Part shown: one piece after another, positions 1-64,000 of the stretch
Numbering within the stretch: the stretch's first letter is position 1
Layout: the number at the start of each line of letters is the position of its first letter
Assembly (NCBI GenBank): GCA_946965045.2
Contig: OX337239.1
Coordinates: 434,001-498,000, forward strand
From: Epithemia pelagica
Taxonomy: Eukaryota; Protista; Bacillariophyta
Direction: 5' to 3'
Length of the DNA stretch: 64,000 bases
The notes under the pieces: generated by a model
What the model was told of the DNA's origin: nothing
The model's input: only the letters and a program-made list of their open reading frames with translations
Database searches by the model: none
Made by a program: the position numbers and the translations under genes

Positions 1-7
1 CTTGTTC

Positions 8-267
8 TTAGAGAGGCTGGACAAATCTTGTCTCGCGCGAACTTTCCATAGACGAACCAAATGAATTTCCTTCTCGTTCCTCTCGTACATTCCCCGACTC
101 AATATTGTAGGTTTCACCAAAAAAGATGGTAAAACGTCAGACAAATTGGCGAGAGAGAGATTGGCGTGATCGGAACCAAGAAACAACAGATGCTGGCAAA
201 CAGAGGACCAAAACCATATGCGTCTCTCTGATCTGCTGCCAGTACCCGCAATGAAAACATCGCAATT
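8..267 (+). repeat. ~260-bp direct repeat, copy 1 (upstream region of the 274..1206 gene)
   Basis: gagaggctggacaaatcttgtct...gatctgctgccag...catcgcaatt recurs, diverged, at about 1252..1510. Confidence 0.85.
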
Positions 268-273
268 GGATCC

Positions 274-1206
274 ATGATCCAGCACCAAAGCCCACCATTG
301 AAACAAGAAGCATCATCCAGAGCCACGGATCATCGCCCACGAAGAGGTTCGGCAACCGTCTATTCACCTCCTGGGTCAACCCACATTCAATCTTATCCCA
401 TTCATTGGCCCGAAACGGATGCATCTGCTGCGAATCAAGGCGGCGAAGAGATCCTGACTTTGCCATTCATGGACTATCCCACGAAACAAGAACAAGAACA
501 GGAGGTCCTGACTTCTCCTCTCCACAACACACTGATTCGAAGCCATAGCATGTCCATGATCAATCGAAGAGGATCCTTCTCCTCGAACGATGAAGAAGAA
601 AAACAAGTGGACGCATCTCTTGCCGCCGCTCTGGAAGCCTCCTCGAACCACAACAACAACACACTGGAGGAAGCAATTTCCAAAAAGGAAGCCGAAACCT
701 GCTGGTTTACCTTCAAGGAATGCAAGCAAATGAAGGCCGATACATCATCCTATGCCTTTCGGTCGGCTCGGTATCTGGCGAATCAAGATCCCAATGAGAT
801 GCAAAACGCATTGGCCATGGGATACAAGACCTGTTGTGAGACGCTCGAACCCTTGACCAAGGCACAAGTCGGTCTCATCAAAAAGTGTCTGGAACAAAGT
901 CGTTCGACTGGATTGGAACAAGTCTTGATTGAATCCATCAAGTTGATTAGCCATGACAAGAAACTTCGTCGTCAAAAAATGTTGGCCATGGTGGCGTACC
1001 GAAGCACGATATCAGCCGAGTTGAGCGAGGACGAACAAGCTGAGATGGTGCGACAAAAGTGCGCCGAACTCAGTCGTCCGGGAGAATTGTTTGCCTTGGC
1101 CATTGGTCAAGCCCAACAACAACAACAACAAGTCCATCGTTCGGGCGAATCTGGACACACCAAGGCGGCTCGTCGACCGTCTCTCTGGGATCGCCTACGA
1201 GCGTAG
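274..1206 (+). CDS. hypothetical protein (310 aa), diatom-type family of unknown function
   Basis: Single long ATG ORF with a low-complexity N-terminus and a helical C-terminal domain (CWFTFKECKQMK...RGLE-like...SRPGELFALAIG). Confidence 0.65.
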   Translation: MIQHQSPPLKQEASSRATDHRPRRGSATVYSPPGSTHIQSYPIHWPETDASAANQGGEEILTLPFMDYPTKQEQEQEVLTSPLHNTLIRSHSMSMINRRGSFSSNDEEEKQVDASLAAALEASSNHNNNTLEEAISKKEAETCWFTFKECKQMKADTSSYAFRSARYLANQDPNEMQNALAMGYKTCCETLEPLTKAQVGLIKKCLEQSRSTGLEQVLIESIKLISHDKKLRRQKMLAMVAYRSTISAELSEDEQAEMVRQKCAELSRPGELFALAIGQAQQQQQQVHRSGESGHTKAARRPSLWDRLRA

Positions 1207-1251
1207 TAGATCGCACGCCTTCATGAGATAACACTATATACTTGTGTGTAC

Positions 1252-1510
1252 TAAGAGAGGCTGGACAAATCTTGTCTTGCGCGAACTTTCAATAGACGAA
1301 CCAAAAGAATTTCCTTCTCGTTGCTCTCGTACATTTCCCGACTCATATTGTAGGGTTCACCAAACCAAAGATGGTAAAATGTCACGCAAATGAGCGAGAG
1401 AGAGAGAGTGACGTGATTGGAACCAAGAAAACAACAGATGCTGGCAAACAGAGGACCAACCATATGCGTCTCTCGGATCTGCTGCCAGCAACCGCAATGA
1501 CAACATCGCA
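1252..1510 (+). repeat. ~260-bp direct repeat, copy 2, not followed by an intact ORF
   Basis: Aligns by eye with 8..267. Confidence 0.85.
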
Positions 1511-1704
1511 ATTCTCATGCAACGCATTCCATGGTTGAAACTTTCAACCATGGTGGACCTCGACCCATTCCACATCCATTGGTACGTCAACTCTTACCGT
1601 GTCTCTCTCTCGGTATATAGAGAGATACCCATCAAGTCAGAAGCATGTTACGCAGATGAAAAGCGCCATTGCCCCCGAGACGATCCGCGTTGTCAATCGC
1701 ATGA

Positions 1705-1788
1705 TAGACGCTACCGGTCGATGGCCAGACTGTTTTCGTTGTCGATCGCCTGTTAGACGCTACCGGTCGATGGCCAGACTGTTTTCGT
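1705..1788 (+). repeat. 35-bp direct repeat with 49-bp period
   Basis: tagacgctaccggtcgatggccagactgttttcgt at 1705 and 1754. Confidence 0.9.
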
Positions 1789-1858
1789 CTGTCCAGGTGG
1801 CGTGGCCGGGTTCCTCCGTTCCTCCTCCGCCGCATCCAACCGGTGAGAATTTCTGTCA

Positions 1859-2015
1859 TGAATCTTCGTTGGAGGCTTAAGTGGAGCACGCGTTCGACAC
1901 GTGGCACATTTCGAATGTGGTAAGAACATTACGACTATTGCCTTTGTATTGCCTTTGAGCGATATGGGGGACTGTAGACTTCGTCTATACTGCTGTACCC
2001 GTATCCGGAGATTCG
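1859..2015. promoter_or_regulatory. two YGAATCTH (PSR-type phosphate-starvation) motifs upstream of phosphatase paralogue 1
   Basis: tgaatctt at 1859; gagattcg (reverse strand cgaatctc) at 2008. Confidence 0.5.
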
Positions 2016-2129
2016 ATTCGACCAAAGAAGAGAAGGTTTGTGGTTTGGATACAGTTGGCAAACGAGTGAGGCTGGAAGAAGAATACCCATTGCACGTGTG
2101 GACTGTATCCTACTAGAGACCACACGACG

Positions 2130-4987
2130 ATGATGATGAAGACTGCGGCAAGGACGATGATTGCCGTTCTCGGCACGTTGTTGTTCGCCGTCCACTCGGA
2201 GGCTTCCAAATGTGAACCCGACACGGCGTGGGCCGAAGGAATGGAACAGGTACGAAACAAACGTGGCTCTTTGTTCGTGTTGGTTTGGGAACGGCTCGTT
2301 TTTTCTCACTCTTATTTCGCGTCGTTGGTGGCAGGTGTTTCTCAATGGGGAATGGCCAACCGGTCCCATTGGATCGATTACTCAATTGATTCCTGATGCC
2401 TCTGACGCCGCCAGATCGGGCATTGACGTTGTCGACGGACAAAGTGGAGATATGGACTTTCCTCATGGAAAATTAAAGACTCTTGCGGTACGTTCCTAGA
2501 ATCAAGACTTGTAGAAGCACTGTCATTTTCTTCTCACTAGTATTGTTGTGGTTGGTCCGTGGTTCATGAATGTTTTTGATGAATAAAAAGACGGTTGGAG
2601 AATACAGCATTTGCAAGGACTCGGTGGGTGAAATGATTGTGGGTGTCCCCGATGGTTTGGGTGCCTATCTCTACGACGATGACACGGTTCGTCTCATTGT
2701 CCAGTCCGAAAGTTATGGCCCCTTGCGCTACGAATCCTACCCCTTTTATGTCAATGACGGCAAGGCCTCCTTTACCGGCAGTCATTTGCAATATGTGGAT
2801 TACGAACGCTACGATTTGGCCATGTACATGCAAGCCTCTTCGAATAATAATACGACCCGGGCCTCGAGTTTTGTCAAGGGCATGGGGGAGGTGATTCGAT
2901 ACTCGTACAATTTAAAGGGCGAACCCGTGGGTCCCCGCGTCCGGAATGGCCGTACCACGGTGGGAGCGCATTATTCCAATACCGACGTCTTGGGCAATTA
3001 CATTGTGGACCGAGCACAACCGGCCCGGGCCGATTGGTTAATGCAATCCCTCTGTTCGGCGCACATGGAAGAGAAACATCAATGGGGAGACGGAATTGGG
3101 TTGGAGGACAATGTCTACTTTACCAATGAAGAGTGGATGACCTACCAGGCCGGAACCATGAATGTGGTGGGCATTGCTCCTCATGCCATTGTACGTACCG
3201 GAATCATGGTTGTTGCTGGATCCCTCCATATGTGCCGTTGGGACCTGGTACAAACTCACACACGTTGGCTGGTTCTTGGGATTGTTTCACCATTCTCTCC
3301 TTGTTCGAAACGGATCTACGAATAGGACGTGGAGAATCATATTGACTATGCCTTGGGTGTCTTGACGCAAGGTGGTTTCGAAAAGATTGTGGAAATCAAC
3401 TCCATGCATCCAGATTATATAGTCTTGGCCATTTCGGGTAGGTCCAATGTGTACAATACCAACCCATTCTGTCATTGGGTGTCCCTCGTTTCTGACATGA
3501 TTGTCGTCGTTCTTGTTGTTGGATTGTGCAGGATACAATGGACCCTGGGGCGGAGTGGACAAGGATGGGATTGTCAACAATCGCAACATTTTGTACAGTC
3601 GCAACGATGGGGAACCCTTTGTGTGGCCCCAAGACAATCATCCAGCCCGCATTTACATTGGTCAAAAGGGCAAGAACGAACAGGGTCATTCGGCCCACGA
3701 CTTTTTGTCCCGCAATGGATTGCGCTATGGACAATTGTATGGCTTTGCCATTGACATGACCCCGCAGGGTCCCACGGGGGGTCTGTGGAGAGATCCGGCC
3801 CATCGGGTCGTCCAAAATGGATTCCGCGTGCCGGGCAAGTTTGCTCCCATTGAATGGAGATGGACCGGGCATGTCGTGTAAGTGTCTTCCGCAAGGCCAA
3901 CCTGTACACAAGGACACCTTTTGGCATGAGCCCTGTGGTTCGTGTCGAAGCCCTTTGAGCACTCCCTCTCTCACACACACACTCTCTGTATTTTTTCCGT
4001 TTGGTGTGTCTTTACAGGGACTTTGTCCACGACGGTTCGTGGGACTTTCAAGACATGCCCCTCCATGTTCCGGACGGATACCGGTTCTGGAATGGCGAAG
4101 GACCGAACCAAAAGGGATGCAAGACGGAACACTTGTCTCCCGATCCTCGACTGGGTCAATCGGCCTTTGTTCAGACCTCGACGTGTGGCTATTTTGGCCA
4201 TTACTATTTGGAATCGCTCGGCGAGGTCTTACGGTCCACCCAAGACTTTCCCTCGTCGATTGACGCCACATATTATGTGTATGAAGCCGAACGAAGCATC
4301 TTTGATCAGATTGAATTGGGCGGCAAGGGTCTCTATGCCAATGGCCAAGATGCGCGATGGAATTGCGATTCGTCCAGTTTGAACACCACGACCAACCAGT
4401 GCAGCAAGACCACCTTTGAAGACATTGATGGCTTTGAAATCATTGAAGCCCAGCATGGACAACTCTATGCCATAATTCAAGAAGACAGTGGCAACAATTT
4501 TGGCGAACGCATGTTCATTACCGGTCCACTCGAACATTTGGACGACGGCCGCGATTTGACCTATTACTTTGTGGCCTTTAGTGGTGGTCGGTTGAATTCT
4601 CGAGGAAGCGTGGGCATTCCGGCTGGTACCAACGGTCAAGCCAACTCGCATGAATTCTCCGGTGTCTTTGACTTGTCCGGTCTCTTGGCCATGGAAATGG
4701 TCGAAGTCGATCCTCACGAACTGGTCGCCCAGGGTCGACACTTGCCCCAACATCATCGTCACATTCGAGAATCACCGCACGACAGAAAGTATTATTTTGT
4801 CAACTTTTTGGTGAGTGCCGATGATACCGGTGTGGCCAAACGGGCCGCCGATCGGACCGTCGACATTAATGACAAGTCCATTGTCGTTGTCTTGCAAGCC
4901 CACAATTTGTTTGGTGGTGTCATTGCCGATTTGCAATTGGATCGCGGTGGTCAGTGGTTTCTCTACCAACCACGGCTCCGACGATAG
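2130..4987 (+). CDS. secreted atypical alkaline phosphatase (EHAP1/PhoA-aty/PhoX-like), paralogue 1; 6 exons, ~766 aa
   Basis: Exons 2130-2249, 2335-2487, 2591-3190, 3326-3437, 3532-3877, 4018-4987 join in frame across GT-AG introns; signal peptide; motifs SESYG, SLCSAH, TNEEW, FLxRNGLRYG, KxEH, EDIDG, IQEDSG, HEFSG, GGQW. Confidence 0.8.
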
Positions 4988-5411
4988 AGAAACGTTTACA
5001 AGAGTATATGCGTACATAGTGTTTGTGGACCTAACGTTATAATATATCTACCACCGCTTTCTCCTACTCCTAGTTCCTTCTCGTTTCGTCGCTCGAAAGT
5101 GATACAGTTGTTGTCGTCCTTTCAAAGAGGGATTCGACCAGAGGAAGATATCCAAGGGCAACCGTCGTCAACCACCTAGATTCTGGCCGTTTGATTACTG
5201 AGGAAAAATGTCCAACGCGTTTTGGATGGCGTCGACAGAGGCAGAGGACTGCCGTCGTCGACTGGTGGTTCGACCGACACGATCCGACAACGACACCACC
5301 ACCACCACCACCAAATTGTTTGATTGGTACGTTTTATAGTAGGTATATATATGGAGCAGCAGAGAGACAGGTGGTGGGCCTCCACCGTCAACGAGACTGT
5401 CGTGGCCAAGA

Positions 5412-6337
5412 GAGATTCGACCACGACAATCCATGTCGAAACGACCAAATGTAGGTGCACCTCCAGAATCAAGAAGTCGGTCGAAGGTCTTCATGTCCAA
5501 CTTTTGTCGGAAACCTTGAGAGAAACCCAACTGACAAGGAAAGAAGAGAGCGAGGCCAAGTATCGGATAACAGTTGCGTCAAAGCGGCCTTTCGTCGTGA
5601 AGGAGAACGTGACAGTCCACAGCTCTCGAACAACATGTTGTTAGTTGGGCTAGATCATGTGTGTCTTTGGCTGTCGTACCTCCTGACACCGGCTGTCAGC
5701 TTCGCCAATGCATCGGAACGAACGCGGTTGATTCAGAACGAACGAAATGAACGGTTGGTAACAGATGCTGTCTCGTTGTTACGGAAGATCCAACCGACAG
5801 AAACACACAAGAATGAAGCGATCTTTTGGCTGCTGTGCGTCAGAAAGATCCAATCGAATCTTTCATTGGGATGAATGAAGACATGATGTCAGACTGTCTG
5901 TTGGTGTCGCTGAATCTTTTGGATACCCCTCCAAATCTTTTTCTCTCTACTGACTGACTGTACGAGTAAGTAGGCTTCCTGATCCTGATGCTTCCGCCTT
6001 GGATTCGAGATCTTGTGTGTGTGGTCCGGGCTGCCCTCCTTCTTCGGCTGGAGCTGGAGAAGTTGGGCTCGACGCGAACAGACAATGTGAGCAACACATG
6101 CACCTTCGTTTCCCCCTTGGCACTATCTAGCACATTGTAACGTACGAACGCGTTGGTTCAAACGAATCTTCCCCAAATTTCGTCGGAAGTATGCTTTTGT
6201 CACATAAGCCCGTAAGAATAAATGAGGCTATGATCGCCTTTTTCATTCATTATCTCAGAGTGAATCTACTCTCACGAACTCCAACGTCACGGCTCGTTTG
6301 GGGGATTGTAGGCATTTCTGCGAAAGAAAAAGATTCG
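5412..6337. promoter_or_regulatory. cluster of six YGAATCTH motifs upstream of phosphatase paralogue 2
   Basis: Matches at 5412(-), 5855, 5911, 6163, 6261, 6330(-). Confidence 0.6.
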
Positions 6338-6475
6338 TTGGCTCACCCAGCAAAAGCCTTCTCCTCTCAAAATCTTTTGCTCGACGGTCGACGAGGAAGA
6401 GAGAGTCACTCTCATTTCTCATAATCTCTTTGGACTGAAGAAGAAGAAAGCAACAACAACAACAACAACAACAAG

Positions 6476-9085
6476 ATGAAGTTTGCTTCTGCCGTTGTTG
6501 CCTTTGCCACCATGAGCGTTGCCTCTGGCGCTATCTGTGAAATGGACTCCCCCATTGCCGAAGGTATGGAACAGGTAAGTGGCACCGTCACTGTGTTGGT
6601 TGTTCTCGACTCTCAAAACTCTGACACAAATCCTGTTCTCCTTACTCGTCTTGTCTGCTTTCTCTTTCTCTCAAAGGTGTTTTTCAATGGAGGATGGCCC
6701 ACAGGTCCAGTTGGATCCATCCAAGAAATCATTGCCGATGCTGCGGATGCCGAAGCCTCTGGTGCCCCGATTGTCGATGGAAAGAGTGGAAACACTGACT
6801 TTCCCCATGGTGACTTGAAAGCCCTTACCGTAAGTCAAAAGGTCTTGGGACAGGTATAAATATGTGCAAGATGATTACACAAGTACTAACCTATTCGGCA
6901 TCTATCTCTTTGTGTTAATCGACAGACTGTTGGAGAATACAGTATCTGCGAAGCGACTGCCGGAGAAATGATTGTCGGTGTCCCCGATGGTCTCGGAGCC
7001 TACCTCTACGACGACCACACAGTCCGTGTGATTGTCCAGTCCGAGAGTTATGGTCCTCTCCGTTACGAGTCCTATCCTTTCTTTGTCAACGACGGCGCCG
7101 CCTCGTTCACCGGAAGTCACGTTCAATATGTCGACTACGAACGTTACGACCTTGCCATGTTTATGGAAAACAAGGAGCCTGCCTCCAAGTTTGTCAAGGG
7201 CATGGGTGAAGCGATTGAATACTCGTACAACCTCAAGGGTGAAATGGTCGGTCCCCGTGCCCCCGAAGGCATGCCCACCACGGTCGGTGCCCATTACTCC
7301 AACACTGACGTCGCTGGTAACTACATTATCGACCGTGGTTTGCCCAACCGTGCCGATTGGCTCATGCAGTCCTTGTGTTCGGCCCATTTGGAAGAAGTTC
7401 ACCAATGGGGACCCGGTATTGGTATGGAAGACAATGTCTACTTTACCAACGAAGAATGGATGACCTACATTGAAGGCACTGTGGACCTTGTCGGTATTGC
7501 CCCCCATGCGATTGTAAGTTGTTCTGGTTCGTTGTTTGTTTGATTCGATTCGATTCAAGTTGTGGACACTCATCATTTTTGGTTTCACAGGATGTTGCCA
7601 ATCACGTCGACTATGCTTTGGGTGTGTTGACCCAAGGAGGATTCGAGAAAATTGTCGAAATCAACTCCATGCACCCCGATTATATCATCCTTGCCATTTC
7701 TGGTACGTTTCTAGAGCTGTCCATGTTGACGTTGCCTTGACAACAGTCATCTCACTTTTTGTCCTTCCACGTTTTCCTTAGGATACAACGGAGCCTTTGG
7801 CAAACTTGACGAGACAGCCATTGAAGCCAAGAGAAACGCCCTTAAAGGTGGACGTTCCAATGGTGGATCGTACGTGTGGCCGAAAAACATCCATCCGGCC
7901 CGTATCTATGTCGGAAAGAAGGGCTTCAATGAAGCGGGAGAGCCTGCCCATGACTTTTTGGCCCGCAATGGTCTTCGGTATGGTCAGCTTTATGGATTTG
8001 CCATTGACATGACAGCGACTGGTCCCACTGGAGGTCTCTGGCGTGACGAAGCCCACAAAATGGTTGGCAATGGTTTCGAAGTCCCAGGAATTTTCGCTCC
8101 CGTTAATTGGACGTGGACTGGCGAAGTTGTGGACTTTAGCGAAGATGCTTCCTGGGATTTCCAAGATACCCCTCTCAATGTCCCTGCCGGCTACGAGTTC
8201 TGGAACGCCAAGGGTAACGATGAAGGCGGATGCAAGTGCGAGCACCTTTCTCCCGACCCACGACTTGGAAAGTCTGGTTATGTCCAGAGCAGTACATGCG
8301 GATACTTTGGACATTACTACCTCAACCATATCGACCAGGTCTTGGCTGCTGTTGCTGCTGCGGGTGGCGGATTTCCAGAGTCCATTGACGCCACATACTA
8401 TGTCTATGAAGGAGAACGAAGCATCTTTGACCAAATCGACTTGGGTGGCAAGGGCCACTACAAAAATGGACAAGATGCTCGATGGAACTGTGATTCGTCC
8501 AGTTTGAACGAGACGACCAACATGTGCAGCAAGACAACCTTTGAAGACATTGATGGGTTCGAAGTTGTTGAAGGAAAGGACGGAAAGCTTTACGGAATCA
8601 TCCAAGAAGACAGTGGAAACCGTTTCGGTGACCGCATGTTCATTACCAGTCCATTGGAACATCTTGACGATGGCAACATGCTTACATACTACTTTGTTGC
8701 CTTTAGTGGTGGAAACTTGAACTCTCGTAGCGCCGTTGGTATCCCCGCAGGAACTGCTGGAGACCCAAGTGCCCACGAGTTCTCGGGAGTCTTTGACTTG
8801 TCGGGTCTTCTTGCCATGAACCGTATCGAAGTGGACCCCTCCGATATCAATGCTCACCATGGCGAAAGGAAGATTCGCGAACTCTCCGGAAAGTACTACA
8901 TGGAGGAATTCATGGTTCGTGCCGATGATACTGGAGTCGCCAAGCGTGCCGCGGATCGTTCGGTTGACATCAACGACAAGTCAATCATTATTGTTCTCCA
9001 GGCCCATGACTTGAAGGCAGGTATGATTGCTGATCTTCAGTTGGATCGTGGTGGCCAATGGTACATTTACCAACCTGACATTTAA
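6476..9085 (+). CDS. secreted atypical alkaline phosphatase (EHAP1/PhoA-aty/PhoX-like), paralogue 2; 5 exons, ~751 aa
   Basis: Exons 6476-6574, 6677-6829, 6926-7513, 7591-7702, 7782-9085 join in frame; signal peptide MKFASAVVAFATMSVASGA; same motifs as paralogue 1. Confidence 0.82.
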
Positions 9086-9848
9086 TTGATTCACCAAATC
9101 TTCTCGTCACATGCATATATTTTGTTAACCAACATGAATCGATAATCTTCCATTACATGTAGTCTCCCCTTCTCTCTATTTTGAAGCTGTTAGTCCGAAG
9201 AAAGCGTGTAAGATTGACAATCACTAGATGATGGAAAATGTGAGGGAGCGAGTCTCAGGGGTAGGGCCTAATTCTTGATCACTCTCCTACGAGGATCCTC
9301 GCAAACATCTGAATTAGCCCCTGCACTGCACTTAGAGGATGCACTCGCCATTTTTCATCCGTTGAACATGATTACTCCTATTTATCAGTTTTTACATGTC
9401 GTAGACCGTTATTTACGGTTTACTTGTTGACAGAATCATCAAGGCTAGAGGGCTAAAACCATATAGCAGCGACCCTAAGGGTCTATATTAAGGGTACAAT
9501 AACAGGTAGGCGCCAAAGCGACCCTCGGAGAAACACACTGTCTAGGTACGACAAACGACAACACAAAGTTCTTATCCATTCGATCAATGGATGGATTGAA
9601 ACACTGTTGTTAGCCGTGCAGCCATAGCGATCGACCTCGCGCTCTGTTTGAGAAGCGTCTTTCCTTTTGCGAAGCCGCCATTGCAATTGCCATACCTCTT
9701 TTGTATCGTCACATCGGGTGCTCTCTTGTTGGTGTATGCTCCACGAGAGACTAAGTGAGCGAATGTTGTTGTTCTTGTTGAGATTCGAATCCATATTCCA
9801 TATCTCTAGAACTACCCAGCACCAGCTTTTTGTCCCAAGAGGTTCCAG

Positions 9849-9998
9849 GCGCGACTGCAGTTGACATGGAGAGTTGGTGTCAATTTGTGCGTCAACGTCC
9901 AGTATTCGACATGATGACGATGATGAGACGATAGCGTTTCACCATTCGAAATCAGAGAATTGCGGCGGAGAAAAATGGCCGGGGAGCCATGGTTCTGG
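9849..9998 (+). repeat. shared upstream module, copy 1
   Basis: Blocks gcgcgactgcagttg, aacgtccag..gacatgatgac.atgatgagacga, gccatggttctg occur in the same order at 13184..13399. Confidence 0.7.
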
Positions 9999-10095
9999 TT
10001 CAGTCGGGGATTGATTCTGTCAATCTCAATGCTAGGAGTAACCACTAACCACACACCCCACTGATACTACTGGCAACAGCCGCACCACCTCCGAA

Positions 10096-11195
10096 ATGAT
10101 TCAAATGTTGACACAGCCAGATTTGTCGGCGGCGGAAGCGTCCTCTTTGCTGATGTCCAAGGCCGGAATATCCGTCGATTGGATTTTGGACGTCTTTTGT
10201 CGAATCCCCCGTTCATGGCAACGGTATCGAAGGCCGATATCCGTCGATTGGATTTTGGACGTCGCTTGTCAAATTTCGTTCATGGCAACGGTATCGAAGG
10301 CCGATTGTAATTTGTTTTTTGTGCGTGAGGTCTGTGTCATTCAACTGCTTCAAGCTCGACTGGATATATGGTCAGGCCCACTTGTGAACCATGTCGAGGT
10401 ACTTCATAAATCTTTGGATGATGCAACCAAAGCATCCTTTCGTGGTGGTGCGATCATACATGAGTTACCCACCTTGTTCTTGTCCTATACAGGTCGGTAT
10501 TCGTTCTCCCAGTTCATCCAAGTTTTAGAGAAAATCCGAGGCGAATACATATGGACTAACGTTTTTTGCGTTGATCAGTTTGCTTGGACTGGACAAAGCA
10601 AGTCCCAAGCCGTCACGCAACTCCGCAATGACTTGATCAACGGATTGCCGGAACAAATCCAGAGCATCAAGAGAATTGTCTTGGTTTTGGAAAACTGGGA
10701 TCAAGTCCGTGATACATTGAACCAAATTTGGGTGCGTTGGGAGGTATTCCATGCCGTTATAGAGTCGAGGCCAGTGCAGAACTATTGATGAGCCAAGCCG
10801 AGTTGAAGGATTTCCTGATAGCTGTTTCAGTGAGGCATGATCAAGTCCAGCAAGCCCTTGCACAAATCAAGACTACAGAAGCGAAATCAAAAGACAATGC
10901 TGCACGTGCAGAGATCTTCAAAAACAGAGGCCAAATTGCTGATGGAAACAAGTGTACGAGGATGGTCATCGGGATGACCAATGACCATCCTCATACACTT
11001 GTTTCCATGAACAATATGGCCGCATTGCCAAGTACGCGACGACGTGATGACAAAGCCTCACGGTGTCGTCGCGTACTTGATGATGGCGTTGATCTCCCGT
11101 CCAAGGGGGGCACACCGCATGCGGAAAACGGTTGGGAGCCGTGGAACGACGCCCAAAACCATGCACTGGAAGAATCTTTTGTATCTTATCATTGA
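10096..11195 (+). pseudogene. kinesin-light-chain-like TPR family gene remnant (frameshifted, truncated)
   Basis: Overlapping ORFs 10096-10788 and 10728-11195; TLFLSYTGRYS/YIWxxVFCVDQFAW N-terminal module; one HPHTLVSMNNMA TPR motif; ~70-bp internal tandem duplication at about 10161-10305. Confidence 0.7.
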
Positions 11196-11262
11196 ACGGA
11201 AAGAACATCATGTTGTTGGGTTTCGTCTTCCATTGCATAGATTTAAATGAATTACTTTGGGT

Positions 11263-12998
11263 CTAACCCTTGCGCTTAAATGTAGAGGGATACACAGCGG
11301 TAGCCATGTAGTCCGCAACATCCACCGTGTTTTGCTGCAACAAGTATGTGGTTTTGATCTGGTCCTCCCCTGCGACATTCTCCAAGAGACCTGTAAACCC
11401 AGAGACCCAGTGCCAGCTAGGATCATAGGAACCCTGCAAGCTGCGCCATGAAACAGAAAAGGAAACAGCTTGACTGGATCCAATCGGATATGGATCCGCC
11501 ACACCCATGACGGGATAAATCCCTGAAGCCCCTGTGCTGGAGGTATAGGTTCCTGTGAATGTCCCATCCGATTGGATGGGACCAATCACCAAAGTTGAAC
11601 CAAACTCGTTGATCCACGTCCCGGTAGCCCATAGAGTGCTCGTGGTGGCCGCCATTGTCTTGGTCTTGTCACTCTTGTGATGGTCACTGAGATAGATGAG
11701 TTGCTTGTCGTAGTCAAAAACACTACAAACCGTGTCCAGAAAAGTCGAACCCACCAGCAGCATTTGATCCGGCATCCCTTCGAGATAATGGACGCCCAAG
11801 ACCCACTCTTTCTTGCCATTCTCGTCAATCTCGAGAAAGTACTGTTGCGGTGTCAACCTATACGAGACTGATCCCAAGACAAGGGTAATGTCTGGGTAGT
11901 TTTCCAGATCTGAGCTGGACGTGGCAGTTGTAGGGAGCTCCCCATTGTCAGTAATTGCATTTTTAGAGTGTTGATGATGCCCTGTCCACCCTTGAACCAG
12001 GAAGACCCTGTATCAAGCACAAACTCAATGTCCTATGCCACAGTACTGTCACCGCAGATCAATTTTTGAAGATTGACAGTCCACAAGTAGTTAAAGTCCT
12101 TGTTACTTGGTACAATGAGCGGAAGAACGTTCAAGCTGCCTCGATCGAAATAGTTTCGGTTGATGCCTCCCAAGCGGCATTCCCCAAAGCCATTGACAGG
12201 GTCAGTGTAGAAAGAAGCAACGGCATACTCGATCTTGTCTTGAGCTTTTAGAACCTCCAGAAGGGAGGTAGCTTCCGTGTCAGGTTTGGAGGGAAGAGCC
12301 ATGCCTCCGTCGCAAACCAGATTCTTGAACTTGTCGCCCGTGTACTCCAATGCCAACATAATGTTAATCGGTTGGACCAGTGGAATATTCTTGGTGGTGC
12401 CATCTTCCAACTCTTCATCTAGATGAACAACATCTTTTCCATTTTTGACAGTCATATTCCCCCAAGGCCCAAAACTGACAGTGTGAACGCCGCCCGCCAA
12501 AGGTTGAAAGGTTGTAGATGCCAAAGTGTGAAACGAGTCATGGGCAAGGCATGCGTCCGTCTCACACTCGCTGGAGGTAATCCACGTGTTGAAGGTGCCG
12601 GTATCCATCATAAAGGCCAAATATTGGGGAGGCGTGCCCAATCCAATGGGAGTCACCCAAGGAGTGGCGCCATTGTCCGAGAGAGCCCCCATCAACAAGT
12701 AGAATTCAACGAATGGAATGCCTTGGTCGTCCAAGAGAGCTTCGATCCGTTCCTCTATTGTCTTAAGATCCTCCTCCTTGGACGGTAGCTCGACCGCTGG
12801 CTTGCATAATTTGCCTCCCATGTTCCATCCCCGGCAAGCACGGTGTGATGGAAGAACCACCAAACTGCTCCTGGTTGGTGTATTAGGTGGCGAATACACC
12901 ACTCCCACAACACGGCGAGCGCTCGGAATCGTAAAGGCCATGACCCCCGAGGCCATGGAGGCCCAGAGGGCGAACGACAATCCAACAACGGACTTCAT
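11263..12998 (-). pseudogene. pepsin-family (A1) aspartic protease fused to a C-terminal avidin/streptavidin-like domain; disrupted in this assembly
   Basis: First catalytic motif MMDTGT; second motif VLDTGSS in frame just after TAG (12033-12035); 1-bp deletion in the T5 run at 11960-11964; then LVGSTFL pepsin end and GTWINEFGS..GTFTGTY..SFSVSW..FTG..KTTYLL avidin pattern. Confidence 0.85.
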
Positions 12999-13183
12999 GG
13001 TCAGTGCCGATCTTCGATACTTTGAATAAAATGAGAAGATCCTCGTCCATTGGCATCAAAAAAAGATCGCGAAAGTAGGATGGCCCTGCCCCCAGATTTA
13101 TACTCAACGCACTCCTACTACAGAATAAAGAGTAGTATATGCGCGCCCGTCAGAAGAGGTAATGCTATAGCCCCCCATTCCAA

Positions 13184-13399
13184 GCGCGACTGCAGTTGCA
13201 TTTTTTGCTTCCGCAAGCACAATCTTTTTTTCCTCAACAAAAACAGAAGACAGGTCGCATAATCCGCAATCATGATCAACATACTCTCTTTCTTCCCAAG
13301 AACGTCCAGCATCTGACATGATGACAATGATGAGACGAACGATAGCGTTTCGCCATTACAGATCCGACGGAGAAACGTGGGGGAACGCCATGGTTCTGT
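13184..13399 (+). repeat. shared upstream module, copy 2
   Basis: Same ordered blocks as 9849..9998. Confidence 0.7.
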
Positions 13400-13674
13400 G
13401 GTTGTCCGAGTCGAGGCCAAGATTCTGTCTGTCTGACGCACGTGTCTCATTTTTCTGGAAGATTCTCAAGATCCAACGGCTGATGGGAGTTGTTGAGGGA
13501 AAGATCGTGGGCAATGTTGAATGGCCGCATCGAACATCCAAACGATCCAGTGAAAATTGACCAGTCGGCTTTTGCAGGTTCGAGTTGGAAGATTCGGCAA
13601 GACGTTGATCCAGTGTTTCCTTTCACAATTGATCTCTCTTTGATCTCTTTTGTCCTAGGAGGATCTTACGAAGC

Positions 13675-15411
13675 ATGACCACTGCCACAACCTCCGGTCC
13701 AACCGGCAGTGTCCCACAAGGACAACAGTCGTCCTCCTCTCTCCATCATTTTCCCTCCATGGCTAACGAGTCGACGACAGCCACTGGTCGTCGTTTGTTT
13801 GGACAGGTACTGTTGCTACAAGATTGGGGAGAAGAGGCAGCCGATAGTACTCCGCGCTATTGGGAGTTGTTTACCGATTTGCTCCTCGTAGCAGCAGCAT
13901 CGTCCATGGCCGATGGATTCCAATCGCAACAAAACTGGTTTGGCTTGTTGGAATTTGTCCTTTTGTACTCGGCCATGGTCCATGGTTGGTTGTTGTACAC
14001 ACATCATTACACCAGCCGCTTTATCGAATCTTCCTTGTTCCATTCCGCCATCCTATTTCTTTATCTACTGGGCATGGCGGCCACGATCGTGAATGCCTCG
14101 TTGGAGACATCCAAGGCCTTCTCGGTGGGTATCCTGATGCAACGAGGAGCCTTTCTCGTCATGCTGGTTCAAATCATTGTCGGCCTACCACGAGCGCAAT
14201 GGTTTGCCTCCCTTTTGGCGACCATTGTAGTAGTCTCCATGTTGTTGTTCCTTGTTACAGCGTTGTATGGGCCTCCAAACGAAGAACACGAAGAACAGGA
14301 GGAGACGCTGTTCTCCGATACCGAGGGAACCGCAGAGACGGACGAAGACGACACAGAAGAGTTGCCGTGGTTCACCATTGTCTGTTGGTGTGCCGCCATG
14401 CTCGTTGACTTTTCGACTGAATTCTGTATGATGGTTTTCTTGACCCGAGAGCGATTGGTACCCGTCAACATTGATCATTCCAAGGACCGGATTGGAGTAC
14501 TGGTACGTCTGGCCTTATGTGTCGTGAATTCGAGGGAAGCGACTCCACTGTGTAGGCACGACTCGAAAACGTGCACTTACTTACGAGTCTTTTCTTTTGC
14601 ACTTGTCTGGTGTTTTATCGATCCCTTGTTGCAGGTGCTAGTAATGATGGGTGAAACGGTCATTAGTGCCACCATTTCCTATCGCGCTCATGTGGAACGC
14701 GGCATTGACCATGAAACCAATCAAAAACTGTACGAGGTGCTCGTCTTTTCGTTTTTGCTAGTGTTCATGTTTACGCTCCTGTACTTTCACGTACAACCGC
14801 ATCCGGAAGACCATGCCTTTCGACGATCCCGAGTTACGGGATGGCTGTGTTTGCTCTTGAGCAAATTGCTCGGCATGGCCCTGTTGATGGTGGGCGTCTG
14901 TATCAAAGTGGCCGTCCAGACCGTCGCGGTCGGTACCACGACGACCGTCTTTGATCAGTGGCTCTTGACCGGGGCCGTCGGTGGGAGTCTCATTCTCTTG
15001 TTGGGCTTGCGGTGCTGTCACTACCTGGGCCGTATGCCTCGTCCGTCCCATCCTCCTCATGTCAAGATTTTATTGTGGGTCTGGTGGGCATTCATGGCCG
15101 TGGCCTGTTTGGTTCCATTCTTTTTTGGTCGCTTATTTCCACAGTATTACAACAATCATCACCCCCGAAGCCCTCTTCCTCCATTGGCCATTTCGTCCTT
15201 TTGGCTCTTGTTTGTCTGTGTTGCGGATTCCTGTTTTACCCATGTGTTGGAGGCCAAACACTTACTAGTCACACCCGAAGAAGACCGTGAATGCGAACCG
15301 TCTTCCGAACAAACGGCATTGCTTTCGCAGGATCCAAATGCGTTGACCACACCCCATAATAATACCCATATGGGTCAGTCATCGTTTTACATGGGATCGC
15401 AGCGAAGCTAA
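13675..15411 (+). CDS. low-temperature-requirement protein A (LtrA)-family multi-pass membrane protein; probable in-frame intron 14503-14634
   Basis: YWELFTDLLLV and HSKDRIGVL|VLVMMGE match LtrA consensus (WxELFxDLxFV; ERxGLxxIIxLGE); many TM helices; gtacgt...ttgcag intron of 132 nt. Confidence 0.75.
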   Translation: MTTATTSGPTGSVPQGQQSSSSLHHFPSMANESTTATGRRLFGQVLLLQDWGEEAADSTPRYWELFTDLLLVAAASSMADGFQSQQNWFGLLEFVLLYSAMVHGWLLYTHHYTSRFIESSLFHSAILFLYLLGMAATIVNASLETSKAFSVGILMQRGAFLVMLVQIIVGLPRAQWFASLLATIVVVSMLLFLVTALYGPPNEEHEEQEETLFSDTEGTAETDEDDTEELPWFTIVCWCAAMLVDFSTEFCMMVFLTRERLVPVNIDHSKDRIGVLVRLALCVVNSREATPLCRHDSKTCTYLRVFSFALVWCFIDPLLQVLVMMGETVISATISYRAHVERGIDHETNQKLYEVLVFSFLLVFMFTLLYFHVQPHPEDHAFRRSRVTGWLCLLLSKLLGMALLMVGVCIKVAVQTVAVGTTTTVFDQWLLTGAVGGSLILLLGLRCCHYLGRMPRPSHPPHVKILLWVWWAFMAVACLVPFFFGRLFPQYYNNHHPRSPLPPLAISSFWLLFVCVADSCFTHVLEAKHLLVTPEEDRECEPSSEQTALLSQDPNALTTPHNNTHMGQSSFYMGSQRS

Positions 15412-15690
15412 GGATGCCATTCTTGACTCTGACTTTTGTGTGTGTGTGTAGACCAGAGAATCCTGGCATCAATGGCGCGTCCAAAACAAGAGGATCCTAC
15501 AGAAACAAGAGCCAAAAACTATTGCATGGTGGAGCAGCATGTGTATTGTATTTCTATTTCTATGATTCTATTCAAGAGCACGGCACAGTCATAACGAGGA
15601 CCTGAACCAGCGTCTTGTTGGAGTCTATAGCGATGCAAAAAGTGTTTTTGGAGGACCACTCGATGAGTTCTTGAGCTATTCTCATGAACA

Positions 15691-17322
15691 TCATGTTGGA
15701 CTCGAAGAAACATTTCTTGGTACCACTTCACGCTCGACGGTACCATTGGCGGAGCGATTTGGTACTTGCCACACCTGGATCTCTTGGGGAGGAGGCGCAC
15801 TCGTCAGCACGATACAACAACCGTTGTTGCACAGAGCTAAATGACTTTGTTCGGGAGAGAGCCACTGTCGACTTGGTGGTGTGGTGGTTTCATGGGTAGT
15901 CGCGAATGGCTCGTCGTCGTTGGCATGGACCAGGTCCACTACCAGAAACCATTGCTTGTGGATAAATTTTTGCAGAGACCGCACCAGCTCCTCGACGAGG
16001 CATTGTTGGCACAAATCGCCAATATATGTCTGGAGTTTTTCCTGGGACCACTGCGTCACGTGCTGAATGGCGTCGTGGAGTGCTTGTCGGTTGTTCTCCT
16101 CGTTGCGTCCAAGTTGGACGAACACGGCAAACCGGTGATGAAAATCTTGCATGACCCAAGCACGGCCATTTTGAATCACAGAATCCACCGAATATTCTTG
16201 AGTATGGACCACCAACAGTTGATAGTTTCGAAATGTCGCTTCCATATTCAGTGTTGGAGCTTGAAAAGGACCACCAGGAGACATGATTCGGGGAAGGTTA
16301 CTTCCCGGATTTTGAAGCCAAAATGGGGTCGACTCGGCGGATGGATCTGGGAACAGGAGGAGAGGACCATTCGGCGAACCTTGGGGAGCGAGGACGGACT
16401 CAATCTGCAGGACAAAGACTTGAGAAGGACGGACCGACACTCCAAACACCGTTTCATCATCTGCCGGAGGACGGTCGTACGCATGGTGTGTGGCGACTAC
16501 AATCCCATCCATGAGGGGTCGGAACGGTTCCAAAAACTCGGGCAATGCCAACGAGGGAAGCAGCAACGGATGCGGTGCATGGTACAGAACGAGCAAAAAC
16601 CGAATGGTACAAATCACTGCAAGAGGACGGTGGTGGTGGATCTTGCGTCGCTTGGCTGGACGGTCGACCTCGGTGCCTTGCTGCTGCTGCTGCAAGCGTT
16701 TCAATTGCCGCACCATTGCTTGGTAACTGGCATGCCAATTTTGCCAGTCCATCACGAGAACGTGACAATGACAAGTTGGGTCTTGTCGGTGCTGTTGTTG
16801 CCACTGTAGGCTCGTTGGTTGAACCACAGTATTCAACAAGGATGAAATCATGGGAATGTTCTGGTCTTGTGGTGCTACAGTAACAACAGAGAGCGTCGGA
16901 CCATTGTTGGCATGACGGCCTTGTTCCATACCATGACAAATATCATTCATGATTTGTAAACGATTGGAAACGTAGTAGGACCTTTTCATTGTCATAGGGA
17001 TGGTACGATTCATGGGGGGCGGACCCTGGATCACTGGCTCTTCTTGTTCTTCACTGGAGGACGATGTTGTAGGAGGATCCAAGGAAGGAATGCGGTCGTC
17101 ATCGTCATTGTCGTCATCTTGTGGAGCAACGGGTCGGCTGCGGTCCGTTCCCGGAGTGACCATTGTTGTGGGTTCCATCCTGTCCGATTCGCCGCCGGTG
17201 CGGATGGGAATGGTGCTCGTGCTGGTGGTTCGACCTGCAGAGGGTGATGCATAATTGGTGGTGAGACTATTATTATTACTATTCATCTTGATCCTTGATT
17301 TCGAATGTTTTTCTTTCACCAA
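15691..17322 (-). CDS. hypothetical protein (~530-543 aa)
   Basis: Long uninterrupted ORF with diatom-like low-complexity N-terminus; no family recognised. Confidence 0.55.
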   Translation of the reverse strand: MVKEKHSKSRIKMNSNNNSLTTNYASPSAGRTTSTSTIPIRTGGESDRMEPTTMVTPGTDRSRPVAPQDDDNDDDDRIPSLDPPTTSSSSEEQEEPVIQGPPPMNRTIPMTMKRSYYVSNRLQIMNDICHGMEQGRHANNGPTLSVVTVAPQDQNIPMISSLLNTVVQPTSLQWQQQHRQDPTCHCHVLVMDWQNWHASYQAMVRQLKRLQQQQQGTEVDRPAKRRKIHHHRPLAVICTIRFLLVLYHAPHPLLLPSLALPEFLEPFRPLMDGIVVATHHAYDRPPADDETVFGVSVRPSQVFVLQIESVLAPQGSPNGPLLLFPDPSAESTPFWLQNPGSNLPRIMSPGGPFQAPTLNMEATFRNYQLLVVHTQEYSVDSVIQNGRAWVMQDFHHRFAVFVQLGRNEENNRQALHDAIQHVTQWSQEKLQTYIGDLCQQCLVEELVRSLQKFIHKQWFLVVDLVHANDDEPFATTHETTTPPSRQWLSPEQSHLALCNNGCCIVLTSAPPPQEIQVWQVPNRSANGTVEREVVPRNVSSSPT

Positions 17323-17541
17323 AAAGAACAGAAAACAACCAGATCACAAAAGGGGTGTCTCTCGTTCGACACAATTGTGAGCGAGTGTGATGGTCGGTGA
17401 TGGCACGAGGGTGAGTGATGAAAACAAAAAGAATCGAATCCGATCAGATCCCCATCCAACCCGCACGCGCACGTTTGTTGTTTGTTGTGCTCATCGAGCC
17501 TATTGGTCCGTTGAAAAGATTCGTCGGTCGGAAAGGATGAC

Positions 17542-18930
17542 GTGACATCCGCTAAATTCTTTGATCTTCTTTTAAAGGCAATGGTTTCCCACTGTCTTAC
17601 CAGTGTCGTACGGTATTCAAAAGATCCACGCATGGGGGACCCAGAGCAATGGTGCCATCATGGCGGAAAACGACAATGGCAATGTAGAACGGTATATTGC
17701 AAAGAAGTCATGCTTCAGAACCTTCCCATGGCGCAAACGTTTGATGTGTACTCTGCCTGGATGGATAGCATGGCACAACGGGGGAATTTGCAGGATGCCA
17801 TTTTGTCATTGCTTGAAGTTTTGGGAAACTGTGATGGTCGACATTCTTCAAATCAAGGCGACCATGAAAAAAACGAAATACCGCCCAGTTGGAGTTCATG
17901 ACGGATCGAACCAGAATTGAGTTGATGAGACTCTTCTTGGACAAATAATTAGCCGCCTGTTGCTACCGACTGCCCGATGAACGCTTTGCCGTGGTGGTAT
18001 TCAAGGCCGTGAATTGGACCCTAAAATATGGATTTTGTGGGTTTTCTTCTCCCGCCGTTGCGAGTACGGCTGTGGTATTGGGGGACACTTTGAAGCAGGC
18101 TTTTTGCATGGCCAACATGCATTGCGGCTCATGGAAAGTCTCCACGGCAGGAAACAGCGGCACGAACCATGTTTATCCTGTATGGCTACTTGTACCCTTG
18201 AGAGACCAGCCAAGGACGTCCTGAAACCCTTGTTACGGGCGTACGATATTGCCGTAAAGACCGGGTTAACACGCAATGGTTGTATCGTTCCGATTCGCCG
18301 TCCACCCCATTGGTTGCCCTTGTCTAATCCTCTGCTGGAACTGGATGCTTTTGCGAATCATCATGGAGGGGACGCCCTTGGCGGGTTTCCGAAATTCTAC
18401 CAAACAATTGTGTGACTTGAGAGGCGATCACGCCTTTTACATGGTATTTACCTCCCATTCCATGCGACATGTCTTTGGCAATCTCATGGGTTTGGACAAT
18501 CGAGAAGATTCCACCAACATGGTGGGCGAAATCAGCAGTGTGGAACGTCACGAGTTTTGTCCCCCAAAATTTCGCCTTTCAGAGCATGGTGTGGACCTAC
18601 TTTTGGCGATCATGTCCCACACGCCGATTTGGTCCTGCGCAAGTTGGTCACGATTTTTTGCAAAAAAGCTCTATTGTCCACTTTCAAACTCGTGTGGGAT
18701 ACATTTCACAAGGGTGTATCGTGTTAGGCCGCCGCCCGCGAGACGGGTCGCAAAAAGTACTTGAAACTGGGGCACATCTTTCGGGCCAAGGTCAAGAAAT
18801 GGTTGAATATGGGCAATTCCAATGTCAAGCCCAGTGGTTGGCCTGGTTAGATGCCGAAGCCATGGCCTTGAAGAAACGGGGACGAACCGAGTTTGCCTTC
18901 ATTAAGGAGTATGAAGTGACCATTTGGTAG
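17542..18930 (+). pseudogene. degraded C-terminal part of a diatom AAA/TPR (cyclase-associated-like) family gene
   Basis: Fragments in several frames (YCKEVMLQ..DVYSAWMDS, FKAVNWTLKYG, AYDIAVKTGL, WLDAEAMALKKRG..EYEV) with multiple stops and frameshifts. Confidence 0.55.
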
Positions 18931-19472
18931 GCCGAACCGGGTGGCTACCAACATGACGCAGCGTTGGCAAGTGAACGGCACGGGGAATATCAATTAACAG
19001 TCATGAAAGATTCCGAGTAAGCGCTTATCGATTCGAAGAGACCAAGAGGTATTGGAGAAGCTGGGGCGCTCTGGCCAAGGTGGATCGAACATATGCCTCA
19101 CTCAAGCCCACACCCACACGTGAAATCTATGCACTCAAATCCAGTTCCCGACACCCGAGTGCGTTCAGAACAAAGTGAGAATATTAGAGCAACAAAGCGT
19201 TTCCGAAAGAGGATGAACAATCATCACTGCTACCGAGGAATCTCTGCAGTTCCTACGACGTATCCTCATCAACCTAACATGGTGAACCGATGCAGTCTAG
19301 GACATGAGACTAGTGTGAATGAATGCAACTTTATCTTTTATTCCGGCTAATTCTATTGTAGCACAAAGGTTGTATAAAACGCACCACTGTACCAGGTTGC
19401 TGTTTAAACCAATTTCTATATTGGATATTTGTGCGAGAAAAACATGACATGCCGGTACAGATGGAACCCCCT

Positions 19473-19880
19473 TCACCATCTCTCGTCATGTTGTGAAAAC
19501 AGACAATCTAGTTGTCTCCGCCGGCTTCTACGGGACCACACTGGTGGTGGTCGTAGCTCCAGCGGCGGAGGGTGAAGCTTCGATATTGCGCATTTCCTCC
19601 AGCTGGAATTGGTAAAACAAAAAAGGCGTGAGAACAAGGCCCGCAACGCGTGGTTTGTGGATTCGGCACTTACAACCTCCTCCCAGGAGCGATCCCCAAA
19701 TTCCACAAAGGTGATGCGGAGGCCCATGAGGTCGATCAAGGGACGAATGACCATGATATGGCCCACCTCCAAGAGTCCAAAGGCCATTTCGAGATCGTCA
19801 ACACCCTCATTCACAAAATTGCGATACCACTCTTGGGTCATACACTGCAGCAAACACACCAGGGTGAGAACATGGTTCAC
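19473..19880 (-). other. short ORF or gene fragment, weakly SAM-like (WYRNFVNEGVDDLE)
   Basis: ORF track plus weak motif resemblance only. Confidence 0.25.
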
Positions 19881-20049
19881 TTCAAAACCCCATCCAACAA
19901 CGTCCGTCGCTTCCTGTGACCAACCGCCACGGCAACTTCAACACCCATTTCCAATACGTACCTGATCAAAGCTGTTCCCAGGCAAGGGAAGCGGTATGGA
20001 TTTGAAAGGTTCCTGTTCCAAATGGTTCAGAAACTCCATTTGGAACAGG

Positions 20050-20430
20050 AACCTTTCAAATCCATACCGCTACCATCGCGAAAACGCCGTGAAGGAGACT
20101 TGCGTGTCGTATCCGCTCGAGAATCTTGAAACGGTATACGTGTGTAATGGAGCTGTTGAGCAGCATGTTTTGGGTTGGTAGATGGTCTGTTTCAACTGTT
20201 CCGTCCGTTCGATCAATGATAGCTCCGCAGAATGACACGTGCTCTTTTGAGGTAGCTTGCGATTGATGTTCAACTCCTTTGTCTGAAGGGTTTCAAGGCT
20301 TGTGTTCCAAGTGCCCCTTCCACTGACGGTGCTGCATGTGGTCTTTTGGACCTTTACATGCCTTTGGGTGATTGCTTTTCGTCTTGTGACTGCTGTTGCT
20401 GCAATCGCAACTCTTGTTCTTGATGCATCC
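20050..20430. repeat. degenerate dispersed duplicate, copy 1
   Basis: Aligns with about 24900..25260 (e.g. cgagaatcttgaaa.ggtatacgtgtgtaatggagctgttgagcag). Confidence 0.8.
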
Positions 20431-20740
20431 TGACCAATTATGAAAAGGGGAAGGGTTATAGGGATAAGCCCGACCACTCGACCAATGGCCTCCCCTTGTC
20501 ATGTACGCTCGAACAATGAAGTGATTGGGCTGGTACTCGGCCGCATTCCGACCATGCAGCTGGCAGCGATTGACTGTGAGGAATAATGAACGTTATCGCG
20601 AGAAATTAAAACCACGGTGAAAATTGGCTTTGGACTGATAAGCTTGTCTGTCTGGGATAGTATCATAGTCGTCTTGTCCACCGTAGTGATCACGGTAGTA
20701 ATCACCACCCGCGTACCCAAGGTCATCATAGTAGTATAAT

Positions 20741-21135
20741 TAGGAGTACTTCCCGGTGTCGAGTCCTTTCAAGGAGGGACCGCCCGGCGCGAAGGGTAGA
20801 ATGACGAGGAGGGCAATGGTCGAGGAGGGCGCATGCCCGACAAGACAATTGCCCGTCAAGTCATTCTCCCGACAAGCCGGGCGCGCCCGACGCGGGAGGA
20901 CGGCCAGACACAGGGAAGTAGTTTGCTTACTCCCTATCAAGCTGTGTAGGTATTGTAGTGAGAACTTCCTCGAAGACGTGTCACACAGTTGTCACACATG
21001 TGTCACACAAATGTCACACACCAGGTAGGAAACCGCGCGGCCCGCACGAAAACCCTGAACACTACTTCCCGGTCGTACAATAAATTCCTACTGTAGTAGA
21101 AAAATGTGAGACGAACTACCTACACAGTCTGGTAT
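20741..21135. repeat. GC-rich non-coding element with tacttcccggt direct repeats and 4x gtcacaca
   Basis: tacttcccggt near 20747 and 21063; inverted gggaagta near 20913; gtcacaca x4 at about 20980-21020. Confidence 0.45.
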
Positions 21136-21278
21136 GGAGTTAGTATGGATCATCATTGTGCGACGATATGGCAATGAGTTTTCGTGAAAACGTGAAGAAG
21201 ACAAATCCGCCGGGATATTCAATGGCTACTATCGTCACTGTGCCAAACCATGCTACATTTTCGGCATGGCAGCAACCT

Positions 21279-22580
21279 TCAATATGGTTCCCCACTCTCA
21301 ACCCTGTGTGCACGAGCCCAAGCTGGCACGGAGCACTCCTCCCCAAACTCATGGCGAAGAGCAGTAGCAAAAGCAGTCAAGAACTGCTCTCGCTTGAATG
21401 CCTCAAGCTCGGAGGTCCCGATTTCTTCTTCGAAGCCTGTGAGGTCCTGCTCATATCGCACAGCAACTGCCTTTGCTCCAGCAATGTTTCCCCCCGTAGC
21501 GCTAATTCCTTCCATGCCGGACGGTCCAAAAGTCTCGTTCGGGCTCCCACCTTGCTTCGGCTTCGGGTCGCTTGGTTTCCCATCATTCGGTTTATCGCTT
21601 CCGCTTCCACCACCAGCTCCTCCGCCTTCCTTTATCGTCGGAAGTTGGAGTAAGTCACGTCGTTCCTCTACAGTCTCCATCATCTCCTTGAAATCTTTTA
21701 GCGCCTCCGTGCTGTCTCGATACCACACTCCTCTGATAGAGTGTTTACTCTCAAAACTCCAAATACCCCATCGAAGAAGGCAGTCAGTAGCCAAAAGTGC
21801 CACTCCTTCCCCATAAACGGACATCCTAGAAACAGACACGAGCTCCAGGTGCAATTGCGATTCGGAGAAGGGGTTTGTTCCGACCTTCAATTCGACAATG
21901 CCTCTGGCCTCCGAAAATACATTGTAGGTCGGCGGTGTCCATCCCTGGACAGCCAACCTCAAGTCCGTTTTCCCTATTGCCTTTCTCTTTCCTTTCTTGA
22001 CTTCTCGAAGCTTGAAGCCGGTCACAGAGACAATCTCGAGCGGCTTTTTCATGTCTTGTGGCTTCATTAGGGCGGTGAGTCTTTCCCCTGCAGCGGGCGT
22101 CCTCGCCTCTTCACTGGGTTCCCAATGAAATTCGTGCTGTTGCACAGTCCCTTTTTCGCTTCTGGGTTTCATGGAAATTGCATAGCCCAGCTCAGTTAGC
22201 AGGTTATCCGTAAAATCTTGTTTCGCTTTCGACATTATGGCTGTTTCAGTTTTCTCGTCTTCAAAGGCTTCTTTGACAGCCTCCTTCACAACAGACCCCA
22301 AGGAGGCTGCGCTTTTCGTCTCTTTTTGTGTGTCTTCAAAGGCTTCTTTGACAGCCTCCTTCACAACAGACCCCAAGGAGGCTGCGCTTTTCTTCTCTTT
22401 TTGTGTGTTGATGAATGAAATGAAGCGAGCCCTCTTGCTCAAGTTTTCCTCACCGTCGACTTGAAACGCTGTGAACCAAGCATTCCTATCCTCGCCTGTC
22501 AGGTCAACTCCATCGAATGGTACTTTCAACGTCTTGGCCATTCTGGACCATTCCTCCTCCTCTTCTTCGTCGACTTCCAT
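21279..22580 (-). CDS. Crinkler-like PD-(D/E)xK (restriction-endonuclease-fold) domain protein
   Basis: GKTD...GIVELK...Q...LEL...VALLATD..W pattern; likely ATG at 22580 (the ORF track extends upstream into TE-derived sequence). Confidence 0.55.
   Translation of the reverse strand: MEVDEEEEEEWSRMAKTLKVPFDGVDLTGEDRNAWFTAFQVDGEENLSKRARFISFINTQKEKKSAASLGSVVKEAVKEAFEDTQKETKSAASLGSVVKEAVKEAFEDEKTETAIMSKAKQDFTDNLLTELGYAISMKPRSEKGTVQQHEFHWEPSEEARTPAAGERLTALMKPQDMKKPLEIVSVTGFKLREVKKGKRKAIGKTDLRLAVQGWTPPTYNVFSEARGIVELKVGTNPFSESQLHLELVSVSRMSVYGEGVALLATDCLLRWGIWSFESKHSIRGVWYRDSTEALKDFKEMMETVEERRDLLQLPTIKEGGGAGGGSGSDKPNDGKPSDPKPKQGGSPNETFGPSGMEGISATGGNIAGAKAVAVRYEQDLTGFEEEIGTSELEAFKREQFLTAFATALRHEFGEECSVPAWARAHRVESGEPY
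22258..22407 (-). repeat. 75-bp (25-aa) in-frame tandem duplication inside the nuclease-like ORF
   Basis: KSAASLGSVVKEAVKEAFED occurs twice. Confidence 0.95.
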
Positions 22581-22643
22581 CGCGAGTTCCGCCGTCAGCA
22601 CAGAGCTGTTGACTGGCCACTCAGAACTCAGAGAGCAGAGTGA

Positions 22644-23149
22644 TGTCTTATACGCTTCGTATAAGTCAACTTCTAAAAGACTGAGATTAACAACTACAAA
22701 GATATCGTCCAAAACCAGTAAGGTGGTATTCGGTAATGACCGTGACCCCATTCGTGACTGCAATCCCGCAACGGGCTAGGAGAAACAGTCCCCGCAAGAG
22801 ACGTAGGATCTTGCTCCTAGAGGTTAGCGGGGTTCCCGAGAACACGCGAATCGACTGATGGTGGTCCAGAGGATCCAAAAGCAGAGGAGTAGGTGAACTG
22901 AGATAAGAGTTCATTTCGCCGCTCCCGATGGAGCATCTTGGTGAACAAATCTGCAATGTTCGTGGCAGTGTCTTCTTTGCCCACGCGAAGGATCCCAGCA
23001 GCAGCGGCTTCTCGCACAGCATGACAACGATGCCAGAACGAGACCGCCCTCAGTCGGCACATGTCGTTGAATCCGACAAGACAAGCAGCCAAGAGTGACC
23101 GTCTTGGATTGGCGGCGAATGGCCTCCACTGTTGGGTGGATGTCGACAC
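22644..23149 (-). mobile_element. Ty1/copia 3' remnant (RNase H C-terminus, possible PPT and short LTR)
   Basis: CHAVREAAAAGILRVGKEDTATNIADLFTKML is a Copia RNase H tail; followed by gcgggac|TGT...ACA (22787-22644), a tentative LTR. Confidence 0.75.
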
Positions 23150-24160
23150 GCGTTTGCATCGGTGGTTGTAAACGCTGATTGCAGTTGTCTTCCTGGTAGA
23201 AATGATTTGGTGGGGGTTATTGGAGGATGTATTGACTGTAAAGCAACAAACTCAGTCATACTCCTGAATGTGGGAGAACAAAACAAGAAGTGGATCAAGG
23301 GGCCTCCCTTAAACGAAGAACGATCCGGTCATGCTGCCGTGGTGGGAAACGGCAGTGTTTACGTCCTGGGAGGATCCGGAAGCGACACCATTGAACGTAT
23401 CCGGGTCGTTGATTTACTGGGAACCAAGAAGGATGACAATATCGGATGGAAGCTTTTGAAAAAGTGCCGGTTGTCCACAAAAAGACATGATTGTGCAGCA
23501 GCCATGGTTCAAAACCGTTTTATCGTGGTTGTCGGTGGACATGAAGCCTCGTCCTCGGTTGATGTGATTGACATGTCATCCACGCACTGTCACAGAGTTT
23601 GTTCGGGATCTTCTCTCAATGTTCCTCGTTCGTTCTGTACTGCGGCAAGCATTGGTTCACGAGTCTACGTTGTTGGTGGATATGATGGAACGACTGCACT
23701 TAATTCCATCGAGCATTTGAACCTGGACACGAAAAACGAAGCAAAAGACAATCTGGAAGGACTATCATGGACTCTTGACGAAGGGGTCGTCGAATCTCGT
23801 CGCTATGGCCACGGCATGGTGCAATGTGGAAGTTGCCTGGTTCTTGCCTACGGTTGCGCTCATTTCCATCGTGGATCGTTTTGTGCGTCTGATTCCGTCG
23901 AAGTTTTTGATACCTTATCGTATCAAAAATGGAATCTGAAACCTTGTACTGAAACACTTGGAAAAGTCAACGGAATGGTAGCCTTCCGCGATGGGATTGC
24001 GGTCCTCGGTGGACAGTTTGGAATGTTTCTGGACGAGTGTCAAACACTTGATTGGATGGACAACAAGTCGAGGGTTTTTTCCCAACTGATGCGAAGCGAT
24101 CCACCTATGCTTGGAACAAAAACGCAAACGAAAACGTGTGGAACCTGTGGAAGCAGCTGA
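23132..24160 (+). CDS. kelch-repeat protein, apparently 5'-truncated
   Basis: Several GG..W..R..H/A kelch repeats (WIKGPPLNEERSGHAAVV..VYVLGG; RVYVVGGYDG); no ATG start; abuts the Copia remnant. Confidence 0.75.
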   Translation: MGGCRHAFASVVVNADCSCLPGRNDLVGVIGGCIDCKATNSVILLNVGEQNKKWIKGPPLNEERSGHAAVVGNGSVYVLGGSGSDTIERIRVVDLLGTKKDDNIGWKLLKKCRLSTKRHDCAAAMVQNRFIVVVGGHEASSSVDVIDMSSTHCHRVCSGSSLNVPRSFCTAASIGSRVYVVGGYDGTTALNSIEHLNLDTKNEAKDNLEGLSWTLDEGVVESRRYGHGMVQCGSCLVLAYGCAHFHRGSFCASDSVEVFDTLSYQKWNLKPCTETLGKVNGMVAFRDGIAVLGGQFGMFLDECQTLDWMDNKSRVFSQLMRSDPPMLGTKTQTKTCGTCGSS

Positions 24161-24899
24161 TTCATGCCCCGCACGAAAACGACAACGTGTGGATCCTTAG
24201 TAGACACATAAAGATGCATGTCTGGTGGCCAACGAGATGGTGCGGGTCCCACCGAGACAGTCGGAGGTCGGCCTACCTAGTTAGGAGTATATAAAGTAGA
24301 CCCGGAGCATAAGAAATATTTCAGCTGTAGGGTTTTGTTCCTACATGCACAAACACACGTACATGTACTACATGTCGGTTGGCCAATGATGGTGCCGGTA
24401 TGCTTCAGACTATCGTAGTTCGACAATTGCACTATGTAATAGTACGATCCCACATGGCATGCATGGTACAACCGGCCCTGGGCATGACAAGGGCAACCAG
24501 ACTCACTTGGTGACTCCATGAACGCGGCACGTGATTCTTGTTCCTCGTACCATACACCTCGCGGTTCCGAGAGGTACTAACTAGGGGATCAGGAATGATT
24601 GAAAGTATATTGGTCGGCAACTCCATCTGGTTGCTTCCCGCGCAAGTATATATCGTTGACTCTCTCAGTTTCCTGTTCCAGTCGAACTGTACTTCCCAAA
24701 TGTTTGAGACAAAGATGCCCGAGACCATGGGTGAATGAGATTTTGCGTGCGTCCAGGTGCCTCAACCTTGTTTCACCGGCCGAATTTATGGCGCCTTTGC
24801 TCCACCAGCGTCTGTTGTATCACGAGGCTTTCTTGTGAACGCCATCTTGTGAAAGTCATTGTCCAGTGTAGAATGTGGAGTCGCATGCCAGCGGTCGAA

Positions 24900-25260
24900 A
24901 AATGCAAAAGCCGTAAAGGAAACTTGTGTGTCGTATCGGCTCGAGAATCTTGAAAAGGTATACGTGTGTAATGGAGCTGTTGAGCAGCCATGTTTTGGGT
25001 TCGTAGATGGTCTGTTTCAACTGTTCCTTCCATTCCGTCAATGATAGTTCCACAGAACGACACTTGATCTTTTTAGGTTGCATGTAATAGATGTTCAACC
25101 CATTCTCTAAAGGGTTTCAATGCTTTTTCCCACTTGTCCCTTCCATGGACGGTGCTGCACGTGGTCCTTCGGATTGTTACATGCCTTTGGGAGATGGCTT
25201 TTCGTTTTGCGACTGTTGTTGTTGCAATCGCAATTGTTGTTCTTGATGCAACTTGTATCG
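24900..25260. repeat. degenerate dispersed duplicate, copy 2
   Basis: Aligns with about 20050..20430. Confidence 0.8.
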
Positions 25261-25935
25261 TTCGAGCGCATACTCCTTGAGTTCCTTGGGTGCGGTGGTG
25301 GCGATGCCATAGACAAAAATACCAGCCAGTACAGTTCCAATGGTCCATCGGACGATGCGACGAAGGGTGGACAGGGGATTGAATTTTTGAACCGTCGACG
25401 AGACCGAGTCTGCCACGGCCCGGGAGGTTTGGACCGCCGCACGACTTGTCTGCGTCGCCGTGTCGGCCGCTTGTTGGGCCATGCGATGCGAGTGTTGGTG
25501 CAAGGCCGAGGAGGATTCTTGGGCCGTTTCACGCAAGGATTGAGCGGCCGCTTGCGATTGTTCTTTCCACTGCGTCGACGACTGTGCGGCTGCGTGTCGC
25601 AAGGAATGTGCAGCCGCCTGTGATTGACGTTGCGCAGCCGTTTGGAGATTCTCCAAGGTCTGTTTCGATTGTTCTTGCCACTGCGTCGAGGACTGCTTGG
25701 CTGCTTGTCGCAACGATTCCGCTGCCGCTTGCGATTGCTGTTGTGCTTGGGCTTTCAACGATTCCAATGTCGCTCGAGACTGTTGTGTCGCAGTATCCTT
25801 GGCGGACTGAAGAGTCTGGGCCAATTGATCTTGGGCGGCTTGTTTTTGGGAACGCAGTGTGGTACGGGCTTGATCCACCGTCTGTTCCAAGTGTTGGCTC
25901 ACCCATTGACGGCCTTGATTCCACCAACGACTCAT
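25177..25935 (-). CDS. Q/A-rich amphipathic-repeat (LEA/apolipoprotein-like) protein with one C-terminal TM helix
   Basis: Repeats of QSQAAA.SLR.AA.QSSTQW.EQS; hydrophobic WTIGTVLAGIFVYGIA segment. Confidence 0.65.
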   Translation of the reverse strand: MSRWWNQGRQWVSQHLEQTVDQARTTLRSQKQAAQDQLAQTLQSAKDTATQQSRATLESLKAQAQQQSQAAAESLRQAAKQSSTQWQEQSKQTLENLQTAAQRQSQAAAHSLRHAAAQSSTQWKEQSQAAAQSLRETAQESSSALHQHSHRMAQQAADTATQTSRAAVQTSRAVADSVSSTVQKFNPLSTLRRIVRWTIGTVLAGIFVYGIATTAPKELKEYALERYKLHQEQQLRLQQQQSQNEKPSPKGM

Positions 25936-26710
25936 CTTCTTGTTTGTGGACTACTACTTGATTCCTTTGATTACTCTTGCTTTCCTTTGACGCACACAAT
26001 GAGAAAGCAAAGAGACGAGGTGCGTTCAATGAATGAAGACGACGTCGTCAACTCCCTTTACAGACAACAGACGCAGTCTACAGTATTGACTGACAGTCCG
26101 TAAAGAAGTGGCGATCATGGCTACAAAAGAAGTAGCTACCCCCTCTTCGGATTCCAAAAGTGTGTGGCTTACCTCTAGTGTTTCGGTGGATGCTTTTTGG
26201 TGGGAACCCGCTGGACGATTTAGGGTCTCTCTAGAGTATATTCAAGAGAAGAGACCTGATCAAGTATATATATACTTTTTCGAGAGACATTGTGGTTCCG
26301 ATCACTTTTCCTCTCTCGGGCAGCACCGAGAGAAGCGGCACACAATCTGCAAAACACTCGAGTATATGTATCCTTTTTTTTCAGGAAAACCAACACACCG
26401 AAACCATTCACAGGGGAATCGACTTGGTTCATTTTTTGTGCGGACGGAACGTGGTTGGATGAATTGCTGTTGTATTTCGTGTGAATGACGAGTATGTGGT
26501 TGTTATTCTTGTCGCCTGGATGGGGTGCACATGGATGGAACACTAGAAAAAGTAAAACAAATCATTTTAAAAGTATAGAGCGAAAAAAGAGCAATGTTTG
26601 CGTGGATTGAATGGACTGGTTGGTACGAGAGCTTGTTGTGTGTGTGATGTGTGGTGTGGTGGGATCATGGAACACTCCGTGGTTCGATTTGGTTGCGGAT
26701 TACGTCTTCA

Positions 26711-27802
26711 TCATGAGGTGGTCGGTGGTGCCGGTGCCGATGCCTCGGCGGCGGCCTGTGATGGGTCTGCAGGGGCTTCCTCATTTGGATTTGGATTGGC
26801 TGTGGTAGTGTTGTTGTTGTTGTTGTTATTGGCGGCCACGACATTTTGTTGGGCTTGCAAACTCAAATTTTCAATATTGGTCAAAATGACCGTGGCGGGG
26901 GTAATCATTTCGGACGATACGGAGGGATCTTCCAAACTATCGGCATCTTCGTCGTCGCATTCTTCCAATGGATCCAGGGCCACCTTTTCATCGCCAGCAT
27001 CCGTCAAACTATTGGCCCGGCTGGCATTGCTGCTACTGGACATGACCTTGACATCGGAAAAGGCATGGACGTCTTCCATGGTTTCGTCACTGAGGCGTTC
27101 ATTGACCGAGGGGAGCGAATTGGTCAGCGTGTGCGAACCCTTGCCACCACGACCCGATTTACTCCCATCCAAACTTGAATTGCTATTGGAATTGCTCAAG
27201 ACATCCAAATCTTGAATCAAGGCCCCCGCACGATCGTACAAGATATCGGAATCGACCAAATCTTCCAACGACGAAATAGAAGAATTGCCATCGGTTGTGG
27301 CTGCCGCAGTGGCAGTCGTACTGCCCCCACCCGTCCGTTGTTGTAATTGAAAGGAGGGACTCTTGGATCGCTGTGCAGATCCGTGCAAGTGGTGATGATG
27401 GTGATGATGATGCAAATGATGAGGCGTCATATTGGGCGTCGAACTATTACGTCGTTGCGATTGGGGATCGCTGCTTGCCGATCCAGTCGAACTGACCGAA
27501 TTGTTGTCACTTCCTCCTCCTACCGAACTGTTGGCGGACGATGGTAAATTGGGCAAACTCACATGTCCAATCGAATGTCGATTTCCTTTCAACCGAATCG
27601 CCGAAGTAGACCGTGTGGCATGAATACGACCCGGTGGCAAATCGGATCCCTCGTCTTCTTCCTCCTCGTCGTCGTCCGGGGCATACCCTCGAATTTCCGA
27701 ATCCACATCGTGTTCGGCGGCGGCGGGTTGCGCGGTCGTTGTTGTTGTGTTGGAAGAGGATGCTGGTTCCTCCACCAAGGCGGAGACAGATTCTCGTTGC
27801 AT
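26711..27802 (-). CDS. low-complexity Ser/His/acidic hypothetical protein (363 aa; 5' exon possible)
   Basis: Long ATG ORF with poly-H, poly-S and poly-N tracts. Confidence 0.6.
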   Translation of the reverse strand: MQRESVSALVEEPASSSNTTTTTAQPAAAEHDVDSEIRGYAPDDDEEEEDEGSDLPPGRIHATRSTSAIRLKGNRHSIGHVSLPNLPSSANSSVGGGSDNNSVSSTGSASSDPQSQRRNSSTPNMTPHHLHHHHHHHHLHGSAQRSKSPSFQLQQRTGGGSTTATAAATTDGNSSISSLEDLVDSDILYDRAGALIQDLDVLSNSNSNSSLDGSKSGRGGKGSHTLTNSLPSVNERLSDETMEDVHAFSDVKVMSSSSNASRANSLTDAGDEKVALDPLEECDDEDADSLEDPSVSSEMITPATVILTNIENLSLQAQQNVVAANNNNNNNTTTANPNPNEEAPADPSQAAAEASAPAPPTTS

Positions 27803-28882
27803 TTTGTCCGAGAAAGAAACGAGGAGAGTCAGTCAGTAACACGAATCTTGGTTGCGGTGTCGAGTGTTTGGAACGAAATCTTGGGAGATCGATTGCGTTC
27901 GCAGATTGGGGTTGGTGTTCAAGAGGCAGCGAGATGCGAGATTCTGTGTAGAGAGCAAAAAAGATTGTTGCAGGGGGATACGAATGAAGCTTTTGTTGCT
28001 GGTGGTGAATCCCAAAATCCCAATAGCAGCTTGGTTTCCGACAGCGTCAACAGAGCCTTCGCGTTTTTCTCTTCAATACAGCGTGTGCTGTGCCCAAATC
28101 AAAACACACACGAACACAAAAAAAGAACGCAGCAACCTCTCCTTCCTCTCTCTGGATTCTCCAGATGCGAATGATAGAGCTATCGTGATGTCGTATGTGC
28201 ATTTGTACGAGTACTCGTAGTTCTCTCGCTGCTTGACGCTTGACAGGTTCCAGTTGGAATTTTTTCCCAATTGGGCAGACGGCATGAGAGCGTGACTTCG
28301 GTGTGAGTGATGCGCTGGCGCACGATGGCTCACCATGATGTGCCACTGGGGATTAAACCTCACAGCATTGTGATATTTCTATCGTTATTTTATCTTGAAA
28401 AACACGTTTTATTCTTCTCGCTTGGAAGTATCAGAAGGCCTACTACCTCTCAAAGAGAGATTCGTTGGTCGTGTCCCAACGAGTATCTCGCGCAAGCCCA
28501 TTCGTGATGGAGAGAGTATTGTAGGTAGCTGCGCGTTCTCTCCAGCTGGTAATCCACATGAGTCGATTCATGATTCATCTATCGGGATCGGGATAGGTCA
28601 GCTATGTCAACTGGAGGTAGGAGAAAAGTCCCTCTCATTTCTCATTTCTCATTTCTCATAGGAGTAGGAATATGGATTGCTCCGATTCGACTCGTCTACT
28701 CTAGCTAGTTGCGAGACGATTTGGACTTGGGAATGTCGAGATTACGGTTAATGCACTAACGATCCTTCTCCAATTACAAATATACACATAGTCTTATCCT
28801 CCTCCTTCTTCCCCACCTCCACCAGAGAGAGATACTGCTGACGCTGTTCGTCGTGTCCGCCACACGGCCACGTTGGCTCCGA

Positions 28883-30137
28883 CTATTCCTCTCCATACGC
28901 TTCCTCACCGTCTTGCGGTTGTTCTTCTTCTTGATCCAGTTTGAGATCGTCCGTGGCCGCACCTGGACCATATTGGAGTTCATAGGCTTCTTGTTCCTCC
29001 TCCGTGTAGGCAATGGAAGGTACCGGCACAATCAAGTTGCAAATGGCATCCACCAATTTCAAAATCGTGGCCACGGACAAGCAAATGAGACCATTGCCAC
29101 TATTCCTACACATACACAGACAGGAGCACACGCGCCAAAAAAAGAATCCGACACGGTTCCATCCAGAAAAAACGAAACAACGATTGTGAGCAATAATCGT
29201 TATGGACGGGACGACAACAAGTTCAACGCAAGCACATGGATCTTTCTCAAAGCACACAACAACCAGAGACCAAATAGAAGGTTTCCAACAAAATAGAAGA
29301 GAGGGTATAAACGTACCAATCAAAGTCCATGAGGACCGTCTCCGCATCTCCCGTGTAGCCGTCTGGTACCGGTGTGGAATTGCCGACAAAGTATTCGACT
29401 TGACCTTGATAAAAGCCATCAAAGCAGGCATTGGAATAATTGAGGAGGGTATACATGGTCAATGCAATGGAAATAAAGGCCACGATGGCACCGTAGAACT
29501 TTTGACAATTCAAATCATACGTCGGATACATGCGCAAAATATCGGTAAAGATACTTGGGAGATACAAGACGGTACTGGAAATGACGGATCCGACATAGGC
29601 TTGACTGGATTCTTCACAATCGCCGCATTGTTCGTCGTTAATGTAGCGTTCCAATTCTTCTTCCAACAAGTCACAAAATTCATCAAAGCCCGTGACGGTA
29701 TCTTGCACTGGGCTGTTGGGATTGCGGCCGGCCACGGCTCGCAGACCAATCCAAATTTCAATCGATTCGACGGTGGATGTCGGATCGACGGGGTCGACAC
29801 GGCCTTCACTAAAGGATGCAGTCGTTAAAATGCCATGGTCTTTGGAAACGGCAAAGCAACTAAAGACGGTCAACCCGAGACCGATAATATTGGCCAACAA
29901 CCCAATCGTAAAGACAATCCGACGAACCCTGGTACTGTCGTCGTTTTGCGCCTTGGTACAACCGACATGGCCAAAGGCCTTGCAGGGACAAATGGGGTTT
30001 TGTTCCAAAAACCAAGGGCACCACTTGACGCAGGGAGGAACCCAACAACAGGGCAGGGGAGGTTTGCCTCCTTCCGGATTGTCGCCATAGGAATGACCAT
30101 CGCAACGATCCACAATGTATTGCTTGTACTTTACCAT
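28883..30137 (-). CDS. multi-pass membrane protein (claudin/amastin-like 4-TM topology), 2 exons
   Basis: Exons 30137-29317 and 29105-28883 join in frame (FDW|NSGNGLICL) across a gtacgt...tgtag intron; hydrophobic helices and a Cys-containing loop. Confidence 0.65.
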
Positions 30138-31994
30138 TCTTGTCGTCTTGCTCGTCGTCGTAGCAAGCACTTGCAATTGTTCCAACCCGTCCTGGTTCTA
30201 GGGTCTCCTCAAGGATATCTTCTGAAAGAGAAGTATGACAATCAGAAGATGCAAGAATCCACAACTTTGTGTGAATCAATGACACCGAAAATTGTGGCTA
30301 CCACCAAAAAGTTGCACTCCAACTGCAGATACTATAATTCCCAAGGGTCCCTTTCTATTGGTTGCTCTTTCTTGTCGTCGTCACCTGTTGTCGTCGTCTT
30401 CCTTTTTTTTTGTTCGCGCCATGGTAATGACATGAACGGAAAACATTGTAGATCCCAGTGGAGAGGAGTGAAATGAGGGACTTTCATGACAGACGTTCGG
30501 AGAAACTTTCAAAAATTAGACTGACATTCAGACAGACCATCCAGTGACCGTCGATGTCTCCATTACTCTTCCATATTGACTTAAAGAAAATGACCCTAGT
30601 TGTCTTGTCAGTGCCACTTAACCCTCCGACTAGGTGTCCGCTTCTTAGCCCCCCAGCCGCTCTCCGCGACCAACCATTTTAATTTTGGTTTTTTTGCGTT
30701 TTTGATGAAACTTTCGGGTCAAAATGAAAATGATCACGCCGGCCTTCTGGGTCACCGTATTGAAATTTTGTGAGCAGGCGTGCGCACTTTGACCGTTGGT
30801 CTTCCCCATTCTTGATTGTCGTCCCAAGTTGCGACCCACATTATTTTCACTACGCACCTTTTGACATGGATAATGGACATGCACCATCACAATGCATTCT
30901 CCATCATCTGCACACCATGGACATTTGACATATAGACCATAGATAGTGTTTTGCTCTACCCCATCCTTTCTTTGTTTTTTCTAGGAGAAGTGTGGTTGTT
31001 TCTAGTGTTTGTGTCCGTTTAAAAGTGGACCCTCCTCCACAACACCATGCCGTTGCCGTAGGCTTGTCTCTTAGCAACCACATACAGTCCTATTTTAGAA
31101 TACGTCTCTTTCTAGTTGCGTTATGGAGCATATAGAGTGTAGAGTCCCCTGCACTGCTGGGAAAGACAAGTCATGCTCATGGCAACAAAAAAAGAACAAC
31201 AGGAGCAGGTCGACATCACAATCCACTAAAGACCCAAACTGAGCGACAGCAGAGGAAAAATGGATGGCTTCCTCCACTTATCCTACCTACTCCTAATTGA
31301 GGTCTATAGCTCTATTTTGTCCTATAAGAATCCTACGAATGATGCCAGCAGCCCCACATGGCATCGACCAAAATGGATGTTTCATGGCACAAACAAATGA
31401 CACACTATGGCAACTGGCAACGTAGTGAGAGCCTACAACTAAACATTGTCCATTCCAATGCAAGTATTAGCCATTCCAGAACTTACCATGATGGATGTGC
31501 AGTGACAAAGATGAGATGAGATGGCCAGGGACGAAGCATGCCGTTTTTGGTGTTGGTTTGGTCATTGCCTCGTTTTGTTGCCTGCATCGATTTTGTGACC
31601 CGTTAACTCACTGAGAACACTATTTTGAGTCTTGTTGAGCAGAACGCCTGCCATCTTCCAACTGTCACATCACGCCAGCCTTTCCACCGATGGATGTAAA
31701 ATTTCCATTCATTTTTTGTCTGTGAGATTGGGTTTGTCTTGCCCGAACAGACGAGCTAAGAAGCGGACATCTAGTCGGAGGGTTCCCAAGTTTAACCCTA
31801 TCCCTAAAAACGAAAGTTTCCCCGAATGTCTCTATAAAGGCCTGAAAAAGTCAAATGAAAGACTTTCGGATAGCTTTTTGAGAGACGTTCGGAGTTTTAG
31901 GATAGCTTTTTGAGTCCAAGCAGGGCAAATCTGCGATAAGCGACGGCAACAATGGCAAGCGATGACAACGCCAACGACAAGTGACCAAAACACT

Positions 31995-32135
31995 TGGCGC
32001 AACAACAACAACAACAAGCCAAACGCAACAATCAACTACTCGCTGCTGCCGAACGAAGCACTTCGAGACGCCATCACCAACAACAACAACCAAAACAAGC
32101 CACATGCAACAATCAACTACTCGCTGTCACCGAAC
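31995..32135 (+). repeat. AAC-rich ~80-bp direct repeat
   Basis: caacaacaac..caagcca..gcaacaatcaactactcgctg occurs twice. Confidence 0.7.
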
Positions 32136-33725
32136 CAGGGACAACGACATGCGGCGACAATGAACTGCTCGTTTCGGCCAAACGGCAAAACAATCGGCGA
32201 CGACGGCACAGCAACAGAGCACCGTCCTCTGTCATGAACACAGTGATAGGTAGAGCAACCCAAATGGTCTAACCTCGCCTACCGGATGCAAAAACCCTAA
32301 CGCGACAACCAACTATTCATGCAGGCAAAAGACAGGATGGGATGAACGACGAACGCAGACGAAACGATTGCCTACAACCTACTACACATACAAGCATGTA
32401 CAAAGCTGGGTAGATGCTCTCTACTTGTAGCTGTTCATATGCATACGAGCTCGTAGACGAGGCGGGTTGATTGTTGTGCTATTAGCGCCTCCTCATTTAT
32501 CAAATAAGTTTTGAATTATGAAAAGTAGGAGCACTCAAAGTCGGATGCGCAGTACGGGGACATAAGATTGGTAAACCAGAGTTCCCCACTCTACATGTGC
32601 AAGCAATGTGCATATATCTTTAGGATGAATTGTTTGGAATAGTCATTGTGATAAAACTGGGGCTCGTCTAGATTGACAAACCGTGTTGAAGGTGCTCGTA
32701 TGCGTAGCTGGGGTAGAGTTTTGGCTACTTTTCCTTTGGCGCTCTAACTGGACAAGAAGAGGGGCTATACGTCTGTCCATTGCTGGTATCCAGTCCTAAT
32801 ATAGTAATGTACATGACAAATAGAAACGATGCCCAGAGAGAATTCTCGTAGCGCAAAAAAACTATTTATCCGAAAGTCCTTCTAAATGTTCCTCTAAAAG
32901 TCCCTCATTTCCCTATTCCCATCCCAGTGTCCTTGAAGTGTACACGGCGTCTAAAATTTTGTGGGGAAACCAGATACGCAAGATCCTTCGTTCATAGAGC
33001 GAACGAGGCGCGATCATCCAACGAAAGCGACTCATATGCGACAGACTAGAAAATGAAGATCTATGCCATGGGACGATTCGGTTGTCGGGATAGCTTTCAG
33101 CTTACACTGCTCTAGTAGAGGAACCATCATCTTTCTTGTTTGGCAGCATGGTACGAAGAGCCAAGGAATGATTTGGGACGTTGCAGTCTCCGACTCTAGG
33201 CAATGGCGAACCCCTATTCTACTGGCGATTGTCGTACAAATCGTCTTGACAAACTACTTCTATTAGTAAATTGGATCCCTCCCACCAACCCATCCGTGTC
33301 ACACTATAGAAACGGAGTGACGATTCCAAAGACATGCCTTTGTTGTCAGACACGCTTGCATTGGCGACAGAATGCGGATAGGAACGTTTGGGGAGTTGGT
33401 CTCCTCACCAGCACCTGTTGCCTCCAAAACGTTCGTGTCCTGCTTTGCCTGTCGACCACGAGGATTGGACCACGTGGTAGCAATTCGTATCGTCCGTGCG
33501 ATCGTCGTCGTCGTCGTCGTGGTTTTGTTTGCAGGGTCCATCCTGATCGAGCCGGTGGTTGGGCATGATACTGTCCTGTCGATTGTCTTTTTCCATACAA
33601 ATAGAACTGTCGTTCGACCAGCAAAGGTAATGGCGTCCACCCATGGCGCGATACTAACCTTTGAGTTCCACCGCCGTGGGTCCTTTTGTCGATAGGGACA
33701 GTTCCCATTGCGGGGCACCAGGATC

Positions 33726-36641
33726 TTAGACAGGCTTGGAGGGTAGCATCATGGACGACACGAGGAGGGCGTACAGAATGGACCAGAGAAGGCCCACCAC
33801 CACCACACATTGAAACCACCATTGACGACGAGAGGGTACGAAACGTCGTGGCGCTCGTGGATGATGGTGGTGGTGGAAAGAAGGAGTTACGTGATGTCGT
33901 CCTTGTCGTCGACCGTGAATGAACCGTACCAGTAGTAAGCCGCCCATGATTACGACCAGAGTGACAACCACACCACCAACAACAACAGCCACCAAACACA
34001 TTCCCCTCTCATGGCAAGGCGGTAGACTCCACAAATGATGACGATGAGGACGACGCCTGGGTGCCTGTGGATTCAATCCCAATCGTTTCAAAATTTTGGC
34101 CCGTGGCACGGTTCGAGCCTGCCACCACGGAATCGAGTCGATTGCGGTATGAACAATTGTGGACAAATTGGCACAGGATTCGTCGTGATGGCCCGCACTC
34201 CTGGCAATTGCTGGTTGAGTGACCACAAAGTGTTGCAAGAGTCTGGTACAAACGGCAGCTTGCCACGAACCGACACCCAAGGACGCGGTACAATACAAGG
34301 TCCCCAGCGGCTGCTCCTGTCGAGTGTCGGTGGCAGCAGCAACTGCCTGGGCAAAGGCGGTCAAGGAGTGGCAGAGTTGGATGGGAGTTTTGCGGACGCC
34401 TCGGACACAGAGGGCATGAATCGAGGCATGACAGGATTCCCCGAGCAAGAACCGAATGTAATCGTGAGGTTTGGGACCATGGAAATGCAAAATGAAGGGC
34501 CCTTGTCGGCGTCGTCCTCCTTGTTCTGCACTTGGGGTGGGTTCCCAATACGGCTTGAAATTAAAGGCCGGATCCAAAAATTGCACCGAATCCTTGTAAT
34601 AATCGAGATAGGCGCCTTGATCGCTCGGTGACGGATGGTCAAAGGCTCGATCGACATGGTCCAGGACAAAGGCGGAAAAGGCCTCGTGCGTTTGTCGAAG
34701 GTAGGGCAAATTCATCAAGGTGACACCGGCATTGGTGGGAGTGGTGGATCGAAGATCGCTTTCGGCACTCATGGCAATGCTGTACGTGAGATTCAGCCCC
34801 AAGTCGGCCATGGTAAAGGGACGGTGGACAATGGTATCGGCATCGAGCAAGAGACCATATTCGGCGGGAACATACAAGGGAAGATCCAAGCGTTGCCAGG
34901 TTCCAAAATAATTGCCGGCATGCAAAAACAAGGGCGACGCCGAGGACGCGGTGCTGGTCGTGGAATTATTGTGCTCATCTTCTCCTCTTTTTCCTTGATG
35001 ATGTTGTCGCATGCGTTCCATGGCTCTGCTCCACGGTGGATGGCGGGCTTGGAAATGGAGGTGGACATTTTGCGGTGCTTGTTGCAGCCAGGTTTGAAAC
35101 GATTGGTCCTCGAGGTCACCATGATAGAGAAGATGAATGGGTGTGTGGGGCATGACCTTTCGGACCGATGCAATCGAGGCTTGCAACAAGTACTTGCCCA
35201 TTGCCTCGGATCGTTCGGTGTAGGTATACAAAAGGGGCACGGAAAAGACACGCCACATGGATGCCAATGGGATCGATTGCGTATTGTACCAATACACACC
35301 ACCACCACCGGATGGTGGGTCCGGCGTATTGTGGTGGTTGTCGTCCTCCTCTGGACGTTTTGTGGTCGTCCTTGTCGTTGTCTGGGTAAGACGGAGCGCA
35401 ATTTGCAAGGCGGAAAAGGTCGAGACGGAATTTCCCACAAAGGTGGACATGCGTTGACAGACAAAAAAGTCGAGCAAGGCACCCCAATCACGAAAACGAG
35501 GAGGAGGAGTCATTGGGGCGATGCTGGTGTTGTTGGTGTTGTTGTTTCGTGTCGTCCCAAACTGTGGCTGTGGTGGTGCGAACCACGAAGCAGGCTGGTT
35601 GGATGCCACCACCAACTCGGCTCGATTGGTCATTTGAGGAAAGACTTGCCGCAATTCGGTAGGAATCTCGTGATCGCCACAATAATACACCAGCACCTCC
35701 TCCTTGTGGTTGTTCTCTTTGGTATTCAACAACAATAGTCTGTTTTGAAGGGCTTGTCCCATGGAGGTGACATTGAGACAATTGCCGCGATAGACGCCGT
35801 CCGGAATGCTGGACCAACGGGCACAATGATGATGCCAATCCCATCCATTGCGATGATGGAGACACACACCGCCATTGCGGTTGGTTGTCGTAGTATTGCC
35901 CTGTTGCTGTTGTTGCAACCGACGAACCAACTCGTCCACCTGGGGCTGGACCGTGTGTGGAGCGGGTCGAAGCAACCAATCCAAGAGTTGTTGGACCAAT
36001 CGGGGCGATTCGTGTTGCACGGCACCCAGTTCCGGACACGACGGCATGCTGTTTTCAGTACTGTATTGGACCAATCGAGCCGTGAGGCCATAGTGTTGGT
36101 GCAATCGACGCATGAGCGTCGTGGTATCCAAGACTTGATCCAAGGGAATGGTGGGACCCATTGTGACTGTACTCGTCGAAGTGGTGGTGTTGTGGTTCTG
36201 GTGGTCCTGGAATTGGTCTGGTCGTCGTGCTAGTTGAGGATACACGGGCCGGTCGGAGGATTGTGTCCCATCCAAGATGAAGGAATTGGGAATTTCCACC
36301 ACGGTGGCCCCTTGTCGAATGGCACGAGCCAAGGACGTGGCATGAAACAAGAGTTGATTGGACAAGCCATTGCAAATGTTGTAGCGATAAATCGTCGTCG
36401 TCGTATTGTGCTTGTTGTTGTGCTTGTTGTTGTGCTGGTTGTCCGTACGAGTCCATGGCCAGCACGTCGCCACGGGGACCCCTGTCATCAGCAGGCCCAT
36501 CCAGAACCAAACGAGCAACCAACAACCACAACAACTGGTTGTCCACGGCATCGTCATCTTCCTCCTCTGGACGAAACAGAGCGTAGCTCGTTGGTTTTGT
36601 TGGTCCTGGTATTTCAATCGCTTCTCTTGTGTTGACTCCAT
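33726..36641 (-). CDS. bifunctional glycosyltransferase: O-fucosyltransferase-like domain plus GT8 domain, membrane anchored (971 aa)
   Basis: CNGLSNQ, LHHRNGWDW..HC and LDFFVC..FVGNSVSTFS (O-FucT); RLDLP, LLDADT (DxD), NAGV, DQG, ILHFHGPKP (GT8); N- and C-terminal TM helices. Confidence 0.8.
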   Translation of the reverse strand: MESTQEKRLKYQDQQNQRATLCFVQRRKMTMPWTTSCCGCWLLVWFWMGLLMTGVPVATCWPWTRTDNQHNNKHNNKHNTTTTIYRYNICNGLSNQLLFHATSLARAIRQGATVVEIPNSFILDGTQSSDRPVYPQLARRPDQFQDHQNHNTTTSTSTVTMGPTIPLDQVLDTTTLMRRLHQHYGLTARLVQYSTENSMPSCPELGAVQHESPRLVQQLLDWLLRPAPHTVQPQVDELVRRLQQQQQGNTTTTNRNGGVCLHHRNGWDWHHHCARWSSIPDGVYRGNCLNVTSMGQALQNRLLLLNTKENNHKEEVLVYYCGDHEIPTELRQVFPQMTNRAELVVASNQPASWFAPPQPQFGTTRNNNTNNTSIAPMTPPPRFRDWGALLDFFVCQRMSTFVGNSVSTFSALQIALRLTQTTTRTTTKRPEEDDNHHNTPDPPSGGGGVYWYNTQSIPLASMWRVFSVPLLYTYTERSEAMGKYLLQASIASVRKVMPHTPIHLLYHGDLEDQSFQTWLQQAPQNVHLHFQARHPPWSRAMERMRQHHQGKRGEDEHNNSTTSTASSASPLFLHAGNYFGTWQRLDLPLYVPAEYGLLLDADTIVHRPFTMADLGLNLTYSIAMSAESDLRSTTPTNAGVTLMNLPYLRQTHEAFSAFVLDHVDRAFDHPSPSDQGAYLDYYKDSVQFLDPAFNFKPYWEPTPSAEQGGRRRQGPFILHFHGPKPHDYIRFLLGESCHASIHALCVRGVRKTPIQLCHSLTAFAQAVAAATDTRQEQPLGTLYCTASLGVGSWQAAVCTRLLQHFVVTQPAIARSAGHHDESCANLSTIVHTAIDSIPWWQARTVPRAKILKRLGLNPQAPRRRPHRHHLWSLPPCHERGMCLVAVVVGGVVVTLVVIMGGLLLVRFIHGRRQGRHHVTPSFHHHHHPRAPRRFVPSRRQWWFQCVVVVGLLWSILYALLVSSMMLPSKPV

Positions 36642-36893
36642 GCAAGGAAAATCGGAAACGAGTTCTCTCTCTCGATCTCTCTCTCTCTTTTTTTTTTACT
36701 GGAGACTACTCGTACGAGAGAAAAACACACGACACTTTCACAATGATGGTGCATGGGCATGGGAAGCAGAGCCTTCCACAATGGGATAAGAGGCAATGAC
36801 GCGACGAACCAAAAAATGAGGATGGACGAGAGGGGAAATGTGGGCAGTGAATGAAGCGATCCGTTAGCGACTAAATATGAAAACTTTTCGGTA

Positions 36894-38705
36894 TTGTATA
36901 GGGTATATGATTGCGATACTGAAAACCCATTGGGTGTTGTGAGGAACTCAACGGGGGTAATGGCAAACCATGAGATGAGCCATCCTCCTCACCATCAGGA
37001 CAATAACAAGGACGACCACAATCACACGAACAGCAATGATGATACCAGTCGCAGTCCCTCCTCCATGCCATGTTCTGGTCCAACGACGGATCCTGCAGTC
37101 ATTCCACCCGTCGTGTCGTCATCTTCTTTTCGTCGTCGTCTTGAATCTTCGGGGTTGGAATTGGCTCCTCCTCCCACAAGAAACAACCAACAGAACAACA
37201 ACCACAACACACATGCGGATGATGGGCCACAAGCACCAGCAGCATGTACACCACAACGACAACCGTCCTATCCTCCCTTGAAATTCGGGCATCGATACGG
37301 TCATGCGGCCGTCTATCTGGAACCCCACCAACACCACCAGGGAGCCGCCATTGTCGTAGTGGGGGGACACACGCAAGACCGCGAGGATGATTGGACCTCG
37401 GTCCTCGTGTTTCGGTGGCACAACCACTAGCACACGGGAGGAGGAGAATGGCAGGAAGGCCCCGATTTGAATCAAGAACGATCCAGTCATGCGGCCGTCG
37501 TTTGTCAAGACTATCTCTATGCCATTGGAGGATTCTGTTGTTTCTCCTTGGAACGTATTGCCATTGCCGACTTGTTGGCCTATACAGCAAAGGACGATGA
37601 CGATGATTCGAACGAGGATGCTACGACTACATCCAACGACGACACGCCATGGGAAACCTTGCCCTGTCGCTTGTCACGGGAACGCAGTGAAGCTGCCGCG
37701 GCCGTGGTCCACAATCGCTTTGTGGTAATTGTCGGTGGCGGGAATGGCACGACGGTCGTCGAAGTGGTGGATACGTATACTCTGACTATCACCCTTTCCG
37801 AGTGTGGCCTCGTCATTCCTCGCACGTCGTGGGTGGTGGGAGGATCGCATCGAATGACACAACGACGAACGAGAAGAAGAAGAATGGTCCTGGACGACAA
37901 TCAGGACGACGACCCACTCGTCCCCAACGACAATGACAATCACCACTATTACTACGACGACTACGTGGACGAGGAGGAGGTTGTCACAATTTGGGATTCG
38001 ATCGAATCCATCACATATCCAACTTGCTGCGGCGCATCCAATTCCCAGCTCGTCTTTTCCTCTCCGACTTGGACCCTGGTCCACGACCTGCGTCTCGTGG
38101 TACCCTGTCACGAACATGCCATGACCGTGGTCGGTCCGTTGTGTTTGATTGTCGCGGGCGGGCGGACCAATGCGCACAATGGTATCGGGACGACCATTCA
38201 AGTGGTGGATACCCGTCAACGGGTCGTCTATTGTCTGGACGAAACAATGCGTCTCTCGGTGCCACGACACTGGCATGCCATGGTCCACGTGCACTCGTTT
38301 CCGTTGTCGTCGTCGTCGTCGTCGTGCTTTTCGTCGGTTTCGTGTTGCACATCCAGAACCACACGACCGCAAAATGATGACCACAACAACGACAACGACA
38401 ACGACAACAACAAGACCCATTCTCCGCCTCATTGGCTGCGGAACCAAGAATTGGTCCTTTTGGGAGGAGATGGATTGGACTCGGTTGAATCCGTGGCCTT
38501 GTCGCATGCACCGACACAACGGTTTCAATGGCTCCTGCTGCACCAACTATTACCCAACAAGCCACAGCCACAACCACTTTGTACGACCAGCACAATCCCA
38601 ACAAGAAGGGACAACGATGAATCCCCCCAGAATGAGGCACAAACTCGATTGGACGGCGACGACTCGGCCATCCATCCTTTCCGAAAACGATGCAAGCTTG
38701 CTTGA
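36894..38705 (+). pseudogene. kelch-repeat gene interrupted by one in-frame TAG (37428-37430)
   Basis: ORFs 36894-37430 and 37467-38705 share a frame; the kelch repeat runs across the stop (VVVGG...W..GPDLNQERSSHAAVV). Confidence 0.7.
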
Positions 38706-39971
38706 AACCACAACACTAACAACAACAAGAAGAAGAACGAGAACAATGGGGAGTAATGGTACAAGGGCCACAAGGTCCTACTCGGATGATACCTCGCGTG
38801 CCTTGTTTTGGGGGGAGAGGATTCGGAGAATCGCTTGTTGTCCAATCGTCCGGATTGGCCCAAACCAAGGAGGAGGAAGACGAGAAAGACCAAGCCATGC
38901 GACAGAATCCAACCCACAACAAGAGATGAAGAGTCACAATCACCACCACCAGTCTCATGATTCTCGGCATCATTCTCACGATCATCCTCATTCTCTTGAT
39001 TATGCTTCTCAGGGTCACGATCATGTCCACAATGATGATATTGGTAGTTGTCATAGTACCATGATGTATTCCCGGGGCTACTTTGCACCCATTGTCATGG
39101 CATCCATGAAACACCAACAATGATTGTCCGAGAGTGTCGATTTCATTCTACAACACTATACTCGAGCTATGGACCTTTCTCAACTACAACAAGAACAACC
39201 AGAAAACGACCCTCCTCCAGACACTCGAACCGAATCCACCATCTTTTAAGTTCGACATTAAAGGAATGAAACGGCCTCACACACCACTTCGTATGGTGTG
39301 GGTACGTAGCTAGTATTATTAGTCTGAAGTTCCATCTCACCGCATCTTCATGATAGGGATCTGGCTCACGTCATGACTGTTTGGTAGCGAGAGATTTTCT
39401 CAAACAATGCCAGCACTGTAGAGTGCAAGTACATAGACCATTCTCTATTATTCCACATGCGACACTATTGTTGCTTTGACATTCCTATCCATGTCCAAAC
39501 CGCGATCCTCCCATTTCAACCATGCCATGAAGAGCCGCTATTCGCATTGCCTTCCGTTCGATTCAGAGGGCGGACAAACGCAGCTATGGAGGAAGTAGAA
39601 AACAGTCACGTTTGACTCGCACAAGAGATCTTCTTTCTTTCGGGACGGTCATCGCCATGAGAAGAGTGCTTTGCAGTCGATCTACCTAGGACTTGTATGT
39701 GAACACAGATGATAACTTTTATACAGCGAAGGAGCGTAGAGGACGGAGACACGTACAGTGATGAGAGGTTGGGTCGATCGGCCCTTGTCCACACAAAGTA
39801 TTAGCAATCCAACACTCCAGCAAAGGCGCGATGAATGGCCGCCTGAGGCGACGACAGAGAATGAGAATGACTCATGACTCCCATATGAGGTGGTACTGGT
39901 GATAGGTCCTGGTCCGGGTCGTCCGTCGGTTTCTCGGACAGGACATTGGGTGTTTGAGCGCCCACAATGTG

Positions 39972-41362
39972 CTAGACGGGAGCGTTCCTCACCACTTGAA
40001 TGGAAACCTTGGTTGTGTCTTGCACCTCTTGAATATGTTTGCCCCGTTTGCCAATCCACCGTCCCAGTTGATCCTCCGGCATGTCCACAGTTTGACCCAA
40101 CAATTCTTCCACGGTACAGCTCAATTGTTTGGCCTGATGGACCAAGGCCCATTCCGTCCGATGTTCCGAAATGCGTTGCCCCAAGGTTTGCAGTTCCTGC
40201 CGTAGATTGGAAATCTCCGTCTGTAGTAGTAGTAGAGAGAGGATCGCATATATAGAGTATAGTATTGGGATTGTTGAATTCGATCGTCTGCAGTCGTGTT
40301 TGTCGTAGAAGTACGAGGAATGGAACTGACCGGAGCCTTGAGAAGGCCTTTTCGTCGCCACTACCACCAGGCATTCGGAGACGAAGTGTCTTGCGACACT
40401 GCATGTGTTGTAATTAGTTTGGACCAATGTTGGCCAGGACTATCCTTCTGGATCCCAACATTTGCCTTCCATGGTCGACAGTGGCATTGTCTTGTGGTTA
40501 TGGTTGTTATGTGTGGGATCTAGGGCGGTCCATTGGTAAATAGCAAACACTCGTTCCGTCAAGGCTGGTACTTGTCGCACATGATCTGCTGGATCGCACT
40601 GCTCGTTGTCGTTGTGGGTGCCATGCAACCATCGGGTGGGCGGTTCCAATCCAGAATCACCATCCTCTGCGTCGATATCACAACAGAGCAAGGCTCGTTC
40701 CATGCTCTTATCCAAAGTTGCAAATTCGACCGTCAAGCCCTTGTTGGCAATGGCTTGTCGAGCCGTTTCGCTGCCATCCAAAATGATAAAGGTTCCAAAG
40801 GTAGCAAATTGCATCCACTGGTCGAGTTTGGGAACCACGACCATGGTAAAGAAGTCCGTCAGGGCCATGGATGAATGGAAAAGGTCTGGGTCGTTTCATC
40901 AAAATACACGGCCAACAGTAGAAGGTTGTTCTGGTTGTTGTTGGCAGAGTCTTGCTGCGGTTGTTGTTGTTGTACCATGGCATTCGATTCATTCCGCATG
41001 CGGTTCACATTGGTCGTACTGGTCGCGGTCAAACTGTACAAAAGTGTGGGCATGGGAGGCAAGGGTTCCACGGGCTTTTCTTCGATAAGGCATTCATCGT
41101 TGGGATTGGCTCGAACAAGAGTAGTGCCAAACACCAAAAGCCAAACACCAACATAGTCTTCTTCCTCTTCTTCGTCGTCTTGTTGTTGTTGTTGTGTCGT
41201 CGTCATCGACTTGCTCTTGCTCTTGTCGTCGTCGTCTTGGTTGTGGCTTCGTTGCAGAGGAGCCGTGTCCTCGTGTTGTTGTTGTGTCGTCGTCATCGAC
41301 TTGTTGTCGTCGTCGTCGTCTTGGTTGTGCTTTTGTTGAAGACCGCTTGCGCTGCCGACCAT
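39972..41362 (-). pseudogene. fragmented or multi-exon gene containing a KH RNA-binding motif
   Basis: GRWIGKRGKHIQEVQDTTKVSIQV matches the KH GxxG loop; flanking ORF pieces lie in different frames. Confidence 0.4.
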
Positions 41363-41598
41363 TGCGCCGCAGAGGTACGTCCAACAGTGCCCCGACGGTT
41401 GATTGTTGTGTAGTTGCGCTGTGTTGCTGCCCTCGACCCTCGAGGTACGTGCAACAATGCCCCGACGGTTGATTGTGGCGCTGTGTTAAACCGACCCCGC
41501 TGCCTGTCCATCGCCAAACAACACGAAACGCCAACAACAACAACACGCAACAATCCAACACGCACAAAAACAAAAAATACGATTGACCAAAAATACAA

Positions 41599-42399
41599 TT
41601 GACCATGATGTTGAACATGAATACTTACTGTTATGAAGTGATGTGGACCCTTTTCATGCTCCTTCAGGAGCTGATGAAATGGGCTGAGTTCTGTGCTCCG
41701 TATGTGTTGTTGAGTCTTTTTGTCTTCTTCGTTTACACCTTGAATGCGTGCGATTTGCTCATCAAGAAGTTGCTTCGCGCCGACAAGAAACATCGGCACG
41801 AAAAGGCGTTCCTTCGGCAAGAAAAAGCTCAGCTTCAACAACAGCTGGCCATTGCTGAAGCAAAGCTTGCTGAGAAGCACTGCGACTGCGAGCAGAATCG
41901 TCGTGACGAGGATGGAGAGCAGAATCGTCGTCACGAAGATGGAGAGATGGAGATTCGCGATCGCGAGGAGGCGGTCGACGTCGACACTGTTGCTGTTCTG
42001 CCTTGCGAGTTCGACGCTGACTTGGACTTCCCTCCTCTCGCACTCGCAGACGATCTCGAGGACAACGAGGAGACCCCTCTGGTTCCAGTCGACCGTCCTG
42101 AGCCTGAACCCGCGCTCATCCCCGACGACGACGACGACGAGATCACTTTGGGGCACGACTCACCCCCTCGAAATTACACCCCTTCTTCCATGGTCGCCAC
42201 CCCTCCTTCCCCCACCCCCACCCAAGAAAATACCTCGCCTCACATGGATGAGAATGCCCCCGAGAGTTCCTCCGGCCCCGAGGACTCCCCGCGTTTGGGC
42301 AGCATCCTTACTGTTGCCTACTCCCAAAAGGCACGCCGAATGGTGCACGTTCGACGATCCGCTCGTCTTTTGTCCGCGGGTACGGGTACAGAAAAATAA
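41599..42399 (+). CDS. hypothetical protein: hydrophobic segment, coiled coil, acidic linker and C-terminal RRSARL motif
   Basis: ORF of 266 aa ending PRLGSIL...VHVRRSARLLSA. Confidence 0.6.
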   Translation: MTMMLNMNTYCYEVMWTLFMLLQELMKWAEFCAPYVLLSLFVFFVYTLNACDLLIKKLLRADKKHRHEKAFLRQEKAQLQQQLAIAEAKLAEKHCDCEQNRRDEDGEQNRRHEDGEMEIRDREEAVDVDTVAVLPCEFDADLDFPPLALADDLEDNEETPLVPVDRPEPEPALIPDDDDDEITLGHDSPPRNYTPSSMVATPPSPTPTQENTSPHMDENAPESSSGPEDSPRLGSILTVAYSQKARRMVHVRRSARLLSAGTGTEK

Positions 42400-42593
42400 C
42401 TTGTCGGTTGCCAATGGTACGTGCGCACGGTCGTGTCGGTAATGAATCGTTTTCCTACTCATCCTACTCACTCTACCCCTTCTTCTGTTTCTAACGACAT
42501 TGTTAAATTCTACTCCTACATCAGCTGAGTCTAGCTAGAGACCTTGTCGGAGATCGGAGACGTCCTTGTTGGTGTGTCGGTTGTCGGTGTTAT

Positions 42594-42990
42594 CACAAAA
42601 CCCTGGTGGCACGAGGACTCTGTCCTTGTGTCATCAGGTATGGCATGGAGACTTCGGTCTCTGTGCCATCACAAAACCCTGGTGGCACGAGGACTTTGTC
42701 CTTGTGTCACCAGGTATGGCATGGAGACTTCGGTCTCTGTGCCATTCCGGAAGAGTGCCATAGTTGTCCCTGGAGAATCCATTGATTCCTCTGGGCTTCC
42801 AAAATTTCACAAAACCTTGGTGGCACGAGGACTTTGTCCTTGTGTCACCATATGCCATCACAAAACCCTGGTGGTACGAGGACTTTGTCCTTGTGTCATC
42901 AGGTATGGCATGGAGACTTTGGTCTCTGTGCCATTGGGGAAGAGTGCCATAGTTGCCCCTGGAGAATCCATTGATTCCTCCGCTTCCCTA
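42594..42990 (+). repeat. complex minisatellite: four copies of a ~40-bp core with nested partial units
   Basis: cacaaaaccctggtggcacgaggact.tgtccttgtgtca at 42594, 42670, 42808, 42859. Confidence 0.9.
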
Positions 42991-43089
42991 CAATACCCGC
43001 TGTATTTGTGGCCGCGTTGACGACGCTAGCGGGCTTGCGGGAGAGATACCAATCTCCTTACCAAGAGCCACATAAAAAATGTTACACAC

Positions 43090-43221
43090 AACAGGACTTG
43101 CGCCGACACAGTACAAGTGATACCGACCCGCCGAAGGTGGAAACTTGGCACCTGGTGCGGAACTGACAAAGTCCCTCCAAATGGTTTCTTCCACAACTGC
43201 TGCTGTCGCTGGAGTTGTCAA
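43090..43221 (-). pseudogene. N-terminal fragment of a glutathionyl-hydroquinone reductase (Xi/omega-like GST, ECM4/YqjG type)
   Basis: WRDFVSSAPGAKFPPSAGRYHLY matches the family N-terminus; the CPWA active site and the rest of the protein are missing. Confidence 0.6.
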
Positions 43222-43732
43222 GGGCGGCGTGGGTTCGACCGACAGGTGAACGGCCGACTACCGCCGCAAGCTGCTGCTGCTGCGATGTGGTCGAGGCGGG
43301 AGGTCGTTTGCCGAACATAAAATTGGGCTTGGTTGAGGACAGAAGGGATTATGACATTGTAATATTCGGCCGCTGTATTGTCCAAGACACGGTGAGAGTC
43401 CTCGCACAAGCCATGAAAGTGATGGAGGGGTGATTTTTCTTCTTCCTTGTCGTTGATGTGGTTGTTTTCTGTCGAAAGACTGGAGCGTCGTTTGCGTTGC
43501 GAGACACGTTCGCCAACCGAGGCGGGATCCATAGGTGGATGCAGTGGAGGAGTAGGAGGAGGACACCACCCACGACGACGAGGACTTGCTCCTCTTGGTT
43601 CGTTGGGCAGTCTTGGTAGGAGCCACCACCGAAATCGCATTGACAATTCCTCTTGGAGTTGGGTTGGATTCGTCGAAGCAAGCAGTGTATCGCTGGCCGA
43701 TCGCCCGGCCACCAAAACACAACATCCTTGAT

Positions 43733-44621
43733 CTACCGTGGGTTTGACAAAGGCGGTTCAGGTCCCGGATTAGAGCAACCGGAGCGCCACGTGGGATCCA
43801 ATTTTGGTGGCATGTGACCGAGTTGAACCACTTTGAACACACCGGGCAGAATGGATTTGGTGGGCGGGCCACGTCTCTTGAATGGTTTGTCGTACAATGG
43901 AATTGACACCATTGCAACCCACAATCAAATCATACGACGACGACGACGACGAGTCTGGCGTTTCATGATTGCTGCTACTGGTTGTTGTTCTCGTCGTCAA
44001 GATCCGACCCTGCCGCAGATCCACACGGGTCACTTTGGTATCGTACTGAATCGACACTCTTGGTGGTTGTTGTTGTTCGTCCTTCCAACGGTGTTCCAAT
44101 TCCTCCAACAAGACACGACACAAATCACTTTGGTACAAGAGCATGGACGGTTCGGCGGCTGTCTCATTATTTGTGGCTGTGGTTGTTGTTGTTGATTTTG
44201 TCTTTTGGCCATCGCGCAATCGCAACCGAAACGGTCCGACATGAAGATGAAATCGTTCACTGGCAAAGCCAACCTTTTGCACCGCCTTCCACAAGGATGA
44301 TTCTTGATTGTCGTCATCTTGGTCGACGGATTGAATCACCGTTCGTCCTCGCATAAGGCATAGGCTCGAGATCTTTGGATATACTTGCTCCTGAGGTCGT
44401 GATCGCGATTCAAACAAGGATATATGGGCTCCATTCGATACCAATTTGTGGGCCAATAACAGCCCCGAAGGACCTCCACCCACAATGGCCACCGTCAATC
44501 CATTCAAGGCAGTGTTTTCGTTGTTCGACAAGGTGGTGGTTGGTTTTGTCGAGAAAAGGGAAATGCTGTTCCTAAACCTGGTATTCGAAAACAAATCTCT
44601 GGGAGGCACAAAACACCCCAA
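43733..44621 (-). pseudogene. truncated FAD-dependent monooxygenase (kynurenine-3-monooxygenase-like)
   Basis: VAIVGGGPSGLLLA..FESR Rossmann motif; YDLIVGCNGVNSIVR; frameshift near 43865; C-terminal half absent. Confidence 0.7.
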
Positions 44622-45347
44622 ACAAGCATGAAAGAATCAAAACAAGGCGAACGGAAAGGTAGAATGTCATTGTGATTCGGTTTGTGATGTCCGAAATCTC
44701 TCTCTCAAAAGATTTTTGCAAGTTGACGAGGAGATATCTTTCGTATGGTTGGGGGATTCCCCTCCCCAAAACAAATCAGATTTTTCTCACGCATCTTCAG
44801 GGTCTGAGACTCATGCTGCAATGATTGAATGCACTACTGCCGTCCTTCATTGTGACAAAGGCACTCTCTGGTCGAGCTACGGCAGTGTCATACGCCGCCT
44901 TATTGCTGCTGACCCAATGATGAAACATGACGGTCTGCCACGCGCGCAACGGTATAGTTCGATCGCGCAGGACTCTCGGGGACAGGTCTCGTTTACCATA
45001 CTCCTCAGCTATACAATTATCGATCGCTCTTCTAAAGAAAGATTGCTTGTGGTCCATCGATACAGTACCACCGTTCGAGCGTAACCACGGCCAATTCCAC
45101 AATTCGTTCCATCATCGCTTCATCGTCCATCCTTGTCATTCACCATCTCTCTCATCGACCGAGACTTGGAGGAGATTGGTTCGGTCAAACTCTCCACGTG
45201 AGAACAAAGCGAGAGAGAAGAAACACAAAGGAAGGAACAGACGCAAAGGAGAAACGGGGGAGAGAAGAAGAAGAAGAGTAGTAGCATTCCTCCAGGTTCG
45301 CAAAGCTTGGAGACACACTCGATCCTGTTGGGGCGAACCACCACACC

Positions 45348-48300
45348 ATGTCGTCGTCGTCGAGCAGCAATAGTACTATGATCAATCCCTTGCAGGACTT
45401 TGTGGGGGACAGCAGCAGTACGAATGCCGATGTGGCGCAAGAAGAACGAGTGGAAGTGAATCAACGGGCCTTGATTGACAAGATTTTGGCCCGCTATGCC
45501 AGTGCCGGGGCCGTCTATCGCGAATTGTTGCAAAATAGCAACGATGCCGAAGCCACGCGGGCCGAAATTCGATTTTCGACGACCAACAATGGCGTGGTCA
45601 CGCAAGTCTTGTATCGCAACAATGGGTTGGTCTTTGGTCCACAGGATTGGGCCCGATTGCGCAAAATTGCCGAAGGCAATCCCAATCCTTCCAAAGTGGG
45701 AGCCTTTGGTGTCGGTGCCTACACCATGTTTAGCATTGCCGAAGAACCCTGGATCATTAGTGCCGATACGGCTCTCCAATTTGTCTGGAAGGGCGATGCC
45801 CTTTGGACCAAAACGACCAAGCGAACGACCACCACCAAAACGACCACCACCAAAACGACCAACAATAACGACACGACGGAATGGACGACTTTTGTCTTGC
45901 CCAGTCGCGATCCCTATCCCTTGCCCAATTGGACCGACTTTGGACAATTTTTGGCCGCCTCCCTCACCTTTACCAATTCGCTGTGTGCCGTATCCGTCTA
46001 CGTCAATGACGAGGCCGTCTTGAGCATTTCCAAACGACAAGTGCAACCCCCTCGACCCCTCCAAGTCGTGGAAACTACTCCCACTACTACGAACAATAGC
46101 AATCCAAACAACAACACGAATGGGTCGACGGCCCAGAATACTACGACAACAACCACAACGACGACGACCAAAAAATGGACGAGTTGGTTTTCCCTCGACG
46201 GTAGTAGCACCACAAACAATAGTACTACTACAAACAGCAACCAACAAAACAACAACAAGAACAACAAGGTGACGATTCAAACGTCGTCGCCGCGCAACTT
46301 GTTTCAATTGGAATCCTTGCCCAGTACGGGAGATCCGGCCATTCTGGAATCTGTCTACGAAATTCAAGTCGCCGTGTATCACAACAAGAAGAACAAGAAC
46401 CAATCTGGGACGACAAGTGGCACTTCTTCGTTGACCGATACAGGGAACCAGGCATTGCAACAATCACAACCGAAACAAAAAGATGATGATGTCGCCACGA
46501 TTCGAGCTCGCTATGTCACGGCACAAGCCAAGGTGCAATTGCCACCCGACATGGTGAAGCGCATGCATCGAGTCACCAAAAAGAATCCACCCGCCACGGT
46601 ACCCTTGCAAATTTATTTGGATGCGCCTGCCGAATTGTCGTCGTCTGGTAGTAGTAGTACGAAACACCGAAAGAACAAAAAGAAGAAAAAAAAGAATTCT
46701 CCCGCCCATGCCATTGCCCAATCCTTTGTGCCGGTGCAGGGTCGCATTTTTATTGGCTTTCGAACCAGTCAAACGACGGGTGTGGCCGCCCATGTCGCCG
46801 CTCCCTTTTTGCCCACGGTGGAACGAGAAGCCATGGATTTGCAAGATGCCACACTCCGCATTTACAATGTGGAATTGTTACACTTGACCGGCATGGTCTT
46901 GCGACTCGTCCTGCAACATGCCTTTTGTCGATTGGCCGTCGAGTATCGCACGTTTCAATTGCAACAACAACAAAAGACCTTGACGGACGGCACTTCCACC
47001 GCTCTAGAAGAAGAGCAAGATTCTGATGATGAGGAGGAGGATTCTGAAGACGAAACGGAACAGGTACCTTCCTCCAGTAGCAATGACGACGACGACAAGG
47101 ACGAAGATGCCAGCATTGCCACCAGTACGACCACCAATACGAACAGTGGATTCATGGGCTTTGCCCGTTTCATGGCTCGTGGCATGCGGCACAAGATTCA
47201 ATCCGTCGTGACGACCATTTCCGATGAAGTTTCGACCAAAACCGGTCTCTCGACGACGTCTTTGTCGCAACAACGCCGTCGCGGCATTGATTATGCCGCC
47301 TTGGTGGGTGTGGCCCCCGATCCTCGTCCCCTCAATCGCTTTGAAGTCCATGCCATTTATTGGATGCAAGCCCTGTGTCCGACTCCGTCCACTCCTGATC
47401 CTACGGTGGGGACCATGTTAGCCCAAGGCTTTGGACGAGCCTTGCCCACCACACCGGCACCCTGTTGGACCTCCCAAGCCGTGGTACCCGCCCAACAGGC
47501 CCGGTTGCCGGCGCATGGTATGGAAGCCTTTTGTCGTTCCCTGTCCCCCGTGGCCAGCAGTTCCACGACAATGACAACGACGACGACCACCACTCGTGCC
47601 ACAAAGGCTTCTCCTCCCGCAGTCGTTCGTCATGTCGTTTGGCAATCCTCCTTGGAATATCATGCCGTCATTGCGTCCCAATGTCGACCGTTGGAATTGG
47701 AACGTGATTTGTTACCCTATTTTCAATCCACCATTTTGACCCAAGCCATGGCCATTCGATTGGTCCAATGGTGGAAACCCTACAGTCGCATCTTGGCCCA
47801 TCAACTCGCGCAACGACAACCACATGCAAACGACTGGATTGCCCAACAAGTCCAGACCCAGGGATTGGCACTCAAGGATTCCATCCGCTTTACGGCCCAA
47901 CTCCAAGACACGGGCGACGACGACGAACAAGAAGACGACTGGAATGCTCCCGTATCGACTGGTTCCAGTGCGGGTCCCGTCATGGCCCTGCAAACCTACT
48001 TGTTTTATTTGGACAAGGAATCGCCGTTGGGTAAACATCAAACTCAACAAGCCCTTGTGTTACGGCAGCAACAGAAACAAGAACGACAACGAACGCAACG
48101 AATGCTGGCCAAACAACGAGAACAACAGCAACAGCAACAAGCTTCCGTGAAATCACCAGCAGGCGAAACGTCGACGAACCAGTCTCTTGCCGCCGGTACA
48201 CCAACCACATCTAGCAGTACTACGAATGGACGACGACAAGAGACCGAAGAAGAAGAATCTCTTTCCTCCTTGTTGCTACCACTTCCGGAAACGGTTTTGC

Positions 48301-51300
48301 CCACACGCTTACAGGAATTGTTGGGAGATACCACCTTGTCCGATGCGTGTATTTCCAATATTTGGTTTCAACCCTTTCCCATGGTGTTGTGGGTCGAGTT
48401 CATGGCCCATCATTCCATTTTGACTCATGGCTTGGCCAAGGATTCACCCCGTCGTTTGGCGGTCCTCTCCCTCTTGCATCAAGAATACAAGGACCGAGGA
48501 AGCAAGTTTCGAACCAGTCAGAACCAACAGCAACACGAGTTTACGACGCTCTGTCGCAACCTGCTCTACAACACCAAATGCATCCCCTACGATGCTCCCG
48601 AACCAAAACAACAACAACAAGACTCTCATACAAACCAAAATGGCACCAATCTGTCCCCAACCAAGGCATTGGTCGATGTTCCCTCGGCCTTGTATTTGTA
48701 CTCGGCCGAATTGCAAGCCTTTGAAGGCGTGGCCGGTGGATCGTCCTTTCACAAGGTGTCGAAACAAGTTCAAGAGGCGGGTGTGACCGAAGACTTTTTG
48801 TTGGCCCTAGGTGTACGCAAATCCGTGTCGATTGACTTTTTGTTTCAAAATTTGGATTCCCTTCAATGGAATCATGATCCACGACCGTTGATTGAATACC
48901 TCAAAACGGCAACCTTGACCAATGACGATTGGGCCAAATTGTCGCAAACGCAATACCTACCCGCAGAAGAAGATCTGGTGGCGGAAGGCTCAACGACAAA
49001 ACAAGAGAATGCGAGCGACAAGGCTGCTGCCCTGGTCTCAACCAAGAATTATGCACCTTCGGAATTGTATTTACCAAACGTGGAACTGCGCATCTTTCCC
49101 TTTTTAAAAATTCTCAAATGGCCCACGGAAACCGAATTGTCGGAGCGATCCGAAAATGGTCGCTTCTTGGTTCGTTTGGGAATGAAGGTCATGCCACCGT
49201 TGCAACAAGTGTTGCAGTATTTGAGTCAACCCACCTTGGATCCGGAAAAACGAGTCCAAGCGCTGGACTATGTAGCAAATCATTTAAGTCCCTCAGCACC
49301 CTATCATGCCGAATACAATCGCATGTCCAACATGACTCGGAAACGATACCGATTTTTGCCCTGTACTGCGATTGATCCTTTGGCCGCCGCCGATACGATT
49401 GATGCAACGGCATCGAACAATAAGGGCGGCTCGAAATCATCCTCTGAACCTCTCTTGCTGTCGCCTCCCTTGTGCTTTTCTGATGCGCAATGCGCTGTTA
49501 TGGGATTTCCAGTGCTGATCATTGACAATGCCAAGAAAGTGTTGGGCGATCGACGTGATTTCTACGCCAGTGTCTTTCAATGTCCCCATCAACCAGAGCC
49601 CACGGTATTGGTGAATCAACTTCTCAACCTTGTGAGTGCGGCGAAACGAAAACAACAATCGTTGAAACGCAAGGACGAGGAAGCCATTACGACGTTGAAT
49701 ACCATCATTTTGAGTGTCTTTGCGTCCGTCTTTAACTACTTGTCCCATCGCAGTTCCGACATTTCTCCTACCTTGTTGGGATCCTTGCGCACCGAAAGTT
49801 TTATTCCCTGCTTGAAGGAAGATATAAACACAGTGGAATGGTTCCGTGTCGATCAGGTCTTTTTCCTTCGACGTGAATCAGGAAAGGGAGGGCCGTCCAC
49901 AAGCAACACTAAGGACTCGTTGACGGAAGAATTGTTTCAAGTGGTGGAATTCAGTCCATTCTTGGCAGCGGCGGGTGTCAAGCAAGATGCCACCACCAAA
50001 GAATTGTTCCAGCGACTCTTGGATGATCCTATTGCCGTTATGCAGGCTCTAGGAACAAATGAGAAGAAATACCGAGCCCTGTTGCGCCGAATTGCTGCGG
50101 ATCCTCCCTTTTCGGTTGTGAACGACAAGATTCGCAACACACCGTTCTTGCTCGCTTACAGCCTCAACTATGATACCTCTTCGAAAAAGGATGGAGATGA
50201 TGATGATACAAACAAAGCGGCGGATTCAGCAACCTTTGACTTGGTTGCCGCGCGTGACATTTACATTATTGATAATTCCTTCTTTGGACGAATGTTCAAA
50301 GTGTATCGCGCACCACCGGAAACCGACTTGGAGGACTTCTATGCCATGATTGGGTCCCAGTACATTTCCAAATCTGTGGAACGGAGATTCGAAGTCGTTG
50401 GCAAACCTATGCAACATACTCCCCTGACTCGCGCCCTACAAGAACGAGTCAAGGAACGAGCTCCCTTGTTGGTGTCACCCCATGTGACAACGCGTCCCTT
50501 GGTGAACAACGCGGCATCCTTATTGGATCCGAAACGCCTCGAGTTTTATCAAGCCACGACATTGTTGGCCGTATATTCCCTCCGAGGGATTACCCGTCGA
50601 TCCAAAACCACGTGCTTTTCTCGTCGGAGTGCCGGTATCCTTGCGGGCCAAGGCCAACGCAACTCGATTTATGTCGTGGATGATTTTGACTGGTTTGATG
50701 TGGGCTACGCTTTGGGTGATTTGATTTTGAAGCGGTGTCAGTTGGAAGATGCCTTTTTCATCAGTTCTTTGTTGGATGCACCCTTGGAGCAATTGCGAGC
50801 TCGTGGATTCCCAGTCGATCGTATTCTCCAGCCGGTTGTGGTGGTCCCACCACCAGCATCTCCCAAACCGGAACCACCCAAGCCGCCTCCGGCAAAACCA
50901 GTTGCCACTGGCGTCCGGCAACCGGATGGATCACCCATGGTATGGAACCCTGATGGTACCATTGCGACTGACATTCCTCCACGTACAGATTCTTCGGCTG
51001 CCAGCAACAAGGCAGCACCCGATGCGAATACCGCCGCCGCACCTATGAAACCCAACGCAGAACCCAGCAAGGGATCCACCTCTTCCCAACCTCCATCCGA
51101 TACTGCAGGCATGGAAGAAATATTGACCCAAATGTTCCCGGATGCAGATTCGGAGTTCATCAAGGGAGCGTTGGGTCCCAATCCAGATTTGGAAAGTGTC
51201 CGATCCTTGGCCGAAGCCATGGCGGCTGGCAAGTATCCCAAAAAGTTGGACGACGACGCTGATTTGTCGACCAGTGCATCCATGGACGACACAGCATCCA

Positions 51301-52277
51301 TCCAAACAGAAGCAACGTCGTCCTTCGAGGATGGTACCGAAAAGAAGAAACGAGGACGGTTGCGCAAAAAGCTGGGACGAGCATTGGGCTTTGGTGGTGG
51401 TTCCAAAGCCTCACCACCTACGGAAAGCAGTGCGCCTTCTCCACCACCACCTCCGCCACCCACGGTTCCTCCACCACAACCACCTGCTGGTGGAGCCGCC
51501 GGAGTCATGGGCGGATTGGGTGGCATGATGGGATCGGGAGGAGGACCGAGTGCTGGTTCCACCAACACTTCTGCGGGTCCGGGCGAAACAACCTTTCGTG
51601 GTCCCTCCATGGCCACGCGACACGAAGAACGCGGTCCTGTGACACCGGCCGAAGATATTCATTCGCAACAAAATTTGGAACGCATGTTGGAGCAAACCGT
51701 TGGCAATACGACCAATGTGAATCGAAATGGGATTCAATCGCCCGAGACTTTGCTCACGTCCATTCCTGAAGGTTCCGGTCGCCACGACGAAACCGAAGTG
51801 ATTGACGGTCAGTCTCTCAAACCTTTCCCGGGCCCCCGTGGAACGGGCAAGGCACGAAATGGAATCCGCGTCTTTGCCTCGACGCGAGAACCATCGTCCG
51901 AGCTGCTCTTGCAAAATGACCAGGTTTTGGAAAGCTTTGCCTTGGTGTTGGAGAATTTGGCCAAGGTGTTTGGTGTACGGTTGGAGTCCATGGCGATTTT
52001 CAATGAACCCGGTGGACGATCGATTGCCTTTAACAGCAATCGGTCACTGCACTTCAATTTGCGGTTCTATCATTCCCTCCACTTTTTGCCCGGCCAAGCC
52101 TTTAGTCGGGAATGCTACAGTTTCTGGTACATCACCATGGCCCATGAACTCAGTCACAACTTGGTGAGTGGCCACAACAAGGAGCATGGCTATTATACGG
52201 AAAGCTTTGCCACACACTACCTCCCCCGGTTGGTGGATCTGTTGGCCAACCTAAGTAATAGGAGTACGAATCTGTAA
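45348..52277 (+). CDS. 2309-aa sacsin-like GHKL ATPase / DUF3684-type protein with CUE-like and C-terminal HExxH zincin-like domains
   Basis: NQRALIDKILARY, RELLQNSNDA, KVGAFGVG (GHKL motifs); LTQMFPDADSEFIKGAL (CUE-like); MAHELSHN..GHNKEH. Confidence 0.85.
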   Translation: MSSSSSSNSTMINPLQDFVGDSSSTNADVAQEERVEVNQRALIDKILARYASAGAVYRELLQNSNDAEATRAEIRFSTTNNGVVTQVLYRNNGLVFGPQDWARLRKIAEGNPNPSKVGAFGVGAYTMFSIAEEPWIISADTALQFVWKGDALWTKTTKRTTTTKTTTTKTTNNNDTTEWTTFVLPSRDPYPLPNWTDFGQFLAASLTFTNSLCAVSVYVNDEAVLSISKRQVQPPRPLQVVETTPTTTNNSNPNNNTNGSTAQNTTTTTTTTTTKKWTSWFSLDGSSTTNNSTTTNSNQQNNNKNNKVTIQTSSPRNLFQLESLPSTGDPAILESVYEIQVAVYHNKKNKNQSGTTSGTSSLTDTGNQALQQSQPKQKDDDVATIRARYVTAQAKVQLPPDMVKRMHRVTKKNPPATVPLQIYLDAPAELSSSGSSSTKHRKNKKKKKKNSPAHAIAQSFVPVQGRIFIGFRTSQTTGVAAHVAAPFLPTVEREAMDLQDATLRIYNVELLHLTGMVLRLVLQHAFCRLAVEYRTFQLQQQQKTLTDGTSTALEEEQDSDDEEEDSEDETEQVPSSSSNDDDDKDEDASIATSTTTNTNSGFMGFARFMARGMRHKIQSVVTTISDEVSTKTGLSTTSLSQQRRRGIDYAALVGVAPDPRPLNRFEVHAIYWMQALCPTPSTPDPTVGTMLAQGFGRALPTTPAPCWTSQAVVPAQQARLPAHGMEAFCRSLSPVASSSTTMTTTTTTTRATKASPPAVVRHVVWQSSLEYHAVIASQCRPLELERDLLPYFQSTILTQAMAIRLVQWWKPYSRILAHQLAQRQPHANDWIAQQVQTQGLALKDSIRFTAQLQDTGDDDEQEDDWNAPVSTGSSAGPVMALQTYLFYLDKESPLGKHQTQQALVLRQQQKQERQRTQRMLAKQREQQQQQQASVKSPAGETSTNQSLAAGTPTTSSSTTNGRRQETEEEESLSSLLLPLPETVLPTRLQELLGDTTLSDACISNIWFQPFPMVLWVEFMAHHSILTHGLAKDSPRRLAVLSLLHQEYKDRGSKFRTSQNQQQHEFTTLCRNLLYNTKCIPYDAPEPKQQQQDSHTNQNGTNLSPTKALVDVPSALYLYSAELQAFEGVAGGSSFHKVSKQVQEAGVTEDFLLALGVRKSVSIDFLFQNLDSLQWNHDPRPLIEYLKTATLTNDDWAKLSQTQYLPAEEDLVAEGSTTKQENASDKAAALVSTKNYAPSELYLPNVELRIFPFLKILKWPTETELSERSENGRFLVRLGMKVMPPLQQVLQYLSQPTLDPEKRVQALDYVANHLSPSAPYHAEYNRMSNMTRKRYRFLPCTAIDPLAAADTIDATASNNKGGSKSSSEPLLLSPPLCFSDAQCAVMGFPVLIIDNAKKVLGDRRDFYASVFQCPHQPEPTVLVNQLLNLVSAAKRKQQSLKRKDEEAITTLNTIILSVFASVFNYLSHRSSDISPTLLGSLRTESFIPCLKEDINTVEWFRVDQVFFLRRESGKGGPSTSNTKDSLTEELFQVVEFSPFLAAAGVKQDATTKELFQRLLDDPIAVMQALGTNEKKYRALLRRIAADPPFSVVNDKIRNTPFLLAYSLNYDTSSKKDGDDDDTNKAADSATFDLVAARDIYIIDNSFFGRMFKVYRAPPETDLEDFYAMIGSQYISKSVERRFEVVGKPMQHTPLTRALQERVKERAPLLVSPHVTTRPLVNNAASLLDPKRLEFYQATTLLAVYSLRGITRRSKTTCFSRRSAGILAGQGQRNSIYVVDDFDWFDVGYALGDLILKRCQLEDAFFISSLLDAPLEQLRARGFPVDRILQPVVVVPPPASPKPEPPKPPPAKPVATGVRQPDGSPMVWNPDGTIATDIPPRTDSSAASNKAAPDANTAAAPMKPNAEPSKGSTSSQPPSDTAGMEEILTQMFPDADSEFIKGALGPNPDLESVRSLAEAMAAGKYPKKLDDDADLSTSASMDDTASIQTEATSSFEDGTEKKKRGRLRKKLGRALGFGGGSKASPPTESSAPSPPPPPPPTVPPPQPPAGGAAGVMGGLGGMMGSGGGPSAGSTNTSAGPGETTFRGPSMATRHEERGPVTPAEDIHSQQNLERMLEQTVGNTTNVNRNGIQSPETLLTSIPEGSGRHDETEVIDGQSLKPFPGPRGTGKARNGIRVFASTREPSSELLLQNDQVLESFALVLENLAKVFGVRLESMAIFNEPGGRSIAFNSNRSLHFNLRFYHSLHFLPGQAFSRECYSFWYITMAHELSHNLVSGHNKEHGYYTESFATHYLPRLVDLLANLSNRSTNL

Positions 52278-52454
52278 AATAAAGAATACCCCTAGGTAGG
52301 AGTTTGATATTATGCTACTCCTACACTCCTAAGAGTGGGGATGCTCATAATATGAAGAAGTGAAAGCCCCCTGAACAGCAACAGTGATCTGAAGTCTGAA
52401 GACAGCTGAAGACCGACGTAGAAACCGGGACTGCGGTCGCATTCTCACAACACC

Positions 52455-52877
52455 TTAGTCGCGGCCGGAAATACGAGCAGATCGGCTGACCTGCTTGATT
52501 TGGCCATTGTTGGCCTGCACTGTGTGCTGGATTCTCCCCAAGTTTGGGGAATTCCCGAGGCCAGAGTCTTCTTCTGGTCTTGTGCCCGTGGGAATTCGTC
52601 TCTCGAGCGCGGGCTCTTGCTCATCGTCTTCCTCGGTTTCGTCCGGGAAGTCGAGAAGGGCTTTACGTTCCTCGAGTTCGATTTGCCAATTGTTTAAGGC
52701 GTCGTTCCATTCTTGGAGGGCTTCATGTTGCTGCTGCAATCTATCCTCCCATTCTTGCAAATGCAAAAAGGGATACTGCAGCAGCAGCTGCAGCAGAAGG
52801 AAGAATTCTCCAAGAAGAAACGAAAACAAAGAACACGGCCTCTGTATCCTGTGAAACAGATGAATGTCTTGATCCAT
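52455..52877 (-). CDS. small hypothetical protein: hydrophobic segment, coiled coil, acidic linker and VSRSARI motif
   Basis: 140-aa ATG ORF with the same layout as 41599..42399. Confidence 0.45.
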   Translation of the reverse strand: MDQDIHLFHRIQRPCSLFSFLLGEFFLLLQLLLQYPFLHLQEWEDRLQQQHEALQEWNDALNNWQIELEERKALLDFPDETEEDDEQEPALERRIPTGTRPEEDSGLGNSPNLGRIQHTVQANNGQIKQVSRSARISGRD

Positions 52878-52937
52878 CCGAGACTAAACTGAGACAAGAG
52901 GAAGTCCAACAAAGACGACACGTCCAAAGTAATGAAA

Positions 52938-53393
52938 TGTTCAAATACTGTACGCAAGGGCATAACTACACGTGGGGGACAATGGGGGACAGAGACAGAA
53001 TTCCCATGACACAACACGCCCAACGCATCATTGAACCGCCGCCTCTCACAAATCACCAATCAACAAAGACGAACGACGCATCTCAACATGGGATTTGGAC
53101 GACGGCTATGTAACACTCATGCCGCTCTAAACAACGACTCCCATGGCCAGAGCAATAACGGTACTGGCTCCTAAGTAAGCAGACGCCACTTAGGGAGCCA
53201 CGAATCTCAGAAGAGGCAGCAAGGTCGTCCATAAACAATTGGGACCGCCAATTTGGTCGATCAACGCACCAATCTACGAGTCAACGCTCAACGCATGAGC
53301 AAGAGCGATTCATAGCTTGCACACGATAATCTAGAAACACACAATTTTGCAAAAGAGCTCTTTTTCGTTACTCGACAGTAGTGAAAAACAACA
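52938..53393 (+). repeat. 5' LTR
   Basis: Matches 58769..59224 except for one substitution seen (gagcaagagc vs gagcaggagc); internal hairpin ggctcctaagt/acttagggagcc at 53166-53199. Confidence 0.97.
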
Positions 53394-53434
53394 CGCTTCC
53401 TCTGCGCTGTAAACAGCATCTCTGATCGTCGACC

Positions 53435-54694
53435 ATGGCTTTTGCAATCTCTCCCGCCAACGCCAACGCGAACAACGTAATCAACTTTACGACCGCGGCA
53501 GGCTCGAAGTTATACAAGCAGGCGACGACAGGACTTTTTGATGGCGGAGATCTCTACGATCTCCATGCGGAGGGACTCAAGCTTTTCCTCGATTCGTTTC
53601 AAGATCGCATCGTCGAGCAATCTTGGACTAGCACATTCTCCATTCCGGAACATATCGTGGTCCCTCCTGCAGCAGGACCAGCTCCTCCAGCTGCTCCTAC
53701 TCATCTCCTTACTCAAGCCTACGGACGAGTTTCCCTTCGACAAGTGCGCGACTACGTGGACAGCTTCCTCAGACAGAATCGCATCACGCAGAACTCCTAC
53801 ATGTCCTACATGTGTCTCATGGCATCGTTAAACGAAGAAGCGAGGGCACAAGTCAATCTCCGACGCGACGAATTCATCGTGGACAACAAGGGTGTCGGGC
53901 CGTTGCTCCTCAAGGTCATCATTTCCTTGGCTTATGTGGATACCGAAGCGACCGTAATGGTGCTACGACAGCGTCTGTCGGACCTTCACATCCATATCGC
54001 AGACTTCAACGGAGACATTATCAAGTTCAACTCGTACGTGAAAGAAACATTGCAGGGCCTAAGTGCACGTGGGGAACGGACCCTCGACCTCCTCCCGAAC
54101 CTATTCAAGGCATATGAAACGGTGAACGACGAGAACTTTCTGGAAATGATCAGGCGTCGCAAGAACGCATACGAAGAAGGAGATTCGCCGAACCTAACTC
54201 CCACGCAACTCATGGATTGGGCACGGCTTAAGTACCAGGCACTAGTGGAAGCCAAGAAATGGCAGTCCCTATCGGAGCGCGACCAGAAGATTATTGCCCT
54301 TGAGGCCCAGGTGAAACGCATGACAAAGGGACGTTCTGCACAAAGCAATGAAGGTAGCACTGGTAGCAACAACAAGACCGGCAAGGCTAAACAGACTAAG
54401 GACAAAGAGGGACTCAAAGAAGCTTGGCAAACCACTGGTCCGCCTGAGGGAGGTCCGGAAGTGAAAGAAGTGAACGGCAAGACCTACTATTGGTGCAAGT
54501 GGCACGAGAAATGGTCTCTCAACAAGAACCATACCTCAGCCACTTGCAACGGGCGCGGATTGACTGGAGACAAGAAGAAAGCGTATGACGCAGCGCACCC
54601 GGATACGGGAAAAGAAGGAACCACCCCGGCACTCCGTTTGGCAAATGCCTCGGCTGATCTCCCTGCCCAAGAAGAGTCCTCGGATGAAGAATGA
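53435..54694 (+). CDS. gag: Gag (419 aa) of the Copia element
   Basis: First ORF after the LTR; YYWCKWHEKW...H..ATC zinc-knuckle-like motif typical of diatom Copia. Confidence 0.85.
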   Translation: MAFAISPANANANNVINFTTAAGSKLYKQATTGLFDGGDLYDLHAEGLKLFLDSFQDRIVEQSWTSTFSIPEHIVVPPAAGPAPPAAPTHLLTQAYGRVSLRQVRDYVDSFLRQNRITQNSYMSYMCLMASLNEEARAQVNLRRDEFIVDNKGVGPLLLKVIISLAYVDTEATVMVLRQRLSDLHIHIADFNGDIIKFNSYVKETLQGLSARGERTLDLLPNLFKAYETVNDENFLEMIRRRKNAYEEGDSPNLTPTQLMDWARLKYQALVEAKKWQSLSERDQKIIALEAQVKRMTKGRSAQSNEGSTGSNNKTGKAKQTKDKEGLKEAWQTTGPPEGGPEVKEVNGKTYYWCKWHEKWSLNKNHTSATCNGRGLTGDKKKAYDAAHPDTGKEGTTPALRLANASADLPAQEESSDEE

Positions 54695-57600
54695 CAACCA
54701 GACCCGAGGTCACTCCTCGGGCTGTTCACCAAGACTTTCGAGCAGCTCATCTATATCTTACTAGCGACAACAACTCTTTACTTGTATGTCCTAGTAGGTT
54801 ATGATGATGAAGCTCCAACTACTACTGCTCCAGCCACGAATGCAAGATGGATCGACTATTTATGGACCACGATATCGACCATGATGGCCAACAGCCTGGC
54901 AATACTTGATGCAGCCATTCCACCACCCAGATATAGACCAAGGGCAAGATCGCCAGCAACCAGGAGACGACGAAAACAGTGGAACTCGAGCCTCATGAAA
55001 GGACTGTGCATGACCACGATACTCGCAGCTCCGGTGGCAAGCAAACTGGTCAAGGCGCATTCGGTCCGATTTGACTCGGACAGCAAACCTCTCTTCATCG
55101 ACAACTGTGCCACAGCATCAATCACCCACGATATCACCGATTGCTTGACTTCTCCAACACCAATTCAACGCAAAATAAAGGGAATTGCTGGATTATACAA
55201 GACCGAGGTGTACTCCACGACGATCAAATGGGACATTGAAGACGACGATGGGCAAGTATACCGCATTGTGCTCCCCGGGTCATTCTATATTCCATCCACG
55301 TCACATCGACTCCTTTCCCCGCAACACTGGGCACAAGTGGCACGAGATCACCGACCGAAGCCGCATGGCACCCGATGTATCACCACTGACGACACAATTA
55401 CCCTGGAATGGAACCAAGGAACGAGCAAACGAACGATTCCGTTGAATTGGCGAGGCACCAATGTGGGAGAGTTCTCCACGGCCACCGGAATGACCCACTA
55501 CCAAAGCTTTTGTTGTAAAATCTGTGAAGATGACAACAATCCACCGATTGTTAGTGAGGCAAATGTGATCGAAGACGATGACGACGCCACACAGGAAGAC
55601 AACGTACCAAGAACAAGTGATGACGAAGGGAGTCTCGAGGACCGGACGGACATGGATGACGAACACAACGAGCAATACTTTCCACATCGAGACACGCCAT
55701 TGACGACAGATTTTTTATTCGATACGGAAAAAGTGGTGCATGTGATACCAAACGAAGAAGAAGTGCCGCATGAAAGTCCAACAGCTGAACTCCTTCGCAC
55801 TCACCATCGACTTGGACATTTATCAATGGCAAAGATCCAAACCATGGCACGCCAAGGAGCATTACCAAGGCGACTGGGATCATGTGCAGTTCCAGCATGC
55901 ACTGCATGCATGTACGGCAAAGCGACGAAGAAACCATGGCGAGTCAAGGGATCGCAAGGAACTTTAGATACAATGACGCGCCCCGGTCAATGCGTGTCAG
56001 TGGACCAGCTCATCTCGAATACGCCTGGTTATATCGCACACATGCGCGGTACTCCCACGCGAGAACGATATCGCGTTGCAACTGTTTTCGTGGATCACTT
56101 CTCGGGAATCGGCTATGTACATCTACAGCGGTCTACCTCAGCTACTGATACTATTGAAGCTAAGGAGAGATTCGAGTCATGGGCAGAAACCCATGGGGTA
56201 GCTATCCAGCATTATCATGCCGACAATGGGATTTTCGCGGACAACGAGTTTAGAAAAGCAGTCGCGAGCAAAGGCCAGCGACTGACTTTCAGTGGCGTCA
56301 ACGCTCATTTCCAGAGTGGCATGGCCGAACGTCGGATACGCGATCTACAAGACTCGGCAAGAACTATGCTATTGCATGCACACCGACGATGGCCCACAGC
56401 AATCACAACGAACCTATGGCCGTATGCCGTTCGGTATGCATCAGACATGTTTAACGAAGCTCCTTTGAAGAAACATAAAGACAAGACACCGATTGAACTC
56501 TTCTCCGGTTCCCCTGTGCGATTCAACATCCGAAATGCACATACCTTCGGATGCCCAAGTTATGTGCTGGATAACGAACTTCAAGCTGGAAAGGGCCTAC
56601 CGAAGTGGTCCGAACGATCGCGGGTTGGTATCTTCCTGGGTTACTCGGCGCAACATGCAAGGACGGTAGGGCTTATTTTGTCCCTTTCATCGGGCCTATC
56701 GTAACCACAGTTCCATGTGCACTATGACGACAACTTTGAGACTATCCGTCGTAGTTTTGGAGAAGCCCAACCAATCTCTTATTGGCAACAGCGCGCGGGA
56801 TTCAGCAAACGGACGAGCGGAACAGCACGACCCAAACGAGCAAAAGCTATCAATCTAGATGCACCCATGAGGGAGGTAGACAACAATGAGGAGATAGTGG
56901 ACCAAGATCAGGCTACACCGACAAGAGACGATGAGGGAGATGCCGTACCAAATATCCCCGTGCATGAGGGAGCTGGTATCCGACGGTCACAAAGGGAGCC
57001 AAGACCGACAACACGATATCAAGAATACATGGCAGAACTCGGCGACGACCTAAATCCATTGGGGGAACTAGCTATTGCTCTCCCAGGCATCGTGAGCATG
57101 ACGGCGCAAGCACAGAAGAATCCTGACGTTATGTATTGGCATTAAGCCATGCAACAACCAGATCGCCACGAATTTATCAAGGCCGCACAAAAGGAAGTCA
57201 GAGATCACACGGAAAATGGATTATGGGAGATCGTACGCCGAAAAGACATTCCTCCCGGTAGCTATATTACTCGCGCTGTCTGGAGCTGCATGCGGAAGCG
57301 CAGGCTAGAGACCGGGGAAATTTACAAGTGGAAATCACGACTAGCTTTTGATGGGTCCGGACAAACAAAGGGGGTCAACTATTGGGAGACCTATGCCCCT
57401 GTTGTCCAATGGCCTGTTGTACGATATGTCCTAACTACCGCTCTGGCGCAAGGATGGGCTATTAAACAGGTCGATTACGTCCTAGCGTACACCCAAGCAA
57501 TGGCCGAGACGGATATGTACATGGAGGCTCCAAAGGCTTTTACCTTCGACACTAAGGGTGAACAAAAGGCTGAAGACTATGTACTCAAAATTCGGCGTAA

Positions 57601-58732
57601 TTACTACGGACAGAAGCAAGCAGCACGTGTATGGAACAAACATCTGGTACAACAGCTCGAGAAGGCAGGATTCACACAAAGCTCTCATGACGAATGCCTG
57701 TTTTATCACGGCCAAAGTATATATATATTGTATACAGATGACTCAATTCTTACAGGGCCGGATCCAGAAGAACTGAATCGCATCATCGCCAAGTTAGAAG
57801 AGATCGGGCTTAAGATGACATATGAAGACGGGGTTGAAGATTTCTTAGGGGTCCATATCACAAAACAGGAATCGGGTCAGATGCATCTATCACAGACACG
57901 ACTAATTGATTCGATTCTCGATGACTTACGATTGCCGGAGGACGCCCAAGGAAAAGACATACCAGCAGCAAGTACAGTAAAGATGCGCTCAGATGACGAC
58001 GGTGACCCATTCGACGGACACTTCCATTATCGCTCTGTGATTGGGAAGTTGAACTTCCTCGAGAAAAGTACACGACCGGACATTTCGTATGCCGTGCACC
58101 AATGCGCGAGATTTGCAGCAAATCCAAAACAAATACACGGAAGAGCAGTCAAGCAAATCGGACGCTATCTTGCGTCGACCCGTACTCTCGGCATACTACT
58201 GAATCCACAAGAAGATGCCAACTTCGATGTCTATGCCGATGCGGATTTTTGTGGGAACTTCAACAAAACTGATATGCCCAGGACGGATATGGCACGATCT
58301 CGTACCGGCTATATCATCTTCTACGGGGGCTGCCCTATTGTGTGGGCTTCTAAATTACAGACTGAGATTGCTCTTTCCACAACCGAGGCCGAGATCATTA
58401 GTCTGTCGACGTCACTACGGACGGTCATCCCACTGATGCATATCACCAAGGAAATGAAAACGCGGGGATACAAGGTCATATCGACGCAACCAAGAGTGCA
58501 TTGCCGAGCGTTTGAGGACAACAATGGAGCGTTCGAATTAGCAACCGTCCACAAATATCGTCCTCGAACACGCTATCTGTGTACAAAACTCTTCCACTTC
58601 AAAGAATATGTGGAACAGAAACAGATCGCAATACTGCCATGTGATACTGAGCTACAAACTGCCGACATCTTCACCAAAGCCTTGGACAAAGATACGTTCG
58701 AGCGACATCGCAAATCTATCATGGGCTGGTAG
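54695..58732 (+). pseudogene. pol: Pol (protease, integrase, RT, RNase H), in frame with gag, with two internal TAA stops
   Basis: IDNCAT (PR); HHRLGH..C..C, VSVDQL, FVDHFS, ADNG, AER (IN); YTDD (RT); YADADF, EDNNGA, TADIFTK (RH); stops at 56702 and 57143, all in one frame. Confidence 0.9.
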
Positions 58733-58768
58733 TCCTGGTAGTCCTGACAATACCGCTCTGTGAGGGAG

Positions 58769-59224
58769 TGTTCAAATACTGTACGCAAGGGCATAACTAC
58801 ACGTGGGGGACAATGGGGGACAGAGACAGAATTCCCATGACACAACACGCCCAACGCATCATTGAACCGCCGCCTCTCACAAATCACCAATCAACAAAGA
58901 CGAACGACGCATCTCAACATGGGATTTGGACGACGGCTATGTAACACTCATGCCGCTCTAAACAACGACTCCCATGGCCAGAGCAATAACGGTACTGGCT
59001 CCTAAGTAAGCAGACGCCACTTAGGGAGCCACGAATCTCAGAAGAGGCAGCAAGGTCGTCCATAAACAATTGGGACCGCCAATTTGGTCGATCAACGCAC
59101 CAATCTACGAGTCAACGCTCAACGCATGAGCAGGAGCGATTCATAGCTTGCACACGATAATCTAGAAACACACAATTTTGCAAAAGAGCTCTTTTTCGTT
59201 ACTCGACAGTAGTGAAAAACAACA
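58769..59224 (+). repeat. 3' LTR
   Basis: See 5' LTR. Confidence 0.97.
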
Positions 59225-59313
59225 ATGAAAGCTTGTCGGAAACGCAGCGTTTGACAAAGAAAATCAGAACAAGCAACCAGGGAACGAAAGTGGTCGACAG
59301 GGAAAACAATGAC

Positions 59314-62055
59314 ATGGTAAATCATGACAATACCATCAAGGACCTAACAACCTACAACAGCTCCGTTGTTCAATTCCCAAAAGAAGTATCAAGCCTTCAT
59401 GCCCATTCCAGTACTCCCCATTCTTCTTCCTCTAAAAAAACGACTACACCGAACAATTCCCATCTTCCAACAGAGGACAATGGTGACTACACCACAATGG
59501 ACCGCAACATCACTTCTCAATTAAACGATAACCAGGACGATGCATCGAATACCCATCAGGATCCCCCTCTTCCATTTCCGAATCACAATCACAATCTCCA
59601 AGGAAACGGTCAGGTAGGTCGACTTGTCTTGCCGGGAGCCGTGTCCTATTCGTTTCGCAATGGTCGTCGCGAACATCGACGACCACCCCTCCAATGGCTG
59701 CCAGGAGGCATCATGAGAAAACAACAATTGACGGATGTTGGTCCACAACCTAGTACAGTTTATGAAGTGTCGGACGCATTCCGTTCGTCGTCGTATCGCA
59801 ATCGATCAAGTGACGATTTTTCGATTTCGGAACGAGACGCTGCGGAGGATCCAAACAATGACAGCGACGATGATAACACAGAGGAACAACAACAGGGCCG
59901 CACACAAGTGCTCGGCGATCCCTATCTCATATCTGCCACCTTGGTGGAAGACGACGATACTCGACAAAGAGCTCCTCCTATACCAATCACTCCAATGGTG
60001 GACGATACTCATTTGTTGCCCCTGGTCGATGCGCGAACCTTACCCGAAACGAGCCACACTTCCGGATTGCATTCGCGAGAAGACAATAGTCCTCCTCAAA
60101 ACCCAGAACAGCTGCCCGAATCAAAATTATTTTCTTCGATCAAAGGGAAATGCCTCTATCTGAGTGCTGGTGTGATCCTAGTAGTGGTACTGGTAGTGGT
60201 TCTGGTAGCGGCCCTGGGTGGAGGAGGGAGTGCGGGTGAAACCGAGATGGCCATGGACGACACGGGTCTACGTGTTGTTCCTACGGCAACGCCATCTGTT
60301 CTGCCCAGTTTATCTCCTTCTACGAGTGTTGTTCCGTCTTTGGTTCCATCGAATGCACCCAGTACAAAACCATCGAACAGTCAGGCTCCCAGTTGGACAC
60401 CCTCAATTTCGACACAACCCTCCGCTTCTCCAACACGTGTCGTCTCGGCAACGGAACTCATGCTGCGGACCAATTTCCCCAAGGTGTTTGAAACAGAAGA
60501 CAAACAATCCTTGTCCGATCCTGACGAATCCGCCTATTGGATGAGGGCCTTGCGGTTTGTGGAGGAGACCTCGACGGAGCTGGAGGATTGGAGAATCGCC
60601 CAGCGCTATGCCTTGGCGAGTATCTTTTACGCCACCAATGGTGTGGAAACACCGTACGTTGTCGAATTCTTTGGCAACGAAACGGGGGTGTCCATGCTGG
60701 AATGGGATGTTGGTTGGGCCGACCAGGCCAATACACCGGATGAGTGCCGTTGGGACGGCGTTATTTGTACAGATTTGGTGAACTTTTTTGTGGGGGACGA
60801 ACCTGGCCCTGTCGTGGGCATTACGCTACCCATGGAATATAGGGCGACGGGGACAGTTCCCATTGAAATTATGATTTTGAGAGAAACCTTGCAAAGCCTG
60901 GACATCAAAGACAATCTGGTGTGGAACAGTGGGTGGGAGAATTTGTGATATTTGCGTCTGTCCAATACGGGGTTTGAATATGATCAAAGGTTACCGGCCG
61001 TGTTGGGATCCTTGAACAATTTGGAGACTCTGGATCTGTCGTATTTGCACTTTTCAGGACCCTTGAATGCCACAGCTGTCCTTAACGAGCTCACGAACCT
61101 GACAGTTCTTACACTCATCAAACTACCCCTGGAAAACACCACATCTCTGTTTGACGTTTTACCTGTATTACAAAATCTCACTGATGTGAGACTAGATCAT
61201 ATGTCTTTCCAGGGACCTTTGTCCTTTTCGCTCTCGGATCTTCCCAATCTTGAAATAGTACAAATTCGAAATGCCGAGTTGACAGGAACCTTGGACGCCT
61301 TGTTCAGTTTCGACTCGCAGGCAGTCTATCCAACCAACTTGCAAGTTCTAGATCTGTCGGACAATCCCGGCCTGACGGGTACCCTCCCAAGGAATGTGGG
61401 CCTCTTCTCAAAGTTGTTGGAGGTGGATTTGATGCAGTGTAACCTCTCGGGTCAACTTCCCGCCGAGTTGTGGAGCCTACATGGACCACTGTCTTTGAGA
61501 TTGAATAACAATACCTTCAACGGTACTTTTCCCGCCAATTTGGGTGATTTTTCGATTTTGTCAGTGCTTTTACTCGAAAACAATAACTTGAGTGGAGGCT
61601 TGGAGACCATCGTGGGGCATTATAGAGCGAATGGTCCATATTCGCTCAGGGTTTTGCGTCTCAACAACAATCCTCTGCTGGGCGGTAACCTGTCGACTTC
61701 TTTGGGATTATTGTCTGGATTGGATTCCTTGGAATTGGCCAACTGTGGATTGACAGGTTCTATTCCCTCCCAGATTGGCGCACTGACCGATCTTCAATTG
61801 TTGTTCTTACAGGACAATGCCCTGAATGGGACAATACCTTCTCAAGTAGGGGCTCTGATCCAGTTGAGCGGGGTGGAACTGCACCACAACGAGTTGGTGG
61901 GACCGGTACCGGACTCGTTGTGCGAGTTGGTGAATGCTCCACAACGATTCCATGACCCCTTTTTCTTTTCCTTTGCGCTCGACTGTGCAGTACTGGGAGC
62001 ATCAATAAGCACATGTGAGGAGTCAACTGTGTGCTGTACGGAATGCTTGCCTTAA
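59314..62055 (+). CDS. type-II membrane LRR receptor-like protein, interrupted by an in-frame TGA at 60946-60948 (pseudogene or unrecognised intron)
   Basis: Cytosolic N-terminus with PGAV motif, TM helix, PS/PT stalk, QRYAL..FYATNG..ECRW.GV.C LRR cap, many LxxLxLxxNxLxGxIP repeats, C-terminal C..CC..C. Confidence 0.8.
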
Positions 62056-62977
62056 CGTCGTAAATGGATCTGAGAAACGAAACGCAACCATCCTTCGTGG
62101 AGGACGAACACTCGGATCAGTATACTATATGGATTGTGTCTTGTGAATTGGTGGAGGCTTTGCAGCAAGAAAATGATTCGAACCACACCCTGGGTGTTGG
62201 ATTCCTTCCCGTTGGACTGCACGAGATTCTGTGGGACCGCCGGATGATATTCGTACCAGCGATAATAGGAGGGTCAGTGTCTGTGGAAGAATGCAGTTCC
62301 AAACAATGGGATTGAGACAGGATGCTTCTTCCAAACGTTGAAGTGGTGTTCTCGTTTTATAAAAACTGTCTGTGCACTACAAAACGAGTTTGCAGTCCGA
62401 CTGTGCGTTTGAGTACTGGAGGCCCCCGCCACAACGATTGGAACCCATGTCCTTGACATTTTGGACTCTATCAACACTACCTACTTTGGGTGATGAACCG
62501 ACGATTCGACGGTACCCGAGGAGGCCCCTTTTCATGGTCATAGGCTGTTTCTATATTATTATACGGGATGGAGTTCTCGTCTTTTTGGATAGATGGCGAA
62601 TTGGCAAACTTAGTTTGTACATGAGGAAGAACTAGTCCGAACGTATGGAACGATACGTCGCATCGCCTTGTTTTGCAGTGGGCACCCACTTGTTTTCGTT
62701 GCTGCATGGTAAGATGAATGTCACACAGCGAGAGAAGAGGCATTGTGCATGGCATCCTAGTGAAACAGTCGAACCACGAGTCCACAGAAGCACTGGTCCC
62801 AAAGACGTGGAACTGTACTTTGCGCGGCCCATGCAAGTGACGGACTGTGTTGGATTGAGTGGGCACCCACGAGTTCTCCTTTGCTGCTGGATTTGGTGTT
62901 GGATTCTTGTTGGCCAACGAGAATAAAAAATACGCAATACTGCGAATAGGATCTATCCGAGCAGTAAAATGCCACAA

Positions 62978-63002
62978 AGAGAGAGAGAGAGAGAGAGAGA
63001 GA
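62978..63002 (+). repeat. (GA)n microsatellite
   Basis: Run of ga dinucleotides visible in the sequence. Confidence 0.9.
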
Positions 63003-64000
63003 ACAGAAACAGGCGTTGGGCCAGGTAGTTGGACATGGTCTCTTGGAAAGTGTCCGTGTGGGATCCGAATCTTGGTGGGGAGAACAAAAGCACGAGTCAA
63101 CAAAAGAGGACAGGGTTGGAGAATCCAAACCAACCAGGTGGTGCGCAACCATTGTGGTTGCCGAATGGACATGAGAGAGTCTCCGCTAAAAGCTGGAACA
63201 ACCCTACCATCAAAACCAACCAACAACAATGCCTTGTATTATAGGTACACGTGACGGACCGTGAATGCAGTTCTTGGAACCAGGACTGTGTATACAAGAC
63301 GACGACGAAACACAAGAGTCATCCTGCAGCTTCTTCTTCTTTTTCTTCTTCTTGTTTCGACATTCGTACACTGTGTGTTTGGATTTTGGATGGAACACGT
63401 ATTCTATACACATGATATTTGCCAACCAAAGTTCAGATTGTGGCAACGAACTCTCGTCCGTATCGCACTCTCGTCCGGCGTCGGGGTGGACGGTTGCTCT
63501 GGGCAATAGATCAACAGGGTGTCACTTAATCGATGTTTGTATTCGCCCCACGTTTCTCCCGACTGGGCTTGCGTCTCACGTAGTATTGCCTCGTGTAGAG
63601 TTGGTCGCATTTGCTAGATAGGCCGTGACACTGACCACACACACAGCTCAACAAAAGCATCGAGCGCGGGGGATGTGTGGCTGGTCACGTTTCAAGATTT
63701 CTGGGTGACGAGAAAGAGAGGTGCAATGGAGATGATCTTTTGACTTGCTTTGTGTGTTCGAGTGCCGAAAGTTACTGTAGAATTAGTTGCTTCGTTGGTT
63801 TTGTTGCGGTGTCAAGAACAGACCGAGAGAACGAGAGATTGAATGGATTGATTGATTGATTCATTCCTTATTATACTTAGCCACGTTCCAAAATTTCATC
63901 CGCAAAAGGCAACACACAAGGACACTGAGTTGGAAGACGCAAGAGCGGGGAACACAAAGCTCTCTCCTCCAAGGTTGCCGCAAAAACAAAACCACGAACC

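What the first reader, a model, noticed from the sequence alone, without database searches (positions are those of the whole stretch)
11263..12998. Pepsin-type aspartic protease fused to an avidin-like domain
A complete bilobal A1 protease (DTGT and DTGS) continues through a short linker (KSDKTKTMAATT) into a ~125-aa domain that aligns by eye with avidin along its whole length. Biotin-site residues equivalent to N12, S16, Y33, W70 and F79 are kept, while W97, W110 and N118 appear replaced by Y, Y and S, so ligand specificity may differ. I know of no characterised protease-avidin fusion, nor of avidins described from diatoms. Possible roles (inference): targeting biotinylated proteins for proteolysis, biotin scavenging or sequestration against bacteria, or avidin-driven oligomerisation. 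The protease lacks an obvious long propeptide, and its GALSDNGATPW start recalls bacterial pepsin homologues (shewasin-like), which raises the possibility of horizontal transfer.
Basis: partly seen in the sequence, partly recalled or inferred. Interest (0 to 1): 0.85.

Follow-up and report, generated by a model that had tools for sequence, protein, structure and literature searches.

The report
Bacterial pepsin-avidin fusion gene in diatom
A diatom carries a gene, taken from marine bacteria, that joins a pepsin-like protein-cutting enzyme to a biotin-binding (avidin) barrel; bacteria were already known to have this fusion, it had not been reported from algae, and every copy assembled here is broken.

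Summary
On the minus strand, 12998..11263, Pfam finds a full A1 aspartic protease (DTGT, DTGS) joined in frame to an Avidin domain (E 1.8e-15). The domain folds as a streptavidin-type barrel (pLDDT 90, TM 0.8).

It is not a new architecture. Protease-avidin fusions were described in silico in bacteria in 2021 (PMC8033661) but never tested.

The host is new. The window is diatom DNA (Copia element; sacsin-like gene with diatom best hits). In trees of both domains, the gene and one intact metagenomic ortholog (P0168) nest inside marine gammaproteobacterial fusions. This indicates transfer of the whole fusion from bacteria.

Only the two diatom-type proteins carry an N-terminal signal peptide followed by Ala|Phe and an acid-free, basic stretch. 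That is the diatom plastid-import pattern.

The window copy is broken by a TAG (12035-12033) and a 1-nt deletion (about 11962). The other haplotype contigs carry a different 1-nt deletion in the linker. dN/dS of 0.34 points to recent decay.

The ureido-binding residues are invariant, so the likely function is biotin-directed proteolysis. This is inferred, not shown.

Side result: many bacterial relatives sit directly behind a PAS-GGDEF cyclase gene.

The scan's earlier notes held nothing on avidin.

The parts
11263..12998 (-). Whole pepsin-avidin gene: single exon, interrupted by one stop codon and one frameshift
   Evidence: aligns without intron-like gaps to bacterial fusions and to P0168
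12936..12998 (-). Signal-peptide-like N-terminus MKSVVGLSFALWASMASGVMA, followed by Phe at +1
   Evidence: Hydrophobic core, Kyte-Doolittle 12-residue mean 1.78. Absent from all bacterial homologs. Cleavage site is inferred, not predicted by a dedicated program.
12819..12935 (-). Transit-peptide-like stretch (FTIPSARRVVGVVYSPPNTPTRSS...): 5 K/R, no D/E, rich in Ser, Thr and Pro
   Evidence: P0168 has the same type of presequence, ending AGTQA|FAPAF.
12039..12656 (-). A1 protease N-lobe and start of the C-lobe
   Evidence: Pfam Asp, E 2.3e-19, profile positions 3-193 of 315
12594..12605 (-). First catalytic motif, DTGT
12033..12035 (-). Premature in-frame TAG; the other haplotype contigs have CAG (Gln)
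12003..12014 (-). Second catalytic motif, DTGS
11962..11963 (-). Site of a 1-nt deletion (frameshift) relative to L005/L006; not in a homopolymer run of the intact allele
11689..11961 (-). Remainder of the protease C-lobe
   Evidence: Pfam Asp, E 2.3e-5, profile positions 238-312
11629..11685 (-). Linker DHHKSDKTKTMAATTSTLW. The other haplotype contigs lack one base at the position matching 11669, which puts their avidin domain out of frame.
11266..11640 (-). Avidin/streptavidin-type eight-stranded beta-barrel (125 aa)
   Evidence: Pfam Avidin. AlphaFold2 pLDDT 90.1 with eight strands. Foldseek to streptavidin: TM 0.79-0.81, probability 1.00.
11263..11265 (-). Stop codon (TAG)

Best explanation
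This is a diatom nuclear copy of the bacterial 'A1 aspartic peptidase-avidin' fusion (the beta6-type avidins of Laitinen et al. 2021). It was acquired as a whole from a marine gammaproteobacterium and then adapted to its eukaryotic host: its base composition matches the host, and it has gained an N-terminal signal peptide plus an Ala|Phe transit-peptide-like presequence, the pattern diatoms use for plastid import. When intact, as in the ortholog P0168, the protein would have a catalytically competent pepsin-fold protease tethered by a short linker to a streptavidin-fold barrel. The barrel keeps the ureido-binding triad (N, S, Y), S45, W79 and W92. It has altered the residues and loop that clamp the free carboxylate of biotin. 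The inferred mechanism is that the barrel docks on biotin, most plausibly protein-bound biotinyl-lysine, and so brings the protease to biotinylated proteins or makes it respond to biotin. In a plastid the obvious target would be acetyl-CoA carboxylase. In this genome the fused product is no longer encoded. The window allele has a nonsense codon and a 1-nt deletion around the second active-site motif. The other haplotype contigs have a 1-nt deletion in the linker, which leaves a protease without avidin. The gene is therefore a recently decaying, polymorphic pseudogene. Shown: domain identity, the fusion, bacterial ancestry, the lesions and past purifying selection. Inferred: plastid targeting, biotin binding and biotin-directed proteolysis. 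The confidence given is for the whole statement: identity, origin and gene decay are near certain, and the biotin-directed mechanism alone is about 0.35-0.4.
For: Domains and fold. Same architecture in bacteria, in both domain orders and also as adjacent separate genes. Published description. Eukaryotic (diatom) host: Copia and sacsin genes; best named hits are Seminavis, Mayamaea, Nitzschia and other diatoms; the same locus is present on a 2.07-Mb contig. Phylogeny: in the protease tree the window and P0168 form a clade (97/87*), sister to a Paraglaciecola fusion (98/91*), inside the bacterial clade and 100/100 apart from animal pepsins. The avidin tree places them inside the Asp-Avidin bacterial clade (100/99*). 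Gene GC is 50.4% against 49.8% for the window. The presequence occurs only in the two diatom-type proteins. Catalytic motifs are intact in nearly all family members. Streptavidin's biotin-contact positions are among the invariant columns of the family. Lesions. The indels are not homopolymer-type. dN/dS is 0.34, with fewer non-synonymous changes than neutrality predicts (binomial P = 6e-4).
Against: No binding or proteolysis data exist for any member of the family. W108 and W120 are Tyr, D128 is Ser and the L3,4 loop is one residue shorter, so affinity or specificity may differ from classical avidins. Bacterial members lack signal peptides, and a cytoplasmic high-affinity avidin would be expected to be harmful. 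Many bacterial members are in an operon with a PAS-GGDEF cyclase, which points to signalling rather than biotin biology. Plastid targeting rests on a motif read by eye; no SignalP or ASAFind run was possible. P0168 is called diatom-type only from its presequence and its non-bacterial flanks; its organism is unknown. The inter-domain geometry of the model is uncertain (pTM 0.66).
Confidence: 0.6

Rival explanations
1. The avidin-like barrel is a ligand sensor for something other than biotin, for example a nucleotide second messenger made by the neighbouring GGDEF cyclase. On this reading it switches the protease on or off, in a cyclase-plus-effector layout.
For: A PAS-PAS-GGDEF gene lies directly upstream on the same strand in 10 bacterial loci from four families. 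Other members sit next to sigma-54 activators or a STAND ATPase. The carboxylate-binding part of the pocket differs from streptavidin.
Against: The ureido-binding triad and S45, which are specific for biotin's ring, are invariant. No GGDEF gene is in the diatom window. No PADLOC defence model matches. To my knowledge, no avidin-fold protein is known to bind cyclic dinucleotides.
Confidence: 0.15
2. The avidin domain acts independently of the protease's substrate choice. It could sequester biotin as a defence after secretion, or it could simply dimerise or tetramerise the protease.
For: Classical avidins are secreted, oligomeric biotin scavengers. The diatom proteins have a signal peptide. The 2021 survey proposes a defence role.
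Against: The bacterial fusions have no signal peptide. The link between the two domains is kept in three arrangements: both fusion orders and adjacent genes. That argues for joint action on one target. The Phe at +1 and the acid-free basic stretch point to plastid import rather than secretion.
Confidence: 0.12
3. The gene is intact in the living cell, and the stop and frameshifts are sequencing or assembly errors.
For: dN/dS of 0.34 shows constraint until recently. Each allele carries different lesions.
Against: One lesion is a base substitution (C to T), not an indel. The two 1-nt indels are outside homopolymers, and indels across 15 kb of the haplotype alignment are not homopolymer-type. L005 and L006 are independent contigs and agree exactly across the gene. 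No plausible intron can remove the stop.
Confidence: 0.08
4. The gene belongs to a contaminating bacterium, or the contig is chimeric.
For: The closest intact relatives are all bacterial.
Against: The gene is embedded in eukaryotic DNA on three contigs, one of them 2.07 Mb. Its GC matches the host. It has a eukaryote-type presequence absent from bacteria. It is only 55-58% identical to the nearest bacterial proteins.
Confidence: 0.02

Closest known systems
Bacterial aspartic peptidase A1-avidin fusions (beta6 / 'Extended' avidin clades; e.g. Oleiagrimonas soli WP_043104392, Nitrincola, Ca. Thiodiazotropha); Laitinen et al. 2021, BMC Ecol Evol 21:53
   Same: Same domain order and same propeptide-less pepsin domain with DTGT and DTGS. 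Same avidin subtype (WxNEFGS, GTYxSxTGA, SWHWVSGF, YLLQQN, PSTF). Identity is 55-58% over the C-terminal 232 aa.
   Different: The host is eukaryotic. An N-terminal signal peptide plus transit-peptide-like extension has been added. The W120-equivalent is Tyr. There is no GGDEF partner gene. The copy here is broken.
Avidin-Asp fusions in the reverse order (Hugenholtzia/Flexibacter roseola, Enterovibrio calviensis) and split Asp + avidin gene pairs (L008, L039)
   Same: The same two domain families are held together.
   Different: The domain order is reversed or the two genes are separate. Their avidin domains form a separate clade (100/99*).
Streptavidin / chicken avidin
   Same: Eight-stranded barrel, TM about 0.8, about 31% identity. 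N23, S27, Y43, S45, W79 and W92 equivalents are kept.
   Different: W108 is Y, W120 is Y and D128 is S. N49 and S88 are not conserved and the L3,4 loop is shorter. The barrel is fused to an enzyme, and it is not known whether it binds biotin.
Shewasin A-type bacterial pepsin homologs
   Same: A1 fold without a propeptide, of bacterial origin.
   Different: Shewasin A is a stand-alone protease. I made no direct comparison with its sequence here.

Membership tests
Peptidase family A1 (pepsin-like) | Bilobal pepsin fold covering both lobes | tested here: met
   Pfam Asp on both pieces. PDB phmmer matches across 320 residues to cathepsin D and pepsin. The model of ortholog P0168 gives TMt 0.80-0.85 to chymosin, pepsin and renin.
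Peptidase family A1 (pepsin-like) | Two catalytic Asp residues in D-T/S-G motifs | tested here: met
   MMDTGT and LDTGSS are present. In the window allele a stop codon separates them.
Peptidase family A1 (pepsin-like) | Pepstatin-sensitive endopeptidase activity | not testable with these tools
   Needs a biochemical assay.
Avidin/streptavidin family (PF01382) | Profile match above the curated threshold | tested here: met
   57.8 bits against a cut-off of 24.
Avidin/streptavidin family (PF01382) | Eight-stranded antiparallel beta-barrel | tested here: met
   AlphaFold2 pLDDT 90.1 with eight strands. Foldseek probability 1.00 to streptavidin.
Avidin/streptavidin family (PF01382) | Full set of biotin-contact residues | tested here: inconclusive
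   N23, S27, Y43, S45, W79 and W92 are kept. W108 and W120 are Tyr, D128 is Ser, and N49 and S88 are not kept.
Avidin/streptavidin family (PF01382) | High-affinity biotin binding | not testable with these tools
   No member of this clade has been assayed.
Bacterial protease-avidin fusion clade (Laitinen 2021) | A1 peptidase and avidin in one polypeptide, grouping with these fusions in trees of both domains | tested here: met
   The C-lobe, linker and avidin lie in one continuous frame.
Diatom plastid-targeted pre-proteins (ASAFAP-type bipartite presequence) | Signal peptide, aromatic residue at +1 of the cleavage site, and a basic, acid-free, hydroxyl-rich transit peptide | tested here: inconclusive
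   The pattern is present by inspection and composition in the window protein and in P0168. No SignalP, ASAFind or localisation test was possible.
Functional gene (versus pseudogene) | Uninterrupted reading frame | tested here: not met
   TAG at 12035-12033 and a 1-nt deletion at about 11962 in the window. A 1-nt deletion in the linker in L005 and L006.

The most novel reading that the evidence does not exclude
The intact diatom protein, as in P0168, is imported into the plastid. There its avidin barrel docks on the biotinyl-lysine of acetyl-CoA carboxylase so that the attached pepsin-like protease can destroy it. That would be a horizontally acquired, biotin-addressed switch for fatty-acid synthesis. 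The bacterial originals would be signal-controlled (GGDEF or sigma-54) biotin-directed proteases acting on the biotin carboxyl carrier protein.
Probability: 0.12. Interest if true: 0.8.

Novelty: new member of a known kind. Interest (0 to 1): 0.5.

Why it matters
Avidins are heavily used as laboratory tools, yet their natural roles are poorly understood. The protease-avidin fusions noted in bacteria in 2021 have no known function.

Three results here bear on that. First, the fusion is kept together in three gene arrangements. Second, it crossed into diatoms as a unit. Third, it acquired a plastid-type address there. Together they argue that the two domains act jointly, and they give a concrete hypothesis to test: proteolysis directed at biotinylated proteins.

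The finding also adds the first avidin-family gene I could find reported for a diatom. The different lesions on different haplotypes are consistent with a transferred gene now being lost. The conserved GGDEF partner gene in bacteria is a new lead for working out what the family does.

Tried and rejected
- **Intron rescue of the stop.** The only GT..AG candidates around the TAG are 9-20 nt long. The other allele reads straight through with Gln, in register with its homologs. Rejected.
- **Homopolymer sequencing error.** Indels across the 15-kb haplotype alignment are almost all outside homopolymers. Rejected as the main explanation.
- **Synteny between the window and the P0168 contig (L007).** None was found beyond the gene itself.
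- **Search of bacterial genomes with a 16-sequence avidin alignment.** It was too diverse for the pattern search. It worked with 5 sequences.
- **JGI metagenome scan for more diatom-type copies.** It returned only bacterial-type relatives at 46-48% identity and one degenerate fragment, L035.
- **PADLOC defence models.** No match.
- **Rfam on the window.** Nothing found.
- **Literature.** No paper links avidin with diatoms. The diatom HGT survey mentions neither avidin nor aspartic proteases. No study characterising the fusion has appeared since 2021.
It reports an 'intronless prokaryote-type aspartic protease' elsewhere in this genome. I could not retrieve it, so whether an intact paralog exists is untested.

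Full report
**What is in the sequence.**
The feature is a single-exon gene on the minus strand from 12998 to 11263. It reads in three in-frame pieces.

- Piece A (12998-12036, 321 aa) matches Pfam Asp over profile positions 3-193 (E 2.3e-19). It contains MMDTGT.
- Piece B (12032-11964) contains LDTGSS.
- Piece C (11961-11266, 232 aa) matches the end of Pfam Asp (E 2.3e-5) and Pfam Avidin (E 1.8e-15, 57.8 bits, cut-off 24). NCBIfam's streptavidin model also matches.

The C-lobe, the linker DHHKSDKTKTMAATTSTLW and the avidin domain lie in one open frame (12012-11266), so the two domains are truly fused. The pieces are separated by an in-frame TAG (12035-12033) and by a 1-nt deletion at about 11962-11963.

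**Fold.**
The 125-aa C-terminal domain was predicted with a 16-sequence alignment. It folds with pLDDT 90.1 into eight strands. It superposes on streptavidin with TM 0.79-0.81, about 31% identity and probability 1.00.

A model of the intact ortholog P0168 (pLDDT 81) has a disordered N-terminal 42 residues, a well-folded protease, a low-confidence linker and the barrel. Its protease part matches chymosin, pepsin, renin and plasmepsin X with TMt 0.80-0.85. By sequence, the protease aligns over about 320 residues to cathepsin D and pepsin.

**Pocket residues.**
I used the HMMER alignment to streptavidin. N23, S27 and Y43 (the ureido-oxygen triad), S45, W79 and W92 are conserved. W108 is Tyr, W120 is Tyr and D128 is Ser. 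N49 and S88, which hold biotin's carboxylate, are not conserved, and the L3,4 loop is one residue shorter.

Across 16 family members the invariant or near-invariant columns include N11, S15, Y32, S34, W65, Y99 and L101. These are the streptavidin contact positions, so the pocket is the conserved part of the domain. Most bacterial members keep Trp at the W120 position. The two diatom-type proteins, Paraglaciecola and P0004 have Tyr there.

**The architecture is already known in bacteria.**
Word-indexed and exhaustive HMMER searches found full-length fusions of 485-503 aa in both orders.

- Asp-Avidin: P0011, P0012, P0014, P0169, P0170.
- Avidin-Asp: P0013, P0015-P0018, P0173-P0175.

Named members are Oleiagrimonas citrea and O. 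soli, Candidatus Thiodiazotropha, Enterovibrio calviensis and Hugenholtzia roseola. Databases annotate them 'avidin/streptavidin family protein'.

A scan of one genome per prokaryotic species gave 19 loci. Most are marine Gammaproteobacteria: Sedimenticolaceae, Chromatiales, Marichromatium, Nitrincola, Paraglaciecola and Thiomicrorhabdus. Most of these encode Asp-Avidin proteins of about 495-515 aa without signal peptides.

In two other bacteria the protease and the avidin are adjacent separate genes (L008; L039/L040, overlapping by 4 nt).

Laitinen et al. [quoted passage not shown] They called it novel and did not test it. I found no later characterisation.

**The host is a diatom.**
The window carries a Copia-type retroelement (gag-pre-integrase, RVT_2) and a 2309-aa sacsin/DUF3684 gene. 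The best named relatives of that gene are Seminavis robusta, Mayamaea pseudoterrestris, Nitzschia spp., Pseudo-nitzschia, Fistulifera, Thalassiosira and Cyclotella. This agrees with earlier notes of this scan.

The same locus is present on two further contigs of the same ENA assembly, one of them 2.07 Mb. The gene's GC (50.4%) equals the window's (49.8%). Contamination is therefore excluded.

**Origin.**
In a maximum-likelihood tree of the protease domain (38 rows), the window protein and P0168 form a clade (97/87*). P0168 is a 536-aa intact ORF on a JGI metagenome contig with non-bacterial flanks.

That clade is sister to the Paraglaciecola arctica fusion (98/91*). It lies within the bacterial radiation and is separated from animal pepsins by a 100/100 branch. 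The avidin-domain tree puts the same pair (91/81) inside the Asp-Avidin bacterial clade (100/99*), apart from the Avidin-Asp clade.

The two domains tell the same story, so the fusion entered the diatom lineage as a unit from a bacterium. No named diatom protein appeared among the hits, so the gene is rare in diatoms.

**Eukaryotic additions.**
Only the two diatom-type proteins have N-terminal extensions.

- Window: MKSVVGLSFALWASMASGVMA|FTIPSARRVVGVVYSPPNTPTRSS...
- P0168: MVFTLTANMMQFIFAGTLLAGTQA|FAPAFIAKTTRSPLTK...

Each has a hydrophobic core, Ala at -1 and Phe at +1. This is followed by a stretch with 3-5 basic residues, no acidic residues and 21-25% Ser/Thr.

This is the bipartite ER-signal plus 'ASAFAP' pattern that established work on diatom plastid import defines (Kilian and Kroth 2005; Gruber et al. 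2007, 2015; cited from my own knowledge). I could not run a predictor, so plastid targeting is an inference.

**State of the gene here.**
I aligned the three contigs. The window has T where the others have C at 12035, giving TAG instead of CAG. It also lacks one base at about 11962: the others read INTLTNAITDNG.

The other two contigs are identical to each other in the gene. They lack one base at the position matching 11669 in the linker, so their reading frame ends 27 codons later and omits the avidin domain (P0006, P0007). No assembled haplotype therefore encodes the intact fusion. One still encodes a complete protease.

The indels are not homopolymer-type, here or in the flanking 15 kb, and one lesion is a substitution. 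Assembly error is therefore unlikely.

The two alleles differ by 20 synonymous and 23 non-synonymous changes (dS 0.052, dN/dS 0.34). That is fewer non-synonymous changes than neutrality predicts (binomial P = 6e-4). The gene was under constraint until recently.

**How it most likely works.**
Shown: a competent-looking pepsin active site, conserved in nearly all family members, is tethered to a streptavidin-fold barrel whose most conserved residues are the biotin ring-binding ones.

Inferred: the barrel binds biotin. Retention of the ring-binding residues, together with loss of the carboxylate-binding residues and the shorter lid loop, would suit amide-linked biotin on proteins. The persistence of the pairing in three arrangements (two fusion orders and adjacent genes) suggests that the protease acts on, or is controlled through, what the barrel binds.

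I rate the identity, origin and pseudogene statements as near certain. I put the biotin-directed-proteolysis mechanism at roughly 0.35-0.4.

The main rival comes from bacterial gene context. In 10 loci from Rhodanobacteraceae, Sedimenticolaceae, Chromatiaceae and Oceanospirillaceae, a PAS-PAS-GGDEF diguanylate cyclase gene lies immediately upstream on the same strand. In others there is a sigma-54 activator or a STAND ATPase. The 2021 paper does not mention this. It suggests signal-controlled deployment, or possibly that the barrel senses a different ligand.

**Verdict.**
The feature is a new, eukaryotic member of a known but functionally uncharacterised bacterial family, it was acquired horizontally, and it is now decaying in this genome. 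Interest is moderate.

Noticed in passing
L013-L018, L020-L022, L024 (about positions 250-1890 in each locus): In 10 bacterial loci a PAS-PAS-GGDEF diguanylate cyclase gene of about 520 aa lies directly upstream of the pepsin-avidin fusion on the same strand, from a 4-nt overlap to a gap of about 50 nt. The cyclase orthologs are 46-63% identical. The 2021 avidin survey does not mention this.
   Followed up: partly
L026:2318-4963; L037:1696-3975; L039:6535-8763; L036:1620-3980: Other family members have different close neighbours. Paraglaciecola has an AAA_16/NACHT-like STAND ATPase overlapping the fusion by 4 nt. Enterovibrio and L039 have sigma-54 activators. Hugenholtzia has a TonB-dependent receptor 20 nt upstream and a pyruvate carboxylase (a biotin enzyme) about 3 kb away.
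   Followed up: partly
L008:6696-8390; L039:5001-6514: Two bacteria carry the protease and the avidin as separate adjacent genes (4-nt overlap in L039). This is a split version of the fusion.
   Followed up: partly
L001:1603-1605 (also L002:2589, L003:538, L004:1596): A bacterial relative, identical in four independent assemblies, has TGA where its kin have the Cys of LDCDGG. A small GC-rich hairpin starts 6 nt downstream. This could be a nonsense mutation or a selenocysteine codon.
   Followed up: partly
L024 / P0011 (Ca. Thiodiazotropha): The first catalytic Asp is replaced by Asn (MLNTGT) in one Thiodiazotropha fusion. Close relatives keep Asp.
   Followed up: no
window 13675-15411 (+): The divergently oriented neighbour is an intact 578-aa LtrA-like membrane protein (a Pfam family named for bacteria). 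On the other haplotype contig (L005) it is split into 254-, 312- and 54-aa ORFs, with a cluster of small deletions matching window 14554-14624.
   Followed up: partly
window 54782-60948 (+): Copia-type retrotransposon: gag-pre-integrase, SH3-like and RVT_2 domains in consecutive ORFs.
   Followed up: no
window 3802-21199 versus L005 and L006: The haplotype contigs are mosaics. L005 is 99.9% identical to the window over 3802-6214 but 97.8% over 6008-15412. L006 is 93.8% identical over 3922-6227. This indicates at least three haplotypes or recombinant alleles in the assembly.
   Followed up: partly
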